Notes under the pieces: model-generated | The model's input: only the letters and a program-made list of their open reading frames with translations | Database searches by the model: none | Told to the model about the DNA's origin: nothing | Origin: Halorutilales archaeon Cl-col2-1 | GTDB taxonomy: Archaea > Halobacteriota > Halobacteria > Halobacteriales > Afararchaeaceae | Direction of reading: 5' to 3' | Assembly: GCA_041891055.1 (NCBI GenBank) | Contig: CP169074.1 | Location: 640,001-704,000, forward strand | DNA: 64,000 nucleotides | Made by a program: the position numbers and the translations under genes | Shown: one piece after another, positions 1-64,000 of the stretch | Layout of the letters: the number at the start of each line of letters is the position of its first letter | How positions within the stretch are numbered: the stretch's first letter is position 1

Positions 1-140
1 AGCATCAGAACCTCTCGCGTCTCGGCGTCCTGTGTAACAGCAGGGACGAGACCGTCGTTACCGAAGTCGACCTCTATCTCCTCGTTCGAGTTCGAGTGCG
101 TATCCGCGTCTGAATCTTTGCCCGTCTGTGTCTCAGCCAT
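1..140 (-). CDS. hisI: Phosphoribosyl-AMP cyclohydrolase, N-terminal part (runs off the window edge)
   Basis: Manual translation from ATG at 140: MAETQTGKDS...EVDFGNDGLVPAVTQDAETREVLML, matching the HisI N-terminal GL(V/I)PA(I/V)xQD...VLML motif. Not in the ORF track. Confidence 0.85.
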   Translation of the reverse strand, partial: MAETQTGKDSDADTHSNSNEEIEVDFGNDGLVPAVTQDAETREVLM

Positions 141-155
141 ACCCCGAGTACGCCG

Positions 156-986
156 CTACGTTAGAAAAAGCCAGCGCAAGACAGCGTAGACGACATCGCC
201 GTAGATCAGAGCGACGACGAGACCCACCGTCATAGGAACTATGAAGGGTATTCCGGGGGTGATCCAGACCTTTTCCGCCTTGAGTATCCGTCTCATCTCC
301 TCCTCGTCGTTCTCTATGTCGTCGGTGACCCAGTCGGTCTCGTTGACGAATCTCCTGAGACGCAGATCCGAGAAGTCTACATCCGACAGCGACTCTACTC
401 CTCTCCAGTCTACGTAGTCACGGAAAAAGTCGAGATCCGTACCCGAAAAGGTCATTGACTCGTCGGGTAGCCTCAGAATACGTCCATGTCGCGTGTGTAA
501 GTCGTCAACTTTGACCTGTCTGCCGACCACCATCAGGACGGGGTTACTGAACCCGTGTCTCAAGATATTCTCGACGAAGAGTCCGAGTGGATATAAAGCA
601 CCCGCTACGACAGTGTTTCCGAGGACTGTGAGAATGAAGATCCCGGCTTCCGACCGGACTACGGGAAGTCCCCAGAAGTCGGGATATACCGGAAACAGAA
701 GACTCAGGACTACTATCGCCTTCATGTCGGCACCACCGAAAGCGCCGACACGGTAGAAGAAGTAGCCGAAGACACCGCCGAAAATCAGACTGATCAAGGT
801 GAAGACTGCGACTCTCTCAGTGTCAAGCAGGAGAAGGTCGACCCCGAGTGCGACGACGCCCACGGCTACCAAGGGATACCAGACCTCGTCGCGTACGCGT
901 CTCTCCAAAATGTCGCGGTAAGAGGCGTATCCGAAGACTGAGAGCGCGATGACTCCCCGTGCTACATCGAGATAGACTGGATTCAC
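156..986 (-). CDS. A24-family prepilin/prearchaellin peptidase (PibD/FlaK type)
   Basis: Multi-TM protein with ASYRD and GGAD(MK) aspartyl motifs and a C-terminal VWITPGIPFIVP motif. Confidence 0.85.
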   Translation of the reverse strand: MNPVYLDVARGVIALSVFGYASYRDILERRVRDEVWYPLVAVGVVALGVDLLLLDTERVAVFTLISLIFGGVFGYFFYRVGAFGGADMKAIVVLSLLFPVYPDFWGLPVVRSEAGIFILTVLGNTVVAGALYPLGLFVENILRHGFSNPVLMVVGRQVKVDDLHTRHGRILRLPDESMTFSGTDLDFFRDYVDWRGVESLSDVDFSDLRLRRFVNETDWVTDDIENDEEEMRRILKAEKVWITPGIPFIVPMTVGLVVALIYGDVVYAVLRWLFLT

Positions 987-992
987 TTACGA

Positions 993-1409
993 TCAGGAGG
1001 AGATGTCGGATAGACGTCTCGCCATCTTGACGGCACTCTCGACACCTCTCTTAGCGTAGTCGACACGGCTGTGAGCCTCTATACGTGACATTCCGGGTCC
1101 CGAGACGCCTAGGGCGACGGGTGTGTCGTACTCAAGCGAGAGGTCGGAGATCTTCTGTGACGCATTCGAGACGACTACGTCGTCGTGGTCGGTGTCGCCC
1201 TCTATTACGACTCCGAGTGTGACGACAGCGTCGATGTCGTCCCTCTGACATAGCTTCTTCACGAAGAGAGGCATGTCGTAGACCCCCGGGACATAGACCG
1301 TCTCGGCTATGTCGGCGTCGAGAAAGTTGGCGTGCTCACGTGCGACTTCTTCCATCTCACTCGTTATGTCTCTGTTGAACTCAGCGACTACAAGACCTAA
1401 TCTTACCAT
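993..1409 (-). CDS. ribH: 6,7-dimethyl-8-ribityllumazine synthase
   Basis: LGLVVAEFN, VPGVYDMP, LGVVIEGDTDHD and PVALGVSGPG motifs. Confidence 0.95.
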   Translation of the reverse strand: MVRLGLVVAEFNRDITSEMEEVAREHANFLDADIAETVYVPGVYDMPLFVKKLCQRDDIDAVVTLGVVIEGDTDHDDVVVSNASQKISDLSLEYDTPVALGVSGPGMSRIEAHSRVDYAKRGVESAVKMARRLSDISS

Positions 1410-1473
1410 GGTCGAAAGTCGGAGAAGAAGTGCTTAACTCTTTTCCGTTTCCGTTCTTGTTCGTCGGAGACCT

Positions 1474-1620
1474 TCAGACCTGTTCGTCTAAGACGACGGT
1501 CTCGTCGGACTTGATCCAGGCGAGCGGGTTCCTCGCGTCATAGAGCACCGTCCCGTCGTCGGTGTCGTATGACTCTATGTTCGAGACCTCTTCGTCCATC
1601 TCGCGGCTCGCACTGGACAT
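1474..1620 (-). CDS. Small conserved haloarchaeal-type protein (48 aa), divergent from polB
   Basis: Manual translation: MSSASREMDEEVSNIESYDTDDGTVLYDARNPLAWIKSDETVVLDEQV*. Acidic, host-like codons, YD..NPLAW motif. Below the ORF-track length cutoff. Confidence 0.7.
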   Translation of the reverse strand: MSSASREMDEEVSNIESYDTDDGTVLYDARNPLAWIKSDETVVLDEQV

Positions 1621-1732
1621 GTTGTGTGTCACCTTGTACCACGCTTAGGACGCGCAGTATATAACCCTTGTGACTTGTTGTCACACTGAACCCAACCACC
1701 GCGAATATATAGGTGAGACGTCTAATCCGGAT

Positions 1733-4700
1733 ATGGGCGACGGGAACCAGTCGAGCATACGTGACTTCGGGGAGGAACCCGAGAATCCGGGGACGGAGAC
1801 AGAGACCGAAGGGACGGAGATAGGCGTCACCAACATAGATTACACTGTCGAGTCCGACGCCGACGGAGAGCCGTATCCCGTCGTAAATGTCTTCGGAAGG
1901 ACACGCGACAGAGAAGCCAGACACGTCCGTGTCCTCGGATTCGAGCCCTACTTCTATGTTCCCGAAGATCAAGCAGAAGGGATAGACGAGAAGGAGGAAC
2001 GTGTCACGCGCACCGAGGACGGGTACGAGTCGATAGAGGGCGACGACCTCGTCCGTGTCTACACGCGTATACCCGCAGACGTCGGCGAGGTGAGGGAGTC
2101 GTACCACCACTACGAGGCGGACATACTCTTCCCCAACCGTTTCAGGATAGACAAGGGGGTCAAGTCGGGGATACGTATACCTCCGGAGTACGACGGAGAT
2201 GAAGTCATAGAGATAGACGAGTCAGAAGTCGAGCCGTGCGATGTAAATGCTCCCGCACGGACGGGTATCATAGACATAGAAGTTGAGGACAGGCACGGAT
2301 TTCCCGAGAACGGCGAGGAGTCGATAATCTGTCTCACGGCGTGGGACTCGTTCGAAGACGAGTATGACGTATTCGTCTTCGACGCCGACGCACCCGACGA
2401 GGTCGACGGCGCGCGCGTCCACTCTTACGAGACAGAGGAGGAGATGCTCGACGAGTTCCTCTCGTACGTCGAGGAGAAGGACTTCGACCTGTTTTCGGGA
2501 TGGAACTTCAACGACTTCGACGCGCCGTATCTCATCGACAGACTCGACGTACTCGACCTCGACTCGGCGCGTCTGTCACGTCTAAACGAGGTCTGGCACT
2601 CCGACTGGGGCGGTCCTACCGTGAAAGGACGCACGACGTTCGACCTCCTCTACGCCTACCAGAGGATGAAGTTCACGGAGCTAGAGTCGTACCGCTTGGA
2701 CGCGATTGCTGAGGAGGAACTCGGCGAGTCGAAGGTACATTACACCGGAAAGATAGGCGATCTGTGGCACGACGACACCGAACGTCTCTTGGAGTACAAC
2801 AAGATCGACGTCGAGCTATGTGTCCGTATAGACGAGAAGGTCGACATAATAGACTTCTTCCGCGAGCTGTCACGTTTCGTCGGATGTTCGCTCGAAGACT
2901 CGACAACCCCGAGCGACGTAGTCGATATATACGTACTCAGGAAGGCACACGGCGAGTTCGTCCTGCCCTCGAAGGGAGGAGGAAGCGGCGAGGAGTACGC
3001 CGGAGGCGAGGTCTTCGAGCCTATCACGGGAATCAGGGAGAACGTCGCTGTTCTCGACCTGGCGTGTTTCACAGGAGACACGGAGGTTGTGACACCCGAT
3101 GGCGTCGTGGATATCAAACGGATGTCGGAGGGCGACGAGGTGTATACACTCAATCCCGAGACATTCGAGGTAGAGGTGGAAGAGATTATCGAGACACACG
3201 AGTACGACAATAAGTACGGCGAAATACACCACGTCAGCGGTAACACCCACGACTTCAAGGTCACAGAGAATCACCGTTTCCTAGTCTCAAACGAGAGAGG
3301 GTGGGACAGCCAGTCCCCCGAGGACTTCGACTTCATGGAGTACCGTGACGTACCTGGCTCCGACAGGTTCGCTTTCCCGAACCACGAAGCTGTCGAAGGC
3401 GAGACACGGGACGTCTTCGAACTCTGGCGCGATGCCGAGGAGGGCTACGTAGCCCTCTACTCCGACCGTGATCTTCGGTCAGTACGTCACGACTTACCCG
3501 ACGAAGTCTGTGACTCGGTGGAGCTAATACACGGCTCTTCGGGGAGGCTCAAGCTCGAAAAGACAGGGAAGTACCTCGTTCCTCTGGAAACCTACAGGAA
3601 ACACCGTGAAGCAGTCGAGACGGCTGCGGATGAGGTCGTCCTCAAACGCGGAAGGCAGCACCGAGGAGTCCCCACGGAGTTCGACTTCGACGACTGGCTC
3701 CGTCTCATAGGCTGGTATGTCACCGAGGGAAGTGCGCGGAGAAAAGACGACGAGGGAGTACACAGGGTTACATTACACCAGAAAGGAGACGAACGCGACG
3801 AGATACGTGACCTACTCGACCGGATGAGTCTGAACTACTCGGTCGACTCACGCGGTTTCAACCTCTCGAACCGTACTCTCCATGACTGGCTCACGCAAAA
3901 CTGTGGGAGTGGAAGCGAGAACAAACGGCTTCCCGACTTCGTCTTCGACCTCGACTCGTCACATCTCAATATACTCCTTGAGACGCTCGTAAAAGGTGAC
4001 GGAACCCCGTCTGAGAGAACCGGGAACGTCGATAAGTTCTGGACAGCGAGCGACAGACTCAAAGATGACGTGGTGCGTCTCGGTGTCAGGTGTGGACATA
4101 AGCCGACCGTGAAGAAACAGACCGACGGCACCTGGTATGTCTCGTTCGGAAAAAGAGGCTCGTTCAATAAATCCGTAAATGCGTCAGTCGAAGAACATGA
4201 CGGCAAGGTCTACTGCGTTACAGCCGAGAACAACCACGTGGTTCTCGCGGGACGAGAAGGCAAGTTCCAGTGGGTCGGACAGTCTCTCTACCCCATGTCG
4301 ATGGTCTCTATAAACGCGAGTCCCGAGACGAAGGCGGGCGACGAATACGACGGCGATACTTACGAGGCACCTAACGGCGTCGAGTTCAGGAAAGACATCG
4401 AGGGACTCACGAAGACGATAGTCACCGAGCTTCTCGAGGAACGTCAGAAGAAGAAAGACGCGAGGGACGAACACGAGTACGGGAGTCCCGAGTACAATAA
4501 GTTCGACAACCAGCAGAGCGCGATAAAGGTTGTTATGAACTGTTTCTCGGGAGACACCGACGTGGTGACCGAGGACGGTGTGAGGAACATAAAGGACATC
4601 GAGACGGGCGAGTACGTCTACTCAGTCGACCCCGAGACGAAGCAAGTCGAGTTCAAGGAGGTCGTCGAGACCTATGAGTACGACTACTCGGGAGAGATGG

Positions 4701-6688
4701 TCGATATAGAGACCCGGCACACCGACTTTTCTGTCACCCCGAACCACAAGATGCTCGTCGAGACTGAGTCGGGGACAGAGTTCGTCGAAGCAGGCGATCT
4801 CAACGACTACACCAACTACCAGATTCCGACAGGAGATCCCATCGACGGTGAGAAGCCCGAGAAGTTCAGCCTGCTGGAAGAAGGAAAAGCCGAGAATGTC
4901 TTTATCTACGCCGATGGACACGGAACATCCTTCAAGAAGAGTATAGGCGAGGCTTCCAAGAAGCTTGAGTACGAGTCGAACAGGAAGGCATACAGATGCT
5001 CCCTTGGTCACATACGTGAAAACCCCGTGGTCGCCGACGAAGCCGACGAAATCCTCTTGCAGAGGGGAGCGAGACAGTCAACAGTCCCTCACGAGTTTGA
5101 CATCGAGGACTGGCTACGTCTCGTAGGCTGGTACGTGACCGAAGGTTCTGTGTATGAAATCAAGCAAATCGAAGATTTGCGTACTCGTCGTGAATCTTTG
5201 ATTCACGAGATCCACCCAAAGGAGTACGAGACGACGAAGAGAGGGAGGTCGAAGAAGATACAGTTCGCACAGATAGACGGCGACGGCAGGGACTCGATAA
5301 GGTCGCTCCTCGAACGTATGGGTATGAACCCGCTGTCAGAGGAGAGACAGATCAGTGTCACGAACGCCGTAATCGCCGACTGGCTAGTCGAGAACTGTGG
5401 GAGTGGAAGCGAGAACAAACGTCTTCCCGACTTCGTCTTCAGCCTCGACTCGTCCCTCCTCGAAGTACTCTTCGACACTCTCATACAGGGTGACGGAGAC
5501 ACCCACTCGGGAATACGGTACTCGACGAAGAGCGACCGTCTCAAGGACGACATGGTACGTCTCGCCGTACATCTCGGCTACAAACCCATGGTTAGCCGTG
5601 ACTCGGGGGTCTGGAGAATACGTTTCTCACGTAACAAGGGGAGCTTCAGGATGCACAGAAACGGCTCGATATCCCGGAGCCAAGATGGCAAGGTCTACTG
5701 CGTTACAGTCGAGGACAACCACACCGTACTCGCAGGAAGAGACGGCAAGTTCCAGTGGGTCGGACAGTCGTACTACGGCGTAGCGGGTTACCCGCGTTTC
5801 CGTCTCTACGACAGGGAAATGGGAAGTGCAGTTACAGCGACGGGAAGACGTGTCATAGAACACACTCGTGACACCATACAGGAGATGGGTTACGACGTGA
5901 TATATGGAGATACTGATTCAACCCTCGTCGAGCTAGGCTCCGACAGAGAGTTCGACGAGATAATCGAGACTGGCGAGGTCATAGAGGAGAAAGTCAATGA
6001 GAGCTACGACGACCTCGCGCGCGACGAGTTCAACGCGAGTGCCGACACACACAGATGGGAGATAGAGTTCGAGAAGCTCTACCGACGTTTCTTCCAGGCG
6101 GGAAAGAAGAAGAGGTATGCTGGACATCTGACCTGGAACGAGGGGAAGGAGGTAGACGAGATCGACATCACCGGCTTCGAGTACAAGAGGAGCGACGTCG
6201 CCCAGGTCACGAAGGACGTCCAGGAGGAGGTCATACGCCGTATAGTCACCGGAGAAGAGTTCGACAGCGTCGCCGAGTACCTCAGGGATGTCATAGACGA
6301 GTTCAAGGAGGGCGACTTCTCGTACGACTACATAGGAATCCCGGGCGGCATAGGACAGAAGCTCGACGCCTACGACACCGACACGGCACAGGTCAAGGGA
6401 GCTAAGTACGCCAACGAGAACCTCGGCACCAACTTCACGAGCGGGAGCAAGCCGAAGAGGCTCTACATCAAACGTGTCAAGCCGAGCGACGACGGACAGC
6501 AGTACCCGCCGACAGACGTCGTCTGTTTCGAATACGAGGAACAGATACCTGACGAGTTCGTCGTCGACTGGGACAAGATGCTCCAGAAGACGCTCGAAGA
6601 GCCTATCTCGCGCATACTCGAAGCACTCGACTGGTCGTGGAGTGAGGTCGAGAGCGGACAGGAACAGACAGGACTCGGGGAGTTCTGA
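1733..6688 (+). CDS. polB: Family B DNA polymerase precursor with two inteins (about 836 aa after splicing)
   Basis: Exonuclease motifs DIE and GWNFNDFD; motif A DLA|SLYP, motif B KVVMN|SYYG, motif C YGDTDS, KKRYAG. Start placed at ATG 1733 rather than the ORF-track start at 1670. Confidence 0.95.
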   Translation: MGDGNQSSIRDFGEEPENPGTETETEGTEIGVTNIDYTVESDADGEPYPVVNVFGRTRDREARHVRVLGFEPYFYVPEDQAEGIDEKEERVTRTEDGYESIEGDDLVRVYTRIPADVGEVRESYHHYEADILFPNRFRIDKGVKSGIRIPPEYDGDEVIEIDESEVEPCDVNAPARTGIIDIEVEDRHGFPENGEESIICLTAWDSFEDEYDVFVFDADAPDEVDGARVHSYETEEEMLDEFLSYVEEKDFDLFSGWNFNDFDAPYLIDRLDVLDLDSARLSRLNEVWHSDWGGPTVKGRTTFDLLYAYQRMKFTELESYRLDAIAEEELGESKVHYTGKIGDLWHDDTERLLEYNKIDVELCVRIDEKVDIIDFFRELSRFVGCSLEDSTTPSDVVDIYVLRKAHGEFVLPSKGGGSGEEYAGGEVFEPITGIRENVAVLDLACFTGDTEVVTPDGVVDIKRMSEGDEVYTLNPETFEVEVEEIIETHEYDNKYGEIHHVSGNTHDFKVTENHRFLVSNERGWDSQSPEDFDFMEYRDVPGSDRFAFPNHEAVEGETRDVFELWRDAEEGYVALYSDRDLRSVRHDLPDEVCDSVELIHGSSGRLKLEKTGKYLVPLETYRKHREAVETAADEVVLKRGRQHRGVPTEFDFDDWLRLIGWYVTEGSARRKDDEGVHRVTLHQKGDERDEIRDLLDRMSLNYSVDSRGFNLSNRTLHDWLTQNCGSGSENKRLPDFVFDLDSSHLNILLETLVKGDGTPSERTGNVDKFWTASDRLKDDVVRLGVRCGHKPTVKKQTDGTWYVSFGKRGSFNKSVNASVEEHDGKVYCVTAENNHVVLAGREGKFQWVGQSLYPMSMVSINASPETKAGDEYDGDTYEAPNGVEFRKDIEGLTKTIVTELLEERQKKKDARDEHEYGSPEYNKFDNQQSAIKVVMNCFSGDTDVVTEDGVRNIKDIETGEYVYSVDPETKQVEFKEVVETYEYDYSGEMVDIETRHTDFSVTPNHKMLVETESGTEFVEAGDLNDYTNYQIPTGDPIDGEKPEKFSLLEEGKAENVFIYADGHGTSFKKSIGEASKKLEYESNRKAYRCSLGHIRENPVVADEADEILLQRGARQSTVPHEFDIEDWLRLVGWYVTEGSVYEIKQIEDLRTRRESLIHEIHPKEYETTKRGRSKKIQFAQIDGDGRDSIRSLLERMGMNPLSEERQISVTNAVIADWLVENCGSGSENKRLPDFVFSLDSSLLEVLFDTLIQGDGDTHSGIRYSTKSDRLKDDMVRLAVHLGYKPMVSRDSGVWRIRFSRNKGSFRMHRNGSISRSQDGKVYCVTVEDNHTVLAGRDGKFQWVGQSYYGVAGYPRFRLYDREMGSAVTATGRRVIEHTRDTIQEMGYDVIYGDTDSTLVELGSDREFDEIIETGEVIEEKVNESYDDLARDEFNASADTHRWEIEFEKLYRRFFQAGKKKRYAGHLTWNEGKEVDEIDITGFEYKRSDVAQVTKDVQEEVIRRIVTGEEFDSVAEYLRDVIDEFKEGDFSYDYIGIPGGIGQKLDAYDTDTAQVKGAKYANENLGTNFTSGSKPKRLYIKRVKPSDDGQQYPPTDVVCFEYEEQIPDEFVVDWDKMLQKTLEEPISRILEALDWSWSEVESGQEQTGLGEF
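3065..4282 (+). mobile_element. Intein 1 (406 aa) with LAGLIDADG homing endonuclease, in PolB motif A
   Basis: Starts CFTGDTEV; block B VTENHRF; LAGLIDADG helices LRLIGWYVTEGS and LLETLVKGDG; ends VYCVT...NH...WVGQ before Ser+1 (SLYP). Confidence 0.92.
4541..5767 (+). mobile_element. Intein 2 (409 aa) with LAGLIDADG homing endonuclease, in PolB motif B
   Basis: Starts CFSGDTDV; block B VTPNHKM; LRLVGWYVTEGS and LFDTLIQGDG; ends VYCVT...NH...WVGQ before Ser+1 (SYYG). Confidence 0.92.
5156..5212. repeat. Double mini-hairpin cassette (about 51 bp) inserted in frame in intein 2
   Basis: GCAAATC-GAA-GATTTGC (5164-5180) and TCGTGAATC-TTT-GATTCACGA (5188-5208), flanked by GAAATC/GAGATC 51 bp apart. 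The first hairpin is identical to one at 42530-42546. Confidence 0.8.
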
Positions 6689-7669
6689 ATGAGTGAGATC
6701 ACTTTCGTCTCGGGCGGAACAGGCACTCCGAAGCTCTTAGACGGAGCACTCGCGAGTCACAGGATAGACGAGTCGGAGATAAACGTCGTCGTCAACACGG
6801 GAGATGACATAGAGATAGCCGGAAACCTCGTCTGTCCCGACGTCGACACTGTTCTGTATACTCTCGCCGACGTAATAGACAGGGACAGATGGTGGGGCAC
6901 CGTTGACGACACCTACGAGACACACGAACGTCTCACCGACCTCGCCGACGCCGAGGGGAAGACCGAGAGGGTCGAGGCGAACAGGAGTATATCTGAGGGG
7001 AGAGCTTTCTCGGGAGCCGGCGAGTTCATGCTGATAGGCGACAGAGACAGGGCGACACATATCCACCGCACGTCGCTGATAGACGAGGGTAAGACACTCA
7101 CGGAAGCCACCTCTGACTTAGCGTCGTCGATGGGTATCGAAGCCGACGTACTCCCGATGAGCGACGATCCAGTATCGACCTACATAGAGACCCCCGAAGG
7201 CGAGGTTCATTTCCAGGTCTTCTGGATAGCAGAAAACGGCGATCCCGCGGTCGAGAACGTCGAGTTCCGCGGAGTAGACGGTTCCGAGCCGACCGCCGAG
7301 ACCCTCGAAGCACTCGAAAGTCCCGTAGTCATAGGTCCGTCGAATCCCGTGACGAGCCTCGGACCCATACTCTCACTCGACGGTGTTATCGAGGCTTTAC
7401 GTGAGACGAGAGTCGTCTCAGTCTCACCCTTCGTCGGCGGAGATGTCGTGAGCGGTCCCGCGCCTAAGCTTATGCGTGCCGAGGGTCTCGAAGCCAGCAC
7501 GCGAGGCGTCTACGAGGCTTACTCCGAGTTCGTCGACGTGGTCGTCGTCGACGAGACGGAGTCTAGCCTCGACCTCGGCTGTGAGACAGTATCCGCTAAC
7601 ACGGTCATGGAGTCTCGTGAGGACTCGAAGAGACTCTTCGAGACGGTAGCCGAAGCCGTCCAACTCTAA
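6689..7669 (+). CDS. cofD: 2-phospho-L-lactate transferase (F420 biosynthesis)
   Basis: SGGTGTPKLL, VNTGDD, CPDVDTVLY, IGDRDRATH, GPSNPVTS and VSGPA motifs. Confidence 0.92.
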   Translation: MSEITFVSGGTGTPKLLDGALASHRIDESEINVVVNTGDDIEIAGNLVCPDVDTVLYTLADVIDRDRWWGTVDDTYETHERLTDLADAEGKTERVEANRSISEGRAFSGAGEFMLIGDRDRATHIHRTSLIDEGKTLTEATSDLASSMGIEADVLPMSDDPVSTYIETPEGEVHFQVFWIAENGDPAVENVEFRGVDGSEPTAETLEALESPVVIGPSNPVTSLGPILSLDGVIEALRETRVVSVSPFVGGDVVSGPAPKLMRAEGLEASTRGVYEAYSEFVDVVVVDETESSLDLGCETVSANTVMESREDSKRLFETVAEAVQL

Positions 7670-7743
7670 TTTTCGAGAATCGTACTAAGATTTTTCGTCT
7701 AACGAACCAAATTAAACATATGTTTCTGGAATGACCTTCTTAC

Positions 7744-8907
7744 ATGGAGAACGACGACAGTATAACGAATATAACGAGAAGAAGACTTCTGGCTGTGACA
7801 GGAGCGGGTCTCAGTGTAGGAGTCGCAGGCTGTACGGGTGGCGGAAACGGCGGTGAAGGTGGTGACACCAATGCCAACGCCAACGAATCAGGTGGAGATA
7901 CTGGAGAAGGCGGAGAAACAAACGAGACCGACGGAGACTCAGAGAGTGGTGAAGCCCAAGAGACCTCTCTATCTGAGCCCGTTTCTCCCGTTCCAGACGA
8001 CAAGCGGTGTGCCGTCTGTAACATGAAAGCCGCCGAGTACCCCGACTCGAACGCACAGCTCTCGCTCTCCGACGGAGGTCGGGTCTACTTCTGCTCGTCG
8101 AGCTGTTTCACGGCGTACTACGCCTACCCTGACTCGTCGAAGTTCAGCGCTCCCGCGGAGTTCAGCCACGGCGACTGGGAGGACAAGGTCGCACATGCGT
8201 GGGTACACGACTACGGAACCAAGGAGTACATCGACGCTACGGAGGCGAGCTATGTACTCGAACACAACGCTGACAGGATAGAGATGGTCATGGGTGACAA
8301 TCCTCTTCCATACGGAGCCGAGGAAGACGCAGTCGCCTACACCGAGGAGTACGATGACCTCTCGAAACACGACGTTGTTTCCCTCATGGCTTTCGACAGG
8401 TCGCTCGCTGAGAGATACAGCCCTAACTTCATAGCCGAGTCGGAAGTCGAGGCGACTCCGATAACTGAGTCAGTCGATGTCCCCGACGACGCCGAATGTA
8501 CAGTCTGTGGAATGAAGGCGGCGAAGTTCCCCGACTGGAACGCTCAGGCTTCACACGAGAACGGAGACAGGGACTTCTTCTGTTCGCCGGGATGTATGAC
8601 GACCTACTACGCGACGCCTGAGACATTCAACGACGGTAAGACACAGGACGACATAGTCGGAGTCTGGGCACACGACTTCGAGACGAAGGATCTCATAGAT
8701 GCAAGGCTCGCCGACTACGTCCTCGTGACTAACGCCGACAGGGTTGACGATCCGATGATGAAGAACCCGCTTCCGTTCTCTAATCCCGACGACGCGACGG
8801 CGTACATCGACGAGTACGACGACTTATCCGAGGACGACATAATACCGCTGACTTCGTTCGACATGTCCCTCGCAGAGACATACAGAAAGAAGTTCGTGAC
8901 GGGTTAG
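7744..8907 (+). CDS. Tat-exported lipoprotein with two tandem NosL-like metal-binding domains
   Basis: TRRRLL twin-arginine and VAGC lipobox; two repeats of CxVCxM...FCSxxC...M.xNPLP. Confidence 0.8.
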   Translation: MENDDSITNITRRRLLAVTGAGLSVGVAGCTGGGNGGEGGDTNANANESGGDTGEGGETNETDGDSESGEAQETSLSEPVSPVPDDKRCAVCNMKAAEYPDSNAQLSLSDGGRVYFCSSSCFTAYYAYPDSSKFSAPAEFSHGDWEDKVAHAWVHDYGTKEYIDATEASYVLEHNADRIEMVMGDNPLPYGAEEDAVAYTEEYDDLSKHDVVSLMAFDRSLAERYSPNFIAESEVEATPITESVDVPDDAECTVCGMKAAKFPDWNAQASHENGDRDFFCSPGCMTTYYATPETFNDGKTQDDIVGVWAHDFETKDLIDARLADYVLVTNADRVDDPMMKNPLPFSNPDDATAYIDEYDDLSEDDIIPLTSFDMSLAETYRKKFVTG

Positions 8908-8948
8908 GATAGGAAAAGCCTCAAGCCTCCGTGTCTCGAATCTCGGAC

Positions 8949-9722
8949 ATGGGCACAGGCATGAAGAGGCTCTCCGCCCGTGTTCCGGGGTCGGAGTATC
9001 TACTTCTATCACGGACGTGGGGGTACTCGTTGATCTTCGTCCTTCCACTCATACTCTCATATCAGACGTTGATAATGGTAACATCCGCGTCGGGCGGAAT
9101 ACGTCCCGTGAACGGAGCTGAGGCAGTTCTCGCGTCAATCCTGGGTTTCATAGGAGTTGAGTCTTATGCCGGCTTCTTCTACGTGGTTATAGGCGTCGCA
9201 GTCGTGGGAACCGTCTACGACGTCTTCTACAACGACAGACGAGTGAAGCCGTCTTACTTCGGTGGAATGTTGCTTGAGAGTCTTGTCTACGCTACCTTCT
9301 TCGGATACGCCGTCTCAGTCGTCACGGGAGCCGTGCTTCCGCCCGAGCTAGTCCCCTCCGACGTCTCTGCGGCGATCTCAGGTATAGAGTCGGCTTCGGC
9401 GCTCGACAAGATTCTGATGAGCGTTGGCGCGGGTATATACGAGGAGATAGTCTTCCGGGTGATACTCATCTCGGGAGTCGGACGTCTCGTAGGTCTCGGA
9501 GACAGCCCCGGCTTCGGGGGGTACATCCTCCTAATAGGGATTTCGAGCATAGTCTTCTCGGCGGCACACGTCACGGGAGACCCGTCGGCTCTCTCGCCGT
9601 ACGTCTTTACCTTCCGTGCAGTCGGGGGTGCTGTCTTTGCTCTCGTCTACCTCGTCAGAGGATTCGGCGTAGTGGTCTACACCCACGCATTCTACGACAT
9701 ACTCGTCTTCTTCGTAGGCTGA
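8949..9722 (+). CDS. CPBP (Abi/CAAX-like) intramembrane metalloprotease
   Basis: EEIVFR, FSAAH and HAFYD motifs; multi-TM. Start uncertain (8931/8949/8961). Confidence 0.8.
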   Translation: MGTGMKRLSARVPGSEYLLLSRTWGYSLIFVLPLILSYQTLIMVTSASGGIRPVNGAEAVLASILGFIGVESYAGFFYVVIGVAVVGTVYDVFYNDRRVKPSYFGGMLLESLVYATFFGYAVSVVTGAVLPPELVPSDVSAAISGIESASALDKILMSVGAGIYEEIVFRVILISGVGRLVGLGDSPGFGGYILLIGISSIVFSAAHVTGDPSALSPYVFTFRAVGGAVFALVYLVRGFGVVVYTHAFYDILVFFVG

Positions 9723-9761
9723 ACCGGGAGGCTTACGGGTCACGCGACCGTCTATCGTCTA

Positions 9762-10532
9762 ATGGCGACAAACTCGTGGGACGCTGATCTTTACGACGGC
9801 GGCCATCTCTTTGTAGCCGAGTACGGAGAGGATCTAATGGATCTACTCTCGGTCTCCGAAGGAGAACGCGTACTTGACCTCGGCTGTGGAACCGGTCATC
9901 TCACGAAACAGATACAGACAGAGGCTAAGAACGTCGAGGTTACGGGTCTCGACTCGTCGGAGGAGATGCTCGAAAAGGCGCGCGAAACGTATCCCGGGAT
10001 CGACTTCATCCACGCCGACGCGAGGGACTTCGACACGTCTGGATACGACGCAGTCTTCTCGAACGCCGCTCTTCACTGGATAGACGAGAAAGAACACGAC
10101 GACGTATTAGAGGGGGTCGCCGACTCACTAGTCGACGACGGACGTTTCGTCGCGGAGATGGGAGCGAGGGGGAATGCCGACAGAATCGTAACAGCACTCG
10201 TCAAGCGTCTCTCCGAGAGGGGTTACGACGTGACTAGCCCGTGGTACTTTCCCAGCCTAGGAGAGTACGCGAATCTCCTGGAGAGACACGGCTTTGAGGT
10301 GGGTAAGGCGGTCACCTTCGATCGCCCGACTGCACTCGACGGAGGCGAGGACGGTCTCAGAAACTGGATAGAGATGTTCGGCGACTCGTTCTTCTCAGAC
10401 GTTCCCGACGACGAGAGGAGACGCATCGTCTCGGAGGTTGAGAGTCTTCTCAGAGACGACCTCTTCCACGAGGGCACGGAGTCGTGGATCGCCGACTACC
10501 GCCGTCTCAGGTTCGTGGCGTATAGAAGGTAG
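9762..10532 (+). CDS. Class I SAM-dependent methyltransferase (trans-aconitate methyltransferase-like)
   Basis: VLDLGCGTG, FSNAALHW and DYRRLRF motifs. Confidence 0.85.
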   Translation: MATNSWDADLYDGGHLFVAEYGEDLMDLLSVSEGERVLDLGCGTGHLTKQIQTEAKNVEVTGLDSSEEMLEKARETYPGIDFIHADARDFDTSGYDAVFSNAALHWIDEKEHDDVLEGVADSLVDDGRFVAEMGARGNADRIVTALVKRLSERGYDVTSPWYFPSLGEYANLLERHGFEVGKAVTFDRPTALDGGEDGLRNWIEMFGDSFFSDVPDDERRRIVSEVESLLRDDLFHEGTESWIADYRRLRFVAYRR

Positions 10533-10586
10533 ATAGACGAGCAAGGACAGACTTAATAAGCGAGCCCCGCAGTTTTAGCCAAGAGA

Positions 10587-11324
10587 ATGTTCAAGTCCGT
10601 TATAAACGCTGGAGTCATAAGCTCGGCGATAGACACCGTCGACGTACTCGTTGACGAGTGCAAGGTGAGGCTTGAGGAAGACGGGATCACTATAAAGGCA
10701 GTCGACCCCGCGAACGTCGGAATGGTCGATCTCTCGATCCCCGAGGACTCATTCGAGTCGTACGAGGGCGACGGTCAGGTCATAGGTCTCAACGTGACGC
10801 GTTTCAAGGACATAATCGGGATGGCGAACAAGGGCGACTCGGTCGAGCTCGAACTTGACGACGAGACCCACAAGCTCAAGATACGTATAAACGGTCTGCG
10901 TTACACACTCTCTCTCATAGACGCAGACGCCGTCAGACAGGAGCCTAACGTCCCCGACCTCGACCTGTCGTGTGAGGTAAAGATAGCAGGAAACGAGATC
11001 AAGAGGGGCGTCAAGGCGGCGGGAATGGTGAGCGACCACATGGAGTTCGGGGTCGAGGGCGGCGACTTCTTCATGCACGCAGAGGGGGACACCGATGACG
11101 TACGTGTCGATCTCCCGGAGGACGAGATAATAGGGATCGAGGGCGAGGAGGCACGTTCGCTTTTCTCTCTCGATTACCTCGACGACATGTCGAAGGCTAT
11201 ACCCAACGACGCCGAGGTCAGGATGGAGATTGGGGTCGACTACCCCGTCAAGATGCATTTCGACATAGCAGACGGCGAGGGTCACGTCACATACCTCCTC
11301 GCACCACGTATAGAGAACGAGTAA
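10587..11324 (+). CDS. pcn: DNA polymerase sliding clamp PCNA
   Basis: AVDPANVGMVDL, SLFSLDYL and C-terminal YLLAPRIE; 245 aa. Confidence 0.95.
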   Translation: MFKSVINAGVISSAIDTVDVLVDECKVRLEEDGITIKAVDPANVGMVDLSIPEDSFESYEGDGQVIGLNVTRFKDIIGMANKGDSVELELDDETHKLKIRINGLRYTLSLIDADAVRQEPNVPDLDLSCEVKIAGNEIKRGVKAAGMVSDHMEFGVEGGDFFMHAEGDTDDVRVDLPEDEIIGIEGEEARSLFSLDYLDDMSKAIPNDAEVRMEIGVDYPVKMHFDIADGEGHVTYLLAPRIENE

Positions 11325-11342
11325 GCGCCGAGTAGAGTAGTC

Positions 11343-12449
11343 ATGTCCGTATCAGTACCGATACTCTACGCGCGTTACCCGTTTCTTGAGGGTGCTTCGG
11401 ACACCGTAGAAGAAAGAGTCGACTCGTTCGCCGACCTCGTCTCCGATCCTGTTCTCGAAAGAGCGGAAGAACGCGTTACGCTCGCAGTCGAGGAGAAGAC
11501 AGTCGGCGACATAACCAAGCCCGCGACGACGGAACTTTTCTCGTACCCCGTCGCGCGCGCCGTCGTGAGCGTAGTCGACGACGAGATGTTAACTAGGAGG
11601 TACGCGTGGGCGGAGGCTTCTACGGCTTACGACAGGATAAAGGACGACCTGAGGTCGTCAGAGTCTTTCGGAAGCGTCGAGTCGGCGCGTCTGAGCCTCG
11701 GAGACCTGATAGACGAGTTCGGTCTGGAAGTGGGGGAGATCGACGGCGGATACGAGATACGTCTCGACGACTACCTCGAACTCGCCTCGGGTCTCTCCGA
11801 CAAGAGATGGAAGCTCGTCAACAGGACGGTCGACGACGGCTGGGTAAGGATAGACACGAACGGGATTCTGATACTCGTGAGGGAGGCGATCAGACGTCGG
11901 GTAGAGGACGAACTGCCTCTGAGTATACCGAGAGACGTCGAGGCTCTCGTCTCGGATGCCGTCGAGTCGGTGAGAGAAATCCTCTCAGAAGCCTCCTTCT
12001 CGCGCGAAATAGACGAGGTCGACGAGGACGAGTTCCCGCCGTGTATGAAGACTCTCTTAGCCGAGGTGCGTGAGGGCGAGCATCTCGAACACCACTCGCG
12101 GTTCGCTATAACTACTTTCCTCACCAACATCGGGATGTCGGTCGACGAGATAATAGAGACCTACGAGGTCAATCCCGGATTCGGCGAGGAGATGACGCGG
12201 TACCAGGCTAGCCACATACAGGGTGAGACGAGTCCGACTGAGTACACTACGCCGTCTTGCGCGACAATGGTGACATACGGCGACTGCCGGAACAAGGACG
12301 ACCTATGTGACAAGATTAGCCATCCGCTGGAGTACTACAGGAGACGTCTCGACGCGAAGGAAGAAGAGGACGTGGGAGACGAAGACAACGACTCGAAAGA
12401 TACCTCCACCGGTAAGACGAACGGTGAGTCAGAGGATGACGAAGACTGA
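11343..12449 (+). CDS. priL: DNA primase large subunit
   Basis: ARYPFL, ELFSYPVAR, FPPCM, HHSRFA and YTTPSC...C...C Fe-S motifs; follows pcn. Confidence 0.92.
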   Translation: MSVSVPILYARYPFLEGASDTVEERVDSFADLVSDPVLERAEERVTLAVEEKTVGDITKPATTELFSYPVARAVVSVVDDEMLTRRYAWAEASTAYDRIKDDLRSSESFGSVESARLSLGDLIDEFGLEVGEIDGGYEIRLDDYLELASGLSDKRWKLVNRTVDDGWVRIDTNGILILVREAIRRRVEDELPLSIPRDVEALVSDAVESVREILSEASFSREIDEVDEDEFPPCMKTLLAEVREGEHLEHHSRFAITTFLTNIGMSVDEIIETYEVNPGFGEEMTRYQASHIQGETSPTEYTTPSCATMVTYGDCRNKDDLCDKISHPLEYYRRRLDAKEEEDVGDEDNDSKDTSTGKTNGESEDDED

Positions 12450-12460
12450 GACAGCTACGG

Positions 12461-12646
12461 CTATGAGTAGCTCCTCTTAGATATTCCTATTCCCGTGAGG
12501 GTCGAGAGTGCCACGAAGACGAGTAGTGAGGCTAAGAGTCCCCACGACTTCATACCGGGTTCGAGTGACTCAGACACTACGAGTAACGCTACGAAGACTA
12601 TCGTCACGATAAGAGTCGTAGCTACGCTGAACTTGAGATCCGTCAT
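12461..12646 (-). CDS. Small two-TM membrane protein (61 aa)
   Basis: MTDLKFSVATTLIVTIVFVALL...WGLLASLLVFVALSTLTGIGI: two hydrophobic helices. ATG at 12646. Confidence 0.6.
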   Translation of the reverse strand: MTDLKFSVATTLIVTIVFVALLVVSESLEPGMKSWGLLASLLVFVALSTLTGIGISKRSYS

Positions 12647-12755
12647 CGTGTCATTTGAGTTTCGAGTTTCCGAACATAAGAATACCGTTCTGGCTTCGTT
12701 GCCATACTCCACACAACCTATATATAGGTTGAGAACTCAGGTTGTGACGAGACAG

Positions 12756-13178
12756 ATGAACTGTCCGGGATGTGGAGAGGAAATCTATGAGGAGGAACTC
12801 ATAGACGGCGACTGTCCTCTCTGCGGCGAGACCGTCAGACACGATCAGACCGGGAGAGAACTACCGACCGAAACCGAAGCGGAGGCGGAGCCCAAGACCG
12901 AGGAGGCTCTTGAGAGAATAGTCGGTATCTTCGAAGGCGGAACCGACTCGTTACTAGACCCGATCGAGGACACCGAGAGTAAGAGACGTTACGTCCTCGA
13001 AGTTCCGCCCTCAATCCTCGACAGGCTCAGACCCAAGAGATGTGACGCGTGCGAGAGATGGCATCTCAAGATAGGCAGGAAGGAGTACGACGTGCTTTTA
13101 GAGGGTAACACTGGAGAGGTCGACATAAACTACTACTGCGTCCTGTGTGATCCATCCGAACCCGGGTCGGACGACTGA
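12756..13178 (+). CDS. Hypothetical double zinc-finger protein (140 aa)
   Basis: CPGC-x13-CPLC at the N-terminus and CDAC...CVLC at the C-terminus; acidic. ATG at 12756 follows an AT-rich TATA-like tract. Confidence 0.7.
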   Translation: MNCPGCGEEIYEEELIDGDCPLCGETVRHDQTGRELPTETEAEAEPKTEEALERIVGIFEGGTDSLLDPIEDTESKRRYVLEVPPSILDRLRPKRCDACERWHLKIGRKEYDVLLEGNTGEVDINYYCVLCDPSEPGSDD

Positions 13179-13193
13179 GAAAGAAGAAAGAGA

Positions 13194-15551
13194 TCAGATT
13201 CTACATCTCTGTCCCGAGTCTATGACCTTTACGACAGTGAGGACTGCGGGGAGTACCACAAAGCCCGCAAACAGTGAGAAGGCTATCGCGAAGACAGTCG
13301 TCCATCCGAAGTTCGCAAGCACGGGGAACCTCGACAGGAGGAGGACTCCGAATCCCGTGATCGTCGTGAGTCCCGATCCGAGTATTGGACGTGAGAGCTT
13401 TCCTATCGCCGTCTCTATGGCGTCGAAGGGTGTCGCTCCGTGTTCTATCATCTCCTCCTCGAACCTCTCGTAGATATGTATTCCGTAGTCAATTCCTATT
13501 CCGAGAGTCAGCGACGACATCGTAACCGTGAGAGGGTTCCACGGAACTCCCGCTACGAACATTCCTCCGGTGACGAGTAATGCCGCGCTGGCTGCGACCC
13601 CGAGGACGAGTATCGCGCTCACGCGGAGCGACTTGAATGTGATCGTGAGGAATATCAGACCGAGACTGAAGCTCAGGAGTGTCATAGGTGTCAGACCCGC
13701 AGTGACGTTCTCTATGACATTCCTATTTAGGACGGGCTTGCCCGTTATACGTACGTCGCCGTCCTTTATCGTCATCTCGGCGTTTCCCTCGAACTCGTCT
13801 ATGAGTGTCCTGACCTCCTCGCCCGCGACATCGTCGACGTAGAAGGCAATCCTCATCTGTGTCGGCTTGTCGTCGGGGTCTTCTATTCCGAGTGTCTCCA
13901 TCTTCGTGAGACGGCTCAGGGACGAGTCGAGACGGTACTGACTCTCAGGAAGCCTGCCGCCGTTTAGCATCTTAGTCTTAGTGACGGGACTAAGAGCCGA
14001 GTTGACGTTGGGATTCTCCGACATAAGACGCTGGTACTCCGAGATCTCACGGAACTTCTCGGGAGTGTAGACATCGCCACCCTCGACGACTGCGTACATG
14101 ACCTTGGGGCTCTCGACGTTATTTTCGAGGAAGGTGAGGTCGTTCTTAGCTTCGAGGTTCTGAGGCCAGAAGTCCATCATCTCCTGTTTGGGCTCGACCT
14201 GTGGGTACGCCCACGCTCCACCTAAGACGAGTACTAAGACGACTGCGAGTGTGAGCTTCGGCTTGTGGCAGATCACGTCGCCCGTGAACCTCTCGAAGAA
14301 CGACTCGACAGGGTCTGGGTCTACTTCGTCTTCGTCTCCGTCTCTTTCGCCTCCGTCGGCTGCGGCGACGGATCTCTGAGGCGTGTCGGTCGTGTCACGG
14401 CTGTCGAACTTGACGAGGAGAGCGGGGAGAAGCGTCACCGAGAGTAACATGCTCGCCAGGACGCTTGACGCACTCGTCACGCCGAACTGTCTCACGGGAG
14501 GCACGCTCGATATGAAGAGCGACCCGAGACCTATCACAGTGGTTCCCATAGCGAGAAGTATCGCCCTTCCGGTTGTCCTCGCCGACATCCCGGCGGCATC
14601 GACGGGGCTCCTGCCGTTTTCCCTCTCCTCGGTGTATCTCGTCTGTATCTGGAGACCGTAGTCGATTCCGAGACCGAGGGCTATCGGCATCACACCGAGC
14701 ATTATGGCGTTGAAGTCGTATCCGAGGACTCCCATGACTCCCATCATCGTCATAAGGGCTGCCATCGTCATTCCGAGAGGGAAGACGACGTGCCAGCCTT
14801 TCTCTATCTTGTTTCTCATTATGAGATAGACGACGAGGAATATCATACCGAAGGCTCCCGCAAACAGCATTATCATCTCGGGAAGCATCAGACCGAATGC
14901 GGCGTTCTCGAAGACTGGCTGCCCCGTAACCGTGACGGTCATACCGGGTGGCGTCTCGACGAACTGTGTCTCCGACTCGAACTCGGAGTAGATTATGTCG
15001 GAGCCACGTCTAGGCATGAAGTTGCCCGTCTTGAGCGTGTCGACGTTTCCGTAGGGAGCAAGGAGTACGGTCATGTCGTTCCTGGGCACGAGGTTGTCGA
15101 CGACATCCGCGGAGCCCGAACCGTAGTTTCTGACTCGGTCTATCGACTGTCTGACTCCGTACTCCGTCTGAGGCATCTCGCCGTCGTTCCCCATACGGAC
15201 TATGTCGGCGAGACTCGTGACCCCCTTGACGTTGTCGACTGACGAGTACCTCTTGTCAAGCCTGTCTATCGCACGTATCGTCTCGGGGTCGTAGAGGTCG
15301 TCCGACTCGACTACTACGAAGACGTTGTTGCCCTCGTCGAATTCCTCCTTGAGATGTGACCAGTCGTCCCACGTCTCCGACTCCTCCTCTATGTAGAGGC
15401 TCATTCCCATCTGCATCTGTATCGACGACGCCGCCGACGCCGCCGAGATGACGAGGACTACGGCGACTATCCCGAAGACTATACGTTGGTTTTCAGATGA
15501 GAACCGTCCTACGTCTTCGAGTACGTCCTTTACTTTTTCCTCTAGGCTCAT
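13194..15551 (-). CDS. RND-superfamily (MMPL/HAE3-type) transporter
   Basis: Duplicated halves, each with G(L/I)GIDYG; about 12 TMs with two extracytoplasmic loops. Confidence 0.88.
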   Translation of the reverse strand: MSLEEKVKDVLEDVGRFSSENQRIVFGIVAVVLVISAASAASSIQMQMGMSLYIEEESETWDDWSHLKEEFDEGNNVFVVVESDDLYDPETIRAIDRLDKRYSSVDNVKGVTSLADIVRMGNDGEMPQTEYGVRQSIDRVRNYGSGSADVVDNLVPRNDMTVLLAPYGNVDTLKTGNFMPRRGSDIIYSEFESETQFVETPPGMTVTVTGQPVFENAAFGLMLPEMIMLFAGAFGMIFLVVYLIMRNKIEKGWHVVFPLGMTMAALMTMMGVMGVLGYDFNAIMLGVMPIALGLGIDYGLQIQTRYTEERENGRSPVDAAGMSARTTGRAILLAMGTTVIGLGSLFISSVPPVRQFGVTSASSVLASMLLSVTLLPALLVKFDSRDTTDTPQRSVAAADGGERDGDEDEVDPDPVESFFERFTGDVICHKPKLTLAVVLVLVLGGAWAYPQVEPKQEMMDFWPQNLEAKNDLTFLENNVESPKVMYAVVEGGDVYTPEKFREISEYQRLMSENPNVNSALSPVTKTKMLNGGRLPESQYRLDSSLSRLTKMETLGIEDPDDKPTQMRIAFYVDDVAGEEVRTLIDEFEGNAEMTIKDGDVRITGKPVLNRNVIENVTAGLTPMTLLSFSLGLIFLTITFKSLRVSAILVLGVAASAALLVTGGMFVAGVPWNPLTVTMSSLTLGIGIDYGIHIYERFEEEMIEHGATPFDAIETAIGKLSRPILGSGLTTITGFGVLLLSRFPVLANFGWTTVFAIAFSLFAGFVVLPAVLTVVKVIDSGQRCRI

Positions 15552-15583
15552 TGTGTGGTAGGTAAGATGGATGTAGCCTGATC

Positions 15584-17197
15584 TTATAGACCTACGAGAC
15601 CGAGTAGGCTACCCAGGAGTCCGCCGCCTCCCTGGGTGACTCTTACGGGAGCCTTCTGTATGTCGGTCACGACCTTGTCACCGAAGGCGTTGTCGTACTT
15701 GATAGCCATGTCGACTGAGTACTCCTTCGGGGTAGCCGAGCTCGCGACGCTGACCTTGTAGGTCACAGTAGTACTCTCACCGGGTTCGAGGTCGCCTATG
15801 TAGGCAGTGTCGTCGTCTGTCGAGAACGGCGTGTCGACGTTCATCCTCGCAACGGCGTCTCTGTAGACACCCTCACCCGTGTTCTCTATCTCGACCTCGA
15901 CAGTGTCGGTAGCCCCGGCTTCTATCTCAGGAGTATTGAGGACGTCGAAGGTCATCTCAGGACCGACGTCTACTGAGACAGTGTTGACGTCGGAGGTCGT
16001 CTTCTCGTCGAAGTAGTCGTAGTACTCAACCGCGAAGTCGAGCGAGTAGTCTTGGGGAACCGCCCTGTCGACTACCTCCGCCTTGAAGCTCGCGTTTGCG
16101 GTCTCACCGGCTTCGAGATCACCAAGGCTTGCCGTGGTCGAGACAGGTACGAAGGGCTCTGTCGGATGCATTACAAGTTTGGCGTTGTCGACCGAGGTGT
16201 CAGCCTCATTAGTGACCTCGACGTTGACCTGTCCCATTGAGTTGACGTAGAGATCGGTCGATGACGCCGACATGTCGAACTTGATCTCTTCGTCAACCTC
16301 GGCTGTTCCAGTCTTGACGTCCGACTGTCGTGCGACACCGTTCTCGTCCTCGTACGAGACGCGGAAGTTGACGGGGTATCTACCCGCGACTGCCTTAGAG
16401 CCGACTTTGACACGGAAGTCAAAGGTCTTCTCCTGCCCTGGCTCTAAGCTGCCGACCGACTTCGAGTTGTCCTCCGAGGTTATGGGACTGCTGTCGACTA
16501 TCTGGAGCGTGGCGTCGTGTGCGGTCTCGTGTCCCTCGTTACGTACTGTCGCGGTTATACTGCCCTCACTGTCGACCCTGAGTGACTCCGACTCCATATC
16601 TACTACGTCGAGGTCGAATGTCGAGTCTACACGTACGGTGATATACTCGGTCTCTGTCTTCTCGTTCCTTATGATCTGGTAAGACGAGTCACGCGCGACC
16701 GAGTCGACGCTCATGTAAGTGACGTACTCGTAGTCGATCTCGACAGGGAGTCTGTAAGTACCCGGTGTGGCGTTCTCGTCGACCTCCATCATCACTCCGA
16801 CGGATGAACCTCTCGAAGGCGTCACAGTGCCCGCTGACTGGGTGTCAGATCTTATGTCTACGGGAGCGTCACCGCTTCTGACGTCGACCCTCGTGGTTAT
16901 CGCCGCGCCGGGCGTCGACGTATACCGGTTGCCTATGATCTGTGATAGCTCCTGTATTCCGTTAGGAGTCTCGGCTATCGTACTACCCCTATTCTGTACG
17001 TCGATCCTGAGACGAGTTGTCTCTCCCGGATCTACGACGTTTGACTCACTTCCTATGCTCGTCATCAGGTCGGGCTCGTCGTAACGCACGCTCTCCTGGG
17101 CTCCTAATGCGGGAGCGGAGACGAGAACAACCGCCGAAACTACCACTGCTAGAACTACTGCGCCGTGTCTCAGAGCTGAGTTCATCTTGGATTTCAT
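15584..17197 (-). CDS. Secreted Ig-like repeat protein (COG1361 S-layer-domain family), partner of the RND gene
   Basis: Signal peptide, repeated GxLxPGE/Y-x-V beta-sandwich motifs, hydrophobic C-terminal tail. Start uncertain (17185/17197). Confidence 0.78.
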   Translation of the reverse strand: MKSKMNSALRHGAVVLAVVVSAVVLVSAPALGAQESVRYDEPDLMTSIGSESNVVDPGETTRLRIDVQNRGSTIAETPNGIQELSQIIGNRYTSTPGAAITTRVDVRSGDAPVDIRSDTQSAGTVTPSRGSSVGVMMEVDENATPGTYRLPVEIDYEYVTYMSVDSVARDSSYQIIRNEKTETEYITVRVDSTFDLDVVDMESESLRVDSEGSITATVRNEGHETAHDATLQIVDSSPITSEDNSKSVGSLEPGQEKTFDFRVKVGSKAVAGRYPVNFRVSYEDENGVARQSDVKTGTAEVDEEIKFDMSASSTDLYVNSMGQVNVEVTNEADTSVDNAKLVMHPTEPFVPVSTTASLGDLEAGETANASFKAEVVDRAVPQDYSLDFAVEYYDYFDEKTTSDVNTVSVDVGPEMTFDVLNTPEIEAGATDTVEVEIENTGEGVYRDAVARMNVDTPFSTDDDTAYIGDLEPGESTTVTYKVSVASSATPKEYSVDMAIKYDNAFGDKVVTDIQKAPVRVTQGGGGLLGSLLGLVGL

Positions 17198-17291
17198 AGC
17201 TTGGTGAAGATTGTACAATTCTTTGTCTGAAATAGCTCTCCCAGGTATATATACTATACGTGTTCTTCAATTCTTCTGAGAAACCGCGGCT

Positions 17292-17762
17292 CTACTCCAT
17301 CAGGTCGATGTAGTTGAAGAGCGTCGTGTTAGCGAACTCGACCGTCTTACGTGTCTCTATTAGGTCGTTGACGAAACGATCCTTTCCAAGAGCGTCGTGG
17401 TAGACGAGGCGTGAGACGTCTATGTAGTCGAGATCCTCGAAGTCGCCACCGTACTCGAAAGTTCCACGTTTCTGAAAGAGGAATCTCTCTAGCTTCGTCT
17501 TGAGTTCGGTCGTCTGTCTGTCGTCGAGTCCGGCTACCGCATCGCGCTGTTCGTCGTCGAGTACGAGACGTGAGACTATGTCTATCTTGTCGGACCCCTC
17601 GTTCGTCTTGAGGACGTGGAGGTTGAACTCACCCATCCTGACTGAGAAGTTAAAGACACTGTGTTCGTCGTCGACCTCTTCGTGTTCGATGGCTTCCTCG
17701 GTGAGCCATCTTTCTACTGTTTCTCTGACCTCGGCGTCTGACGAGTCTGAGTCTATGGACAT
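17292..17762 (-). CDS. Hypothetical protein (DUF2299-like)
   Basis: Acidic 156-aa ORF with VERWLTEE...FNF...IDVSRLVYHDALGKDRF pattern. Confidence 0.6.
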   Translation of the reverse strand: MSIDSDSSDAEVRETVERWLTEEAIEHEEVDDEHSVFNFSVRMGEFNLHVLKTNEGSDKIDIVSRLVLDDEQRDAVAGLDDRQTTELKTKLERFLFQKRGTFEYGGDFEDLDYIDVSRLVYHDALGKDRFVNDLIETRKTVEFANTTLFNYIDLME

Positions 17763-17820
17763 AGAGGGAGATTATCTATCAGACGTAAAAGACCTGCTAT
17801 ATAATAGGCGGAGACTGTGT

Positions 17821-19044
17821 TCAGAGAGGCTTAATCCTGTCACCGTTAGTTGGGTAGCACATTCCGTCCATCAGGAGATGTTCGAGAGTCTCGTCGGCGA
17901 CCTCCTCGTCTATCCCCGACTCTACCGCGCGTGAGATTATGGTCGACCTCTCAACACCCTCGTCGCCGTTCTCCTCTTCTATTATCCCCATGACGACAGA
18001 CTCTGGACTGTCCGAAGCCTCGGTGTCATCTTTCTCAGCGTATTCACCGGTAGATTCCTCGGCTTCCTCCGTGGATTCGTCCTCGTAGCCAGCATCAGTG
18101 TCCTCTCCCGACTCTATCTCGGTCGCACTCTGGAACTCCGATCCGAACTCCTCCTCGACTGCTTCCCTCTCACCCTCATCCCAGTCCCAGTCGGGCTCGT
18201 CTTCGAAGTCAATATCGGCTTCGGTCTCCGTCTCCGAGGCTGAGACTGACTCCGTCTCGTCAGTGTCGGTCTCTGCCGCTCCGTGTGAGTCTATCTCTTT
18301 CTCGTCGGAGCTCGAAGCCGTAGGCTCAGCTTGTGCATCTGTCTCAGCCGAAGTCTCTTCCTCAGTCTTGGATTCAAGCTCGGTATCTGCCAGTCTCTCT
18401 TCCTCTTCGCCCTCGGCAGTATCCGTATCTGCGATCTCTTCGAGAGCATCGAGACATTCACGTCTGAGCGAGTCGAGGTACTGAGTGTCGGTTCCATACT
18501 CGTCTATCGCCATCTTGACATCGGCGTCCTCGCCCTCGCCTTCTAACACCGACTCGACGTTTTCTATTCTACTGAGGCTTCTCTCGGCTGTGTTGACGAC
18601 CCATCTGTCACGTGTCTCGGAGTCGACCTCGCTGACTTCCTCGGGACGGACGCTCGTGTAGACCTCGTCAGAGTCGTCGGGTTCGTAGGTTCTCGCCTTC
18701 CCTACGACCGCGACGAACGACGGAACATCGGCCTCCGAGAAGAAGTTCATAGCGTCGGGCTGATACTGTCCGGCGTAGACGACGAATGCGCCGGTCGGAT
18801 CAGCTATCCTCGCTCTATAAAGGTCGTCGTCGAGTCTCTCGACCTCGGTGACGACCCCTACGATGAAGAGACGGTTAACCTTCGCCCCGGTCGGCGTGAG
18901 GACGTAGTTGGGGGCACGGTCACCCTCGCCCTGTTTGAACGAGTAAGTCGAGTCATCGTACTCCGTGGCGAAGAGACGCCATGCGACCTCCCTGTTGAAG
19001 CCGTTCGACGTCTCCGTACGGTTCTGTGTCTGTGTTTCACTCAT
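17821..19044 (-). CDS. RPA-associated OB-fold protein with acidic linker and C-terminal wHTH
   Basis: REVAWRLFATE, RAPNYVLTPTGAKVNRLFIVG, DPTGAFVVYAGQYQP; directly downstream of the RPA gene. Confidence 0.85.
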   Translation of the reverse strand: MSETQTQNRTETSNGFNREVAWRLFATEYDDSTYSFKQGEGDRAPNYVLTPTGAKVNRLFIVGVVTEVERLDDDLYRARIADPTGAFVVYAGQYQPDAMNFFSEADVPSFVAVVGKARTYEPDDSDEVYTSVRPEEVSEVDSETRDRWVVNTAERSLSRIENVESVLEGEGEDADVKMAIDEYGTDTQYLDSLRRECLDALEEIADTDTAEGEEEERLADTELESKTEEETSAETDAQAEPTASSSDEKEIDSHGAAETDTDETESVSASETETEADIDFEDEPDWDWDEGEREAVEEEFGSEFQSATEIESGEDTDAGYEDESTEEAEESTGEYAEKDDTEASDSPESVVMGIIEEENGDEGVERSTIISRAVESGIDEEVADETLEHLLMDGMCYPTNGDRIKPL

Positions 19045-20320
19045 GCTTCTGTATTACCTCTCTTGCCATAGACTCGGGGGGGACGTCGACCTCCGACAGA
19101 TCCTTGACTTCCATGTTGGCGCCGTACTCTCCGACGCTGACGTTTCCACGTGCCATCCACTCTCTTCCCACCATCTCGTCGGCTATCGCTTCCTCGACAA
19201 CAGACTGATCCATCGCCTCCCTCGCCTCTTCCTCGGCGTCTTCGAGACTTCCGCCGTAGACCTTCTCTGTCAGATCACGTCCGAGAACGAGAGTGAGTGC
19301 CCCGGTTCCGTCGTCGAGAACCGCCTTAGTACGCATGTCGGAGACACCCTCGACTTCCCCATGCGCCCTGCACTGCCCCTTCTGTATCACTCTGCCACAT
19401 TCGGGACATCTCTTTATTATACCAGAACCGTCCTTAACTGAGATAACGGTTCCCGTGACTGCGACGTCGAAGGCTCCCCCGTCCTCGACAGCCTCCCTCA
19501 CGGTGACTTCCGAGGTTTCGTCGTCGACTTCGACTTGGGTCTCTGCCTCCTCAACGGCTGTATACTCTCCCATGTTTATCTGAGGCACGCCGCGGTACTC
19601 GTTGACGTAGGCATTCTCGACTCTCAAGGAATCATCCTCTTCGAAGTCGCGGTTCTCCCAGTCGGTGAAAGGTAGCCGTCCCGACGCGTCGGCGAGGACA
19701 CCCGACTTTATACGTGTCTCACCCTCACGTCCGTCTATCGTCCTCTCCTCCGACTCGACGACGGCTGCTTCGAGATCGACGGCGCGGTCGCCCTCTCTTA
19801 GGTCGGCGATATCACGGACTCCATGAGTCCCGTACTCAGTCTCAATGTTCTCAGCGTCCTCGACACGTGTCTCGTTCCCGAGGTTTATCTGTCTCTCACC
19901 GTTCCACTCGCGGACATCGGATCCCTCTATACGTACGGTGTCACCGGCTGAGAGACCGAAGTCATCCCAAGCCGTGAACTTGATGACGTCGGTCTCGTCG
20001 GCTATCTCTCCCTCGAATATTGTGTTCGCGTCGCCTCCCGATCGTATGCTACGTCTTCCGACACTCAGAACCATCCCCTCGACAGTGACTCCTTGATCCT
20101 CGGTACTGAGTTCATCTATCCCCATCGGCTCAGACGCGGCTTCGTCTGTGGAGTCGGACGAGGAGTCGGTGGAGTATCTACGTCTGAGAGTCTTCTTAGC
20201 TTCGTCTATCGGAACGCTGTACTCGACGAGATTCCGGAGTCTCTCCTCGACCTCGTCGGCGTCGGCATCGAGACTCTCGGCGAGTTCGCGCGCGTGTCTC
20301 GAAACATCCGTCCCATTCAT
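19037..20320 (-). CDS. rpa: Replication protein A / ssDNA-binding protein with OB folds and a Zn finger
   Basis: Three OB folds (IADETD..FTAW; LADASG..PFTDW; LDDGTG) and CPECGR...CRAHG. Confidence 0.9.
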   Translation of the reverse strand: MNGTDVSRHARELAESLDADADEVEERLRNLVEYSVPIDEAKKTLRRRYSTDSSSDSTDEAASEPMGIDELSTEDQGVTVEGMVLSVGRRSIRSGGDANTIFEGEIADETDVIKFTAWDDFGLSAGDTVRIEGSDVREWNGERQINLGNETRVEDAENIETEYGTHGVRDIADLREGDRAVDLEAAVVESEERTIDGREGETRIKSGVLADASGRLPFTDWENRDFEEDDSLRVENAYVNEYRGVPQINMGEYTAVEEAETQVEVDDETSEVTVREAVEDGGAFDVAVTGTVISVKDGSGIIKRCPECGRVIQKGQCRAHGEVEGVSDMRTKAVLDDGTGALTLVLGRDLTEKVYGGSLEDAEEEAREAMDQSVVEEAIADEMVGREWMARGNVSVGEYGANMEVKDLSEVDVPPESMAREVIQKHE

Positions 20321-20471
20321 CAAGTTGAAATGGTGTTTGTGGGTTAAAAGCCTTGTTCAGACCAGACCGAGACGTCCTAGCCCGAAGCCATCAGAGACAC
20401 ATGGAATTCATCCACAACTCGGTGGGTTCACCGTTAGATTTATTAGTAGTCAGCCTCGGAATACGGAGGGT

Positions 20472-22871
20472 ATGGGTGGAGTGATTCTAGGTAAGATTAG
20501 GCAGAGCTACGGTCTAAAATTACTCGTGTCATTCTTTCTGATACTCGGATTGATAGGCGGCATAGGCGGATATATGTATCTCGACTCGAAGGCGACACTG
20601 ACTCAGGACGCTAACCAGAAGATGGAGACGACTGCGGAGCTACATTCGAGTCAGATGGAGAGCTGGATAACGTCGTCACGGCAGCAGGCTCGTATGATCT
20701 CGGAGTCGGAGCACGTATCGACGGGAAATAGACAGGAAGTTAAGACATACGTCGACGGTCTAGTTGAGGACGACGAGACTGTTCAGGGGACTAGAGCAAT
20801 ACATTACATAGATACAGAGACTACTGAGATACTCACGAGCAGCCTCGACGGGAGGATAGGTGGTAATCCGCGACAGGAGGGTGCACCCTGGGCTCAGGAA
20901 GACCTGACACAGCTTGAGACTGATGAAGTCAAGATATCGGCGTTCAAGCCGGAAGTGGCTAATGCCACAGTAATGACGTTCGTAACCCCTGTCCCCGACG
21001 GAGAGAACCGTGGCATAGTTCTAGTCACGAGTATAAGTGAGGTAGCTAAGGGTCTCGAACAGCCCGTGGATTCGAGTGGTACGAAGATAGTCTCCTCCGA
21101 GGGGCGTGTCATGCTCAGTCAGAAAAATCCCAACTCTGTCGGGACTCAGAACACCGAGGAGGAGGGTGTGAGTTCTGACGCCGTGGCAAGTGCGCTTGAC
21201 GGTAACACGGGCGTAATCCAGGCTGACGGTGAGACAGTAGTTATGGGATATTCACCCATCGAATCTCTCAACTGGGCAGTGGTTACACACGCTCCGTCAT
21301 CGAGTCTCCTCTCGGTACAACAGAGCGTTTCGATGGGGATACTCGGAATACTCGTCTCCGCGGTGTTCGGAATGGGACTCATAGGGGTCACAATAGGACG
21401 TAACACACTCAGTTCCGTCAAGACGCTCTCCTCGAAAGCCGAGGAGATAGAGGACGGAAATCTCGACGCTGATCTTAGCTCCGACAGAAAAGACGAGATA
21501 GGCGGGCTTTTCTCGTCGTTCGACAGCATGAGGTCGTCTCTCAAGGAGAAGATAGACGAGGCAGAGAACGCGAAGGAGGAAGCAGAGACGCAGAAGGAAG
21601 AGGCAGAGGAGGCGAAGAGGGAAGCCGAGGAGATGAGACAGCATCTCGAAGACAAAGCCCAGGAGTACGAAAACGTCATGTCAAAGGTTGCCGACGGCGA
21701 CCTCACCCTCAGAATGAACTCCGACAGCCAGAGTGACGCCATGAACTCAATCGCTCAAGGCTTCAACTCAATGGTCAACGACTGGGAAAACGTCATCAGC
21801 GAAATCCGTAGCTTCGCCGACGAAGTCGCCGAGTCGAGCGAACAGGTCACTGCCTCAAGCGAAGAGGTCAAAACCGCCAGCCAGCAGGTCTCCGAATCAA
21901 TTCAGGAAATCGCCGACGGTGCCAACAGCCAAAACCAAAAACTCGACGACGTCTCTAACGAAATGAGCGACCTCTCGGCGACAATAGAGGAAATAGCGTC
22001 GTCAGCGGACAACGTCGCTCAAAAATCAAAGGAAACCGCCGAAATCGGCGAATCCGGCAAAAACGCCGCCTCCAACGCCATCGACGAAATGAACTCCATA
22101 GAGTCCAAAGCCGACAAAACCTCCGACGAAATCAAAGCTCTCGACGACAGGATGAAAGAAATCGGCAATATCGTCAACGTCATCACTGATATCGCCGAAC
22201 AGACCAACATTCTCGCCCTCAACGCCAACATAGAAGCCGCAAGAGCTGGCTCCGGCGGCGACGACGCTGGCGAAGGCTTCGGTGTCGTCGCCAACGAGGT
22301 CAAAAGCCTCGCCGAGGAAACTAAAGAGTCCGCCGAGGAAATCGAATCCATAATCGACGAAGTACAGAACCAAACCTCAACCGCCGTCGACGACATGAAC
22401 GAGATGGAAGACAGAATCTCCGATGGCTCCAACGCTGTTAGCGACGCTGTCGACGCGCTAGAGGAAATCGTCGAAAACGTCAACGAAACTAACACCGGCG
22501 TCCAGGAAATCTCTGGCGCTACTGACGACCAAGCCGACTCAACTCAAGAAGTCGTCTCTATGGTCGATGACATCGCCAGCGTCTCCGAAGAAACCTCCTC
22601 ACAGTCCGAAAACGTCGCCGCCTCCGCCGAAGAACAAACCTCCGCTCTCAACGAAGTCTCCCAAAACGCCTCTAAACTCTCTGATAGAGCAGAGAGGCTG
22701 AACGATCTCCTCGGAGAGTTCGAGGTCGAGGCTGGTGGCAGTAGTCAAGACATCGAAGAAAACGTGGACGTGACAGACGTAACAGACACCGAGACAGAAG
22801 ATAGCTGGGGATCGGCAGAGACAGAAGCAGCCGACTCCGGGGTCTCAGCAGACGGGAGAGGCGACGACTAA
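20472..22871 (+). CDS. Methyl-accepting chemotaxis protein (Htr) with Cache-like sensor domain and HAMP domains
   Basis: Two TMs, DEIGGL HAMP, IAEQTNILALNANIEAARAG...GFGVVANEVKSLAEE hairpin tip. GGAGG precedes ATG 20472. Confidence 0.93.
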   Translation: MGGVILGKIRQSYGLKLLVSFFLILGLIGGIGGYMYLDSKATLTQDANQKMETTAELHSSQMESWITSSRQQARMISESEHVSTGNRQEVKTYVDGLVEDDETVQGTRAIHYIDTETTEILTSSLDGRIGGNPRQEGAPWAQEDLTQLETDEVKISAFKPEVANATVMTFVTPVPDGENRGIVLVTSISEVAKGLEQPVDSSGTKIVSSEGRVMLSQKNPNSVGTQNTEEEGVSSDAVASALDGNTGVIQADGETVVMGYSPIESLNWAVVTHAPSSSLLSVQQSVSMGILGILVSAVFGMGLIGVTIGRNTLSSVKTLSSKAEEIEDGNLDADLSSDRKDEIGGLFSSFDSMRSSLKEKIDEAENAKEEAETQKEEAEEAKREAEEMRQHLEDKAQEYENVMSKVADGDLTLRMNSDSQSDAMNSIAQGFNSMVNDWENVISEIRSFADEVAESSEQVTASSEEVKTASQQVSESIQEIADGANSQNQKLDDVSNEMSDLSATIEEIASSADNVAQKSKETAEIGESGKNAASNAIDEMNSIESKADKTSDEIKALDDRMKEIGNIVNVITDIAEQTNILALNANIEAARAGSGGDDAGEGFGVVANEVKSLAEETKESAEEIESIIDEVQNQTSTAVDDMNEMEDRISDGSNAVSDAVDALEEIVENVNETNTGVQEISGATDDQADSTQEVVSMVDDIASVSEETSSQSENVAASAEEQTSALNEVSQNASKLSDRAERLNDLLGEFEVEAGGSSQDIEENVDVTDVTDTETEDSWGSAETEAADSGVSADGRGDD

Positions 22872-22874
22872 GTA

Positions 22875-23726
22875 TTACCGTGAACTCGGCTCCGCCTTGT
22901 CGGAGTCCATCCCCGAACCCGCGGTTGAGGCGGGCTCTGTGTCTTGTTTTTCCTCGTTGAGATCCGACCGAGACCTCTCGACATCGGCGTAACTTCTTAT
23001 CGCCCTCAGGAAGTCTATCTTCCGGAACGCAGGCCAGTAAGGATCACAGAAGTAGACAGCCGACTCGCTCCCCTTCGCCTGCCACGGCAGGAAGTTCGAG
23101 AGACGCTCTTCGCCCCCCGTCCTTATCATGAGATCGACGTCGTTCGACTTCGGAGTGTAGACATACTCGGAGACAGTATCGATGTCTATCTCGTCGGGTT
23201 CGAGGTCTCCGTCTTCCACCTCTCTGAGAACCTCACGCGAAGCTCTGAGTAGCTCGTCGCGTCCTCCGTATCCGACTGCGACGTTGAGATGGAACTCGTC
23301 GTACTCGCTCGTCTTCTCCTCCGCTTCTCTTATAGCTCCCTCGACCCTGTCAGGGAGACGTCCGAGGTCGCCCACAGCACGTATACGTATCTCGTTCGAG
23401 TGTATACGTTTGTCTTCGGCGAGTTCGAGGAACTTCTCCTCCATGAGGTCGAAAAGTGAGTCGAGTTCGTTCTCGGGACGTCGGAAGTTTTCTGTCGAGA
23501 ATGTGTAGAGGGTGACCTCCTTCACGCCGATTTCGGACGCCCAGTCGAGTAGCTCCTCCGCCTTCTCGGCTCCGTGTTTGTGACCTTCTTCCGGCGGCTT
23601 TCCGTTCGCCGTCGCGAAACGTCTGTTACCGTCCTGTATCACGGCTATGTGTTCGGGAATCCTCTCACCATCAATCTGACGTCTCAGGAAGAACTCGTAG
23701 ACCCTGTTGGCGACTTTCCTCATCAT
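22875..23726 (-). CDS. uppS: cis-prenyltransferase (undecaprenyl/dolichol diphosphate synthase family)
   Basis: HIAVIQDGNRR, YTFSTENF, YGGRDE and IRTGGEERLSNFLPWQ motifs. Confidence 0.92.
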   Translation of the reverse strand: MMRKVANRVYEFFLRRQIDGERIPEHIAVIQDGNRRFATANGKPPEEGHKHGAEKAEELLDWASEIGVKEVTLYTFSTENFRRPENELDSLFDLMEEKFLELAEDKRIHSNEIRIRAVGDLGRLPDRVEGAIREAEEKTSEYDEFHLNVAVGYGGRDELLRASREVLREVEDGDLEPDEIDIDTVSEYVYTPKSNDVDLMIRTGGEERLSNFLPWQAKGSESAVYFCDPYWPAFRKIDFLRAIRSYADVERSRSDLNEEKQDTEPASTAGSGMDSDKAEPSSR

Positions 23727-23828
23727 CAGTATCTTATCTGTCTGTTCTGTCTAAGAAAGCTCGTCTTATTAATTCACGGGAATAGAACAAATACGAACGG
23801 GCTCACTCCTCCTTACAGTCGTCGTTGT

Positions 23829-23884
23829 ACGGGCCGGGAGGGATTCGAACTTTGGTCATTGCATTCCCGAGTTCGAATCCTTCC
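23829..23884. repeat. Duplicated tRNA-Lys 3' fragment plus an inverted partial copy (hairpin)
   Basis: ACGGGCCGGGAGGGATTCGAAC (23829-23850) is identical to 23895-23916; GTTCGAATCCTTCC (23871-23884) is a 13/14 inverted copy. Confidence 0.8.
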
Positions 23885-23895
23885 TGAGAGTTAAA

Positions 23896-23970
23896 CGGGC
23901 CGGGAGGGATTCGAACCCTCGGTCATCTGGTTAAGAGCCAGACGCTTTAACCGGACTAAGCTACCGGCCC
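23896..23970 (-). tRNA. tRNA-Lys (anticodon CTT), no intron
   Basis: Reverse complement GGGCCGGTAGCTTAGTCCGGTTAAAGCGTCTGGCTCTTAACCAGATGACCGAGGGTTCGAATCCCTCCCGGCCCG folds as a cloverleaf with anticodon loop CT-CTT-AA and T-loop GTTCGAATC. Confidence 0.95.
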
Positions 23971-24089
23971 ACTGCGTTTCTAACTTTGACGGGGTATTCT
24001 TTATAGGTTGTGATTCGAACTCGGGGATGCAGTCCCCGACGACAGCCCCATGAAAAGCTTCTTACGTCGGTATTTCAAATCTGTTATGC

Positions 24090-24779
24090 ATGCCAGAACT
24101 GGAAAGAAGACCTCCTGTTAAACACGAGGCGGTAGCAGTCCTTAAGATACTCGGTCTTGAGGGTGGTGTCGAGAGGGAAGTCAAGACTTCGTGTAGCGGT
24201 CTCGGAGAGAGGATCGGCACGAGCGACCAGACTGTTTCGCGGAGGCTCCAGTCCCTCGAAAGCTCCGATCTCATAGACCGTGAGATGGCGGCTGACGGAC
24301 AGTGGATCGAGATCACAGACGAGGGTGAGAGAGTCCTGAGGAACGAGTACGAGGAGTACAGGAGGATCTTCGAGGACGCTACGACTGTCGACCTCACGGG
24401 CGAGGTCGTGAGCGGAATGGGTGAGGGCGAGTACTACATCTCACTCGACGGATACCAGAGACAGTTTCAGGAGAAGCTCGGATACGAGCCCTTCCCGGGC
24501 ACTCTCAACATAGAGCTCGATGACGACAGCGTGAGGGCGAGATCAGCGGTCAACAATGCCGACGGAATTCTGATAGAGGAGTGGGAGAACGAAGAGAGAA
24601 CCTTCGGCGCTCTGACGTGTTACGAGGCTGAGATCGGCGGCGTCGACGGACATCTAGTGAAGCCTCATAGGTCACATTACCCAGAGGACATGGCGGAGGT
24701 CATAGCCCCCGTGAAGCTGAGGGACGAACTCGGACTCGAAGACGGCGACGGCATAACTGTGGAGGTGAAGCTGAGATGA
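24090..24779 (+). CDS. ribK: CTP-dependent riboflavin kinase with N-terminal wHTH (RbkR type)
   Basis: SDQTVSRRL HTH; GEVVSGMGEG, LGYEPFPGTLN and EVIAPVKLR motifs. Confidence 0.9.
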   Translation: MPELERRPPVKHEAVAVLKILGLEGGVEREVKTSCSGLGERIGTSDQTVSRRLQSLESSDLIDREMAADGQWIEITDEGERVLRNEYEEYRRIFEDATTVDLTGEVVSGMGEGEYYISLDGYQRQFQEKLGYEPFPGTLNIELDDDSVRARSAVNNADGILIEEWENEERTFGALTCYEAEIGGVDGHLVKPHRSHYPEDMAEVIAPVKLRDELGLEDGDGITVEVKLR

Positions 24780-25450
24780 TTTCCGAGGCAGTCGACGACC
24801 TGAGGGAGGGAAAGCCCGTCTTAGTATACGACTTCGACGACAGAGAGGCTGAGACCGACATAGTCTACGCCGCCGAGAAGGTCGATCACGACGACATAGC
24901 ACGTCTCAGGAACGACGCAGGGGGTCTGATCTGTACGGCTATACATCCCGAAGCCGCTGAGAGACTCGGTCTTCCGTTCATAGCCGACGTCCTCCAGGAC
25001 AATCCGCTAGTCGAGGAGGCGGGCGACCTTGGGTACGACAGCCGTTCGTCGTTCTCTCTCTGGGTCAACCACAAGTCGAACTACACCGGAATTACCGACA
25101 AAGACCGCGCGAAGACTGCGCGTAAGCTCTCGGAAGCCGTCGGGTCTTCGCTCTCGGAGTCGGCGTCGGAGGAGAGTCTGAGTATCGAGGAGGAGTTCCG
25201 CACGCCGGGACATATGGCTGTTCTCAGAGCCGACGAGGATCTCTTGGAAGGCAGACAGGGACAGACAGAGATGAGTGTGAAGCTCGTCGATGAGGCGGGT
25301 CTGACACCCGCGGCAGTAATCTGTGAGATGCTCGACGACGAGACGGGTGAGGCTCTATCGAAGGAGGACGCGAAGAGATACGCAGACGAGAACGGTCTCA
25401 CTTTCGTCGAGGGAAGACAGTTAGTCGAGGTCGCCGACGCCGAGTCTTAG
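24776..25450 (+). CDS. ribB: 3,4-dihydroxy-2-butanone-4-phosphate synthase
   Basis: YDFDDREAETD, DAGGLIC, TGITDKDRA, FRTPGH and CEMLDD motifs; ATGA overlap with ribK. Confidence 0.92.
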   Translation: MISEAVDDLREGKPVLVYDFDDREAETDIVYAAEKVDHDDIARLRNDAGGLICTAIHPEAAERLGLPFIADVLQDNPLVEEAGDLGYDSRSSFSLWVNHKSNYTGITDKDRAKTARKLSEAVGSSLSESASEESLSIEEEFRTPGHMAVLRADEDLLEGRQGQTEMSVKLVDEAGLTPAAVICEMLDDETGEALSKEDAKRYADENGLTFVEGRQLVEVADAES

Positions 25451-25487
25451 TCGAGTGGTTGATCTGAGTTCTGGTTTCTATTCTGCT

Positions 25488-26609
25488 TCACAGCCCTGCG
25501 ACGTCCTCGATAGCGTCGGTGAGCTTCTTGATCGAGTCGACGTCGTGCTCTCCCATATGTCCGATCCTGAAGGTCTTCTCGCCGAGGGTCGACCCGTAGC
25601 CGTTCGAGAACACCATGTCGTACTTCTCGGAGACCTCCTCGATAGTCGCGGCGACATCGATCCCGTGTGTGTTCTCGATACAGCCGACTGTCTGTGACTC
25701 GTATCCCTCCTCGGGGAAGATCTCGAAGTGGTCGCGTGCCCAGTCGCGTGTGTACTCAGCCATCTCGCGGTGTCTCTCGTCACGAGCCTCGTGTCCCTCT
25801 TCGAGCATGTGCTTCATCTGTTTCCGGTAGGCGAGCATCACGGGGATTGCGGGCGTCGAGTGGGTCTGACCCTTCCTGTCGTAGTAGTCGAGCGACCTCT
25901 GGAAGCCGCCGTACCACGACGCCGAGTCCTTCTCGACCTCACGTTCGTATGCTTCGTCGTTGACGACACAGACACCGAGTCCGGGGGGCATGGCGAACGC
26001 CTTCTGGACAGAAGTGAATATGACGTCGATTCCGTGTGCATCGATGTCGACGTAGTCGCCTCCGAGAGACGAGACAGCGTCGACTATGAAGTAGGTGTCA
26101 GGGTACTCGTCGACGACGTCGCCTATCTCCTCTATCGGGTTACGGACTCCCGTAGAGCTCTCGTTCATCACGCACGTGACTGCGTCGTACTCCTTGTCGC
26201 TCGTTTCGAGTGCCTCGCGGACGTCTTCGGGCTTGACAGCCTGACCCCAGTCGTACTCTAAGGTATCGACGTTCTTCCCGAGACGCTCAGCGACGTTCGC
26301 CTGTCTCTCGCTGAAGCTACCACACGTCGTACACAGGACGTCGTCGTCGACTAAGTTGAGTACTGAGCTCTCCATGAACTCGGTTCCCGAACCCGTGAGG
26401 ATGATGACGTTGTGTTCGGTGCCGAGGAACTCCTTCGTGTCCTCGACTATTGTCGTGTAGAGGTCGGTCATACGATCCATACGGTGACCGAACATCGGCT
26501 GACACATCTCTTCGATTACGTCTTCACGTACCTCGGTCGGTCCTGGTATGTACAGCGTCTTATTGGGGTAGTCGTCCTTGTATTCGCGTTTCTGAGTCAC
26601 GTAATCCAC
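25488..26609 (-). CDS. Class V PLP-dependent aminotransferase (serine-pyruvate/alanine-glyoxylate type)
   Basis: LYIPGPTEV, NESSTGV, VDAVSS, SVQKAFAMPPG (PLP lysine) and FRIGHMG. Confidence 0.9.
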   Translation of the reverse strand: MDYVTQKREYKDDYPNKTLYIPGPTEVREDVIEEMCQPMFGHRMDRMTDLYTTIVEDTKEFLGTEHNVIILTGSGTEFMESSVLNLVDDDVLCTTCGSFSERQANVAERLGKNVDTLEYDWGQAVKPEDVREALETSDKEYDAVTCVMNESSTGVRNPIEEIGDVVDEYPDTYFIVDAVSSLGGDYVDIDAHGIDVIFTSVQKAFAMPPGLGVCVVNDEAYEREVEKDSASWYGGFQRSLDYYDRKGQTHSTPAIPVMLAYRKQMKHMLEEGHEARDERHREMAEYTRDWARDHFEIFPEEGYESQTVGCIENTHGIDVAATIEEVSEKYDMVFSNGYGSTLGEKTFRIGHMGEHDVDSIKKLTDAIEDVAGL

Positions 26610-26683
26610 CTAGTAGGGTAGAGTCTGTAACGCTGCGACATGGTACTTTTGATTCAGAATAAAATGAGAGGGTCGAGAGTGTC

Positions 26684-27151
26684 TCAGTCGTCGTCTGAGT
26701 CTTCGAGTATCTTCTTCGTCTTCGAGTGCCTGTACCTGAAAAAGCCCTTAAGCTGGAGCTTCACGAACGAGTTGGGTATCTTCCCCGACTCGTACTCGAC
26801 GGTGTCCCTCATTACTGTTCCGCCGTCGGATCTCTCGAAGCCGTGTGTGTGTCTCCATTTCTCGAAGGGTCCACGTTCCATCTCGTCGACGAAGAAGGCT
26901 CTTCCCTCGTCGAAGTCGGACTCGCGCTCGACTATTGTCGAAGTCCAAGAGACTCGTAGGAGACCTAACGGCTTGACCGAGAGACGGATCTCCGAGCCCT
27001 CGGTGAGTTCGTCGGCGTCACCGTTCTCGACTTCGAGAAGACGGAGGTTCATCCAGCCGGGTGTCAGACGTTTGAGACCCTCGACTCCCGAGTGGAACTC
27101 CCAGACGTCTTCGAGGGGCGCGTCGATGTATGTCTCGGACTCGAACTCCAT
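26684..27151 (-). CDS. SRPBCC/polyketide-cyclase-fold protein
   Basis: IDAPLEDVWEFH...LTP, FVDEMERGPF..WRHTH and F.YRH motifs. Confidence 0.8.
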   Translation of the reverse strand: MEFESETYIDAPLEDVWEFHSGVEGLKRLTPGWMNLRLLEVENGDADELTEGSEIRLSVKPLGLLRVSWTSTIVERESDFDEGRAFFVDEMERGPFEKWRHTHGFERSDGGTVMRDTVEYESGKIPNSFVKLQLKGFFRYRHSKTKKILEDSDDD

Positions 27152-27257
27152 ACACGACATACGGCTTCGAGAGGTATTAGATTGGGTGGTGGGAAACACG
27201 AGAGAGATAGAAGGATCTTGGAAAGCTTTACTTCAGCGCGCTCACAGAAACACGTAG

Positions 27258-28166
27258 ATGGGCAGACCCACAGTACATATCATACCGGTCGGGTTCGACT
27301 ACGACCGTCTCATAGCTCCGCTTATAAGGGACAAGCTCGACGTCGACCGCGTGATTCTCCTTCAGGGGTCGGTCGGGAGCGAGGAGAACGTCGAGTACTC
27401 GAAGAAGGTCGCGGCGAAGCTTGAGGAGGACTTCGAGTCGCTCCTCGACGCCGAGACTGAACGCGTGACACTCGAAAACGTATACGACTACCAGGAGATA
27501 TTCGCGCGCGCATACGGTCTGATACTCGACGAGTTCACATCGGGAAGAGAGGTCTACGTCAACGTAAGCGCGATGCCACGTACTGTCTCTTTCGGGTTCA
27601 CGACTGCGGCACACGCCGTCATAGTCGAGGAGGACGAGGCGAGAGAGCACATACACACCTACTACACCGCCCCCGAGAAGTACCTCGAAACAGATCTCGC
27701 CGAGGAGCTTCAGGAGATGGTTCATCTCCTCAGACGTCTCAAGAATGAGGGTCTAACAGACAGCGTCGAGTCGGACCTCGACGAGAGGTTCGCGGAGGCA
27801 AACGACCTACTCGACGAGTTCGACGAGCGCGGTACCACGGTCGGAGCGAAGAGCTTCGACGGCTCACACATAATAGAGATACCCGTCGCTCCTCTGAGCA
27901 AGATAAAGCCGTTCGAGCGCGTCATACTCTTCAAGCTACACGAGGAGGGAGTTGTCAAGTCGGTTAGCGAACTCGCCGACCATCTCGCCGACGACCTCGA
28001 CGAGGAGTACACCGACTCGTTCCGGTCGAAGGTTATCTACAACACTCGGTCTCTGCGCGAGAAGGGCTACATACTACAGGAGGAGTCGGGGAAGAGCCAC
28101 GAGACGCGTCTGTCGAGACTCGGTGAGCTATGGGTCGAGTCACACAGACACGACACTGAGACATAG
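27258..28166 (+). CDS. Putative transcription regulator, HFX_2341/DUF6293-like (Rossmann-like N-domain plus wHTH)
   Basis: VHIIPVGFDYDRL, VYVNVSAMPR, YYTAPEKY; C-terminal SVSELA...TRLSRLGELW wHTH. Confidence 0.75.
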   Translation: MGRPTVHIIPVGFDYDRLIAPLIRDKLDVDRVILLQGSVGSEENVEYSKKVAAKLEEDFESLLDAETERVTLENVYDYQEIFARAYGLILDEFTSGREVYVNVSAMPRTVSFGFTTAAHAVIVEEDEAREHIHTYYTAPEKYLETDLAEELQEMVHLLRRLKNEGLTDSVESDLDERFAEANDLLDEFDERGTTVGAKSFDGSHIIEIPVAPLSKIKPFERVILFKLHEEGVVKSVSELADHLADDLDEEYTDSFRSKVIYNTRSLREKGYILQEESGKSHETRLSRLGELWVESHRHDTET

Positions 28167-28169
28167 ATA

Positions 28170-28892
28170 TCATATATATAGTGACGGCAGAAGTCCCACT
28201 ACTACCACGAACTCAATCAGGTTGTTGAGGAAATGCATCAGCCACGCTCCTGTCAGACTGTCGTACCTGAGACGGAGCCAGGTCAGGAGTAAACCCAAGA
28301 GTAAGGCGTTTATGACCCCCGCGACACCTGCTGTGAAGACATGTATCAGACCGAAGACGAGTAATGAAATCACCCCAGCCGTGGCTTGGGTGTGTCCCCG
28401 TTCGAGTAGTATTCCGAGTAACAGACCGCGGAAAAGAAGCTCCTCGGCTACTGGAGCCACAACCACAGCCACCAGAAACACCGACACGGCTTCGGGAGTC
28501 GAAGAGAATGCCGGAGGAGTATACCGACTGACACCGAGGACATCCGAGAGAAGAGTCGTAGTCCGCCATCCGACCGCCACACCTAACACTGTTGCTAAGA
28601 CTCCTGCAACGGTCTCAGACCTCGAAGGACGTCTCGCAGCCCTAATAGCTTCCCAGACATCGTCGCTGACACGTAGATACACGGCTACGAGGGTTCCGAC
28701 GTTAGCGACTCCGTAAACTACGGTAGGGAGCTTCGAGAAGATCCGTGTGTCGTCTCCTCCGTTGACCGTATAGACGAGGGTGACAGCCACTAATGTCACG
28801 ACGATGGGAGCGAGTGGTACGGCTGCCCACCGTGTCCCGAGTTGTGAGAGGGGAGTGACAGTCCTCTCAAGACGCTCTTGGGAGGCAAGCAT
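28170..28892 (-). CDS. CPBP intramembrane metalloprotease
   Basis: APVAEELLFRG, FGLIH and HFLNN motifs; ATG at 28892. Confidence 0.8.
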   Translation of the reverse strand: MLASQERLERTVTPLSQLGTRWAAVPLAPIVVTLVAVTLVYTVNGGDDTRIFSKLPTVVYGVANVGTLVAVYLRVSDDVWEAIRAARRPSRSETVAGVLATVLGVAVGWRTTTLLSDVLGVSRYTPPAFSSTPEAVSVFLVAVVVAPVAEELLFRGLLLGILLERGHTQATAGVISLLVFGLIHVFTAGVAGVINALLLGLLLTWLRLRYDSLTGAWLMHFLNNLIEFVVVVGLLPSLYI

Positions 28893-28983
28893 CCCATCTA
28901 AGGAGTATAAGAGGAGAGTCACAAAACTTCCGGGTCTACCGAGGCACAGATTATATAAATTAGTCAGGACAATTCCGTCCGAA

Positions 28984-29736
28984 ATGATAGAACACGAGAA
29001 GAGAGGCGACGCTTTCTGGATAACCATAGACCGTCCCGAGAAGATGAACTCGCTCGACCTCGAAGACTGGGAAGGTATCTCGGACGGGCTCGAAAAAGCG
29101 GAGGAAGAGGCGAGGGTCGCAGTCATAACCGGTGTGAACGACGTCTTCTGTGCGGGTGACGACATACAGGTTCTTGACGACCTCGACGACGCCGACGACG
29201 TCGAGAAGCTCGGCGAGATGCTCTTCGACGTTCTTCAGGGAATAGAGGAGACGGGAGTGCCTGTGATAGCCGCTGTCAACGGACTCGCATACGGTGGCGG
29301 ATTCGAGATAGTCGCGGCGTGTGACCTCGCAGTCGCGGCTCAGGGTGCTTCGTTCGCGCTCCCCGAGACACGTATAGGCGCGTATCCGCCCTACGCCGTC
29401 GAGAGGGTCGCCGAGATGGCGGGACGTAAGAGAACGATGGAGATGATACTCACGGGAGAGTCGATAGACGCCGAGACCGCCCTCGACTGGGGACTCGTCA
29501 ACCGCGTGGTTCAGAAAGACGAGATAGAGGAGACTGTCGACGAGTTCGTCGAAGCGATCTGTATGTCGCCCAAACGTTCGACTAAGATCGCTAAGAAGTA
29601 CGCCAACCAGCGGATCTCCGAGACGGGAGAAAAGGAGAGGATGCTCGGAGGCTTCGCACATCTGTTCATGTCGGAGGAGTCACAGGAAGGCGTCAGAGCC
29701 TTTGTGGAGGACAGGGAGCCGTCGTACAGGAAGTAG
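28984..29736 (+). CDS. Enoyl-CoA hydratase/isomerase family protein
   Basis: IDRPEKMNSL, FCAGDDI, AAVNGLAYGGGFE and PETRIG motifs. Confidence 0.88.
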   Translation: MIEHEKRGDAFWITIDRPEKMNSLDLEDWEGISDGLEKAEEEARVAVITGVNDVFCAGDDIQVLDDLDDADDVEKLGEMLFDVLQGIEETGVPVIAAVNGLAYGGGFEIVAACDLAVAAQGASFALPETRIGAYPPYAVERVAEMAGRKRTMEMILTGESIDAETALDWGLVNRVVQKDEIEETVDEFVEAICMSPKRSTKIAKKYANQRISETGEKERMLGGFAHLFMSEESQEGVRAFVEDREPSYRK

Positions 29737-29786
29737 CGATCGGCGTCCTTCGTGGGAAATAAGATTTCGGAGTTCGACGTCGAAGC

Positions 29787-30713
29787 ATGGAACTCAAAGA
29801 CTCGTCGGTGCTCGTAACGGGCGGAGCGGGATTCATAGGAAGCCATCTGATCGAACGTCTCCATCCGTCGAACCACGTCGAGGTCGTCGACAGCCTGAGT
29901 TCGGGGAACGCCGACTACCTCCCCGACGAGGTCAAGATACACGAGGTCGACCTACTTGACACAGACGCCCTCTCCGAGGTCATGAAGTCTGACTTCGACT
30001 TAGTGTTTCACTTAGCCGCGAACCCCGACGTCAGAAGCGGTGCGGAGAAGACGAGCCTCGACCTCGAACAGAACACGGTCGCGACTAACAACCTCCTTGA
30101 GTCGATGAAGGCAAACGGCGTCGACAAGATAGCGTTCACTTCGACGTCGACGGTATACGGCGAGGACGTTCCGATGCCGACTCCCGAGACGTACGGTCCT
30201 CTGAAGCCCATCTCGCTCTACGGAGCCTCGAAGCTGGGATGTGAGGGACTGTGTACGGCTTACGAGGGTAGCTTCGGATTCGACACGTGGATATTCAGGT
30301 TCGCTAACATAGTGGGTGAGAGAGGACACGGCGTAGTCCCCGACTTCGTCGAGAAGCTGGAGAACGATCCCGAGAGACTCGAAATACTCGGCGACGGCAG
30401 ACAGAGGAAGTCATACCTACACGTCTCCGACTGCGTAGACGCGATGGTACATGCGGTCGAGAACGCCGACGGTACTGTCTACAACATCGGAAGCCGTGAC
30501 ACCGTCTCTGTCACAGAGATCGCAGAGATAGTTAGTGAGGAGATGGGTCTCGATCCCGATTTCGAGTACACGGGTGGACGACGCGGCTGGACAGGCGACG
30601 TCCCTGAGATGAGACTTTCTGTCGAGAAGCTAATGGATACGGGATGGCAGCCCCAACACGACAGCGAGGAAAGCGTCAGAAAAGCTACGCGAGAGATCAG
30701 TTCTAGCCCCTGA
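29787..30713 (+). CDS. NAD-dependent epimerase/dehydratase (UDP-glucose 4-epimerase-like)
   Basis: VTGGAGFIGSH, STSTVYG, YGASK and RFANIVG motifs. Confidence 0.9.
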   Translation: MELKDSSVLVTGGAGFIGSHLIERLHPSNHVEVVDSLSSGNADYLPDEVKIHEVDLLDTDALSEVMKSDFDLVFHLAANPDVRSGAEKTSLDLEQNTVATNNLLESMKANGVDKIAFTSTSTVYGEDVPMPTPETYGPLKPISLYGASKLGCEGLCTAYEGSFGFDTWIFRFANIVGERGHGVVPDFVEKLENDPERLEILGDGRQRKSYLHVSDCVDAMVHAVENADGTVYNIGSRDTVSVTEIAEIVSEEMGLDPDFEYTGGRRGWTGDVPEMRLSVEKLMDTGWQPQHDSEESVRKATREISSSP

Positions 30714-31449
30714 GTCGTTCCTGTATTCCGACCTTGAGTACCGACTTGGCTATCTCAGCACCTCCTGAGAGGGGATCGAGCTTCGAGTCGCCCGCCCTCT
30801 CACGGTACTCTATGGGTATCTCACGCACATCGTAGCCTCTCATCACGGGTCTCATCAGAAGCTCAGCGGAGAGACCCGTGTTCTCTGTCCAGTCTACCGA
30901 CTCGACGACCTCACGTCTGTAGGCACGCATTCCCGTGGTGGTGTCGTGGACACGTCTTCCCATGAGGACTGTCGCTGTCAGTGCGAAGACGACGTTTCCG
31001 AGACGGTTCATCGACGGCATCGCGTCGGCACCGTGGTAGAGTCTGTCGCCGCTCACGACGTCGTATCCCGAGTTTATGGCTTCGAGAAACTCGGGTAGCT
31101 GTTCCATCGGGTAGGTGTCGTCACAGTCGGTCGTGACTATCACCTCCCTGTCGGGTGTGAGAACAGCCTCACGTACTGCGACCCCGTAGCCCTGGGGCTC
31201 CTGTTCTATCACCCTCGCCCCCTTCTCCCTCGCTATCTCCGGGGTCGCGTCGGAGGAGCCGTCGACACAGACCACCTCGGCTTTACCGTCGGTGACCTCA
31301 TGAATGTCGTCGAGAACCTTTCCGACAGCTTCCTCCTCGTTGTAAGTCCCCATTACGACGCTGACGTCTGTGAAGTCGTATCCGTCGTGGCTTTGGCTCG
31401 CTGTCTCGTCCTGTGTCTGAGTCTGAGTCGTGAGTGTCTGAGACGACAT
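30703..31449 (-). CDS. GT2 dolichyl-phosphate hexose transferase-like glycosyltransferase
   Basis: GTYNEE, VCVDGSSD, GYGVA, TTDCDDTYP (DxD), DTTTGMRAY and YRERAGDSKL motifs. Confidence 0.85.
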   Translation of the reverse strand: MSSQTLTTQTQTQDETASQSHDGYDFTDVSVVMGTYNEEEAVGKVLDDIHEVTDGKAEVVCVDGSSDATPEIAREKGARVIEQEPQGYGVAVREAVLTPDREVIVTTDCDDTYPMEQLPEFLEAINSGYDVVSGDRLYHGADAMPSMNRLGNVVFALTATVLMGRRVHDTTTGMRAYRREVVESVDWTENTGLSAELLMRPVMRGYDVREIPIEYRERAGDSKLDPLSGGAEIAKSVLKVGIQERLRG

Positions 31450-31487
31450 CTGTGTAGTCGTAGATGTGTCCCCGCCTACTTAACTTC

Positions 31488-31501
31488 TTAGGTTAACCTA
31501 A
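31488..31501. promoter_or_regulatory. Putative DtxR-family operator box TTAGGTTAACCTAA
   Basis: Perfect 14-bp palindrome about 40 bp upstream of the GT2 gene; one of four related boxes. Confidence 0.75.
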
Positions 31502-31504
31502 AAA

Positions 31505-33145
31505 TCAGAGGTACTCGTCTATGTGGTCGGCAGCCTTGAGCGAGAGGGCGGCTATCGTGAGGGTAGGGTTCATCGCGCCGCTCGTGACAAAGACGCTACT
31601 CCCGGCTATCCAGAGGTTGTCGAGGTCGTGTGTCCTCATACGCGGATTCACGACCGACTCGTCAGAGTCGGTTCCCATCCGTGTGGTTCCCATGTGGTGG
31701 TAAGCCGGACCCGTGTTCTCGGGACTGACCTGCCACGTCACCTCGGCTCCCATCTTGGAGAGTATCGCCTCCTGTACCGTGTTCGCACGACGTATAGAAC
31801 GTCTCGTGACCTCGTCTATCTCCCAGTTTATTTCGGGGACAGGATTGCCGTTGTGGTCGGTCTTCGAGGAGTCGAGTCCGACGTAGTTTTTCTTCCGGGG
31901 TCTCTGACCCACGAGACCGCCGACACCGACCGAGTTTCCGTACGAGTCCCTGAGATCCGAGAGGAGTGAGTCGCCCCAGTCGTCGGAGCTGAGCGCAGTC
32001 TCGACTGGGGAGGGTCCTGCGTAGTTGAGGAACTCGATCTTTATCGGAGTGAGAGACGACCTGTCTACGTCGGCGGAAGGGACGCCCTCGGTCGACTTAG
32101 CGGGTCTGTCGTAGAACTCGTGGCTCTCGCTCGTGATGAAGCCGACGTGGTTCTGGCGCGTCCTCTCGTCGAGTACGCCTCCCGTTCCCGCGAAGAGATG
32201 CTCCATGAAGTAACGTCCGACAGCGCCGCTGGAGTTACCGAGTCCGTCGGGGTACTTCTCCGACTTCGAGAGGAGAAGGAGACGCGGGTTCTCGATCCCT
32301 CCACACGCGACCACGAAGACACGTGCCTCCTGTCTGTGTCTCTCGCCGTCAGGGGTGACATAGACGACCGACTCGACTGAGTCGCCCGTGCGGTCGTGTT
32401 CGAGACGGACTGCGGTCGATCTGTCTATCACGCGCGCACCCTCCTCCTCCGCCTTTCTTACGTCACGGGTCGCGTCGTACTTGGCTCCCGAGGGACAGAC
32501 GGGGTCACAGGTGCCGTATCCGACACACGCTGGCTCGCCGTCGTACGACTCGGAGTTACGCGCGTTCGGAACTCGATGTACTCTGATACCGAGTTCGTCA
32601 CACGCCTCCTCGAAGAGGGAGTCGGAGTAAGACGGTTCGAAGCCCGGTAGGGGATACTCGTCGTCTCTAGGGGGTGCAAAGGGGTTGTCGCCGCTACCCG
32701 AGACTCCTAAACGTCTCTCCGCCTCGGCGTAGTAGGGCTTGAGGTCGTCGTAGCTCAGAGGCCAGTCCCTCGCGACTCCGTGTCTCGTCCGTGTCTCGAA
32801 GTCGGACTCGTGGAGACGCATCACCATTCCCTGCCAGTGAAGGGTCGATCCCCCGACAGCCTTGACACGTGTCGCGTTGAGAGGGTAAAAGAGGTCGCCC
32901 GACGAGGTGTAGGCGTCACGTTCGCCTCCCATCTCCCAGACTGAGAGGTCGTCGTGTCCGGGTCTTATCGACCTCTCCATCCTCTCGTCCCTGTCTCGCG
33001 GGTCGAACCTCTTTCCGGCTTCGAGAACGGCCGTCTCGTGTCCTCTCTCTGAGAGCTCGTGAGCTATCAGTGCACCCGCAGGACCCGATCCTATTACACA
33101 GACGTCGACCCTCTCCGACGGCGTCCTGTCGGTCTCCTCAGACAT
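31505..33145 (-). CDS. GMC-family FAD oxidoreductase (gluconate/glucoside dehydrogenase large-subunit-like)
   Basis: IGSGPAG, VGGSTLHW, Cys cluster CVGYGTCDPVCP, HHMGTTRMG and NPTLTIAAL; start at 33145. Confidence 0.9.
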   Translation of the reverse strand: MSEETDRTPSERVDVCVIGSGPAGALIAHELSERGHETAVLEAGKRFDPRDRDERMERSIRPGHDDLSVWEMGGERDAYTSSGDLFYPLNATRVKAVGGSTLHWQGMVMRLHESDFETRTRHGVARDWPLSYDDLKPYYAEAERRLGVSGSGDNPFAPPRDDEYPLPGFEPSYSDSLFEEACDELGIRVHRVPNARNSESYDGEPACVGYGTCDPVCPSGAKYDATRDVRKAEEEGARVIDRSTAVRLEHDRTGDSVESVVYVTPDGERHRQEARVFVVACGGIENPRLLLLSKSEKYPDGLGNSSGAVGRYFMEHLFAGTGGVLDERTRQNHVGFITSESHEFYDRPAKSTEGVPSADVDRSSLTPIKIEFLNYAGPSPVETALSSDDWGDSLLSDLRDSYGNSVGVGGLVGQRPRKKNYVGLDSSKTDHNGNPVPEINWEIDEVTRRSIRRANTVQEAILSKMGAEVTWQVSPENTGPAYHHMGTTRMGTDSDESVVNPRMRTHDLDNLWIAGSSVFVTSGAMNPTLTIAALSLKAADHIDEYL

Positions 33146-33677
33146 CTGGACCCCTCGTGTAACTCGAAGTACCGCCCGGATGTCCCTGTGGGTTCTCAAG
33201 ACCCACTAGCTCGCCTCCCGTAGGTGTGGTGTAGAGGGCAAAGAGTAGCTCGTTTACGACGTGGTACCTCACCGCCTCGACTCCTGATCCCTCGGGGTCT
33301 GGGTCAGCCGTGTCCGCGCCCATCGCCCTGAGAGCCTCGTCCCTCTCGTCGCGGCTAAGGTCGGCGAACCGGTCACCGTACCACGACTCAGCGTACTTGT
33401 CGAGATAGGCGACCGCATCAGAGAGGCGTTCGGCACGGTCGGGCGAGTCGTGTGCCCGGCTGAGAACGTACGAACTCACGAACTCCTCGGTCTCGTCGGC
33501 TTCGAGTTCGGAGGGGTAGACAGTCTGGGCGGCGGCGACGAATACTTCGACCTCTTCGTCGGTGAGGGGTTTTGTCCCCTGATCGGATTCCTCGGACTCC
33601 TCGACAACGACTAAAGACGCGCCTCCGACACCGACGGCAGCAAGCGCAGCCATCAGGTCACGTCTCGTGAGCTTCAT
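33138..33677 (-). CDS. Gluconate 2-dehydrogenase subunit-3-family protein with Tat signal
   Basis: MKLTRRDL twin-arginine; F.DLS..ERD and LY..P.G...G..N..G.PGG motifs; overlaps the GMC gene. Confidence 0.8.
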   Translation of the reverse strand: MKLTRRDLMAALAAVGVGGASLVVVEESEESDQGTKPLTDEEVEVFVAAAQTVYPSELEADETEEFVSSYVLSRAHDSPDRAERLSDAVAYLDKYAESWYGDRFADLSRDERDEALRAMGADTADPDPEGSGVEAVRYHVVNELLFALYTTPTGGELVGLENPQGHPGGTSSYTRGPDV

Positions 33678-35695
33678 ACTTCCCCCTCGGTTTCGGCGTG
33701 AAGGTCGGTTCTGACGAAGACGCCTTCGGGAGACGACTCTGGGACATAGGCTCCGCCGTAGCCGTCACACAGACGTACGTCGTCACAGTACTTCTTCCGA
33801 GGTGTGAGTCCACGTACTCCCGTCTCAGACTCGACAGGTAGTGAGAGACGGTACTCGAAGCTGTTCCCGAAGCCCTGGTCTACGAAGACTACGACTTCGA
33901 CGGTCGAGGAGTCTCCGAGTTCGACAGAGACGTTTTGAGTTGAACCGGAGCTCGAGACAGACCTAAGACGAACCTCGTCCCGTGTCACGCCGAGACTGAG
34001 ATTCACTGACTCCGACCCTGAGGCGTCGGGGAAGGTCACGAACTCGGTTCCCTCGTCGGTCGTTACGGTCGCTGTGATCTCGTCGTCTTCATCGGGGTCG
34101 GGAATCCCGAGAGTAGCGTCGAGGCTGAGACGGCTGCCCTCAACGTGTTCGATCTCTTCGAGACGCGCTGTCTCGGGAGAGCCGTCACCGGGCGACCAGA
34201 CGCCGCGGTACGAGTACCTGTAGAGAGTCCTGTCGGGGTACTCGTCGACAAGATCGAAGGGTCTGTCGTCGATCACATAGATGGCGTCGCCGTCGTAGTC
34301 GGGACTGTTCCGGAGGTACTGGAAGGGATGAGCCAGCCAGTCGCCGTACGGGTCAGGAAGAAACACGACCGCGTTCTCGAAAGACGTCTCCTCGAAGGGC
34401 TCGTAGACATCGGAGTAGGTTCGTGTAACCTCGGCGTTCCGGGAGATCTTCTCCTCCGCCTCGACGGCTGTGACGCCACCGAAGACCGCCGCCGACAGAA
34501 GCACGACGGCTGTGATACCTCGTGTGCTCACGCCTGTCCTGAGACGTCTGTAGAGACCCACCGCACCCGCCGACGCGAACGCCGCGGTCGGAACCAGGAG
34601 GTCGAAGTGGTAGTAGGGTCCGAAGAACGAGACTAAGCCGTCGCCCGCGGCGTCGAGGTCTCCGAGTATGTTGAAGTTGCCCCAGAAGTAGAGGTTTCCA
34701 GCGATCACCGAGACGAAGATGCCTGCGACGGTCGCCTTACGTCGGTCGATCCCGTCGTCGAAGGCAACGAGTAGACCGACTACTGCGAGGAGCCCTCCTA
34801 AGACGCCGCCCGCGATCCAGTCGGTGAAGAAGAGCCTCACAGCCTCGTAGTTCGACCTGAGGGCGAGTTCGGGCGTGTATACTATCTCGTGGCTGAGTAT
34901 ACGCCGTCTCCCGAATCCGATCCCGTCGAGCGGAGCGAACTCAAGGTAGGGAAATCCAAGAGGCGATCCCGTCATAACGGCGTTGTAGGCGACTGTGGCG
35001 GCGACTCCCGAGAGTCCGAGGACGGCGGTGGCTGTCTGTCTCGGGACTGCGACCCGCGGCTCGGAGTAGACTGTGTAGACGGCATGGACTATGAAGGGGG
35101 CTGCGAACAGAACCGCTGTGTAGGGACGTGCGAAGAAAGACAGACCGACTCCGACGCCGGCTAACGAAGCCCATCTGAGGTCGTTGAGACGGTCGGCTCG
35201 GAGGTACGAGTAAGCGAATACGAGGTTAAGGAGGGTCGTCGGCGCGTAAGGCAGGAAGACAGACGCGTCGACGATAAAGATGGGTGAGGCACCGACGAAG
35301 ACTGCCGCGAGGACTCCTGTTACGGAGTCGAACGCCTCACGTACCGTCGCAGAGACAAGTACGAGGACTCCGACAGAGACGCCGACAAGAGAGAGACGGT
35401 ATCCGCCGAGTAGCTCTCCGAGACTGAAGATTACCGCCGGGACGGGCGAGTACTTGGGGTAGAGACCGTCGTCGCCTTCGACGAAGAACCACGGCCGGAA
35501 GACACCCTCGACAGGTGGTTTAAGCCTCAGCTTTCCATCGAGGAGCATCGAAGCGTGGTGGAGATAGACCCCTTCGTCGTGGTTGAGAGAGTGGTACGCG
35601 AAGACGTCGGTAGAGACGGTCCAGACTACAATGCCCCCGAAGACGGCGACTAAGGCTGTGGCTATGGCTGTACGTTGACTTTGTTCGGTTTCCAT
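33674..35695 (-). CDS. GT-C (ArnT/PMT-like) integral membrane glycosyltransferase
   Basis: NHDEGVY acidic motif after TM1, about 11 TMs, FFARPYTA, C-terminal extracellular domain. Confidence 0.8.
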   Translation of the reverse strand: METEQSQRTAIATALVAVFGGIVVWTVSTDVFAYHSLNHDEGVYLHHASMLLDGKLRLKPPVEGVFRPWFFVEGDDGLYPKYSPVPAVIFSLGELLGGYRLSLVGVSVGVLVLVSATVREAFDSVTGVLAAVFVGASPIFIVDASVFLPYAPTTLLNLVFAYSYLRADRLNDLRWASLAGVGVGLSFFARPYTAVLFAAPFIVHAVYTVYSEPRVAVPRQTATAVLGLSGVAATVAYNAVMTGSPLGFPYLEFAPLDGIGFGRRRILSHEIVYTPELALRSNYEAVRLFFTDWIAGGVLGGLLAVVGLLVAFDDGIDRRKATVAGIFVSVIAGNLYFWGNFNILGDLDAAGDGLVSFFGPYYHFDLLVPTAAFASAGAVGLYRRLRTGVSTRGITAVVLLSAAVFGGVTAVEAEEKISRNAEVTRTYSDVYEPFEETSFENAVVFLPDPYGDWLAHPFQYLRNSPDYDGDAIYVIDDRPFDLVDEYPDRTLYRYSYRGVWSPGDGSPETARLEEIEHVEGSRLSLDATLGIPDPDEDDEITATVTTDEGTEFVTFPDASGSESVNLSLGVTRDEVRLRSVSSSGSTQNVSVELGDSSTVEVVVFVDQGFGNSFEYRLSLPVESETGVRGLTPRKKYCDDVRLCDGYGGAYVPESSPEGVFVRTDLHAETEGEV

Positions 35696-35724
35696 CGTCT
35701 ACCTCGTACTCGTAACCACGTGGT

Positions 35725-37341
35725 TCACCCGTCACCCTCCTGTGATATTATCACGACCATCGAGAGTCCCGAGACTGCGACCAGGACGAAGGCGGGGACG
35801 GCTGCCTGGCTGTAGAGTCCCGCTTCCTCGACCCGCCAGATGTAGGTCACGAGAGTGTCAAAACCCATGGGTCGGAGTACGAGTGTCGCGGGGAGTTCCT
35901 TCATAGTCGTGAGGAAGACTAGTGCCGCTCCCGTGGCTATTCCGGGGAGTACAAGCGGGAGTGTCACTGATCTGAACGCCTCGAGACGCGAGCTTCCGAG
36001 TGTGCGTGCCGCTTCGACTAGCTCAGTGTCGACCTGTAACGTCGAGGCACGTACAGAGCCTATCGCCTGTGGTGTGAAACGGACGACGTAGGCGAAGACT
36101 AAGAGGGGTACCGTCTTGTAGAGCGACGGCAAGACGTCGAGGCTGAATCCCACGAGGGCGATCGCTAGGACGATACCTGGGGTTGCGTATCCGACATACG
36201 GAATCCGGTCGGCTACGAAAGCCAGCTTTGAGTCGGAGACCGCCGACCTGAGGGCTATCGGGAACGCAACTACGACCGAAGCAACGGCGGCTAAGAGGGA
36301 TACATAGACCGAGTTCCAGCCGTACTCCCACGAGAACGACATCGTACCCGTGGCGTAGCCCGGCTGGTTGGTGAAGAGCCACGACCCGAATATAACAACG
36401 GGAAGGAGGACAGCCGCAAGTCCCACCACAGCTGGGAATACGACCGCGGGATACTGCCATCTTCCGAGGAGGTTGAGGCTTCCGACTCCACGTCTCCCAC
36501 GGCTCTCGTATGCCTTAGATTCGTCGACCCCTATACGTGATTCGATCATGAGTATGAGTGCGGTAATGCCGACGAGCTGGAGAGACAGGAGAGCGGCGTA
36601 GTCGCGCATGAATGCGTTGTAACGCGCGTATATGAACTGGGTAAAGACCTCAACGCGCATTATGTTCGGGGTTCCGAAGTCGGAGAGTGTGTAGAGAGCG
36701 ACGAGGAGAGCACCCGCTGTTATTCCCGGGGTTATCTGGGGGAGTATGACACGTCTGAACGACTCCCATCTGCCACAGTTGAGGCTCCGCGCCGCCTCGA
36801 ACAGCGACGCGTCGAGCGAGAGGAGAGACGCACGTGTCGTGAGAAAGACATACGGGTAGGTATACAGAGTCAGAACCACCGCGGCACCTGCGAAGCCGTA
36901 TATCTCGGGTAGTCTCTCGACGCCGAGAGGAGCAAGAACGTCAGCGAGAGTTCCACGAGGACCGAAAGCCGAGACGACAGCGAAAGCCCCGAGGTAGCTG
37001 GGTATTGCGAGCGGGAGAGCCGCAATTACCGTCCACGCCCGTCTGAGAGGTACGTCCTGTACGGTGAGGACGGCGAGAGGAACTCCTATGACGACGCTCG
37101 CTCCGGTGACCACGGCGACTAAGCCGACGCTTCTCACAAGAACCTCCAGTGTCGTTGAGTCAGTGAGAAGATCGAGGGATTCGGCTCCGAGACCCAGTAC
37201 ACCGACGAAGAGCCAGCTAAGCGGGAAGACAAGTAGGAGTGCGAGCACGAGACCCACGAGGGTCATGCCTGTACCGAGGGCGTCCGTGGTGTCACCGGGG
37301 AGCCTCTCCCGCGCCGTACCGATCAGCCTGTCAATGTTCAT
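35725..37341 (-). CDS. Fe3+ ABC transporter permease (FbpB type)
   Basis: Two EAA motifs (EAARSL, EAARTLG), LSDFGTP and KELPATL. Confidence 0.88.
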   Translation of the reverse strand: MNIDRLIGTARERLPGDTTDALGTGMTLVGLVLALLLVFPLSWLFVGVLGLGAESLDLLTDSTTLEVLVRSVGLVAVVTGASVVIGVPLAVLTVQDVPLRRAWTVIAALPLAIPSYLGAFAVVSAFGPRGTLADVLAPLGVERLPEIYGFAGAAVVLTLYTYPYVFLTTRASLLSLDASLFEAARSLNCGRWESFRRVILPQITPGITAGALLVALYTLSDFGTPNIMRVEVFTQFIYARYNAFMRDYAALLSLQLVGITALILMIESRIGVDESKAYESRGRRGVGSLNLLGRWQYPAVVFPAVVGLAAVLLPVVIFGSWLFTNQPGYATGTMSFSWEYGWNSVYVSLLAAVASVVVAFPIALRSAVSDSKLAFVADRIPYVGYATPGIVLAIALVGFSLDVLPSLYKTVPLLVFAYVVRFTPQAIGSVRASTLQVDTELVEAARTLGSSRLEAFRSVTLPLVLPGIATGAALVFLTTMKELPATLVLRPMGFDTLVTYIWRVEEAGLYSQAAVPAFVLVAVSGLSMVVIISQEGDG

Positions 37342-37348
37342 ACTCGTC

Positions 37349-38524
37349 CTATCCCGAAACTCCGGCTTCCCTCATGAGTTCGAGCGTGGGTTCAAGGTCG
37401 GAGAGCTCGGCTAGGTCGATCTCCGGAGGACTAAGCTCGTCGACAGTCGGCAGGTCTCCAACAGGCTCGACGCCCTCTATCATGGGGTAAGCGAAGCTCA
37501 CGGTAGTGAAGAACTCCTGAGCCTCCGAGGAGAGGAGATGGCGGACGAAGTTGTTGACGAGTTCGCCCTTCTGGGTTCCCTTTATACGTAAAGCCCCCGC
37601 GACGTTGACGAGAGCCCCAGCGTCACCCTGTGTGAACGCGAGATCTATGGGTGCGTCGGGTCTCTGGTTCTTGACCCTCATGGCGTAGTAATGGTTGGCG
37701 AATCCGGCGTCTAAGGCTCCGTCGGCGACCTGCTGTGAGACGACGTACTCGTTCGAGAAACGCTGTGTGCCCGCCTCACGCATCGAGACGAGCCAGTCAC
37801 GTGTGGCTTCACGTCCTTCGAGTATTCTCATCGCTGTCACGAACGACTGGAAGGCTCCGTAGGTAGGTGCCCATCCCATGCTTCCCCTGAGCGCCTCTGT
37901 TTCAGGGAACTCCTGAACCTTGTCGGGAATATCGTCCTCACTCAGACGGTTGGTGTTGTACGGTATGCTCCTCGCACGTCCCGCGACACCCACCCAGGCG
38001 TTGTCGGAGCCTCTGAAGCTCTCGGGAACCGGACTTACAACCTCGTCGCCGAGTGGCTCGTAGGCGTCGTTGTTAGCCACGTAGCTCAGGGAGCTAGCGT
38101 CGATAGACCAGAAGACGTCAGCCTGTGGAGCACCCCTGTTGACCTCGTTGACTACCGTCTGCGCGAGCGACGCAGAGCCCGCCGAGCTCGGTAGAACCTC
38201 GAAGTTGGGGTAGATCTCCTGTAACATATCGACGAACTCCATGTAGATACCTCCCTCTCCACCGCCTATGTAGAGGTTTAGTGTGCCTTCTAAGTCGGGG
38301 AGATCCTGTATCGAAGTACCTCCCGGCGCGGGACGTCCCTCGGCTAGGGCTCCCGATCCCCTGAAGCTACTCAGGGAGGGTATCTCGACCTCGTCCGTCG
38401 AGCCTGATCCCGACTCGTTTTGACTCCCACCACCCGTCAGACCCGCACATCCCGCGAGACCCGTCATAGAACCCGCACCCAAGACCTTCAGAACACGCCG
38501 TCTCGTGTAGCTGTCGTCGTCCAT
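37349..38524 (-). CDS. Fe3+ ABC transporter substrate-binding Tat lipoprotein (FbpA/FutA type)
   Basis: TRRRVL and LAGC lipobox; ADVFW, R...YNT and NHYY tyrosine pair. Start at 38524. Confidence 0.85.
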   Translation of the reverse strand: MDDDSYTRRRVLKVLGAGSMTGLAGCAGLTGGGSQNESGSGSTDEVEIPSLSSFRGSGALAEGRPAPGGTSIQDLPDLEGTLNLYIGGGEGGIYMEFVDMLQEIYPNFEVLPSSAGSASLAQTVVNEVNRGAPQADVFWSIDASSLSYVANNDAYEPLGDEVVSPVPESFRGSDNAWVGVAGRARSIPYNTNRLSEDDIPDKVQEFPETEALRGSMGWAPTYGAFQSFVTAMRILEGREATRDWLVSMREAGTQRFSNEYVVSQQVADGALDAGFANHYYAMRVKNQRPDAPIDLAFTQGDAGALVNVAGALRIKGTQKGELVNNFVRHLLSSEAQEFFTTVSFAYPMIEGVEPVGDLPTVDELSPPEIDLAELSDLEPTLELMREAGVSG

Positions 38525-38528
38525 ACTT

Positions 38529-38542
38529 TTAGGTTCACCTAA
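38529..38542. promoter_or_regulatory. Putative DtxR-family operator box TTAGGTTCACCTAA
   Basis: Palindrome 4 bp upstream of the Fe-binding protein ATG. Confidence 0.75.
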
Positions 38543-38547
38543 ACACA

Positions 38548-39696
38548 TTAAACGCTTGCGGTTTGTGTCGTCTCGGAGAGGTCTTCGAGGCAGTCGAGCC
38601 AGTCGTGCATATACTCGCCGCAGTAGCTAAGGAACTCGCCGTTGTTGAGGTCATCCCAGTCGCCCTCGACGAGTGAGTCGGCTATCTCTTCGAAGACCTC
38701 CTCGTACGACTCAGCGTCGTCACCGACCGAGTCGACAGTCTCCCAGAGATGCTCGTTGAGTTCGAGACCCGCGACCTCGTTCTGTAGGTCGCTGAAGGTC
38801 GACCGCGGAGCCTTGTTGTGCTCACACAGCGGAGCACCGTTGTAGATACGTCTGTCGAGGACGTCACACGCGCGTTTAAGGAAGATACCCGACCAGATGT
38901 CGTCGAACCTGCCGACCTCCCACGGGTTGTCGTCCATCGGAAGCTGGTAGAAAGCGGGTATTATCTCGGGATCGAAGGCGAGATTCATCGAACAGACCGT
39001 GAGGTAGTTACGGCGCGCTGCTACGAAGTCGTCGCCGAAGTCGTCAGGCGTGGTACGTGTCTGTGCCTGTCCGTTGAGGTCACCGTCCATCAGAATACGT
39101 ACGGCGTCGAGGTCGGGTACGTTAGTCCAGAGACCCTGTGACGCGACTACGCCGTCGACCTCAGTAGTTTTGGTCGAGACGTCCTCGTCCATCGCGGAGT
39201 AGGGGTAGCCTCGGGGATACAGACCCTTCTCGTCGACGCTCTGATACAGCACGTTGACCCAGCTCTCGTCCGACGAGACCTCTGTGATCTCTCCCTCGAA
39301 CTCCAGGTTCTCGAGATGGTGACCGAAGAAGTCGTAGTCGTCGTGGGGCAACGTGTCGTCGTCTATGAAAAAGCAGTAGTCAAAGTCGTTCGCCCAGACG
39401 TAGAGTAGACCGAAGCTCGTCTGTGCGTGGCTAGCCTCAGGTATCAGATGTGAGTACTCGTCGATGCCGTGTTTGGAGAACCAGTCGTCGCGCCGGCTAC
39501 TGTCGAATACCTCACCAGAGACCCCCTCGTCTTCGAGCATCCGCTCCATCTCGTCGGTGTCACAGAAATCCTCGGTCACGAGTAGAACGTGGAGACGTGA
39601 GAGGTCGAAGCCGTGTTGGCGTGCGTTCTCGAAGTAGCTTCTCATACAGCCGTACTCACGTATCGTGGGAACAACTACGCAGATGTCAGAGTCCAT
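38548..39696 (-). CDS. Reversibly glycosylated polypeptide / GT75-like protein (often annotated alpha-1,4-glucan-protein synthase)
   Basis: VVVPTIR, FIDDD, YPRGYPYS, QGLWTNVPDLDA, CSMNLAF and GRFDDIWSG motifs. Confidence 0.82.
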   Translation of the reverse strand: MDSDICVVVPTIREYGCMRSYFENARQHGFDLSRLHVLLVTEDFCDTDEMERMLEDEGVSGEVFDSSRRDDWFSKHGIDEYSHLIPEASHAQTSFGLLYVWANDFDYCFFIDDDTLPHDDYDFFGHHLENLEFEGEITEVSSDESWVNVLYQSVDEKGLYPRGYPYSAMDEDVSTKTTEVDGVVASQGLWTNVPDLDAVRILMDGDLNGQAQTRTTPDDFGDDFVAARRNYLTVCSMNLAFDPEIIPAFYQLPMDDNPWEVGRFDDIWSGIFLKRACDVLDRRIYNGAPLCEHNKAPRSTFSDLQNEVAGLELNEHLWETVDSVGDDAESYEEVFEEIADSLVEGDWDDLNNGEFLSYCGEYMHDWLDCLEDLSETTQTASV

Positions 39697-39710
39697 CGAG
39701 TCGTAGTTTT

Positions 39711-39724
39711 TTAGGCAAGCCTAA
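39711..39724. promoter_or_regulatory. Putative DtxR-family operator box TTAGGCAAGCCTAA
   Basis: Extends to TTTTAGGCAAGCCTAAAA; 14 bp upstream of the GT75 ATG and overlapping the upstream gene's stop codon. Confidence 0.75.
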
Positions 39725-40737
39725 AAGACTTCGGATTCTTCGTGAGTTGAGGAGACCCCAAGCGACGGGAACGCGATGCCACCGCCGACAAGGGTCACCG
39801 CGTTCTTGAGGAGATGGTCGAGTGCCGCCGCGGCGAGTGCGACTGACGGTTCGACTGTCGAGAGAGCCACGAAGACAGCGGTGAAGCCACCCTCGTAGAG
39901 TCCGACGCCCCCCTGTGAGAGCGGGAGTACCTTGGCTAGGTTACCGACGCTCACGGCTAGACTTCCGAGAAGAAGAGCCGTCAGGGGCTCGAGTGGAACC
40001 CCGACAGCGTAGACGACAGCTACACCCGTGAGGACGTCGAGGAGCCAGACCGCCGTGGTTCCGGCTCCGACATAGACGAGGCTCCTCGGCTGCCCCGCGA
40101 CACAGAGTACGTCTGAGACGAAGTCACTCAGGGTCTCGAAGACCGAAGACAGTCTTCCTCGAAGAGTCAGACGCGGGAGACGTCTGTATACCAAGGCTAC
40201 TCCGATGCCGACTCCAACAGCTCCTCCGGCTACGCCTAAAGCCGTCTGACCTCCAAAGGGTAGCCGCTGTGTCACACGGACTCCGCTCAGATGTAGAAGA
40301 GACGCCGAGACCACAGATATTCCGAGTACAGCGGCTAAGTCGAAACCTCTCTCGACGACGAGCGACGCCGCACCTGTGGTGTACGGGACGTCGGATCTCG
40401 ACTTGAGTATGTAGGCACGCACGGGATCGCCGCCCCTCGCCGGGAGCACGAGGTTGACGGTCTGGCTAGCGAGTACCGCCATCGTGAGGAGGCTGAGACC
40501 GTCTGTGTGCCCCATTGAACCGAGTATGTCGGAGTAACGTCTCCCACGGAAGAGCCACGAGACGGCATAGACACAGACGCCGACCCCGAGGAGAAGAGGA
40601 TCGGCAGACACGGCTCCTTCGACCGCGTCGTCGAAGTCGGCGTCCCCAAAGGCTACGAGGAGACCGCCAAGAGCTAAAGCTGTACCCGCGACTGCGAACA
40701 GACCGCGTCTCGACGTCCACTGTCTCACGAACTCCAT
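39721..40737 (-). CDS. Lysylphosphatidylglycerol-synthase TM-domain (flippase-like, AglD2-like) protein
   Basis: R..R, NLVLPARGGD..R, ER.FD and P.SQGGVGLYE motifs; multi-TM. Confidence 0.8.
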   Translation of the reverse strand: MEFVRQWTSRRGLFAVAGTALALGGLLVAFGDADFDDAVEGAVSADPLLLGVGVCVYAVSWLFRGRRYSDILGSMGHTDGLSLLTMAVLASQTVNLVLPARGGDPVRAYILKSRSDVPYTTGAASLVVERGFDLAAVLGISVVSASLLHLSGVRVTQRLPFGGQTALGVAGGAVGVGIGVALVYRRLPRLTLRGRLSSVFETLSDFVSDVLCVAGQPRSLVYVGAGTTAVWLLDVLTGVAVVYAVGVPLEPLTALLLGSLAVSVGNLAKVLPLSQGGVGLYEGGFTAVFVALSTVEPSVALAAAALDHLLKNAVTLVGGGIAFPSLGVSSTHEESEVF

Positions 40738-40751
40738 CTACCTCGTATTTT

Positions 40752-40765
40752 TTAAGCCAGCCTAA
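40752..40765. promoter_or_regulatory. Putative DtxR-family operator box TTAAGCCAGCCTAA (one mismatch)
   Basis: 14 bp upstream of the first gene of the cluster, flanked by T and A runs. Confidence 0.65.
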
Positions 40766-40821
40766 AAAACTTCGTATATCCGACAGTGTCGAGTCTGAAG
40801 AAAAGAGAAATACGTTCTACT

Positions 40822-42075
40822 CTACTGAGTACGTCTTCTGCTGTCCGAAGCGAGAGCGTCGTCGTAGAGCTTGATGAAGAGATCCTCTATCTCTTCCTTC
40901 GAGGGCTTCCTCGGGTTGTTGTCGGGCGATCCCGAGTCGACGGCGTCCTGTGCCATCTTCGGAACGACCTCGACGTACTCGCCGCGGTCGGGTACCTCAC
41001 CGAAGTCGTCGAGGTACGAAGTGAGCTTGATGTCCTCACACAGCTCCATGACTGCGTCGCTTGCCTTCTTAGCCGCTTCCATGTCGGTGTCGTCGTCGTC
41101 CGCCGCTCCCATGATACGTGCTATCTCGGCGTACTTCTCGGGTGCCGCCATCGCGGAGAACTCTATGACGTACGGGAGTATGAGTCCGTTGGCGAGTCCG
41201 TGGGGGATATGTAGCTGTGCTCCGAGGGGACGTGCCATTCCGTGGACGAGTGCGACAGACGAGTTGGTGAAAGCCTGTCCCGCCTGAAGCTGTCCTATCA
41301 TCATGTCGGTACGCGCCTCTATGTCGTCTCCGTTCGCCCACGCCTTTCTGAGCGAGTTCGAGATGCGCTCCATCGCGTTCTCGGCGAAGTTGTCGGGGAC
41401 GCTGTACGACTTGACAGAGACGTACGCCTCTATTGCGTGAGTCAGAGCGTCTATTCCCGTGAACGCGGTGTGGCTCTCGGGGAGCGACATCGTCATCTCG
41501 GGGTCTTCTATAGCGACGTCGGGAACGACGTTCTTCGAGACTATGAGGAACTTCGTAGAAGTCGACTCGTCGGTGACGACGACCGAACGCGTCGCCTCAC
41601 TTCCCGTACCGGCTGTGGTGTTGATCGAGATCGTGGGAGGTGTGGGCTTGGGAACTCCCTCGTATCCCGCCTTGTCGACTCCGAAGTCACGTATCTCGCC
41701 CTCGTTCGAGGCGACAATTCCGATTCCCTTTCCTGTGTCTATCGACGATCCTCCGCCGAGGGTGACTATGACGTCACAGTCCTCTTCCTCCCATACCTCG
41801 TAGCCGTCCTCTATGTTCTCGACAGTCGGATCGGGTCTTACGCCGTCGAAGACAGCGGTCTCGACTCCGGCGTCTTCGAGTATCTCGACGACTTGGTCGC
41901 CGTAGAAGCCGTAGAGATCCTCTGTCGTGACGACAAGAGCCTTGCTTCCGTAGACGTCAGCGTACTCGCCTATCTTCTGTATCGCTCCTCTCCCTATCTC
42001 TATCTTTCCGGGAGAGACGACGAGACGCGTGCCGTTCGACGGATCGGGGTACTTAGTCTGGTCAGGTTCTGCCAT
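40822..42075 (-). CDS. Iron-containing (type III) alcohol dehydrogenase
   Basis: GGGSSID, TTAGTGSE, DALTHAIE and HGMA...HG metal ligands. Confidence 0.9.
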   Translation of the reverse strand: MAEPDQTKYPDPSNGTRLVVSPGKIEIGRGAIQKIGEYADVYGSKALVVTTEDLYGFYGDQVVEILEDAGVETAVFDGVRPDPTVENIEDGYEVWEEEDCDVIVTLGGGSSIDTGKGIGIVASNEGEIRDFGVDKAGYEGVPKPTPPTISINTTAGTGSEATRSVVVTDESTSTKFLIVSKNVVPDVAIEDPEMTMSLPESHTAFTGIDALTHAIEAYVSVKSYSVPDNFAENAMERISNSLRKAWANGDDIEARTDMMIGQLQAGQAFTNSSVALVHGMARPLGAQLHIPHGLANGLILPYVIEFSAMAAPEKYAEIARIMGAADDDDTDMEAAKKASDAVMELCEDIKLTSYLDDFGEVPDRGEYVEVVPKMAQDAVDSGSPDNNPRKPSKEEIEDLFIKLYDDALASDSRRRTQ

Positions 42076-42253
42076 ACAATTGAGTTTTCTTAAGAGAAGT
42101 TTATAACTTATGATAGACGGTTAGGAAAAACAGAACGACAGAACGGGTACTTACCGATGCCACCCCTTTCCACCAGTATAGTACAGCCTATAAGACAGGG
42201 GTCGCGTAAAAATACCTGTCCCTTCTACATAAGATACTACACTAGTAGTCGTA

Positions 42254-42476
42254 CTATACAGCCGCCGTGTCGGGCATCTCGTGTCTCCGTATCAGGTAGA
42301 ACGCGCCCGTCAGAACACCGAGGAGGAGAGCGTACGCTGCAGCTGTGACAAGGGCGTCGGTGGGAGTAGCGTACTTGTCGGCGCGGTATGTGATGATCTT
42401 CCGTCCTATGGCTATCATGCCCGATACGACGACTATACGTATCACAGGCTCGTCTCGGCTGTAAGCTACGACAGTC
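42254..42476 (-). pseudogene. C-terminal fragment of a PsiE-like membrane protein gene split by the IS
   Basis: TVVAYSRDEPVIRIVVVSGMIAIGRKII (PsiE-like IA..RK.I); continues the fragment at 44019-44245. Confidence 0.75.
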
Positions 42477-42501
42477 GTCAACCGCCTCGGGGTCAAGCCC
42501 C

Positions 42502-42550
42502 GTCCCGAGAGCTTTGCTCTCGCGGGCTCGCAAATCGAAGATTTGCGAAC
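42502..42550. repeat. 49-bp double mini-hairpin cassette inside the right-end hairpin of the IS
   Basis: CGAGAGC-TTT-GCTCTCG (42506-42522) and TCGCAAATC-GAA-GATTTGCGA (42528-42548); removing it restores GCCTCGGGGTCAAGCCCCGAGGC. Confidence 0.8.
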
Positions 42551-42574
42551 GAGGCTTGTCAGTGGACTCCCGCT

Positions 42575-43804
42575 CTATCCGAGCAACTCGGAAGGCGTGT
42601 AATCGCCGTTCGCGTTCAACGTCCCTGACTTGAGGGCCAGTTGACTGGTGGCCCGTCCAGCACCAGACTTGAGCCAGTGCTGAACAAGACGCCACCCAAT
42701 GTTTCGGGCAGCATTATAGTCGGAGTGCAGTTCCTTCCCACACTTCAGGCACTCAAACTCGTCACCATCACGGTTGTCCTCGTGCGTGAATCCGCACTCG
42801 CCGTGACTGCACCGCTGCGACGTGTACTGCGGTGCAACGTCATCCACATCGATACCGTACTCTTCGGCCTTGTATTCGACGTGGCGTTGGAGTTCGCGGA
42901 ACGCCCACTGCTGGAACTTGCTGGCGTTCGAGATGCGTTCGCGGATGTGCGTCAGGTTCTCGAACGCAATCGCCGTGCAGTCGTTCTCCACGGCTTCCTG
43001 CACAATCGCTTTCGAGACGCGGTGGAGGTAGTCCGCACTCCACCGAGCGAACCGTGAGCCGATACTCTTGATGGTGATGTGCGCGGAACGAGTGCCTGTC
43101 TGTTGCAGGTTTCCGCGACGACGTTCATACTCGTCACGCTTGTGGTTGAGATAGTCTGCATTGCCGAGGAACGCTCCCGTGCTGGTGACCGCGAGGTAGC
43201 TGTCCACGTTCAAGTCAACGCCGAGAACCACTCCGTTCTCGGTCGATTCGTCGCTAGAATCAGCGGGTTCGACTTCTTTCTCGACTGCGACGTGGAGGTA
43301 GTACGTGCCGTCACGCTTGTGGAGTGTTGCTTCCTTGCGTTCCCACTCTGGCGTCCAATACTCCGCGAAGGGTGTCCCCGCGTCGTCTTCGGGCGTGACA
43401 AACTCGGCAGTCACGCGGTCGCCAACCGTGGCGAGCGTTACGTGGTCGTCGTGATAGGTGATGGTACGCCCATTGTACACGACAACTGAGCCTCGGAACT
43501 CTGGCTTGCTGGCTTTCTTACCGTCGTCAAGGATGCGGTCTTTGCAGTTGCCGAGTGCGTCGGCGGCGAGGTTTCGGGCAGATTGGACGAGACTGGATTG
43601 TAGATTTGTCTGCTCCCGAACGTCGGTGTAGGTTTGGTCGTGGAGCGTGTTTTTGGTGTCCTCGATTTCTGTAGGGTCGTCACTCCATCCAGCGTCAGCG
43701 ACGTGTTGGGCCGCTTGGCGGAATTGCTCGAACGTCTCCTCGAGAACGCTGTGAGCGTCCTCGGGAACGTCGAGCTTTAGCTGGATGTTGCGGACGACCT
43801 CCAT
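42575..43804 (-). CDS. tnpB: RNA-guided endonuclease TnpB
   Basis: RuvC-I VLGVDLN, RuvC-II IAFENL, YTSQRCS..CG...CLKCG zinc finger, RuvC-III SDYNAARNI; all three catalytic acidic residues present. Confidence 0.93.
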   Translation of the reverse strand: MEVVRNIQLKLDVPEDAHSVLEETFEQFRQAAQHVADAGWSDDPTEIEDTKNTLHDQTYTDVREQTNLQSSLVQSARNLAADALGNCKDRILDDGKKASKPEFRGSVVVYNGRTITYHDDHVTLATVGDRVTAEFVTPEDDAGTPFAEYWTPEWERKEATLHKRDGTYYLHVAVEKEVEPADSSDESTENGVVLGVDLNVDSYLAVTSTGAFLGNADYLNHKRDEYERRRGNLQQTGTRSAHITIKSIGSRFARWSADYLHRVSKAIVQEAVENDCTAIAFENLTHIRERISNASKFQQWAFRELQRHVEYKAEEYGIDVDDVAPQYTSQRCSHGECGFTHEDNRDGDEFECLKCGKELHSDYNAARNIGWRLVQHWLKSGAGRATSQLALKSGTLNANGDYTPSELLG

Positions 43805-43923
43805 ACTTCATTAGTATGCTTGGAGATACTTAAGAGTATTTTTCGGGCGTGGGAGAGTCGGCCTTGCCATCGTGTGTGGTTTGTGTCATCGAGTGTCGGC
43901 TTCCTCCCCGACCTCAAGGATCG

Positions 43924-43996
43924 TTCGCAAATCTTCGATTTGCGACTGTAGCCAATCAAAGATTGGCATACCCACGAGATCGAAGATCTCGGGATG
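43924..43996. repeat. 73-bp triple mini-hairpin cassette inside the left-end hairpin of the IS
   Basis: TCGCAAATC-TTC-GATTTGCGA (43925-43945), GCCAATC-AAA-GATTGGC (43951-43967), CGAGATC-GAA-GATCTCG (43975-43991); removing it restores CCCCGACCTCAAGGATCGGGG. Confidence 0.8.
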
Positions 43997-44018
43997 GGGT
44001 ATCCGCCTCGCTATCTCT

Positions 44019-44245
44019 ATGAAGAGGAGGAGCGCTGTGTCTATCAGACCAACGACCTCACGTGCCTCTGTGATACGTCCTGTACGGGCTAGCTCGACTA
44101 TCGAGAGTCCGAAGTCGAAGACACCGACGCCAAACAGAACGACAAGCACCCCCGCGGTTACGAGTTCTAGCCACCTCATTACCTCCTCTAACTTCTCGGC
44201 GAAGGTCGCCTCGTGGAAACGTCGGAGGAGTCTGTCACTCTGCAT
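44019..44245 (-). pseudogene. N-terminal fragment of the PsiE-like gene split by the IS
   Basis: MQSDR...ELVTAGVLVVLFGVGVFD...LIDTALLLF, after which the frame runs into IS sequence. Confidence 0.75.
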
Positions 44246-44343
44246 AGCTTCGGGGCACGTGTAGGTACAGCCGGGTTAAGAAAGCTGTGTGACCAGGGAC
44301 AACGTACTGCAAAGCACAAGAGGTTCGAACGGCTCTCTTCTAC

Positions 44344-45129
44344 ATGGAGAGATTCGGAAACGTAACGAGGAACCCTGAGGAGTGTGAAGAGTTCGATCTG
44401 TGTTTCTATGAGGTCAACGACGTAGTCGGAAGGAGCGAGGAGCCACGGGACGACTGCCACAACATGGTCTCTGTCTTCGGTGACAACGCCGCAGTCGAGG
44501 AGAACCCCGGACTCGCGCCAGTCGACTCCGAGGGGAGACGCGCGGTGCGTGACGACGACCGTTTCGACTGGGACTACGTCTGCCCGACTTCGGAGTACAG
44601 GGACGAGATACTTACGTACATAGAAGACTGTGACGTAGGCGACGGAGTACGTCTCGACACTCTCGGCTTCCCGCGCGAGGACTTCTGCCGGTGTGAGAGA
44701 TGTACCGACGAGTTCGAGGCGTCGAACCTCGACTGGGAGGACTGGCGCGCCTCCGTTATTACAGAGACAGTCGAATCCGCCGCGGATAAGGTATCAGATG
44801 ACACCGACCTCTCGCTCACACTCTACCCTGACCCGTCGGCGGAACATCAGTACGAGAGGTTCGGTCTCGACCTCAAACGCGCCGACGAGATAGTCGACTT
44901 CTACGTCGTCCCAATCTATGACATGCATTATGAGACGACCTACTGGCTCGAGACACTCGCCTGGAACTTCGACGACCTCCTCGACTCGCCCTTCTACGTC
45001 GAACTCTACGCTCCCGTCGAAAAGGAGAGACTTGAGAAGGCGACCGAAGTAAGCTTACCTCACTCCGACGGCGTCCTCTACGCCTACGACGACGAGATGG
45101 CGCGCGATATGGTCGAGGAGCACACCTAG
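44344..45129 (+). CDS. Conserved hypothetical protein, possible TIM-barrel/glycoside-hydrolase-like fold with a Cys motif
   Basis: WDYVCP, GVRLD, FCRCERC, W..WR...I and D..V.P.Y motifs; acidic, host-like codons. Confidence 0.6.
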   Translation: MERFGNVTRNPEECEEFDLCFYEVNDVVGRSEEPRDDCHNMVSVFGDNAAVEENPGLAPVDSEGRRAVRDDDRFDWDYVCPTSEYRDEILTYIEDCDVGDGVRLDTLGFPREDFCRCERCTDEFEASNLDWEDWRASVITETVESAADKVSDDTDLSLTLYPDPSAEHQYERFGLDLKRADEIVDFYVVPIYDMHYETTYWLETLAWNFDDLLDSPFYVELYAPVEKERLEKATEVSLPHSDGVLYAYDDEMARDMVEEHT

Positions 45130-45170
45130 ACTTAGCGAGGATTAATTAAGTCGGCGCGACATCCTGCTTT

Positions 45171-45638
45171 ATGACCGAGTTCACACATATAGAGGACGAC
45201 AGAGCACGTATGGTAGACATCTCCGACAAGGAAGACATCGAAAGGGTATCGGTCGCAAGAGGACGTATAGACCTCCAGACCGAGACTGTCGATGCTATAC
45301 GTGAGGGCGACGTCGAGAAGGGGAATGTCCTCTCTGTCGCACGTGTCGCGGGTATTCAGGCTGTCAAGAGGACGTGGGATAACATACCTATGTGTCATCA
45401 GATACCCATAACGGGTGTTACTGTCGACTTCGAGTTCGACGACAACGGGATTCAGTCAGTCGTCGAGGTCACGACTACGGGGAAGACGGGCGTCGAGATG
45501 GAGGCTCTGAGCGGGGTATCGGCTTCCCTACTTACCGTCTGGGACATGGTCAAGAGCGCCGAGAAGGACGACGAGGGTCAGTACCCCGACACCGCGATAA
45601 ACGACGTGCGTGTTGAGGAGAAGATCAAGAAGAACTGA
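45171..45638 (+). CDS. moaC: Cyclic pyranopterin monophosphate synthase
   Basis: FTH...MVDIS.K, KGNVL..AR.AGI, IPMCH, TGVEMEAL and WDMVKS motifs. Confidence 0.95.
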   Translation: MTEFTHIEDDRARMVDISDKEDIERVSVARGRIDLQTETVDAIREGDVEKGNVLSVARVAGIQAVKRTWDNIPMCHQIPITGVTVDFEFDDNGIQSVVEVTTTGKTGVEMEALSGVSASLLTVWDMVKSAEKDDEGQYPDTAINDVRVEEKIKKN

Positions 45639-45924
45639 TCTTGAAGACGGGTTTGTCTATCCTCTCGGTCTTGCAGTCGGGACACCGCGACGGGTAGTTG
45701 ACGGGATCGTCGAAGCCGTCGAAGCCACATTCGCGGCACTCGGGAGGTGCGACCAAGAGTGTCTCGTCGGTCGACCTGAGGGACTTACGTATGTGTTCGA
45801 GGTGGTCGTAGACCTGCGAAGCCGGGATGTCAGTCTCGTCGGAGATCGCGTCAGCTGTCGAGGATTCGCGGCGTAGTATACGGATTATCTTCTCGCGTGT
45901 GGTTGTAGTCTTCGAGTCTTCCAT
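45625..45924 (-). CDS. HTH plus Zn-ribbon transcriptional regulator (COG3357-like)
   Basis: TTREKI, VYDHLEHI, PPECRECGF and SRCPDCK motifs. Confidence 0.8.
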   Translation of the reverse strand: MEDSKTTTTREKIIRILRRESSTADAISDETDIPASQVYDHLEHIRKSLRSTDETLLVAPPECRECGFDGFDDPVNYPSRCPDCKTERIDKPVFKISSS

Positions 45925-46026
45925 GGTGTATCCGTCTGTCCTGGGTACGTCGTCGTCACGCACAAGTCTTTCTACCTTACTTGTTCAGACGGAAAGTTGA
46001 AGAGACGCCGTCTCCAAGGTCTTAGC

Positions 46027-46773
46027 ATGCAGTCTAACGATCAGATGGCATACGACCGGGGGAGTACCATATTCAGTCCCGATGGTCGTCTCTACCAGGT
46101 CGAGTACGCACGTGAGGCGGTCAAAAGGGGAAGCGTGACTATCGGGGTCAAGACCTCGGAAAGCGTCGTCCTACTCGCAGAGAAACGTATCAACTCTCCG
46201 CTTCTAGTCTCTGAGAGCATAGAGAAGCTCTATGGAGTCGACGAACATATCTCGGTTGCCGCGAGTGGGCACGTCGCCGACGCCCGACGTCTCGTCGACC
46301 TCGCACGTGTCGAGACACAGCGCGACAGATACATGTACGACGAGGCGATGGACGCACGTACACTCGCCAAACAGATAGGAGACCAGATACAGGAGTTCAC
46401 TCAGTACGGCGGAACGCGTCCCTTCGGCTGTGCTCTCCTCGTCGCGGGCGTCACCGAGAACGACGTACAGCTAATAGAGACCGAGCCCTCGGGTGCGATA
46501 ATAGAGTACAAGGCAGCGAGCATAGGTAAGGGGAGGAACGAGGTCGAGGAGATACTCGAAGAGAGATACGAAGAGGAGATGTCAACCGAGGATGGTATAC
46601 GTCTCGCCGTCAAGGCACTGAAGGAGAGCGACGCCGACACAGAGATAGACAAGGTCGAGGCGATGGTAGTCGACACCGACGGCACGAGGAAGCTATCCGA
46701 TGACGACCTGAGACCCTACATAGAGGAGGTAAACGACACCCAAGTATCAGATGACGAGTCGGAAGAGGAGTAA
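46027..46773 (+). CDS. psmA: 20S proteasome alpha subunit
   Basis: YDRGSTIFSPDGRLYQVEYAREAV and TQYGGTRPFG signatures. Confidence 0.95.
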   Translation: MQSNDQMAYDRGSTIFSPDGRLYQVEYAREAVKRGSVTIGVKTSESVVLLAEKRINSPLLVSESIEKLYGVDEHISVAASGHVADARRLVDLARVETQRDRYMYDEAMDARTLAKQIGDQIQEFTQYGGTRPFGCALLVAGVTENDVQLIETEPSGAIIEYKAASIGKGRNEVEEILEERYEEEMSTEDGIRLAVKALKESDADTEIDKVEAMVVDTDGTRKLSDDDLRPYIEEVNDTQVSDDESEEE

Positions 46774-46810
46774 GCCATTAGTACGAAGAGGGACTAATAT
46801 TTACGAATAG

Positions 46811-47365
46811 ATGAGTGGCTTGAAAGAGGTTCTCAGAAACAGAAGCTCAAGCAGGATACACGACGAAAAGCTCAAACGGAGTGCAGTAGTCGTCCCTGCG
46901 TACTACGACGACGAACGCGGGGGACACGGGGTTCTTCTGACACGGAGATCCGACGACCTTCCACGCCACGCGGGACAGATCAGCTTTCCCGGGGGACGTA
47001 TGGAGTCCGACGACACGGATCTCGCCGAGACAGCACTCAGGGAGCTTCACGAGGAGGTGGGGATGCCTCCCGAGAAGGTCGATCTTCTCGGAACACTCGA
47101 CGACGTGACCACGACGACAGCTTACTCGATACGTCCGTATGTCGGCTGTATCTCGTATCCCTACAGCTTCGAGGTACAGGAGTCGGAGGTCGCCGAACTG
47201 ATACACGCTCCCGTCTCCGACCTCACACATCCCTCAGTCTACGAGAAGAGGTACAAGAACGGAAGGGACGTCCATTACTTCCATTACGAGGACTACACTA
47301 TCTGGGGCGCGACCGCGAGGATACTCGCCCAGTTCCTCGAACTCGCCTACGACTGGTCGCCTTAG
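46811..47365 (+). CDS. Nudix hydrolase, CoA pyrophosphatase type
   Basis: LLTRRS...HAGQISFPGG, Nudix box TALRELHEEVG, IWGATARIL. Confidence 0.9.
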   Translation: MSGLKEVLRNRSSSRIHDEKLKRSAVVVPAYYDDERGGHGVLLTRRSDDLPRHAGQISFPGGRMESDDTDLAETALRELHEEVGMPPEKVDLLGTLDDVTTTTAYSIRPYVGCISYPYSFEVQESEVAELIHAPVSDLTHPSVYEKRYKNGRDVHYFHYEDYTIWGATARILAQFLELAYDWSP

Positions 47366-47401
47366 CTTTAGCTACCCCGCTGTCTCTGTCTATTACCCCA
47401 T

Positions 47402-48226
47402 CTAACGATCGTTTCTCTGAGTCGTATTATCCACAGCCAGGCATACAGCACCCCCGAGAAGTATTACCCAGAAGCCGAGGTAGAGCCAAGTCAGGAATAC
47501 GAGGACACCCCCAACGGCTCCGTAGGCGGCGTACCCCGACGGCGACGACGAAGCCAGATCGACATAGAAACCGAAGGCTGTTTCGAGAGCTACCCATCCC
47601 AACGACGCGAAGACGGCTCCGGGATAGACGTGTCTCAGACTCACATCGACGGGTGGCAGGAAGTAGTAGAGAGGAAGGAAGACGAAGAACAAGCCCACGA
47701 CTCCGATTAAAGCGATCCCGGTATCCGGGACGTCCAAGACACGTGTCAGCCATCTGAGAGCCGCAGCTGTGACGACCGCGGCTATGACTGAGAAGAGGGC
47801 GGCAGCACTGTCACGAGTCGTCCTGAGAACTGACTTGTGTGTAGTCTTTCGCGCGTAGTCCTCGTACAGAACCCGGAAGGACTTCCTGAGACCCCGGACG
47901 AACTTGAGACTTCCCCATAAGAGACCCACGAGACCGATCAGCCCGACCGTCGGGCTGGTCTCGACCTCGACCGACTGTCTCAGAGTCCGGCGTCCCGACT
48001 CCGAGAGATAGACGCTGACGGATTCTATCGCCGCGATAGCGACTGTCTCAAGTCCGGTAAGACTCCCAACTACGAGAAGGAGTAGAACCAGAGGGAAGAC
48101 AGATACGAAGCCGTAGTAGGCGAGTGCTGCGGCTTGGGTTCCGAGACTCTTACGTCTCGATGTCTCGACTACCTCACGGAGTCGCGATCCCAGTCTCGGT
48201 ATCCGCGTCTTCTCGGGGTCTAACAC
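47402..48226 (-). CDS. YihY/BrkB-family membrane protein
   Basis: AAALAYY...S.FP and YG..GGVLVFLTWLY...LLG motifs. Confidence 0.85.
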   Translation of the reverse strand: MLDPEKTRIPRLGSRLREVVETSRRKSLGTQAAALAYYGFVSVFPLVLLLLVVGSLTGLETVAIAAIESVSVYLSESGRRTLRQSVEVETSPTVGLIGLVGLLWGSLKFVRGLRKSFRVLYEDYARKTTHKSVLRTTRDSAAALFSVIAAVVTAAALRWLTRVLDVPDTGIALIGVVGLFFVFLPLYYFLPPVDVSLRHVYPGAVFASLGWVALETAFGFYVDLASSSPSGYAAYGAVGGVLVFLTWLYLGFWVILLGGAVCLAVDNTTQRNDR

Positions 48227-48258
48227 CCTTCGACGTACAGACTCGTCGATTAAAAGCC

Positions 48259-48441
48259 TTAGCTGAGCGTGTCGAAGTAGCTCAGATACCTTCTGAGAGC
48301 GGTTTCGAGTGCGTCGTCCTCGTCGTCGGCATTACGCCGCGCCTCCGAGTGGAGTTCGATGAAGTAGGGGTCTTCGAGGAGACGTGTCACGTTCTTCTTC
48401 GTCAGAACTCTCCTTCTTCGCTGTTCGAAACACGAATCCAT
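48259..48441 (-). CDS. Small hypothetical protein
   Basis: 60-aa ORF that fills the intergenic gap on the same strand as its neighbours, with host-like codons; no motif recognised. Confidence 0.4.
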   Translation of the reverse strand: MDSCFEQRRRRVLTKKNVTRLLEDPYFIELHSEARRNADDEDDALETALRRYLSYFDTLS

Positions 48442-48494
48442 CAGAATAACGAAGGTCAATCCCCTAAAATAATCTTACTATTCGTGTCAAGTAG

Positions 48495-49265
48495 TCACAC
48501 GCGACTCACGTGTGACTCGAAGACCTCACGCGACAGACGTGAGTGAACCTCATCGAGAACGTATCTGAGGTTCCGGGTGTCGTACCTGTTGTAACGCACG
48601 AGCTTTTCGAGAGCCTCGTCGTCGCCATCCTCGTACCTGTGCCATAGACGTACAGCGTCAGCACCGTCGACCTCCTCGCTTCCCGGACGTTCGACGCCGA
48701 GTTCGTCCTCTACCTTCTTGAGACCGCCCGACAGAGGCGGGTCGAGACGCCTACACGGGTACATCAGGTCTATGTGAGGAGTCTCAACTTCGAGACCGAA
48801 GCTGTGTTCGAGAAACGGGACGTCGAACCTCTTTCCGTTGAATGTCACAAGAAGGCTCGCCTCCGAGAGACGTCTCTCGATCTCTGACCTCTCGAGGTCT
48901 TCTCCCCTCACGAGTGTCTGTGTCTCATCTCCGACGTGGAAGCTCACAGTCGTGACCCTGTTATCCTCCTTGCTCAGACCCGTCGTCTCTATGTCGAGAA
49001 AACACGTCTCGTCGTCGAAGTTAGGGTAGAGACGCCACCCCTCACCCGACGGGAACGAGTCGCCGAAGAAGGACGAGTCACCCTGGTCGAGTCTGTCGCG
49101 CGCCTCGTCGATGTAGTTGAGGACACGTTCGGCGGTCGTCTCTCCAACGTGACGTAGTCCGCTCTCCTCGAACTCTTCCCATGTTGTCACGCCGTTCTTC
49201 CAGAGCTTTCTCTCTGTCTTCTCTCCGACGCCCCTGACGGGTATGAAGGAGTTCTGTATCCTCAT
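48495..49265 (-). CDS. RNase H-like (YprB-type) exonuclease domain protein
   Basis: FLDIETTGL, VTFNGKRFDVPF, GGLK.VE..LG and YNRYD motifs. Confidence 0.85.
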   Translation of the reverse strand: MRIQNSFIPVRGVGEKTERKLWKNGVTTWEEFEESGLRHVGETTAERVLNYIDEARDRLDQGDSSFFGDSFPSGEGWRLYPNFDDETCFLDIETTGLSKEDNRVTTVSFHVGDETQTLVRGEDLERSEIERRLSEASLLVTFNGKRFDVPFLEHSFGLEVETPHIDLMYPCRRLDPPLSGGLKKVEDELGVERPGSEEVDGADAVRLWHRYEDGDDEALEKLVRYNRYDTRNLRYVLDEVHSRLSREVFESHVSRV

Positions 49266-49942
49266 GTCGCGTCCTCTATCTTGGATACCACGGCGTCTCT
49301 CAGAGACCCGGGGTCGCGCGCCACTTCGTCGGCATTCTCAAGGTGGTCGGGATCGCCGCTCGCCGAGTATCCTATACAGTACGCACCGGATCGTCTCGCC
49401 GACTCTATCCCCGTCTCGGAGTCCTCTACGACTATACAGTCCTCGGGGTCGACGCCGAGTTCGGAAGCGACGTACTCGTATATGTCGGGCTCGGGCTTCC
49501 CCTCGACGTCTATCTCGTCGGCTGAGACCACGACGTCGAACGAATCTTCGAGTTCGAATCTTTCGAGAACCATCTCCACCCACGACGGAAAAGAGGACGT
49601 CGATATCGCTGTCTTGAGACCTCTCTCCCGTATCTCGTTGAGAAGGTAGTCGAATCCGTCTGTGAGAGAGACTTTCTCAGTGTAGATCGCCTCGGCGCGC
49701 GAGTCGTAGAGGTCGAAGTACTCGTCCTCAGTCACAGCCATCTCGTACCCCCTTTCTGAGAGGAGTTCGTACTGGTCGAGGACGTTGATCCCTGTCAGAT
49801 CCTCGGGAGAGACCTCGTCCTTGTCGTCGTCGCAGACGAGAGCTTCCTCGATTATGGTCTCCTTCTCGGGCTCCCAGTAGACCTCCGAGTCGACTATCAC
49901 GCCGTCCATGTCGAATACGACGGCTTCAGATCCGTGTTCCAT
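49262..49942 (-). CDS. HAD-superfamily phosphatase (beta-PGM-like)
   Basis: FDMDGVIVDSE, KPEPDIY and VEDSETG motifs. Confidence 0.88.
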   Translation of the reverse strand: MEHGSEAVVFDMDGVIVDSEVYWEPEKETIIEEALVCDDDKDEVSPEDLTGINVLDQYELLSERGYEMAVTEDEYFDLYDSRAEAIYTEKVSLTDGFDYLLNEIRERGLKTAISTSSFPSWVEMVLERFELEDSFDVVVSADEIDVEGKPEPDIYEYVASELGVDPEDCIVVEDSETGIESARRSGAYCIGYSASGDPDHLENADEVARDPGSLRDAVVSKIEDAT

Positions 49943-49988
49943 CTCCTACATATCGAGACGTGACGTGAAAAACTGTTTCTGTTCTGTC

Positions 49989-51407
49989 TCAGGGCTTGTG
50001 TATCGCCTCGCCGACGGCGTCCTCACAAGCCTCCCTGAATGCCTCCGAGACCGTGGGGTGTGGATGTACAGTCATAGATACGTCGGAGACGAGAGCACCC
50101 ATCTCGACTGCGAGTGTCGCCTCCGAGATTAGCTCCGAGACGCCGTCGCCGACCATCTGTGCTCCGAGTATCGCCTCTGTCTCGGCGTCGACTACGACCT
50201 TCACGAAGCCGTCGTCCCTCGCCTTAGTTAGGGCGCGTCCCGACGCCGAGAACGGGAACCTGCCGACTCCGACATCGTATCCTCTGTCCTCTGCGTCTTC
50301 CCGAGTCATACCCACCGTGGCAATCTCGGGATCGGTGTAGATAACCGACGGAACCACGAACTCCGCCGCCGACGCCTCGCCCGAGATGACCTCAGCGGCG
50401 ACCTTAGCCTCGTGGTACGCCTTGTGTGCGAGAAGTGGCTCGCCCGCGACGTCCCCCGCCGCGAACACCGACGGGTTCGACGTCCTCATCTGATCGTCGA
50501 CGTGTATGTAGCCGTCGTCGTCGGTCTCAACGCCTGCTTTTTCGAGACGTAGTCCCGCGGTGGTCGGCTGTCTTCCGACTGCGACCAGGACGACGTCCGC
50601 CTCTATCTCACATTCGTCGTCGGCGACTGAGACGGATAACGTCACCGAGCCGTCCTCGTTCGTCTCTATACCCTCTGCACGTGCGTCCGTCTTTATCTCG
50701 ACTCCGATCTCGTCGGCTCTGTGTCTCACGGGCTCGACGACGTCTTCGGGCACGTTCGACAGAATCCTGTCGAGCGACTCTATAACGGTAACCTCGGAGC
50801 CGAGCTTCGCGTAAGCCGTGCCTAACTCGGTACCTATGTAACCCCCTCCGACTACTGCGAGCCTGTCTGGAACTTCTTCAAGTTCGAGTGCGCCCTTCGC
50901 GTCGACGACTCCCTCGTGGCTAGTCGGCAGGCTCGGCACCTCGATGGGCTCCGATCCCGTAGCGATTACACAGCTCTCGAACTCGATTATGTCGGTGCCC
51001 TCGTCGCCGACGACACGTAGCTCAGTCTCCGAGTCGAAGACCGCCTCGCCTCTCAGGACGTCGACCCCGTTCGCGTCTTCGAGCGACTCGACTCCCGAAG
51101 TCAGACGGTCGACGACGCCGTCCTTCCAGTCCTGAAGCCTCTCGAAGTCGAGACTGACGTCTTCCTCGTCCGCTCCTACTCCCATCTCCGACGAGCTTAC
51201 GGAGTCGTGGTAGACGCCGGCGGCGTGTATCAGTGACTTCGAGGGTATACAGCCCTCATTGAGACAGACGCCTCCGAGATCCCTCCTCTTCTCAACGAGA
51301 GCCACGTCCTTACCGAGCTGTGAGAGACGTATAGCCGCGAGGTATCCCGCCGGTCCGCCGCCGACAACGACCGACTCGACCTCCTTCGAGAACTCACCTA
51401 CTACCAT
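49989..51407 (-). CDS. lpdA: Dihydrolipoamide dehydrogenase (E3)
   Basis: GGGPAG, GGVCLNEGCIPSK, GGGYIG and HPHPTVSE motifs. Confidence 0.95.
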   Translation of the reverse strand: MVVGEFSKEVESVVVGGGPAGYLAAIRLSQLGKDVALVEKRRDLGGVCLNEGCIPSKSLIHAAGVYHDSVSSSEMGVGADEEDVSLDFERLQDWKDGVVDRLTSGVESLEDANGVDVLRGEAVFDSETELRVVGDEGTDIIEFESCVIATGSEPIEVPSLPTSHEGVVDAKGALELEEVPDRLAVVGGGYIGTELGTAYAKLGSEVTVIESLDRILSNVPEDVVEPVRHRADEIGVEIKTDARAEGIETNEDGSVTLSVSVADDECEIEADVVLVAVGRQPTTAGLRLEKAGVETDDDGYIHVDDQMRTSNPSVFAAGDVAGEPLLAHKAYHEAKVAAEVISGEASAAEFVVPSVIYTDPEIATVGMTREDAEDRGYDVGVGRFPFSASGRALTKARDDGFVKVVVDAETEAILGAQMVGDGVSELISEATLAVEMGALVSDVSMTVHPHPTVSEAFREACEDAVGEAIHKP

Positions 51408-51408
51408 C

Positions 51409-52728
51409 TTATCCCTCGATTAGTAGGAGATCGGGATCTTCGAGATGGTCTATGACCTCGTTCATGAACTCGGCGGCGTAGGCTCCATCGATTATACGGT
51501 GGTCGAACGACAGCGAGAGGGGCATCATCTTTCTGATCTCGACCTCTCCGTCGACCACGACCGGTTCGTCGTCTATGACGCCGGTTCCGAGTATTCCGAC
51601 CTCGGGGTAGTTTATGACGGGGGTGCCGTACTTGCCCCCTATCGAACCCCAGTTCGAGATAGTGAAGGTGCCGCCCCTCATGTCGTCGAGTTCGAGGTCA
51701 CGGCTCCGTGCCCTCTCTGCGAGTTGGTTTATCTCCCTCGCTATCTCGATCACCGTCTTGCCGTCGGCGTTCTTGATGTTGGGCACGAGGAGACCGTCGT
51801 CCGTGGCGACCGCCATACCGATGTTGTAGTAGTCCTTCTCAACTATCTCGCCCGTCTTCTCGTCTATCGACGCGTTGAGGAGCGGGTACTCCTTGAGTGC
51901 GGCAACGACTGCCTTGACCACGAACGGCGTGTAGGTGAGATGGACGCCTTTCTCCTCGACCTTCTGTTTCTCTTTCTCACGTATCTCGACGAGCTTCGAG
52001 ACGTCGGCGTCGTCGGTCGCTGTGACGTGGGGGGCAGTGTACTTCGACCGCGAGGTTCTGTTGGCTATGCTCCGTCTCGTCCCCGAGAGAGACGTCCTCT
52101 CCACGTCACCCCATCTCTCGAAGTCGTACTCCTTGGGCTCGAAACGCCGACCCGAGAACTCGGGAGCCTCTTCTTTCTCTGTCTCGGGCTCTTCTTCCTC
52201 GACTACTTCGGCTTCTTCACCTTCATCCTCAGTTTCGGCGAAGCTGCGCACGTCGTCCTTAGTGACACGTCCTCCGGGACCTGTCCCCTCGACCTCGTCT
52301 ATCTCGATCCCCTTCTCACGCGCGAACTTACGTGTCGACGGCGCGGCGAGAGTCTTCTTCGTAGTCTTCGGCTCTTTCTCCGGCTCCGACTCGCCGTCTT
52401 TGTCTGTGGGTTCCTCGGCTTCTTCTTCGTCGGCTTCGTCTCCTGGAGCCGTCTCTTCTGCGGCTTCTTCGGTCGTCTCCTCGCCCCCGTCTTCGCCGTT
52501 TATCGTGACTATGACCTCGCCGACCTTTATGACGTCGCCGGGATTGGCGTGTAGCTCCGAGACTGTGCCGCTCGTCGGCGAAGGTACGTCGACTACGGCT
52601 TTGTCTGTCTCGACCTGTGCGAGAACGTCGTCTTCCTCGACGGCGTCGCCCTCGTCGACCTGCCACTCGAGTAGGGTGCCTTCCGTCACGCCCTCTCCGA
52701 CGTCGGGAAACTCGAACTCTGTTACCAT
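51409..52728 (-). CDS. Dihydrolipoamide acyltransferase (E2)
   Basis: Lipoyl domain VETDKA, E3-binding GTGPGGRVTKDD, catalytic FDHRIIDG. Confidence 0.93.
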   Translation of the reverse strand: MVTEFEFPDVGEGVTEGTLLEWQVDEGDAVEEDDVLAQVETDKAVVDVPSPTSGTVSELHANPGDVIKVGEVIVTINGEDGGEETTEEAAEETAPGDEADEEEAEEPTDKDGESEPEKEPKTTKKTLAAPSTRKFAREKGIEIDEVEGTGPGGRVTKDDVRSFAETEDEGEEAEVVEEEEPETEKEEAPEFSGRRFEPKEYDFERWGDVERTSLSGTRRSIANRTSRSKYTAPHVTATDDADVSKLVEIREKEKQKVEEKGVHLTYTPFVVKAVVAALKEYPLLNASIDEKTGEIVEKDYYNIGMAVATDDGLLVPNIKNADGKTVIEIAREINQLAERARSRDLELDDMRGGTFTISNWGSIGGKYGTPVINYPEVGILGTGVIDDEPVVVDGEVEIRKMMPLSLSFDHRIIDGAYAAEFMNEVIDHLEDPDLLLIEG

Positions 52729-52745
52729 GTTATCTAACTATATTT

Positions 52746-53747
52746 TTAGAAGTCGGCTGTCTGACGTACTGCTTCGGCGATCTGTTCCTTGTCCGGCATA
52801 TACGCACCCTCCCTCTCGGGGAAGGGATACGGGACGTCGGGTGCTGTGACTCTCTCGACGGGAGCTTCGAGATAGAGGAGAGCCTCGTCGTTGATACGTG
52901 AGACGACCTCCGACGATACCCCGAGCGTCCTCGGAGCCTCCTGTACTACGACACATCTCCCCGTCTTCTTGACCGACTCGACGACTGTCTCGGCGTCTAG
53001 AGGAGAGACAGTCCTGAGATCGATAACTTCGACCGACACTTCGACCTCGTCGACTGCCTTGAGGCTCTCTCTCACCATCGCACCCCAGCTTACGAGACTG
53101 ACGTCGTCGCCCTCTGAGACGACTCTCGCCTCCTCTAACGGAACCGTGTGTTCGCCCTCTGGTACGTCTTCTCTGAACGCCCTGTAGAGCTTCTTGGGTT
53201 CGAGGAAGACAACGGGGTCGGGGTCACGTATTGCAGACGTGAGGAGACCCTTGGCGTCCGAGGGATTCGAGGGTATCACGACCTTGAGACCCGGTATGTG
53301 TGAGTAAGCAGCCTCGAAGCTCTCGGAGTGGTGTTCGAGTGCGTGGACTCCACCGCCGTAGGGTGCTCTGATAGTGATGGGACAGTTATAGCTCCCGCGC
53401 GACCTCGACCTGAGACGTGAGACGTGCTGTTTTATCTGGTGGAACGCCTGTGGCATGAATCCCGAGAACTGTATCTCAACTACGGGTCTCTTTCCGTAGA
53501 CTCCCATCCCGACCGCCGTTCCCACGATTCCCGCCTCAGCGAGGGGCGTATCGTATATCCTGTCGGGGTACTCGTCAATTATACCCTTCGTCGTTCTGAA
53601 TACGCCGCCGTCGACCCCGACGTCCTCTCCGTAGATCACCATCTTCTCGTCACGCCCCATCTCGTCGTGGAGTGTCTGCCTTACCGACTCGACGAGGTTT
53701 AGCTCGTTGTTACTGTCGTTCCCGTCGCCGTTCTGGTTCTGTGTCAC
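52746..53747 (-). CDS. pdhB: 2-oxoacid (pyruvate-type) dehydrogenase E1 beta subunit
   Basis: GEDVG..GGVFR, DTPLAE.GI, EIQF and EHHSES motifs; GTG at 53747 overlaps the E1-alpha stop codon. Confidence 0.9.
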   Translation of the reverse strand: MTQNQNGDGNDSNNELNLVESVRQTLHDEMGRDEKMVIYGEDVGVDGGVFRTTKGIIDEYPDRIYDTPLAEAGIVGTAVGMGVYGKRPVVEIQFSGFMPQAFHQIKQHVSRLRSRSRGSYNCPITIRAPYGGGVHALEHHSESFEAAYSHIPGLKVVIPSNPSDAKGLLTSAIRDPDPVVFLEPKKLYRAFREDVPEGEHTVPLEEARVVSEGDDVSLVSWGAMVRESLKAVDEVEVSVEVIDLRTVSPLDAETVVESVKKTGRCVVVQEAPRTLGVSSEVVSRINDEALLYLEAPVERVTAPDVPYPFPEREGAYMPDKEQIAEAVRQTADF

Positions 53748-54811
53748 TCTTCCACCCCCTGTCTCGCCTCCATCTGTCTCAACAGTCCGTCGGGGATCTC
53801 GTCGTAGACGTATCTGTAGATGTCGGCTGGGTCTGCTTCTGCCTTCTTCTGCTTCAGGCTCTCGACAGCGTCGTCGACCTCGGAGTCTATCTCCTCCTCG
53901 ATCTCTCGTATCCCCTCGTCGTCGAAGACGTCCCTGTGTCTCAGGAGTTTCTCGATCCTGTCTATGGGGTCTCTCTGCTTCCATCTCTTGACCTCCTCCT
54001 CGTCCCTGTATACTGAGGGATCGTCCGACGTCGTGTGCATCGAGAGACGGTAGGTGACTGCCTCTACCATCTGTGGCTCACCCTGTCTCGCCTTTTCGAG
54101 GGCGTCGCGTGTGGCTTTATAGACTGCGAGGAGGTCGTTCCCGTCGACCTGTACGGCTTCGACCCCCGCACTCACCGCCTTCTGTGCGAGTGTCTCCGAC
54201 TCTGTCTGTTCTTCGCGCGGGAGAGAGATAGCGTACTGGTTGTTCTGGCAGACGAAGACGGTATGGGCGTCGAAGACGTTAGCGAAGTTGAGTGCCTCGT
54301 GGAAGTCGCCCTCCGAGGTCGCTCCGTCGCCGAAGTAGACGAGTGACGCCGAGTTGTCGTCTTCTAACTCCTGTGCCCATCCTATACCCGCGGCGTGTAC
54401 GGTCTGTGACGCGACGGGAACCGCTGGAGGGAGGTCGTTTCTGTCGTGTATCTCGGCACCCTCTTCGAGTCCTGCGTCGTACCACAGGAGAGCCTCCATA
54501 GGTGCTCCACGTGTGAGGAAGGCGGGCTTCTCACGGAAAGACGGAACCATCCAGTCCTCGTCTTCGAGAGCGTACGCCGAGCCGACCTGCGCCGCCTCCT
54601 GTCCTATTGCGGGTGCGAATGTGCCTATCTCACCCCTTCTCTGGAGGCTGATAGCCCTCTCGTCGAGAGCCCTCGCCCTCTTCATCGTCTTGTACATACT
54701 CACGAGGTCGTCGTCCGAGAGGTCGGGTTCGAGGCTCTCGTCGAGGTTACCGTCCTCGTCGAGTACCTCTAACCTCTCTATCTCGAACGAAGCGACCTTT
54801 TCTCGGGGCAT
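53744..54811 (-). CDS. pdhA: 2-oxoacid (pyruvate-type) dehydrogenase E1 alpha subunit
   Basis: GQEA, TPP motif GDGATSEGDFHE...NN and HTTSDDP. Confidence 0.9.
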   Translation of the reverse strand: MPREKVASFEIERLEVLDEDGNLDESLEPDLSDDDLVSMYKTMKRARALDERAISLQRRGEIGTFAPAIGQEAAQVGSAYALEDEDWMVPSFREKPAFLTRGAPMEALLWYDAGLEEGAEIHDRNDLPPAVPVASQTVHAAGIGWAQELEDDNSASLVYFGDGATSEGDFHEALNFANVFDAHTVFVCQNNQYAISLPREEQTESETLAQKAVSAGVEAVQVDGNDLLAVYKATRDALEKARQGEPQMVEAVTYRLSMHTTSDDPSVYRDEEEVKRWKQRDPIDRIEKLLRHRDVFDDEGIREIEEEIDSEVDDAVESLKQKKAEADPADIYRYVYDEIPDGLLRQMEARQGVEE

Positions 54812-54897
54812 ACCCGGATTACAGATATTAGCGACTTAATACTGTCGCCGATTCTGTCGCCGAAAGGGTTAGGAAACTGGCTCGCCGAAGACCCAAC

Positions 54898-55494
54898 ATG
54901 GAAGAGATACGTGACGAAGTCGCCGAACACAGACAGCCTGAGTACGACATAGACCCGATCTTCGTCAACAGGTGGTCGCCGCGTTCGATGACTGGCGAGA
55001 CGGTCGACGACGATCTGATGGCGATCTTCGAGGCGGCGAGATGGGCACCCTCGTCTTACAATAATCAGCCGTGGAGGTTCGTCTACGCGACGAGGGACGG
55101 CGACGACTGGGAAGGCTTTCTCGACCTACTCTCGGAGGGCAACACGACGTGGGCGAAGGACGCGGGCGTTCTCGTCGTGGTACTCTCGAAGACGACCTTC
55201 GACTACAACGGCGAGTACTCACGCACACATTCATTCGACACGGGATCGGCGTGGCAGAACCTCGCTCTCGAAGGCGCGAGACGTGGTCTCGTCGTCCACG
55301 CTATGCAGGGATTCGACTACGACGCCGCGGAAAAACTCGTCGACGCCCCCGACGGGTACGAGGTCGAGGCTATGGTCGCGATAGGAGAGCGCGCTCCGGC
55401 TGAGGAGCTACCCGATGACCTGCGCGAGAACGAGTACCCGAACGGGAGGAAGGGACTCGATGAGACAGTCTTCGAGGGACGTCTCGAAGACTGA
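54898..55494 (+). CDS. Nitroreductase family protein
   Basis: RWSPR, AARWAPSSYNNQPW and HAMQGFD motifs. Confidence 0.9.
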   Translation: MEEIRDEVAEHRQPEYDIDPIFVNRWSPRSMTGETVDDDLMAIFEAARWAPSSYNNQPWRFVYATRDGDDWEGFLDLLSEGNTTWAKDAGVLVVVLSKTTFDYNGEYSRTHSFDTGSAWQNLALEGARRGLVVHAMQGFDYDAAEKLVDAPDGYEVEAMVAIGERAPAEELPDDLRENEYPNGRKGLDETVFEGRLED

Positions 55495-55552
55495 GATAAG
55501 ACCGGACAGACCGGGCATACATTTTTCCGTCTCAGAGTCGATATCCGCGTAG

Positions 55553-56470
55553 ATGCCCCCTAACACCCGGAAGCCCGACTGGCTCCGACAGAGATGGAAC
55601 CCCGACAGGCAAGAATTCGAGGGGATAAAGAGCAAGCTACGTGAGAAGGGTCTCGTGACAGTCTGTGAGGAGGCTTCGTGTCCCAATATCGACGAATGTT
55701 GGTCCGACGAGGGGACTGCTACCTTCATGATACTCGGCGACACGTGTACGAGAAGCTGTGGATTCTGTGACGTGAAGACGGGTGAGGGTGACAGCCTCGA
55801 TCCCACGGAGCCTCAGAGAGTCGCCGAAGCCGTCGAGGAGATAGGTCTCGACTACGCCGTAATAACCTCGGTCGACCGTGACGACCTCCCCGACTCGGGG
55901 GCGTCACAGTTCGCCGAGACAGTCCGACGTGTGAGACAGACGGGGGCTCTCGTCGAGACTCTGATACCTGACTTCGGGGGATCGACGGACGACCTGAGGA
56001 AAGTCGTCGACGAGAAGCCGACAGTCCTCGCCCACAACGTCGAGACAGTCGAACGTCTCCAGGAGAAGGTGCGTGATCCGAGGGCGGGATACGGACAGTC
56101 GCTCGACGTTCTGAGGAAGGCGAAGGAGATCGACGAGACACGAGAGATCTTCACGAAGTCGTCTCTGATGCTGGGTGTCGGAGAGACTGACGACGAGGTT
56201 CTCGGTACGATGGACGATCTACTTGACGCTGGGGTCGACATACTCACCCTCGGACAGTATCTCTCGCCTTCCGACGACCACATCGAGATCGAGGAGTATG
56301 TCCCGCCAGAAAAATTCGACTACTACGCCGAGGTCGCCGAAGAGAAGGGCTTCAGATTCGTGGCATCGGGACCCTTCGTGAGAAGCAGTTACAGGGCGGG
56401 TGAGCTCTTCGTCTCAAATACCGTGAACGGAGACAGCGACGCCGATACACAGCCGCGTCCTATCTCATGA
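55553..56470 (+). CDS. lipA: Lipoyl synthase
   Basis: CEEASCPNIDEC and CTRSCGFC clusters; VRSSY. Confidence 0.95.
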   Translation: MPPNTRKPDWLRQRWNPDRQEFEGIKSKLREKGLVTVCEEASCPNIDECWSDEGTATFMILGDTCTRSCGFCDVKTGEGDSLDPTEPQRVAEAVEEIGLDYAVITSVDRDDLPDSGASQFAETVRRVRQTGALVETLIPDFGGSTDDLRKVVDEKPTVLAHNVETVERLQEKVRDPRAGYGQSLDVLRKAKEIDETREIFTKSSLMLGVGETDDEVLGTMDDLLDAGVDILTLGQYLSPSDDHIEIEEYVPPEKFDYYAEVAEEKGFRFVASGPFVRSSYRAGELFVSNTVNGDSDADTQPRPIS

Positions 56471-57218
56471 GGTTCCAGTCGTCGGATCTGTATCTGTCGT
56501 CGGCTATCTCCTCGGCGAGCGACTCCTCCTCATCTGTCAGAGTCCCCTCGTAGGTCTCTCTTCGGCTGCTGAGACCCGACTTTACAGCCTCGTAGGTCTC
56601 TTCTACCGAGACATCGACCCGACGGCTCACCGAGGTCACCCTGTCGTAGACCGAGTCGACGTGTTTGTCGGAGATCTTGTCGACGTCGGGCTGGAGATAC
56701 CGGAACATCTTCCTCGGATTCACGGAGTGGAGCACGGTGCCGTGCTGGAGTAAAACACCTTCGCGGCGTGTCTGTGCGCTCCCCGAAATCTTCCTTCCGT
56801 CGGCTACTATGTCGTTGACGGGCTCGAACTCCGCCTCTATACCGAGACTCCCGAGACCCTCTATGACGTCTCCACAGATGCTCCTGTACGACTCGGTTAT
56901 GTCGTCGCTGAATCTCTCGACGGGCGCGGCTATGCTGTAGGTCACCTCGCCCTCGGAGTCATGGAAGACCGCACCGCCTCCTGTTCTGCGTCTCACGAAC
57001 TCGATACCGTCCTCTCGGCACGCCTGGGTGTCGACCTCATCGTCGACCGAACCGAAGTAGCCGACAGAGACCGCCGACGGCTCCCATCTGTATATACGGA
57101 TAGTGGGGGGTGATCTGCCGTCACGTATCTCCTTCGAGACAGCCTCGTCTATCGCCATGTTCGTCGGGGCATCGGAGGCTCCGTCCTCGATCACGCGCCA
57201 CTCTGTCGTCCCAGACAT
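56460..57218 (-). CDS. Lipoate-protein ligase / octanoyltransferase catalytic domain
   Basis: NMAIDE, RRRTGGGAVFHD, ND....RKISGSAQ and QHGT motifs. Confidence 0.9.
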   Translation of the reverse strand: MSGTTEWRVIEDGASDAPTNMAIDEAVSKEIRDGRSPPTIRIYRWEPSAVSVGYFGSVDDEVDTQACREDGIEFVRRRTGGGAVFHDSEGEVTYSIAAPVERFSDDITESYRSICGDVIEGLGSLGIEAEFEPVNDIVADGRKISGSAQTRREGVLLQHGTVLHSVNPRKMFRYLQPDVDKISDKHVDSVYDRVTSVSRRVDVSVEETYEAVKSGLSSRRETYEGTLTDEEESLAEEIADDRYRSDDWNLMR

Positions 57219-57512
57219 CTACTCGACGCCTCCGTAGGCTTCGAGGGCGGTCTCGGCGACTGTCTCGGCTGTTATCCCTACCATCTCTATGTTTTCGTCG
57301 TCGATACGTTGCCTCAGACGCGTCTCTATCCTGTCTCCATCTTCGGTAGAGATAGAGTTCTCGACCTGGCTTTCGACTGTCCCGATCCCCGACTCGGGAT
57401 AGACGAAGAAGTCACCGACTATCTCGACACTGACGCCTTCTTCGGTCTCCGTAACCCTGACTTTCACGAACTTCCCGCCGTCGACCTTCTTCGAGGCTTC
57501 CGAGACTGACAT
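57219..57512 (-). CDS. Lipoate-protein ligase C-terminal (LplB-like) domain protein
   Basis: KVDGGK.VKV and I.GDFF.YPE motifs; immediately upstream of the ligase gene. Confidence 0.78.
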   Translation of the reverse strand: MSVSEASKKVDGGKFVKVRVTETEEGVSVEIVGDFFVYPESGIGTVESQVENSISTEDGDRIETRLRQRIDDENIEMVGITAETVAETALEAYGGVE

Positions 57513-57543
57513 GGATCGCTCTACGCCACCGAATGACAAAAGT

Positions 57544-57948
57544 TCACTCCCGAAGACGTTGTTGTGACCGCGACTCGGGTTTCTCACGTGTGAGGGTCTC
57601 GATAACTGACTCGACGAACTCCACGAAGCTTGCGAACTCTTCCTCGCCGACGTCGCCGTCTTCGAGTCTGAGTTCGAGGTCTTCCGAGACCTCTCCCAGG
57701 TCGAACCCGTCGGATAGTTCGTATCCCGACTCCGTCTCGTCTATCCATCCTCTGTGAATCAGCGTCAGACCGAGATGGACACCGACGTTCTCGTAACGTC
57801 TCGGGAGTTCGGACTCCTCGACCGCCTTCTGTACGGTCTCGACATCGTAGACTGTGTTCGAGATATTCGTACAGACTCCCTCGAAGACGATACCGTTGTA
57901 TGAGTTGGCTGTCACTGGTCTGAGGTAGGTTAGTTCTCGGGTACCCAT
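57544..57948 (-). CDS. Hypothetical protein (possible winged-helix)
   Basis: Acidic 134-aa ORF with a LIHRGWIDETESGYEL wing-like segment. Confidence 0.55.
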   Translation of the reverse strand: MGTRELTYLRPVTANSYNGIVFEGVCTNISNTVYDVETVQKAVEESELPRRYENVGVHLGLTLIHRGWIDETESGYELSDGFDLGEVSEDLELRLEDGDVGEEEFASFVEFVESVIETLTREKPESRSQQRLRE

Positions 57949-58005
57949 ATCAGTAACGACTAACCGGAGAAAACGAGTTAAGCCCTCGACACGTAACTAC
58001 CGACT

Positions 58006-58311
58006 ATGAGATCCGAATCCCAAGAGAGACGTCTGGCCGAGAGTATCAGAGACGGGATCGAGTTCACGACCCCCGAGGACGAGCGCGTCGAGAAGGTCGA
58101 GAAAGCCGAGACACTCCACGACTTCTGCCTCGGACGTGAAGATAAGAACTGTCTCGCGGGATTCGTCGACCATCTTCTCGAAGAGGGTCAGGAAGACGTA
58201 GTCTATGACATTCTCGTACGGCTAGAGGAGATACGTGAGGAGGCAGAAGACGACGAGGCTGAGAAGACGCGCGACGAGATCGAGTACATCGTCGAGAGTC
58301 TCCCGTCCTGA
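58006..58311 (+). CDS. Hypothetical helical acidic protein
   Basis: 101-aa acidic ORF with host-like codons, upstream of and co-directional with the methyltransferase. Confidence 0.6.
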   Translation: MRSESQERRLAESIRDGIEFTTPEDERVEKVEKAETLHDFCLGREDKNCLAGFVDHLLEEGQEDVVYDILVRLEEIREEAEDDEAEKTRDEIEYIVESLPS

Positions 58312-58317
58312 CCTGAG

Positions 58318-58959
58318 ATGCCTAAGACAGATCCCTTCGACGAACACACCCAACGTTACGACGACTGGTTCGAGAGACATCCCCACGCTTACGCCGCAGA
58401 GGTCGAGGCAGTCCGCCGTTTCCTGCCTGACGATGTCGATCCCGACAGGGCACTCGAAGTCGGTGTCGGAACGGGCAGGTTCGCCGACTCTCTCGGCATG
58501 GGTCTCGGACTCGATCCTTCGAGGAGTATGCTCTCAGTCGCGCGTTCGAGAGGTATTGAGTCAGTCTTAGGGGTTGCCGAGAACCTACCCTTCCGGAGTT
58601 CGAGCCTCGACGTCTGTCTCATAGTGACGACGGTCTGTTTTGTCGACAGCATTCCCGAGACGTTAGAAGAGACGAGACGTGTTCTGAGAGACGGCGGTGC
58701 TGTCGTCCTCGGATACATCGACCGTGAGAGTCCTCTCGGAGGGAAATACGAGGAGAAGAAGGACGAAAATCCGTTCTACGCCGACGCCGACTTCGTGTCG
58801 ACGCGCGAAATCGTCTCACAGCTTGAGGACGCTGGCTTCGGCGAGTTCGACTTCGCACAGACGCTCTTCAACGGTCTCGGCGAGATAGATGAAGACGAGA
58901 CTGTCGAAGAAGGATACGGCGACGCGTCTTTCGTGGCTCTCAGAGGAGTAGCCGACTAG
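58318..58959 (+). CDS. Class I SAM-dependent methyltransferase
   Basis: YDDWF, LEVGVGTGRF, GVAENLPF and TTVCFVD motifs. Confidence 0.87.
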   Translation: MPKTDPFDEHTQRYDDWFERHPHAYAAEVEAVRRFLPDDVDPDRALEVGVGTGRFADSLGMGLGLDPSRSMLSVARSRGIESVLGVAENLPFRSSSLDVCLIVTTVCFVDSIPETLEETRRVLRDGGAVVLGYIDRESPLGGKYEEKKDENPFYADADFVSTREIVSQLEDAGFGEFDFAQTLFNGLGEIDEDETVEEGYGDASFVALRGVAD

Positions 58960-59336
58960 TTCTCTAGTTCAGACAGGAGTTTTATCAGTCCTTCAGGCGA
59001 GACGCCTATCTTGTTCGCCCAGTTCTCGACGGCTACGTCACCGGGGCTGAGATCCTCGACGTTTCCGTCCCCGACCAGGACAGCGTAAGCCTGCCTGACC
59101 TCGTGATCTTTCTCGGAGACGTCGGATGTCGAGGTCGAGTTAGTCCCAGACTCAGAGGCTTTCTCCGACAGTCCGTACAGCCCACCCCCGAAATTCGTGA
59201 CGTCGCCGGACTCTTCAAGCCGGTCAAGAGCGTCTCTGACCTCTTCCTCAGACAGACCTAGGTCTCGGGACAGGTTCGAGACGACGTTCCGTCCCTCACG
59301 GAGCTTCGAAAGAATCTTTCTCGAAGCTTCGTCCAT
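58956..59336 (-). CDS. Hypothetical protein with N-terminal wHTH
   Basis: ILSKLREGR....LSRDLGLS..EV..AL.RL...G.V...GGGLY.L pattern. Confidence 0.6.
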   Translation of the reverse strand: MDEASRKILSKLREGRNVVSNLSRDLGLSEEEVRDALDRLEESGDVTNFGGGLYGLSEKASESGTNSTSTSDVSEKDHEVRQAYAVLVGDGNVEDLSPGDVAVENWANKIGVSPEGLIKLLSELEN

Positions 59337-59349
59337 GAAAACAGAAAGT

Positions 59350-59913
59350 CTACTCCAGAATCGGCTCGAAGTCGCTTATCTCGTCGAGACTGTCCTGTAT
59401 ACGGCGTAGCTTCCGTCTTATCTCCCTCATCTTCTCCTCCGTGATCTCCTCGGTCTCGAAGAGTGTCTCCTCTATCTGACTGTTGAGACTCGTTATCTCC
59501 TCAAGCTCGGGCTCGAGGTCGTCGAGCCTGTCAAGGACGTTCTCTACCGACTCCCTGAAGTCCTCCTCCGACGAGACGAGAGCCATCTTCCTCACCGAGT
59601 CAGAGTGACCTTCTACTATCTCCTTTATCTCGTCTACGATGTCTGACGAAGCACCGTTATATATAAAGACCTCACCGCCCTTCTCGGAGACCCCCTCCTC
59701 CATAAGTACCTCAAAGAGACGTTCGTGCGACTCCTGGTCGTAGCCGCTTACAGTGTACTTACCCCGAGTCCACGCACGGTTGAGTGGACGGACTATCTCA
59801 ACCTCGACGTCTTCGAGACCCGCGAGGCTTTCGAGATCAGACCTCATCTCCTCGTACCCCTCCGACGGGTTGTTGTACCCCTCAAACTCAAAACCCTGAG
59901 TTACTTTTGTCAT
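59350..59913 (-). CDS. Hypothetical protein with C-terminal coiled coil
   Basis: Acidic 187-aa ORF with an AT-rich promoter-like region upstream (59920-59960). Confidence 0.6.
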   Translation of the reverse strand: MTKVTQGFEFEGYNNPSEGYEEMRSDLESLAGLEDVEVEIVRPLNRAWTRGKYTVSGYDQESHERLFEVLMEEGVSEKGGEVFIYNGASSDIVDEIKEIVEGHSDSVRKMALVSSEEDFRESVENVLDRLDDLEPELEEITSLNSQIEETLFETEEITEEKMREIRRKLRRIQDSLDEISDFEPILE

Positions 59914-60002
59914 GGATAGTTATGTAAAGCATTAATCAGTTATAAACGAGGAGTAGTTAAAACTTCCCTTTGACGGGGGTATCCCGAGGAGGCGGGGCTG
60001 TC

Positions 60003-61091
60003 CTATACCCCTTCGACGGTGTTCTCGAACACCTGTTCGAAGAAGTCCTCCTCGGTGTCACGTGGACCCGAGTGTGCCTCGGGATGGTACTGTCTCGCGG
60101 TGATCCTGAGGTCGTCGTTCTCTATCGCCTCACTCGTGCCGTCGTTGGCGTTGACCTCGGTGACTTCGAGGTCTTCTAAGGTGTCCTCGTCGACAGCGAA
60201 GCCGTGGTTCTGTGCTGTGATATGTACGACGTTGTCCTCTAAGTCCTTGACAGGCTGGTTCGCACCCCTGTGCCCGAACTTGAGCTTGTAGGTCTCGGCA
60301 CCGAAGGCACGGCTGATAAGCTGGTGTCCGAGACAGACGCCCGAGACGGGGATCTCGCCGACGAATTCGTCTATGGCTTCGACAGCCTCGGAGTAGTTGG
60401 CGGGGTCTCCGGGACCGTTCGAGATGAAGAGCGAGTCGGGATCGACGTCTCTGATATCCGACGGTGAGGCGTCGTAGGGCATAGCCACGACGTCGATGTT
60501 TCTCCGCCGAAGGCTGGTTATTATGTTACTTTTCGCGCCACAGTCGAGGAGTGCGACGGTCGGGTTCTCTTCCCTGCCTCCGAATCCCTCGTAGGTTACG
60601 GGCTCGTCCACGGTGACCTGGGCTCCGAGGTCGAGTTCGGAGATGTCAGGACACGCGTCGGCGAGTTCGAGTGCCTTCTCCTCTGTGGCGTCCTCACCGA
60701 CTACGAGTCCGGCTTTCATCGTTCCGTGTTCACGTGTCTTTATTGTGAGTTCACGTGTGTCGACGCCGCTCATCGCGGGTATCTCCTCTTCCTCAAACCA
60801 GTCGAGTACGTCGCGCGGAGACGTAGAGAACTCACGTGCTATACATGCCTCAGCCTGTATTCCGTCGGACTGGAAGCTCTCGGGGTCGACACCGTAGTTT
60901 CCTATGAGGGGGTACGTGAACATCAGCATCTGGAAGGTGTACGATGGGTCGGTGAGCGACTCCTCGTACCCCGTGTACTGAGTCGTGAAGACGAGCTCTC
61001 CCTGTACCTCGCCCGGAACTCCGTGCCCCTCGCCCTCTACGACTGTTCCGTCCTCTAGGGCGAGATAGGCTTTCATGTCGGTGTCAGTCAT
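60003..61091 (-). CDS. carA: Carbamoyl-phosphate synthase small subunit
   Basis: LALEDG, GYEESLTDPSY, SNGPGDP, GVCLGHQ, FGHRGANQP and QYHPEA motifs. Confidence 0.95.
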   Translation of the reverse strand: MTDTDMKAYLALEDGTVVEGEGHGVPGEVQGELVFTTQYTGYEESLTDPSYTFQMLMFTYPLIGNYGVDPESFQSDGIQAEACIAREFSTSPRDVLDWFEEEEIPAMSGVDTRELTIKTREHGTMKAGLVVGEDATEEKALELADACPDISELDLGAQVTVDEPVTYEGFGGREENPTVALLDCGAKSNIITSLRRRNIDVVAMPYDASPSDIRDVDPDSLFISNGPGDPANYSEAVEAIDEFVGEIPVSGVCLGHQLISRAFGAETYKLKFGHRGANQPVKDLEDNVVHITAQNHGFAVDEDTLEDLEVTEVNANDGTSEAIENDDLRITARQYHPEAHSGPRDTEEDFFEQVFENTVEGV

Positions 61092-61193
61092 CGGTTCAAG
61101 TTCGGGTCATTAACCAAAAAGGGTTCTGCTTCTTGGTCTCGACAGTCGAGTCTGCAAAACCCTTATCGATCTGCGTCGTGAATACCCTGGGCT

Positions 61194-61574
61194 ATGAAGA
61201 AAGCACTCCGAACCGGTGTTTCAGTTATAGTCGGAATCGGCGTCTTCGTCGTCGTAGGCGCTGGGGTCACAGAGTTACTCTCACAACGTATTTGGCTCTC
61301 GGCTATCGTGGGTCTACCGCTGGGAATAATCGCGGGTGTATTCTCGGGGGTCGTCGCCTACGGTCTTCTGAAGTACAGGGAGACCGGGTCTAGAGACACG
61401 CTCGTAAACACCGAGAGCTTTGTAGCGGGAGTTCTGGGATTCGTGGCTGTCGGCGGTGCCGCGGTAGGTGTCTCAGGTATGCCGATGGTATCCGCGATGG
61501 TTTTCATCGGAGCACCCATAGGTCTGATCGGAGGAGTACTCGTGGGTTACGTAACTCACAGATACCTGAGTTAG
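61194..61574 (+). CDS. Small four-TM membrane protein
   Basis: Gly-rich hydrophobic helices with an internal repeat (GLPLG / GAPIG). Confidence 0.6.
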   Translation: MKKALRTGVSVIVGIGVFVVVGAGVTELLSQRIWLSAIVGLPLGIIAGVFSGVVAYGLLKYRETGSRDTLVNTESFVAGVLGFVAVGGAAVGVSGMPMVSAMVFIGAPIGLIGGVLVGYVTHRYLS

Positions 61575-61595
61575 ATCAATATAGCGGTATGAGGT

Positions 61596-62132
61596 TTATG
61601 TAGTCTGATCGCGTCCGGTCTGTGCAGTTTCGACGGCACTGACTAAGTCGTCTGGACTCTGTGATCCTATGAAGACCCCACCTCTGTCTTTGAGGTCTAT
61701 ACGTACACCCTGTCTTCCCTTAGTCGTGTACGCCTTGCCCCTCCCGAAGACGCTCCAACGCAGACCCCATCCTCCGTACTCTAACAGGGAGTACTCGTCT
61801 GAGTCGAAGCCGTCAGTCTCGTCGAATCCGAATCTACGGAATGAACGGTGTAGAGGGAAGAGACGGACGTAGACGCCGTCGTCACGCACCTCGGTCGTCA
61901 GACGGATCGAGTAGAGGAATACTCCTGTGAGTACCGAGACTGTGATAAAGACAGCCGCTTCGAAGTCGGTTACAAGGTCTAGGGCGGGGGAAAGGGCTGC
62001 TACTAAGACTCCTGCAAGAACTACGACGAGCCAGAGACGGCTGATATGTTGAACCTCGCGGAAGTAGATCGTCTCTGCTTCTTCGACGTCTACTTCGGTA
62101 ATCGCCTCGGGGCTGTCCGAGTCGGTGTCCAT
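61596..62132 (-). CDS. Membrane protein (DUF6141-like, bPH-type C-terminal domain)
   Basis: FREVQ, two TMs, L.TEV..DGVYVR.FP, YGGWGLR and IGSQ.PD.L motifs. Confidence 0.7.
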   Translation of the reverse strand: MDTDSDSPEAITEVDVEEAETIYFREVQHISRLWLVVVLAGVLVAALSPALDLVTDFEAAVFITVSVLTGVFLYSIRLTTEVRDDGVYVRLFPLHRSFRRFGFDETDGFDSDEYSLLEYGGWGLRWSVFGRGKAYTTKGRQGVRIDLKDRGGVFIGSQSPDDLVSAVETAQTGRDQTT

Positions 62133-62252
62133 GTTGTATCCCACTGTCTCGAACGAGATATATATACTGGAGGAGGTGTGTAAACCACATATAGCTATAC
62201 AGAAAGGCGGTGTCGACGTAACTGTTTTGTCGTCACACATAGAGAGATAGAC

Positions 62253-63053
62253 ATGGTAGAGATATCAGTCTTAGCCGACAACACCGTCTCTGAGCTCGCG
62301 CCGAAGGGACTCAGAGGCGAGTGGGGATTCTCGGCGGCGGTCGGCGACGTCCTCTTCGACACGGGACAGACGGGAGTAGTCCCTGAAAACGCCGATAGGA
62401 TGGGTGTAGAGTTCGACTTCGAGACCGTAGTCCTGAGTCACTCCCACTACGACCACACCGGAGGTCTCGACAAGGCTCTCGGAAGTCTCGAAAACCCGAC
62501 TGTCTACTGCCATCCGTCAGTCTGGAAGCCGCGTTACGTCGACCACGACGGAGAGAGACGTTACATAGGCTTCCCATACAAGAGAGAGAAGATAGAAGAC
62601 GTCGCCGCGATAGTCGAACACACAGAGCCCGTCGAGGTCTCGCCAGGAATTCACGCTTTAGGTGAGATTCCACGCGAGTACCCTGACGCCACGATGGGAA
62701 TGGTAGAAGACGAGTCGGGACTCCACGACGACGACATACTCGACGACCAGGCTCTCGCAGTCGAAGCCGAAGACGGTATAGCCGTCGTACTCGGCTGTGG
62801 GCACTCGGGACTCAGGAACACAGTAGAGTACGCCGAGTCAGTTCTCGATGACGAGGTGCGTTACATAGTAGGAGGCACACATCTCGTGGCATTCGAGGAC
62901 GAGAGAGTACACGAGATAGCCGACTGGCTCGAAGGAAGACTCGACCTCTTCGGAGGCACACACTGCACGGGTGCAGACGCCGAACGAATATTCGCAGAGA
63001 GGTTCCCCGAAGCCTTCGAATCGGTGGGCGTCGGATCAGTCTTAGAAGTCTGA
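62253..63053 (+). CDS. Metallo-beta-lactamase-fold hydrolase (COG1237-like)
   Basis: LFDTGQ, SHSHYDHTGG, GCGHSG, GGTHL and HCTG motifs. Confidence 0.85.
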   Translation: MVEISVLADNTVSELAPKGLRGEWGFSAAVGDVLFDTGQTGVVPENADRMGVEFDFETVVLSHSHYDHTGGLDKALGSLENPTVYCHPSVWKPRYVDHDGERRYIGFPYKREKIEDVAAIVEHTEPVEVSPGIHALGEIPREYPDATMGMVEDESGLHDDDILDDQALAVEAEDGIAVVLGCGHSGLRNTVEYAESVLDDEVRYIVGGTHLVAFEDERVHEIADWLEGRLDLFGGTHCTGADAERIFAERFPEAFESVGVGSVLEV

Positions 63054-63164
63054 AGGACATACCGGTCTTTTTCGTTTTGTGTATGGACGATCCAGCAGTA
63101 CCTATACGTTATAGAGTACTGTCAACTGCAGCTGTATGTGGGTCAGTCTCCGAAAAGCTTTTAG

Positions 63165-63190
63165 TACATACCGACTTTCATCAATATGTA
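63165..63190. promoter_or_regulatory. Putative ArsR operator (imperfect 10-6-10 inverted repeat)
   Basis: TACATACCGA-CTTTCA-TCAATATGTA (8/10 arms), between a TATA-like tract and the first ATG of the operon. Confidence 0.55.
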
Positions 63191-63295
63191 ATGTCCTCAG
63201 TCATATCGAAGATTATCGGTACAATAACCGGCACCGACGACTCGGACGACTGCTGCTGTGGAGTCGAGATAGAAGAAAAGGAGTCGGAGGAGTAG
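63191..63295 (+). CDS. 34-aa acidic peptide with a CCC motif
   Basis: MSSVISKIIGTITGTDDSDDCCCGVEIEEKESEE; ends 6 bp before arsR. Confidence 0.6.
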   Translation: MSSVISKIIGTITGTDDSDDCCCGVEIEEKESEE

Positions 63296-63301
63296 TGTAG
63301 A

Positions 63302-63688
63302 ATGTCGGACTCAGTCCCCGAGTCGACACGTCAGACTCTCGACAGGCTCTACGACGAGCCCGAGAACCGTCTCAAGACTCTCGCCGATCTCACACCTGAC
63401 GACGAGAAAGTCGAGAGGCAGAAGGACGTATTCAAGGCTCTGTCGAACGGTAAGAGGCTACGTGTTCTCGAAGCCCTCAGAGACGGCGAGCTCTGTGCGT
63501 GTGAGCTACAGGTCGTTCTCGACGCTCCCCAGTCAACCGTAGCGAGCCATCTGAGAGAGCTAAAGGAGGCAGGACTCGTAAAGACGCGGAGACAAGGGAA
63601 ATGGACCTACTACAGGATAGGTGACACTGCAGCGCTTCAGCTTCTCGATATCGCCGACGCCCTCTCGGAGTCAGAGGTGGAAGAGTGA
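63302..63688 (+). CDS. arsR: ArsR/SmtB-family repressor
   Basis: FKALS...[22 protein letters not shown] and YY.I motifs. Confidence 0.88.
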
Positions 63689-64000
63689 TACCGTCGGGAT
63701 ACGAGACGGCTTTAGCCGAGTCGTGGGACTACTTCCTCCATCTCGCGGCGGTACTCATACCCCTTTTCATAGGCGCGTCGTTCCTCGTCGGACTCGTACA
63801 GGAGTACCTGCCTCCTGAGAGAGTCGAGAGCATACTCCGTGAACGCAACCGCGGCTCGGGAAACGTCGCCGCGGCGGGTCTCGGGGCTATCACCCCTTTC
63901 TGTTCTTGTTCGACGGTTCCCGTCCTCGCGGGTCTCCTAGGAGCCGGAGCACCCCTCGGTCTCTCGTTCTCGTTCTTACTCGCGTCACCGATAGTCAACG
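63685..64000 (+). CDS. ArsP/DUF318-family permease, N-terminal part (runs off the window edge)
   Basis: Manual translation from GTG 63685 (GTGA overlap with arsR): ...YLPPERV...[13 protein letters not shown]...FLLASPIVN. Confidence 0.85.

Follow-up and report, generated by a model that had tools for sequence, protein, structure and literature searches.

Extracytoplasmic glycosylation is known from three-component systems such as GtrA/B/C, ArnC/ArnT, AglD/AglR/AglS and Ppm1/PMT, and in mycobacteria a decaprenyl-phosphate-arabinofuranose route feeds GT-C arabinosyltransferases. Further described systems resemble other parts of the locus studied here: the bacterial importers FbpABC, HitABC and FutABC; the GT75 mutases MtdL/Hyg20 of actinomycetes and the plant UDP-arabinopyranose mutase (PMC9937993); the FAD-glucose dehydrogenase of Burkholderia cepacia and the fructose dehydrogenase of Gluconobacter, both gamma-alpha-beta complexes (PMC6719666); and the regulon of TroR, the DtxR-family iron repressor of Haloferax volcanii, whose motif was derived from ChIP-seq and validated with reporters (PMC10783522). 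In the window, the 64-kb stretch of haloarchaeal DNA that we analyzed, relatives of these systems lie in a cluster of eight co-directional minus-strand genes (30703-40737), and Pfam agrees with the family that a preliminary description had named for each of the eight.

In the direction of transcription, the cluster begins with a flippase-like gene (39721..40737; Pfam LPG_synthase_TM PF03706, 4e-40; NCBIfam 'flippase-like domain', TIGR00374) and a gene for a cytoplasmic RGP/GT75 protein (38548..39696; RGP, 1.5e-19). These are followed by the genes for an FbpA-class binding lipoprotein (37349..38524; SBP_bac_6/8/1/11), the fused ABC permease of the importer (35725..37341; two BPD_transp_1 domains), a GT-C glycosyltransferase (33674..35695; PMT_2 and DUF7846), a small subunit (33138..33677; Gluconate_2-dh3, 5.5e-11), a GMC dehydrogenase (31505..33145; GMC_oxred_N and GMC_oxred_C) and a Dol-P-hexose GT2 (30703..31449; Glycos_transf_2). 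Two starts were corrected: that of the binding-protein gene, called as 37349-38548, to the ATG at 38524 (MDDDSYTRRRVLKVLGAGSMTGLAGC, with Tat motif and lipobox), and that of the GMC gene, called as 31505-33199, to the ATG at 33145. The GT-C and small-subunit genes share 4 nt, at the stop of the former and the start of the latter. An ABC ATPase is absent from the cluster, a gap overlooked in the preliminary description.

Four TTAGG-N4-CCTAA boxes had been reported at gene starts; three are exact and the fourth has one mismatch. The one-mismatch box (TTAAGCCAGCCTAA, 40752..40765) ends 15 nt 5' of the flippase-like ATG and is also present in a congeneric genome, and the exact boxes end 15 nt 5' of the GT75 ATG (TTAGGCAAGCCTAA, 39711..39724), 5 nt 5' of the binding-protein ATG at 38524 (TTAGGTTCACCTAA, 38529..38542) and, in the fully palindromic case, 39 nt 5' of the GT2 ATG (TTAGGTTAACCTAA, 31488..31501). 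The binding-protein box heads a five-gene operon that runs from the binding protein through the permease, GT-C and small subunit to the dehydrogenase. The exact pattern occurs only 7 times in the 2.06 Mb of the genome; the 3 sites in the window compare with a shuffle mean of 0.01, and 0 of 100 shuffles reached 3. Chance palindromes or generic promoter elements are an extremely improbable explanation of the boxes, given these counts, the recurrence of the box ahead of the same genes even where genomic G+C reaches 71%, and its identity to a motif validated by ChIP-seq and reporters (PMC10783522), although the box edges are A/T-rich and overlap the expected TATA-box position, and although enrichment vanishes with up to two mismatches allowed (12 found in the window vs 11.99 expected). 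Only the exact and one-mismatch boxes carry evidential weight.

In a position-weight scan of the genome only 12 sites scored 14 bits or more: four in the cluster, one before the orphan TOBE-ATPase gene, two before a gene for a secreted PGF-CTERM protein, two in one intergenic region, one before a ZIP transporter gene and two elsewhere. The genome encodes two proteins that pass the Pfam cut-off for the DtxR family. The cluster box is the same as the TroR ChIP-seq motif TTTAGGC-NNN-CCTAAAANAN, down to the tandem sites about 30 bp apart (PMC10783522), and this match supports its predicted nature as a DtxR-type operator, as had been proposed. It is thus strongly supported that a TroR-type DtxR repressor binds the 16-bp palindrome T-TTAGG-YNNR-CCTAA-A at the predicted sites, and equally so that in four units (the flippase-like gene, GT75, the five-gene operon and GT2) this palindrome lies across the promoter or immediately downstream of it, while a fifth box controls the ABC ATPase gene of the importer, which is located elsewhere in the genome. 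There is similarly strong support for the iron-loaded repressor shutting off the boxed units and for their derepression under iron shortage.

All 28 matches of the binding protein among solved structures were ferric-binding proteins (best 7.6e-50), and its Tyr222 and His278-Tyr279-Tyr280 align with their tyrosine ligands and are conserved in 63 of 64 orthologues. The comparison supports a putative FbpA ferric-binding class, upholding the earlier naming, and it is strongly supported that the binding protein, permease and relocated ATPase form an FbpABC-type Fe3+ importer. Some NCBIfam matches point instead to phosphonate, thiamine or sugar phosphate as cargo, with 'Fe3+' as an annotation habit: the permease is closest to PhnU2 (122.8 bits vs a cut-off of 593), the ATPase to PhnT2 and the binding protein to thiamine- and phnS2-type models (E ~2e-6), all far below cut-offs. 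One 'Afu' transporter, long annotated as ferric, has reportedly turned out to carry sugar phosphates. With the structural matches, the ligand positions and the location of the importer genes behind the operator of an iron repressor all speaking against it, such a cargo is very unlikely here. Like the bacterial importers, the system has a binding protein that is homologous to the solved FbpA, HitA and TtFbpA and retains their Tyr-Tyr pair and third Tyr, a permease that is a fused two-domain protein and an ATPase with a TOBE domain. In contrast to the bacterial systems, the archaeal binding protein is exported by Tat as a lipoprotein; its tether is long and disordered, and it has an additional N-terminal motif (residues 54-80) that is conserved. 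The importer is also linked genetically to genes for glycosylation and a dehydrogenase; we know of no bacterial Fbp system with such a link.

We compared the locus among haloarchaea in two surveys, one of 20 loci from about 18 families anchored on the GT-C and one of 49 loci from named genera anchored on GT75. Around the GT-C, the binding protein was found in 20/20 loci, GT75 in 19 (the miss being a contig end), GT2 in 18, the permease in 17, the small subunit in 13 and GMC in 12; around GT75, the numbers were 45 for the binding protein, 43 for the permease, 40 for the GT-C, 36 for GT2, 30 for the small subunit and 29 for the ATPase. The 19 non-congeneric loci contained 57 exact boxes, roughly as far from the same genes as here, and the 957 kb of the GT75-anchored survey contained 133. 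In relatives, the distance from box to gene was mostly 13-22 nt for GT75 (a few up to 35), mostly 5-12 nt for the binding protein (up to 21) and mostly 32-37 nt for GT2 (9-37 overall). In five genomes the GMC pair lies away from the cluster, and an exact box stands just 5' of the orthologue in all five; a paralogue has none. The synteny envisaged in the preliminary description was thus borne out: the genes are co-conserved with their boxes over haloarchaeal families, the conserved core being GT75, the Fe3+ importer, the GT-C, the Dol-P-hexose GT2 and the Tat-exported FAD/3Fe-4S dehydrogenase. Five near-complete genomes without GT-C or GT75 had GMC in 0/5, GT75 in 0/5 and an FbpA-like binding protein in 5/5, each in a locus with permease, ATPase and 2-3 boxes. 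Since the boxed FbpABC importer is kept in all five in the absence of the glycosylation and GMC genes, it is independent of that unit, and the unit is accessory to the iron-uptake regulon. That GT75, GT2, GT-C and dehydrogenase make up a single accessory unit, all-or-none, beside the importer and in the same regulon is strongly supported.

The best solved relative of the GT75 protein is MtdL (2e-21). The DXD motif, auto-glycosylated Arg and Mn-binding His of MtdL, along with several of its residues that bind sugar or phosphate, are kept and invariant among orthologues (DDD motif, Arg162, Asp195, Ser236, Arg263, Asp266 and His293 in 62-63 of 63), whereas its sugar-contacting Asp87, Asn112 and Gln229 are His90, Thr115 and Met237 in the cluster protein. 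The RGP/GT75 assignment was right as to family and can be refined: the protein is most like an NDP-pyranose-to-furanose mutase and, judged by these residues, is probably an NDP-sugar pyranose/furanose mutase. In a sample of the phylum it was found in 21 of 201 genomes, all from the order of the window and none from other orders. The GT2 passes the NCBIfam equivalog NF041391 'dolichyl-phosphate hexose transferase' (400.5 bits vs a cut-off of 375). The GT-C consists of a membrane domain (about residues 1-436) and a C-terminal beta-sandwich, DUF7846; its AF2 model (pLDDT 87.4, pTM 0.88) matched PglB, ArnT, STT3, ALG, Aft, Pmt and Emb in Foldseek, and its first outer loop holds an invariant Asp-Glu pair, D40 and E41. 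The flippase-like protein (LPG_synthase_TM/MprF-type, stand-alone) is a candidate Dol-P-sugar flippase and an accessory member: the gene, earlier taken as part of the cluster, is present here but adjoins the cluster in only 6/20 GT-C-anchored and 9/49 GT75-anchored loci, and where a dedicated gene is missing the best match is the flippase domain of a fusion with an AglD-like GT2, which has no boxes.

The Dol-P-hexose GT2, the MprF-type flippase-like protein and the GT-C fold with its invariant Asp-Glu are shared with the three-component glycosylation systems, and by analogy the order from furanose donor to polyprenyl-phosphate carrier to GT-C would follow the same logic as the mycobacterial route. 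The cluster differs from the three-component systems in that a GT75 mutase-like enzyme precedes the route, a dedicated flippase gene occurs in a minority of loci only and the whole pathway is under iron regulation.

The small subunit carries an N-terminal twin-arginine motif, TRRDLM, as Tat signal and is the 'hitch-hiker' partner of the dehydrogenase. Among solved structures, the GMC protein is closest to the alpha subunit of the FAD-glucose dehydrogenase (1.2e-80) and to the large subunit of the fructose dehydrogenase (3e-73), and its Cys225, Cys231 and Cys235 (564-residue frame), identified as 3Fe-4S ligands from PMC6719666, are kept in 25-26 of 26 orthologues. The pair described earlier as a GMC/subunit-3 sugar oxidase was confirmed, but its type was corrected: by its aligned residues the enzyme is an FAD + 3Fe-4S dehydrogenase, and the cluster encodes no cytochrome partner or other electron acceptor for it. 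As in the gamma-alpha-beta dehydrogenases, the covalent-FAD His and the three 3Fe-4S cysteines align and a small Tat-signal partner gene lies just upstream; unlike those, the enzyme has no cytochrome c subunit gene in or near the cluster, has Val in place of the inter-subunit disulfide Cys and is expressed under an iron repressor. That iron shortage should induce an iron-sulfur enzyme is counter-intuitive and counts against the model that we propose below.

For H. volcanii, apparent orthologues were recognized by their annotation, by gene order and gene size, by the NCBIfam equivalog and by box variants in common: HVO_1613 (GT2), HVO_1704 (RGP family), HVO_1705 (iron ABC binding protein), HVO_1708 (GT39) and HVO_1294 (GMC) (PMC10783522). 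The supplementary tables of that study contain TroR peaks at HVO_1613, HVO_1704 and HVO_1705, and troR deletion raised HVO_1704, HVO_1708, HVO_1294 and HVO_1613 (log2 1.57, 1.42, 1.30 and 1.21). Low iron raised HVO_1294 (log2 2.09), HVO_1704 (1.81) and HVO_1708 (0.97), whereas the RNA of HVO_1705-1707, which are absent from the troR-deletion sheet, was not induced (-1.1 to -0.9, not significant) and that of HVO_1613 was unchanged (0.41, padj 0.57) (PMC10783522). The iron responsiveness that had been expected is therefore seen as TroR binding or derepression of apparent orthologues, with partial induction at low iron that leaves out the RNA of HVO_1705-1707 and HVO_1613. In the proteome of PMC11349517, starved-to-normal ratios, which we calculated from mean membrane-fraction areas, were 3.2x for HVO_1705, 3.0x for HVO_1613, 1.5x for HVO_1294 and an unchanged 1.0x for HVO_1708. 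The iron link of these genes is thus already present, undiscussed, in published supplementary tables; the main text of PMC10783522 does not mention glycosylation genes, 'glycosyl' being confined to its reference list. The two regulons share the identical operator, including tandem sites, and the same gene families; a ZIP transporter, too, has a TroR peak or derepression in the H. volcanii tables and a box here. They differ in that the GT2 and GMC genes are scattered in H. volcanii but clustered here, that the motif lies about 100 nt before start codons there (PMC10783522) and ends 5-39 nt before them here, and that siderophore synthesis and FecCD transporters are prominent there, whereas this genome (99.5% complete) encodes neither a FecCD permease nor an IucA/IucC synthetase.

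The acceptor of the GT-C might be the FbpA lipoprotein, which would be glycosylated from a Dol-P-sugar at its conserved N-terminal motif or close by, for stability, positioning or iron loading, the dehydrogenase then modifying the bound sugar. PMT_2 is the family of protein O-mannosyltransferases, and the binding-protein and GT-C genes are neighbors in 20/20 GT-C-anchored loci, directly adjacent in 9 and separated only by the permease and ATPase genes of the importer in the other 11. Cluster binding proteins carry an extra motif, F-R-G-S-G..G-R-x-P-G-G-T-S..D-L-P-D-L, upstream of query residue 110-133, near which alignments to bacterial FbpA structures begin; over 37 sequences, G56 and P76 are conserved in 37 and S57, R64 and G69 in 36, and the motif is absent in 4/5 binding proteins from genomes without the glycosylation unit. 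However, Thr70 is kept in only 33/37, the four exceptions being Val or Pro, the G-S-G portion persists in one genome without the unit, and the model places the motif within the ordered fold (pLDDT 74-97), not in a free linker. Foldseek places the GT-C no nearer to protein-modifying than to lipid- or glycan-modifying enzymes, and HVO_1704, HVO_1705, HVO_1708 and HVO_1613 did not appear in the accessible portion of the H. volcanii glycoproteome supplements, which come from cultures that were not iron-starved. We regard glycosylation of the lipoprotein as quite unlikely.

A role outside iron capture, with shared regulation only, could consist of envelope or division remodeling under stress or of passing surface-sugar electrons to respiration. 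The TroR regulon of H. volcanii includes cbiCE, hutH and several hypothetical genes without evident iron role (PMC10783522), HVO_1708 localizes at midcell as a GFP fusion and has been recovered together with a divisome protein (bioRxiv 10.64898/2026.07.16.738847), and the importer is found without the unit. Nevertheless, the gene order with the importer and a box per transcription unit is kept in about 18 families, in genomes of 59-71% G+C, relocated dehydrogenase or GT2 genes retain the box, and the regulon of this small genome consists almost wholly of the cluster and metal transporters, leaving this alternative unlikely.

On balance we lean towards the cluster being the core of the iron-starvation regulon, with the FbpABC importer joined by an accessory sugar/dehydrogenase unit serving iron capture. 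The preliminary interpretation is partly supported as a whole, and the observation behind it is confirmed; its proposals of an oxidized surface glycan or glycolipid that captures iron, or of a glycosylated transporter, keep the rank of hypotheses. In the regulon that we favor, the GT75 enzyme would convert an NDP-hexopyranose to its furanose form, GT2 would place the furanose sugar on dolichyl phosphate, and in this genome the stand-alone flippase-like protein would flip the loaded sugar outward. The GT-C would pass it to a cell-surface acceptor near the FbpA lipoprotein, where the Tat-exported FAD/3Fe-4S dehydrogenase would oxidize the transferred sugar. Fe(III) may then be held by the resulting keto or acid sugar, or it may be mobilized by electrons that leave through the surface 3Fe-4S cluster; either outcome, if true, would feed the importer without a siderophore. 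We infer that the help of the unit in iron capture would take the form of chelation, reduction or transporter glycosylation. Beside the cluster, a plus-strand gene for a GalE-like NAD-dependent sugar epimerase (29787..30713; Pfam Epimerase, 8e-54) is convergent with the GT2 gene and has no box in this genome; the gene adjoins the cluster in 7/20 GT-C-anchored and 6/49 GT75-anchored loci and is a possible accessory.

The eight head-to-tail genes on the minus strand at 30703–40737 of the window (ORF listing) had been assigned to eight families in the preliminary description, and Pfam and NCBIfam profile matches bear all of these out. They encode a stand-alone MprF-type flippase-like membrane protein, an RGP/GT75 protein, a solute-binding protein (starting at 38524, with a Tat motif and a lipobox from the corrected start), a fused two-domain ABC permease, a GT-C transferase (PMT_2 plus DUF7846), a small subunit with a Gluconate_2-dh3 domain (PF13618, 5.5e-11) and a twin-arginine signal, a GMC flavoprotein (corrected start 33145), and a GT2 that passes the NCBI equivalog for haloarchaeal dolichyl-phosphate hexose transferases. 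The spacers from the binding-protein gene through the GMC gene measure only 7, 29, −4, and −8 nt, and these five genes thus look like one operon. No ABC ATPase gene was found within the cluster.

The palindrome TTAGG-N4-CCTAA occurs in exact form three times in the window, compared with a mean of 0.01 expected, and none of 100 shuffles reached three. Four such boxes had been described at gene starts; three are exact, but the fourth, preceding the first gene of the cluster, has one mismatch. As the pattern was not enriched when two mismatches were allowed (12 observed versus 11.99 expected in the window), we counted only these four sites. The boxes end 15 nt before the ATG of the flippase-like gene, 15 nt before that of GT75, 5 nt before that of the binding protein, and 39 nt before that of GT2, so that they overlap the expected promoter elements or immediately follow them. 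When the flanks are included, the palindrome extends to TTTTAGG-N4-CCTAAAA, the four sequences being TTTTAGGCTTGCCTAAAAAA and close variants. The earlier attribution to a DtxR-type repressor agrees with the motif TTTAGGC-NNN-CCTAAAANAN, the same palindrome, reported from TroR ChIP-seq peaks of Haloferax volcanii in a 2023 study (PMC10783522). According to the reporter fusions described there, the motif mediates iron-dependent repression, often via tandem sites ~30 bp apart; here tandems are found at two places, with spacings of 26 and 32 bp. Two DtxR-family proteins (PF01325) pass the Pfam cut-off in this genome, with 84.1 and 56.4 bits, and one of them is 156 residues long. Among 11 ORFs behind extra boxes in related loci, none contained a DNA-binding domain that would indicate a regulator within the locus. 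By analogy with H. volcanii, the prediction that a TroR-type repressor controls the cluster is firmly supported.

Across the whole genome (2.06 Mb in four contigs, 99.5% complete), we found only seven exact boxes, and scanning with a weight matrix built from related loci gave no more than 12 sites scoring 14 bits or higher, four of them in the cluster. Of the remaining sites, one lies in the spacer ahead of an orphan gene for a TOBE-domain ABC ATPase, and two lie immediately upstream of the gene of a secreted His-rich PGF-CTERM protein. A 660-bp spacer without a recognisable gene holds another two, a weaker one precedes a ZIP metal transporter, and two others complete the set. The orphan ATPase (contig 1:178476–179702), which has an exact box upstream, is 52–60% identical to the in-cluster ATPases of nine related loci and is therefore the importer's missing subunit, relocated yet boxed. 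The iron regulon of this genome is essentially the cluster. The box of the ZIP-family transporter, TTTGGTTTACCAAA (contig 1:1779622; 2001–2014 of the fetched locus L105), lies 49 nt upstream of the gene, and the gene parallels HVO_1003 of the published TroR regulon of H. volcanii.

With the permease and the binding protein in the cluster and the ATPase relocated, the importer is complete. Its substrate could in principle be something other than iron; this is a weak rival explanation, as all 28 matches of the binding protein to solved structures are ferric-binding proteins, the best being 7w3w (7.6e-50), with 4elo at 5.3e-38. Tyr222 and the His278-Tyr279-Tyr280 region, which we take to provide the tyrosine iron ligands, are conserved in 63 of 64 orthologues and match the equivalent tyrosines of 4elo in the alignment. 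As judged from these sequence comparisons, assignment of the importer to the ferric FbpABC kind is firmly supported. We found no FecCD permease and no IucA/IucC synthetase in the genome, and the matches to FeoB_N were weak and in frames of 278–423 residues; the cluster therefore looks like the main iron-acquisition system. In H. volcanii, the binding protein HVO_1705 is a proven Tat lipoprotein (PMC12462473).

We then compared the locus across haloarchaea. Using the GT-C protein as the anchor, we found a match in 24 of 31 genomes (30 relatives of the same order and the genome itself), fetched 20 loci from approximately 18 families, and counted the neighbours within ~10 kb. The binding protein was present in 20/20, GT75 in 19/20 (the miss being at a contig end), GT2 in 18/20, and the permease in 17/20, followed by the small subunit (13/20), GMC (12/20), the ATPase (9/20), and an epimerase (7/20). 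A second set of 49 loci, anchored on GT75 and partly overlapping with the first, came from named genera including Halorussus, Halorientalis, Natronomonas, Halosimplex, Halonotius, Natrinema, Halolamina, and Halomicrobium; in this set, where several contigs were cut short, we counted 45 binding proteins, 43 permeases, 40 GT-C, 36 GT2, 30 small subunits, 29 ATPases, 17 GMC, and 6 epimerases. The GT75 protein itself was found in 21 of 201 sampled genomes of the phylum, all belonging to the window's own order. The 19 noncongeneric loci of the GT-C set, from genomes with 59–71% G+C, contain 57 exact boxes, and the GT75-anchored set contains 133 in 957 kb. The distances from box to gene start are broadly alike in the related loci. 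The box mostly lies 5–12 nt from the binding-protein start (at most 21 nt) and 13–22 nt from that of GT75; for the small subunit the distance is 7–12 nt, and for GT2 it is mostly 32–37 nt (9–37 overall). The synteny expected in the preliminary description thus holds for the importer, GT75, GT2, and GT-C, together with the boxes, but fails for the flippase-like gene, which is adjacent in only 6/20 and 9/49 loci. For five genomes lacking the gene next to the cluster, the top match was a flippase domain fused to an AglD-like GT2, unboxed.

The dehydrogenase appears to follow the regulon even when displaced: in five genomes where the cluster has no adjacent GMC pair, the best GMC orthologue is found elsewhere, with an exact box directly upstream in 5/5; one of these genomes has a second, more distant GMC pair without a box. 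In five near-complete genomes (98–99%) lacking GT-C or GT75, searches with the same queries gave 0/5 for GMC and 0/5 for GT75; all five contain an FbpA-like binding protein accompanied by a permease and an ATPase and by two or three boxes. The sample is small and includes two same-family pairs; as an indication rather than a statistic, it suggests that a ferric importer with boxes is the general condition, to which GT75, GT2, GT-C, and the dehydrogenase are attached as an accessory unit. There is firm support for the sugar and dehydrogenase genes being a conserved accessory part of the iron regulon. Paralogues outside the iron regulon exist, as seen from a second GT75 copy with 61% identity in the congeneric genome (G001 contig 59:6263–7387) and a second GMC/small-subunit pair, 51–54% identical and without a box, at locus L112 (G019 contig 15). 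At another locus, L113 (G008 contig 10), GT-C, GT75, and GMC were not found while a cluster-type binding protein (~50% identity), a permease, and an ATPase were present; the binding protein has kept the G-S-G motif with Thr70 changed to Arg, and the locus may represent a recent loss of the glyco unit.

One of the two main rival explanations is that the acceptor of the GT-C enzyme is the binding protein itself. Cluster-linked binding proteins have an extra N-terminal motif (residues 54–80) that is nearly invariant in 37 sequences and belongs to the ordered portion of the modelled structure (pLDDT 74–97), and the motif is missing in four of five binding proteins from genomes without the glyco unit. 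Within it, Thr70 was considered as a strictly conserved acceptor and rejected, being kept in only 33 of the 37 sequences, which speaks against a glycosylated binding protein. A complex prediction with the whole GT-C protein returned no verdict in either direction (score 0.00), the partner being a fragment (residues 75–391) without most of the N-terminal motif.

The closest solved relative of the GT75 protein is MtdL (2e-21), described as a Mn-dependent NDP-pyranose-to-furanose mutase (PMC9937993). Asp112-Asp113-Asp114, Arg162, and His293 align with Asp109–Asp111, Arg159, and His287 of MtdL. These residues, which correspond to the DXD motif, the auto-glycosylated Arg, and the Mn-binding His, do not vary in 62–63 of 63 orthologues, and the same holds for four more contacts. 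When the sugar-binding residues of MtdL (Asp87, Asn112, Asp195, Ser228, Gln229, Arg257, and Asp260) were compared, the GT75 protein was found to keep Asp195, Ser236, Arg263, and Asp266, and to have His90, Thr115, and Met237 in place of Asp87, Asn112, and Gln229; the three changed contacts fit a predicted activity on a sugar different from that of MtdL. The GT2 scored 400.5 bits against the NF041391 equivalog (cut-off 375) and failed the AglJ model (143 bits, cut-off 325); HVO_1613, its apparent counterpart in H. volcanii, has been reported as a Dol-P glycosyltransferase without a role in N-glycosylation. The GT-C protein had no sequence match among the solved structures of the PDB. A Foldseek search with its AF2 model (pLDDT 87.4) gave 32 matches at E ≤0.001, all of them GT-C enzymes or the related GPI-transamidase subunit, and by its modelled fold the protein is a GT-C enzyme. 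The best matches were PglB (3e-7) and ArnT (4e-7), but the model lies at a comparable distance from PglB, ArnT, STT3, ALG, Aft, Pmt, and Emb enzymes, and since neighbours modifying proteins, lipids, and glycans score alike, the fold does not reveal the acceptor. Asp40 and Glu41 of the first extracytoplasmic loop, presumably catalytic as in other GT-C enzymes, are invariant in 27/27 sequences. A cis-prenyltransferase gene of the undecaprenyl-diphosphate-synthase family, the kind making the dolichol backbone, is located at 22875–23726 (minus strand), ~7 kb from the cluster and with no box nearby.

The GMC protein is closest to the alpha subunit of FAD-glucose dehydrogenase (1.2e-80) and then to the large subunit of fructose dehydrogenase, the alignment to 8hdd and 6a2u spanning residues 8–542. 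It has the FAD-linking His and the three 3Fe-4S cysteines: its Cys-x5-Cys-x3-Cys aligns with Cys212, 218, and 222, and is kept in 25–26 of 26 orthologues. In FAD-glucose dehydrogenase, the three cysteines are described as holding a surface 3Fe-4S cluster (PMC6719666). The known enzymes have three subunits, including a cytochrome c, whereas no membrane cytochrome c subunit was found among the ORFs at 28000–44000; the cluster's version is therefore a two-subunit variant, with the Tat-signal small subunit alongside.

Published data from H. volcanii bear on the regulation. From the annotations, gene order and sizes, the equivalog match, and a shared, unusual TTTGG box variant before the GT2 gene, we infer that HVO_1704 (RGP/GT75), HVO_1705 (binding protein), HVO_1708 (GT-C), HVO_1613 (GT2), and HVO_1294 (GMC) are orthologues of the cluster genes. 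HVO_1613 and HVO_1704 are listed in the 26-gene high-confidence TroR regulon of PMC10783522. In Table S3 of that study, deletion of troR raised HVO_1704 by 1.57, HVO_1708 (GT39) by 1.42, HVO_1294 by 1.30, and HVO_1613 by 1.21 log2 units. The iron response proposed for these genes was confirmed in part by the same table: under low iron, transcripts rose for HVO_1294 (2.09, padj 1.5e-5), HVO_1704 (1.81, padj 0.029), and HVO_1708 (0.97, padj 0.047), but not for HVO_1613 (0.41) or HVO_1705–1707 (−1.1 to −0.9), both nonsignificant. From the membrane-fraction table of an iron-starvation proteome (PMC11349517; six values per condition), we computed starved-to-normal ratios of mean area of 3.2 for HVO_1705, 3.0 for HVO_1613, 1.5 for HVO_1294, and 1.0 for HVO_1708. 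The main texts of the two papers do not discuss these genes. HVO_1708-GFP has been found at midcell (bioRxiv 10.64898/2026.07.16.738847).

The glycosyltransferase and dehydrogenase genes are tied to the importer by position, operator, and joint presence or absence in many haloarchaeal families, and this points to an undescribed helper mechanism of iron capture. GT75 would convert an NDP-pyranose to an NDP-furanose, GT2 would move the furanose sugar to a Dol-P-sugar, and, once this is flipped to the outer face, GT-C would transfer the sugar to a surface acceptor, beside or onto the FbpA lipoprotein. The exported FAD/3Fe-4S dehydrogenase would oxidise the surface sugar, and the product would then chelate Fe(III), or else electrons passing via the 3Fe-4S cluster would reduce and dissolve Fe(III) minerals; the mobilised iron would be handed directly to the ABC importer. 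We infer that the chain from NDP-pyranose through furanose, Dol-P-sugar, and GT-C transfer to oxidation is the most economical account of the accessory unit. The full proposal, that haloarchaea acquire iron independently of siderophores through an exported, surface-fixed, oxidised furanose feeding an ABC importer, is speculative and in our judgement rather unlikely. The other main rival is that the accessory unit is iron-regulated and has no role in iron capture. Several observations count against linking sugar and iron: the importer occurs without the glyco unit; in H. volcanii the importer transcripts are not iron-induced and the level of the GT-C protein is unchanged; the dehydrogenase itself requires iron; the flippase-like gene is usually missing from related loci; and none of the four H. 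volcanii proteins HVO_1704, HVO_1705, HVO_1708, and HVO_1613 is listed in the glycoproteomics supplements that we consulted.

To our knowledge, the way in which haloarchaea acquire iron from brines, where Fe(III) hardly dissolves, is understood for siderophore producers only. The proposed helper mechanism would give a first function to archaeal GT75 proteins, DUF7846 GT-C enzymes, HVO_1613, and haloarchaeal two-subunit GMC dehydrogenases, and in H. volcanii the genes, a regulator mutant, and omics baselines are already available for this question. Every part is of a known kind and the regulatory link is already in published supplementary data. In the literature we found no account of the combined module or its order-wide conservation, although Leyn and Rodionov 2015 may predict some members, and none of the papers found to name HVO_1613, 1704, 1705, 1708, or 1294 deals with a function in iron; reversibly glycosylated or GT75 proteins are not mentioned in the haloarchaeal papers that we searched, and the Halobacterium iron-network paper contains neither "glycosyl" nor GMC.

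Both tandem sites lie outside the cluster. The secreted PGF-CTERM protein of 196 residues (contig 1:1459357–1459988; 3409–4040 of locus L003) combines a helical domain, which includes the His-rich stretch HESHHDNWE, with a Ser-rich stalk, and it contains five N-glycosylation sequons. The two exact boxes are 2 and 28 nt from its ATG, compared with 68–94 nt from MoeA; a molybdenum/tungsten reading, based on their location between this gene and two MoeA genes, was dropped when the motif turned out to be that of TroR. The only real homologue came from the congeneric genome, and we rejected the protein as a conserved member of the regulon; it could be a metal-binding surface protein peculiar to this lineage. 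The double box at contig 1:436919–436964 (4001–4046 of locus L002), one exact and one with a single mismatch, 32 bp apart, sits in the 660-bp spacer between convergent LeuRS and M48-peptidase genes. Downstream of it, no ORF of at least 25 aa begins, and a structured RNA was rejected, as there was no Rfam match and the 296 nt downstream on the minus strand folded no better than shuffles (z-score −0.69); the site could serve an iron-regulated small RNA or micro-protein. Elsewhere in the window, a TnpB/IS605 OrfB-like gene with Cas12f1-like TNB and RuvC-like domains (42575–43804, minus strand) is found ~1.8 kb upstream of the cluster, past an iron-type alcohol dehydrogenase gene (40822–42075). 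A family-B DNA polymerase gene of 1672 codons (1670–6688, plus strand) is split by intein sequences, with Hint and intein-splicing domains in two regions and a LAGLIDADG domain.

Follow-up and report, generated by a model that had tools for sequence, protein, structure and literature searches.

Cas12 descends from TnpB elements, which now serve as genome-editing tools, and to our knowledge very little is known about the natural limits of these elements. An element of this kind in Halorutilales archaeon Cl-col2-1 raises the question of what has split the hairpins at both of its ends: each is interrupted by a short cassette of perfect mini-hairpins, and a third cassette has been noticed in an intein. 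We have analyzed the window that holds all three cassettes, a stretch of 64,000 nt (GCA_041891055.1, CP169074.1 positions 640,001-704,000, forward strand) whose numbering is used in Table 1, together with the genome around it, related genomes and metagenome runs.

Table 1 The split IS element, the hairpin cassettes and their targets
Feature	Position	Strand	Details
IS200/IS605-family element, IS1341 type (tnpB only)	42477..44018	-	1542 bp; same span common to paralogous copy C2:112958-114332
tnpB ORF, intact, 409 aa	42575..43804	-	Pfam Cas12f1-like_TNB (4e-22) and OrfB_IS605; NCBIfam guided_TnpB 175.8 bits (cut-off 100)
Native right-end IS hairpin, split by cassette	42484..42555	+	GCCTCGGGG-TCAAG-CCCCG at 42484-42502, AGGC at 42552-42555
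Right-end cassette	42501..42549	-	49 nt, two hairpins, 2-nt (CG) junction ambiguity; absent from C2 copy
Right-end cassette hairpins	42506-42522, 42528-42548		loops TTT, GAA
Unoccupied target hairpin inside window tnpB	43221..43242	-	CCGAGAAC-GGAGTG-GTTCTCGG (minus strand), just upstream of VLGVDLN motif
Native left-end IS hairpin, split by cassette	43906..43999	+	CCCCGACC-TCAAG-GATC at 43906-43922, GGGG at 43996-43999
Left-end cassette	43923..43995	+	73 nt, three hairpins, 1-nt junction ambiguity; absent from C2 copy
Left-end cassette hairpins	43925-43945, 43951-43967, 43975-43991		loops TTC, AAA, GAA
Intein cassette	5159..5209	+	51 nt, two hairpins; absent from G001 ortholog
Intein cassette hairpins	5164-5180, 5188-5208		loops GAA, TTT
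tnpB genes with 48-nt internal cassette	about C1:129993, 219451, 1844300, 1930877

On the tnpB strand the window IS lies 3' of a TTCAT motif, in agreement with the target rule of IS200/IS605 elements. In a sister species (G001) and in one metagenome contig of 5656 nt the flanks are joined with 18 other nt replacing the IS, and the element appears to have been acquired once the two species had diverged. The closest copy in the genome, C2:112958-114332, is 90% identical and lacks both cassettes (49 nt and 73 nt missing). Its end hairpins are contiguous and intact, GCCTCGGGG-TCAAG-CCCCGAGGC on the right, with a perfect 9-bp stem, and CCCCGACC-TCAAG-GGTCGGGG on the left, as had been predicted for the window IS after removal of the cassettes, and the cassette hairpins are not shared by this related copy. 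Cassette-free joints have also been found in metagenomes, the one skipping 49 nt (42500>42550) in nine contigs and all four runs and the one skipping 73 nt (43922>43996) in two contigs of run X2 (variants skipping 74-77 nt occur in X1, X3 and X7); such joints, taken without use of depth figures or uncovered stretches, may stem from paralogous copies or relatives and not from the window locus. As in TnpB elements generally, the right-end hairpin region would also be the 3' end of the omega-RNA scaffold. Since the window IS has been struck at both ends, both end hairpins are split; by inference TnpA should no longer recognise them, and the omega-RNA should be damaged in its 3' stem.

The third cassette lies in frame (17 codons) in the second PolB intein, directly after the first LAGLIDADG motif, and ORF 1670-6688 remains open. 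The ortholog in the sister species, whose intein is 97% identical at the protein level, is without the 51 nt, and the lengths of the intein matches are 1200 nt in genome G000 versus 1149 nt in G001, 1149 nt in G027 and 1146 nt in G011. Cassette-free alleles are thus available for all three cassettes (IS copy, metagenome contigs, sister-species intein), in line with the original prediction of REP-like units that are truly inserted, and the comparison indicates real, recent insertions of what is very probably a tiny mobile palindromic repeat landing inside DNA hairpins.

When the window was scanned for perfect stems (7 bp or more), 13 hairpins with a 3-nt loop came to light, among them all seven cassette hairpins that had been reported. 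Their stems measure 7-9 bp; the core ATC-NNN-GAT is shared by six of the seven, and the centres are spaced by 24, 24, 24 and 26 nt. Folded as ssDNA, all six tested stretches surpassed shuffled sequences (z = -3.7 to -5.9, with 0 of 200 shuffles as good), and no Rfam match was obtained across 42200-44200. The tags of the right-end cassette, the short motifs that mark one side of a unit, point outward on the minus strand. The left-end cassette resembles two tag-outward units that flank an additional GCCAATC unit, and a stretch 89% identical to it lies at C2:57980-58074; with its 73 nt it requires an extra single unit, which goes against a model of cassettes moving as pairs.

The cassette hairpins belong to a family distributed over the genome. 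On contig C1, 454 perfect hairpins with a 3-nt loop were counted against 197-240 in five second-order Markov simulations, and 158 with the ATC core against 1-3, an excess far beyond chance. The genome-wide search, run with a check of spacing periodicity as had been suggested, yielded 282 units in 113 clusters, with 117 of 169 spacings falling at 23-25 nt. The unit is a perfect hairpin of 21 nt, shorter than REPs, which are roughly 35 nt long; its stem is of 7-9 bp, never longer, usually with the core ATC-NNN-GAT and with T/C, C, G at most outer positions, and its 3-nt loop is mostly RRA or the complement. A CGTY tag flanks it on one side and a GCC-type tail (GGC/GCC) on the other, and orientations alternate every 24-25 nt. 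The polarity is evident from the tag-type triplet (CGT, variants TGT and CAT), which is one-sided in 143 of 259 units and two-sided in none; the full CGTT, CGTC or CGTA tag was present on 114 of 518 unit sides. Even cluster sizes are favoured, with 45, 15 and 5 clusters of two, four and six units, compared with 12, 1, 3 and 1 clusters of three, five, seven and nine.

The expected enrichment in selfish DNA has been confirmed, as the ~5% of the genome within 1.2 kb of a tnpB match contains 104 of the 282 units, an about 7-fold enrichment; such hairpins adjoin many tnpB genes, and PATE-like elements of ~470 and ~655 bp carrying units are also present. The stronger claim, that all sites are in selfish elements, is correct for the window and fails for the genome, where 36 of the 113 clusters (77 units, about a quarter) have unique flanks; four clusters adjoin tRNA genes. 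Comparison with the sister species shows an orthologous IS end that has gained 48 nt as well as expanded arrays, which points to activity of the family between the two.

The size and the ends of the moving piece could be deduced from nine clean pairs of filled and empty alleles. Seven inserts contain two hairpins (44, 48, 48, 49, 49, 49 and 51 nt), one contains three (73 nt) and one four (96 nt); paralogue pairs differing by 109, 140 and 146 nt are left out of this count, the 146-nt difference between C1:914964 and C1:1615314 having been rejected as a clean insertion because two different arrays are compared there. The lengths are quantised in steps of the 24-25-nt period, as anticipated; the idea that one module is added at a time did not hold, none of the nine inserts being a single hairpin and the step being of two. 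No target duplication was seen in the nine pairs, whose junction ambiguity of 0-4 nt conceals no consistent duplication, so the units do not answer to a described MITE with target duplications. At six of the nine junctions 2-4 nt are common to insert and flank, a pattern also compatible with microhomology-driven copying. An outward CGTY-type tag is present at both ends in eight of the nine alignments and argues for defined element ends; the intein insert is in the opposite phase, with tails outward. Ends vary by up to 3 nt between events, and the same 48-nt pair has been found at unrelated sites (1018901/1018924 and 1843472/1843495).

No target motif is shared by the nine cassette junctions, and the targets are pre-existing hairpins: the left and right ends of the window IS, other IS-end hairpins, a loop inside tnpB and, in the intein, the small hairpin TGTAT-GAA-ATACA. 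The tnpB target precedes the VLGVDLN motif, presumably RuvC-I, and in four other tnpB genes of the genome the loop of this CCGAGAAC-GGAGTG-GTTCTCGG hairpin contains a 48-nt in-frame cassette of two hairpins.

The system had been thought to be undescribed, and in this respect the original prediction has to be corrected. Those parts of the report of Dyall-Smith et al. (2011, PMC3119063) that deal with SMR-A of Haloquadratum walsbyi (HqIRS42, HqIRS43, HqIRS55) already describe insertion into IS605-type palindromes. According to them SMR-A is ~110 bp long and highly conserved within the family, has inverted terminal repeats unrelated to known transposons, makes no target duplication and inserts with strong preference into palindromes close to the ends of IS605-type transposons and PATEs; its mobilisation is termed 'enigmatic' and an anti-transposon role is proposed. 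As far as this description goes, our units likewise come from a haloarchaeon, are non-coding and much too small to encode a transposase, split IS605-type end hairpins (both ends of the window IS and further IS ends) and leave no target duplication in the nine pairs. Compared by description only, SMR-A differs from the moving piece found here, which is of 48-51 nt with two perfect 21-nt hairpins and many different stems; the cassettes pile up in 24-25-nt periodic arrays, and insertions occur also in coding DNA (intein, tnpB) and beside tRNA genes. With regard to inverted termini, the pair is made of two inverted units with outward CGTY tags (eight of nine inserts), the two stems usually differing in sequence. 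A literature search for a follow-up to the 2011 report of these IS605-end-breaking repeats found none. PATEs, defined in the same parts of that report as gene-less IS200/IS605 derivatives (PMC3119063), resemble the cassettes in bearing hairpins, making no target duplication and residing in the same genomes, but have the asymmetric ends of the parent IS and a fixed short target, whereas the cassettes are symmetric pairs with no flanking motif and insert into the hairpins of PATEs and IS elements. Since the host IS follows the TTCAT rule and the cassettes have no adjacent motif, they are unlike miniature IS200/IS605 elements.

Among bacterial repeats the CGTC-tagged REPs, which include Neisseria dRS3 and Rickettsia RPE-4/-6, come close in the features covered by the available sections of Di Nocera et al. 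(2013, PMC3733652): a tetranucleotide tag (CGTC/TGTC) at one unit end, stems of 8-9 bp and a 3-nt tail, a predominance of inverted dimers, some of them inside other palindromes, in-frame insertions into genes (theirs including DNA polymerase and repair genes) and no dedicated transposase identified. Unlike them, our units have loops of 3 nt instead of 4-5 nt and a GCC tail instead of the CCA consensus, and do not follow the A/T rule at stem positions one and two; in those sections the CGTC-tagged REPs are confined to bacteria and seldom form large regular arrays. The REP/BIME and REPIN-RAYT systems of proteobacteria, in the portions of the papers concerned with them (PMC3116915, PMC2817692, PMC3479197), share with our family short alternating hairpins at regular spacing, the inverted hairpin pair as the replicating unit (here in seven of nine inserts), the resemblance of units to IS200/IS605 end hairpins and the association with other mobile elements and palindromes. 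In contrast to those portrayals, the tag here is CGTT, CGTC or CGTA with no GTAG at the hairpin foot, and no single-copy RAYT flanked by repeats was seen, the TnpA being of IS200 type with an array on one side. From archaea, the relevant part of PMC6006769 reports TnpA of subclass 1.1 only. The original interpretation is partly supported: the cassettes are mobile, with sizes stepped by two hairpins instead of one, and their behaviour matches that of SMR-A and bacterial CGTC-tagged REPs. With ~49-nt pieces, exact empty sites, a sister species and a single HUH candidate, the genome offers a much simpler version of an SMR-A-like system in which the mechanism is directly testable, and REP/REPIN-type biology would extend to archaea, where RAYTs are not known.

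The sole PF01797 (Y1 HUH) gene of the genome, C1:979038-979397, encodes an IS200-type TnpA (135 aa, ORF C1:979011-979418) and is paired with tnpB. As an IS200 transposase the protein reaches 159.5 bits, against 26.1 bits for the REP-associated tyrosine transposase model (REP_Tyr_transpos, cut-off 80), and its assignment as a RAYT was rejected on this basis. An array of six units directly follows the gene, on one side only, and pairs of hairpins with a 9-bp stem and 3-nt loop were also found at TnpA loci of two other genera; three of the six TnpA loci examined are without such pairs. TnpA is present in both unit-rich genomes and in 16 of 41 relatives, being common in those without unit expansion, and its link with the units is circumstantial. 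A Cas4-like PD-(D/E)XK nuclease encoded between two arrays (C1:937562-938461) has one copy and occurs in 35 of 41 relatives, hence it is not repeat-specific; the other ORFs between arrays encode MetRS, a phosphoesterase, PCNA and a DDE transposase, and none of the array-framed genes other than tnpB proved to be a host gene restricted to unit-rich genomes.

We consider it probable, with some reserve, that the cassettes are copies of a REP-like mini-palindrome family whose inverted unit pairs integrate at hairpins, for which we propose a route through a HUH enzyme acting in trans. The mobile piece would be a pair of inverted units, 48-51 nt long with tags outward, which may integrate in either orientation, without target duplication, into or beside an existing DNA hairpin; IS200/IS605 (TnpB) elements would be struck most often because each of their ends bears a hairpin and tnpB contains another. 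The most likely route would be cut-and-join on ssDNA by a Y1 HUH enzyme supplied in trans, the single IS200-type TnpA being the sole candidate in the genome. On a given strand the correct polarity would be found in every second unit only, and the two-unit step would follow from this. A more ambitious version, which we put forward tentatively, is that of a ~49-nt REPIN-like replicator of haloarchaea, made of two inverted CGTY-tagged 21-nt hairpins and homing to hairpin loops or stems: it would be a hyperparasite of RNA-guided TnpB/IS200-IS605 elements that splits the IS-end hairpins (by inference those for TnpA binding and the omega-RNA terminal stem) and enters the conserved tnpB hairpin as well, it would be RAYT-free and depend on a hijacked IS200 TnpA in trans or an unrecognised enzyme, and the hypervariable, flipping loops would record its passage through an ssDNA hairpin.

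Many of these features could also arise with no dedicated enzyme, if a nascent strand at a palindrome, during replication or break repair, switched by microhomology to another array, copied it in register and returned. Hairpins stall replication, and every insertion site is a hairpin; the junctions share 0-4 nt with the flank with no target duplication, insert boundaries differ by a few nt and different A and B units recombine freely in arrays. Moreover, in 25 of 92 paralogous pairs the loops are flipped or mutated with 28 flanking nt identical, and loop flips between identical flanks are a signature of intrastrand template switching, by which the stems would also stay perfect. Random switches are not expected, however, to give eight of nine inserts the same phase (tags outward) and near-equal length; the recurrence of an identical 48-nt pair at unrelated sites and an intein target hairpin of just 5 bp also speak against such copying, which we regard as rather unlikely.

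It appears improbable that the units form a domesticated, host-serving system that disables IS200/IS605/TnpB elements and homing endonucleases, a role that the SMR-A passages of Dyall-Smith et al. (PMC3119063) propose for SMR-A. The end hairpins of the window IS are both interrupted, the cassette in four tnpB genes lies just upstream of VLGVDLN and the endonuclease domain of the intein is struck, as such a role would have it, but all struck ORFs stay open, the in-gene inserts of 48 or 51 nt being multiples of three. About a quarter of the units lie in unique DNA, tRNA flanks included, the search among array-framed genes for a host gene confined to unit-rich genomes was negative (the Cas4-like nuclease occurring in 35 of 41 relatives), and the targeting may simply follow hairpins. 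That the hairpins are native end structures of an IS family, as their position beside many tnpB genes of the genome might suggest, can practically be dismissed, being refuted by the closest IS copy with its own intact, different hairpins and no cassettes, and opposed by cassette-free forms in four of four metagenome runs and by the same units in the intein and in unique DNA.

As to other genomes, the unit-rich ones of the order belong to genera g1, g20 and g11, the rest being unit-poor. Plasmid BLAST with the 53-nt right-end cassette returned just three partial matches (Halorubrum, Halapricum, Natronobeatus) at E = 0.3, which are uninformative. A pattern scan over the genomes of all species revealed at least 11 loci with two or more perfect hairpins among the 80 examined of the matches listed, a count that gives no distribution; these loci, among the matches listed, are five haloarchaeal ones and others in Anaerolineales, Solirubrobacteraceae, Sphingobium, Methanocellales, Methanolliviera and an uncultured archaeon contig.

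The 64-kb window, C1:640001-704000, contains 13 perfect hairpins with a stem of at least 7 bp and a 3-nt loop, seven of which are the ones reported originally, at the positions reported. These seven have stems of 7-9 bp and loops of GAA, AAA or their complements; six contain ATC-NNN-GAT as their core, and the centres lie 24, 24, 24 and 26 nt apart. All six stretches folded as ssDNA gave z scores of -3.7 to -5.9, with none of 200 shuffles folding equally well. Two of the cassettes (inserted stretches of such units) sit at the ends of an IS200/IS605-family element with tnpB as its sole gene. In the sister species the flanks of this IS are joined with 18 other nucleotides in between, and the empty site is also present in one 5656-nt contig of metagenome run X2, which defines the span of the IS and places its arrival after the split of the two species. 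The IS lies directly 3′ of TCTTCAT on the tnpB strand, as does its copy on contig C2, and this placement is ordinary IS200/IS605 behaviour. The 18 nt, ATGAAGACCTCGACTATG, missing from the source genome, are flanked at the sister's empty site by two TCTTCAT repeats (tnpB strand), the second at their end, which suggests insertion next to TTCAT and repeat-mediated loss of the 18 nt.

The C2 copy (C2:112958-114332; 89.6% identity over 1375 nt, tnpB 93% identical) is exactly 49 nt shorter at its right end and 73 nt shorter at its left end. Its cassette-free ends form the uninterrupted hairpins GCCTCGGGG-TCAAG-CCCCGAGGC and CCCCGACC-TCAAG-GGTCGGGG, as had been foreseen from the sequence alone for removal of the cassettes. 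The joint 42500>42550, which skips 49 nt, was found in nine contigs from all four public metagenome runs, and the joint 43922>43996, which skips 73 nt, in two contigs of X2; the remaining three runs contain variants that skip 74-77 nt. As the contigs could derive from relatives or from paralogous copies, the joints show that a cassette-free form exists but not that the window locus varies. The third cassette, 51 nt in frame, lies in the second intein of a family B DNA polymerase (PolB), whose ortholog in the sister species (97% protein identity) reads straight through without it; the intein match is 1200 nt long in the source genome versus 1149 nt in the sister species and 1149 and 1146 nt in relatives G027 and G011. 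A paralogous intein is located just upstream of the cassette-bearing one. The window scan and the empty alleles thus confirm the observation itself (seven hairpins, their spacing and cores, cassettes of 49, 73 and about 51 nt), and its interpretation is in part supported. The source genome comprises 2.06 Mb (55% G+C) in four contigs, of which C2 (116 kb) is possibly a plasmid, given its lower G+C content (49.6% vs 55.4%), a PCNA-like gene, several tnpB copies and the cassette-free IS twin.

Features of the window and genome and the inserts resolved by filled/empty comparison (bare positions, window; C1 and C2, contigs)
Feature	Position	Strand	Insert	Details
tnpB ORF	42575-43804	minus		409 aa; Pfam Cas12f1-like_TNB 4e-22; NCBIfam guided_TnpB 175.8 bits
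Window IS	42477-44018; boundaries 42476/42477 and 44018/44019	tnpB on minus		empty site in sister species at about 2073-2092 of locus L151
Window IS, right end			49 nt, 2 hairpins	
Window IS, left end			73 nt, 3 hairpins	
PolB gene	1670-6688			1672 aa; LAGLIDADG domain; Hint and intein-splicing domains, residues ~466-501 and ~950-1352
PolB intein			51 nt, 2 hairpins	
Left end common to TnpA-bearing IS and its gene-less relatives			96 nt, 4 hairpins	
IS family, first site	C1:1161xxx / C2:39xxx		44 nt, 2 hairpins	
IS family, second site	C1:1161xxx / C2:39xxx		49 nt, 2 hairpins	
Paralogous pair	C1:1655876 vs C1:526701		49 nt, 2 hairpins	
Orthologous IS end	C1:18434xx vs sister species		48 nt, 2 hairpins	
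Four diverged tnpB genes, same codon position	C1:129993-130013, 219451-219471, ~1844300, 1930867-1930887		48 nt, 2 hairpins	nearly identical, in frame
Arrays abutting tRNA genes	C1:182186, 372195, 939061, 1656390			tRNAs Pro, Glu, Gly, Ile
Y1 HUH gene	C1:979038-979397			PF01797 5.6e-39
Cas4-like PD-(D/E)XK nuclease gene (L145)	C1:937562-938461			TIGR00372 42.6 bits, below cut-off

The motif ATC-NNN-GAT occurs 614 times in the genome with a bimodal stem length, 3-4 bp, which is due to chance, and 7-9 bp, none reaching 10 bp; on contig C1, ATC-core hairpins with stems of 7 bp or more number 158, versus 1-3 in five second-order Markov simulations. If every perfect hairpin with a 3-nt loop and a stem of 6 bp or more is counted as a unit, provided that it contains the ATC core or a core lies no more than 52 nt away, the genome holds 282 units in 113 clusters. 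The proposed genome-wide search revealed a period of about 24 nt, 117 of 169 spacings being 23-25 nt and 146 being 22-27 nt. More than 20 different stems recur. Units are polar: the tag CGTT, CGTC or CGTA stands at a constant distance on one side, the opposite side often has a GCC/GGC tail, and tag-type triplets (CGT, TGT, CAT) flank exactly one side in 143 of 259 units and both sides in none. Units alternate in orientation within arrays, so that neighbouring tags join to form ACGT and neighbouring tails have GCC in common.

Nine clean filled/empty pairs came from comparing paralogous copies of the source genome with one another and its sites with their orthologs in the sister species, and hence the exact insert lengths that alignment with empty alleles was meant to provide (44-51, 73 and 96 nt). 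Seven inserts contain two hairpins, one three and one four. Since none is a single hairpin and even unit numbers are favoured among cluster sizes, the mobile step is a pair of units and not, as originally predicted, one module at a time. The tag faces outward at both ends of every insert except that in the intein. Junctions have 0-4 nt in common with the flank, and neither a target duplication nor a common flanking motif was found at the nine. Two extra units in C1:1018xxx relative to C1:1161xxx represent a replacement rather than a simple insertion and are not counted among the nine.

Each resolved target is a hairpin. The window IS cassettes lie in the 3′ arm of both end hairpins, 4-6 nt beyond the loop, and the intein cassette at the loop/arm border of TGTAT-GAA-ATACA. 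The tnpB target is the loop of CCGAGAAC-GGAGTG-GTTCTCGG, just upstream of the VLGVDLN motif (presumably RuvC-I), a conserved hairpin which is filled in four genes, where the in-frame cassette encodes TSRSGSFDGSQIEDLR, and empty in the window tnpB (43221-43242). The hairpin unit of these cassettes recurs in the intein insert, there encoding KQIEDLR. At the remaining sites the cassette entered a stem or loop of another IS-end hairpin or the spacer that separates resident units; cassettes are inserted in both orientations. Within 1.2 kb of one of 33 tnpB matches (~5% of the genome) lie 104 of the 282 units (36 of 113 clusters); 101 units (41 clusters) have repeated flanks and 77 (36 clusters) unique ones, some single units among the latter probably being chance hairpins. 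Four clusters adjoin tRNA genes, with about one expected. The claim that all sites are in selfish elements therefore holds as a preference, not as a rule, and the simplest reading is that hairpins as such are targeted, IS ends being rich in them. Units are also carried by gene-less elements of about 470, 500 and 655 bp resembling palindrome-associated transposable elements (PATEs); two of these (L016, 760-1234, and L024, 479-982, of the sister species) have empty sites in the source genome, and two copies of the 655-bp element (C1:368600-369255 and copies) contain a ~465-bp nested insertion.

A trans-acting HUH enzyme that would cut and join single strands is the route we prefer, tentatively, as possible rather than probable, in view of the defined tag-outward ends, the lack of duplication, the hairpin substrates and the two-unit step, which the alternating polarity of units would naturally explain. 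The main rival is template switching at palindromes. Across the genome, 92 pairs of paralogous units match over the 14 nt to either side of the loop; 67 of these pairs share the loop as well and 25 do not. In three of the 25 the two loops are precise reverse complements, and in several others one loop is of purines and its counterpart of pyrimidines. The loop thus changes far more readily than the stem and can be inverted, suggesting that the palindrome passes through a single-stranded or cruciform state or undergoes internal template switching. On the strand with the tag 5′, pyrimidine loops outnumber purine loops about 2:1.

As to the HUH route, the genome encodes a single Y1 HUH protein, its gene divergent to a tnpB and directly followed by a six-unit array. 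Scoring 159.5 bits as IS200 transposase and 26.1 bits (cut-off 80) as RAYT (REP-associated tyrosine transposase), it is an ordinary IS200 transposase and not a RAYT; its typing agrees with the accessible text of PMC6006769, which gives subclass 1.1 as the only one of archaeal TnpA. Pairs of 9-bp/3-nt hairpins are also present at TnpA loci of two other genera and absent from three of the six loci examined. TnpA occurs in 16 of 41 relatives, whereas the tagged unit is expanded in the source genus alone (among the matches listed, 34 in the source genome and 30 in the sister species, 3-7 in genomes of genus g20 and 1-3 in genus g11 and relative G045), so that the link between units and TnpA is circumstantial. 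The Cas4-like nuclease gene between two arrays is single-copy and conserved in 35 of 41 relatives, and its position is therefore probably coincidental.

The elements had been taken as undescribed, which stands for their small modular archaeal form, of which no description was found in the literature searched, but not for their behaviour or anatomy. The former resembles that of SMR-A, a small mobile repeat of Haloquadratum walsbyi, larger (~110 bp) and less modular, with inverted ends and without target duplication, which according to the accessible text of Dyall-Smith et al. 2011 (PMC3119063) inserts within palindromes close to the ends of IS605-type transposons and PATEs, as in 104 of 192 nested insertions; its mobilisation was termed 'enigmatic' and a defence role was put forward. 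A full-text literature search found no later work on SMRs. The anatomy is like that of bacterial CGTC-tagged REPs, described in the accessible text of Di Nocera et al. 2013 (PMC3733652) as having 8-9-bp stems, 3-nt tails and inverted dimers that occur within other palindromes and as in-frame insertions in genes, no dedicated transposase having been identified. The present elements merit attention as an unusually clean system for a mechanism open since 2011.

The relatives are haloarchaeal or hypersaline, and so are the metagenomes with related DNA. Among the matches listed, palindromic ones occur in about 10 of 401 sampled genomes, the other single matches being non-palindromes. Pairs or triplets of ATC/GAT-core perfect mini-hairpins, 22-35 nt apart, were also seen in Anaerolineales, Methanocellales, Solirubrobacteraceae and Methanolliviera assemblies (loci L046, L051, L068 and L091).
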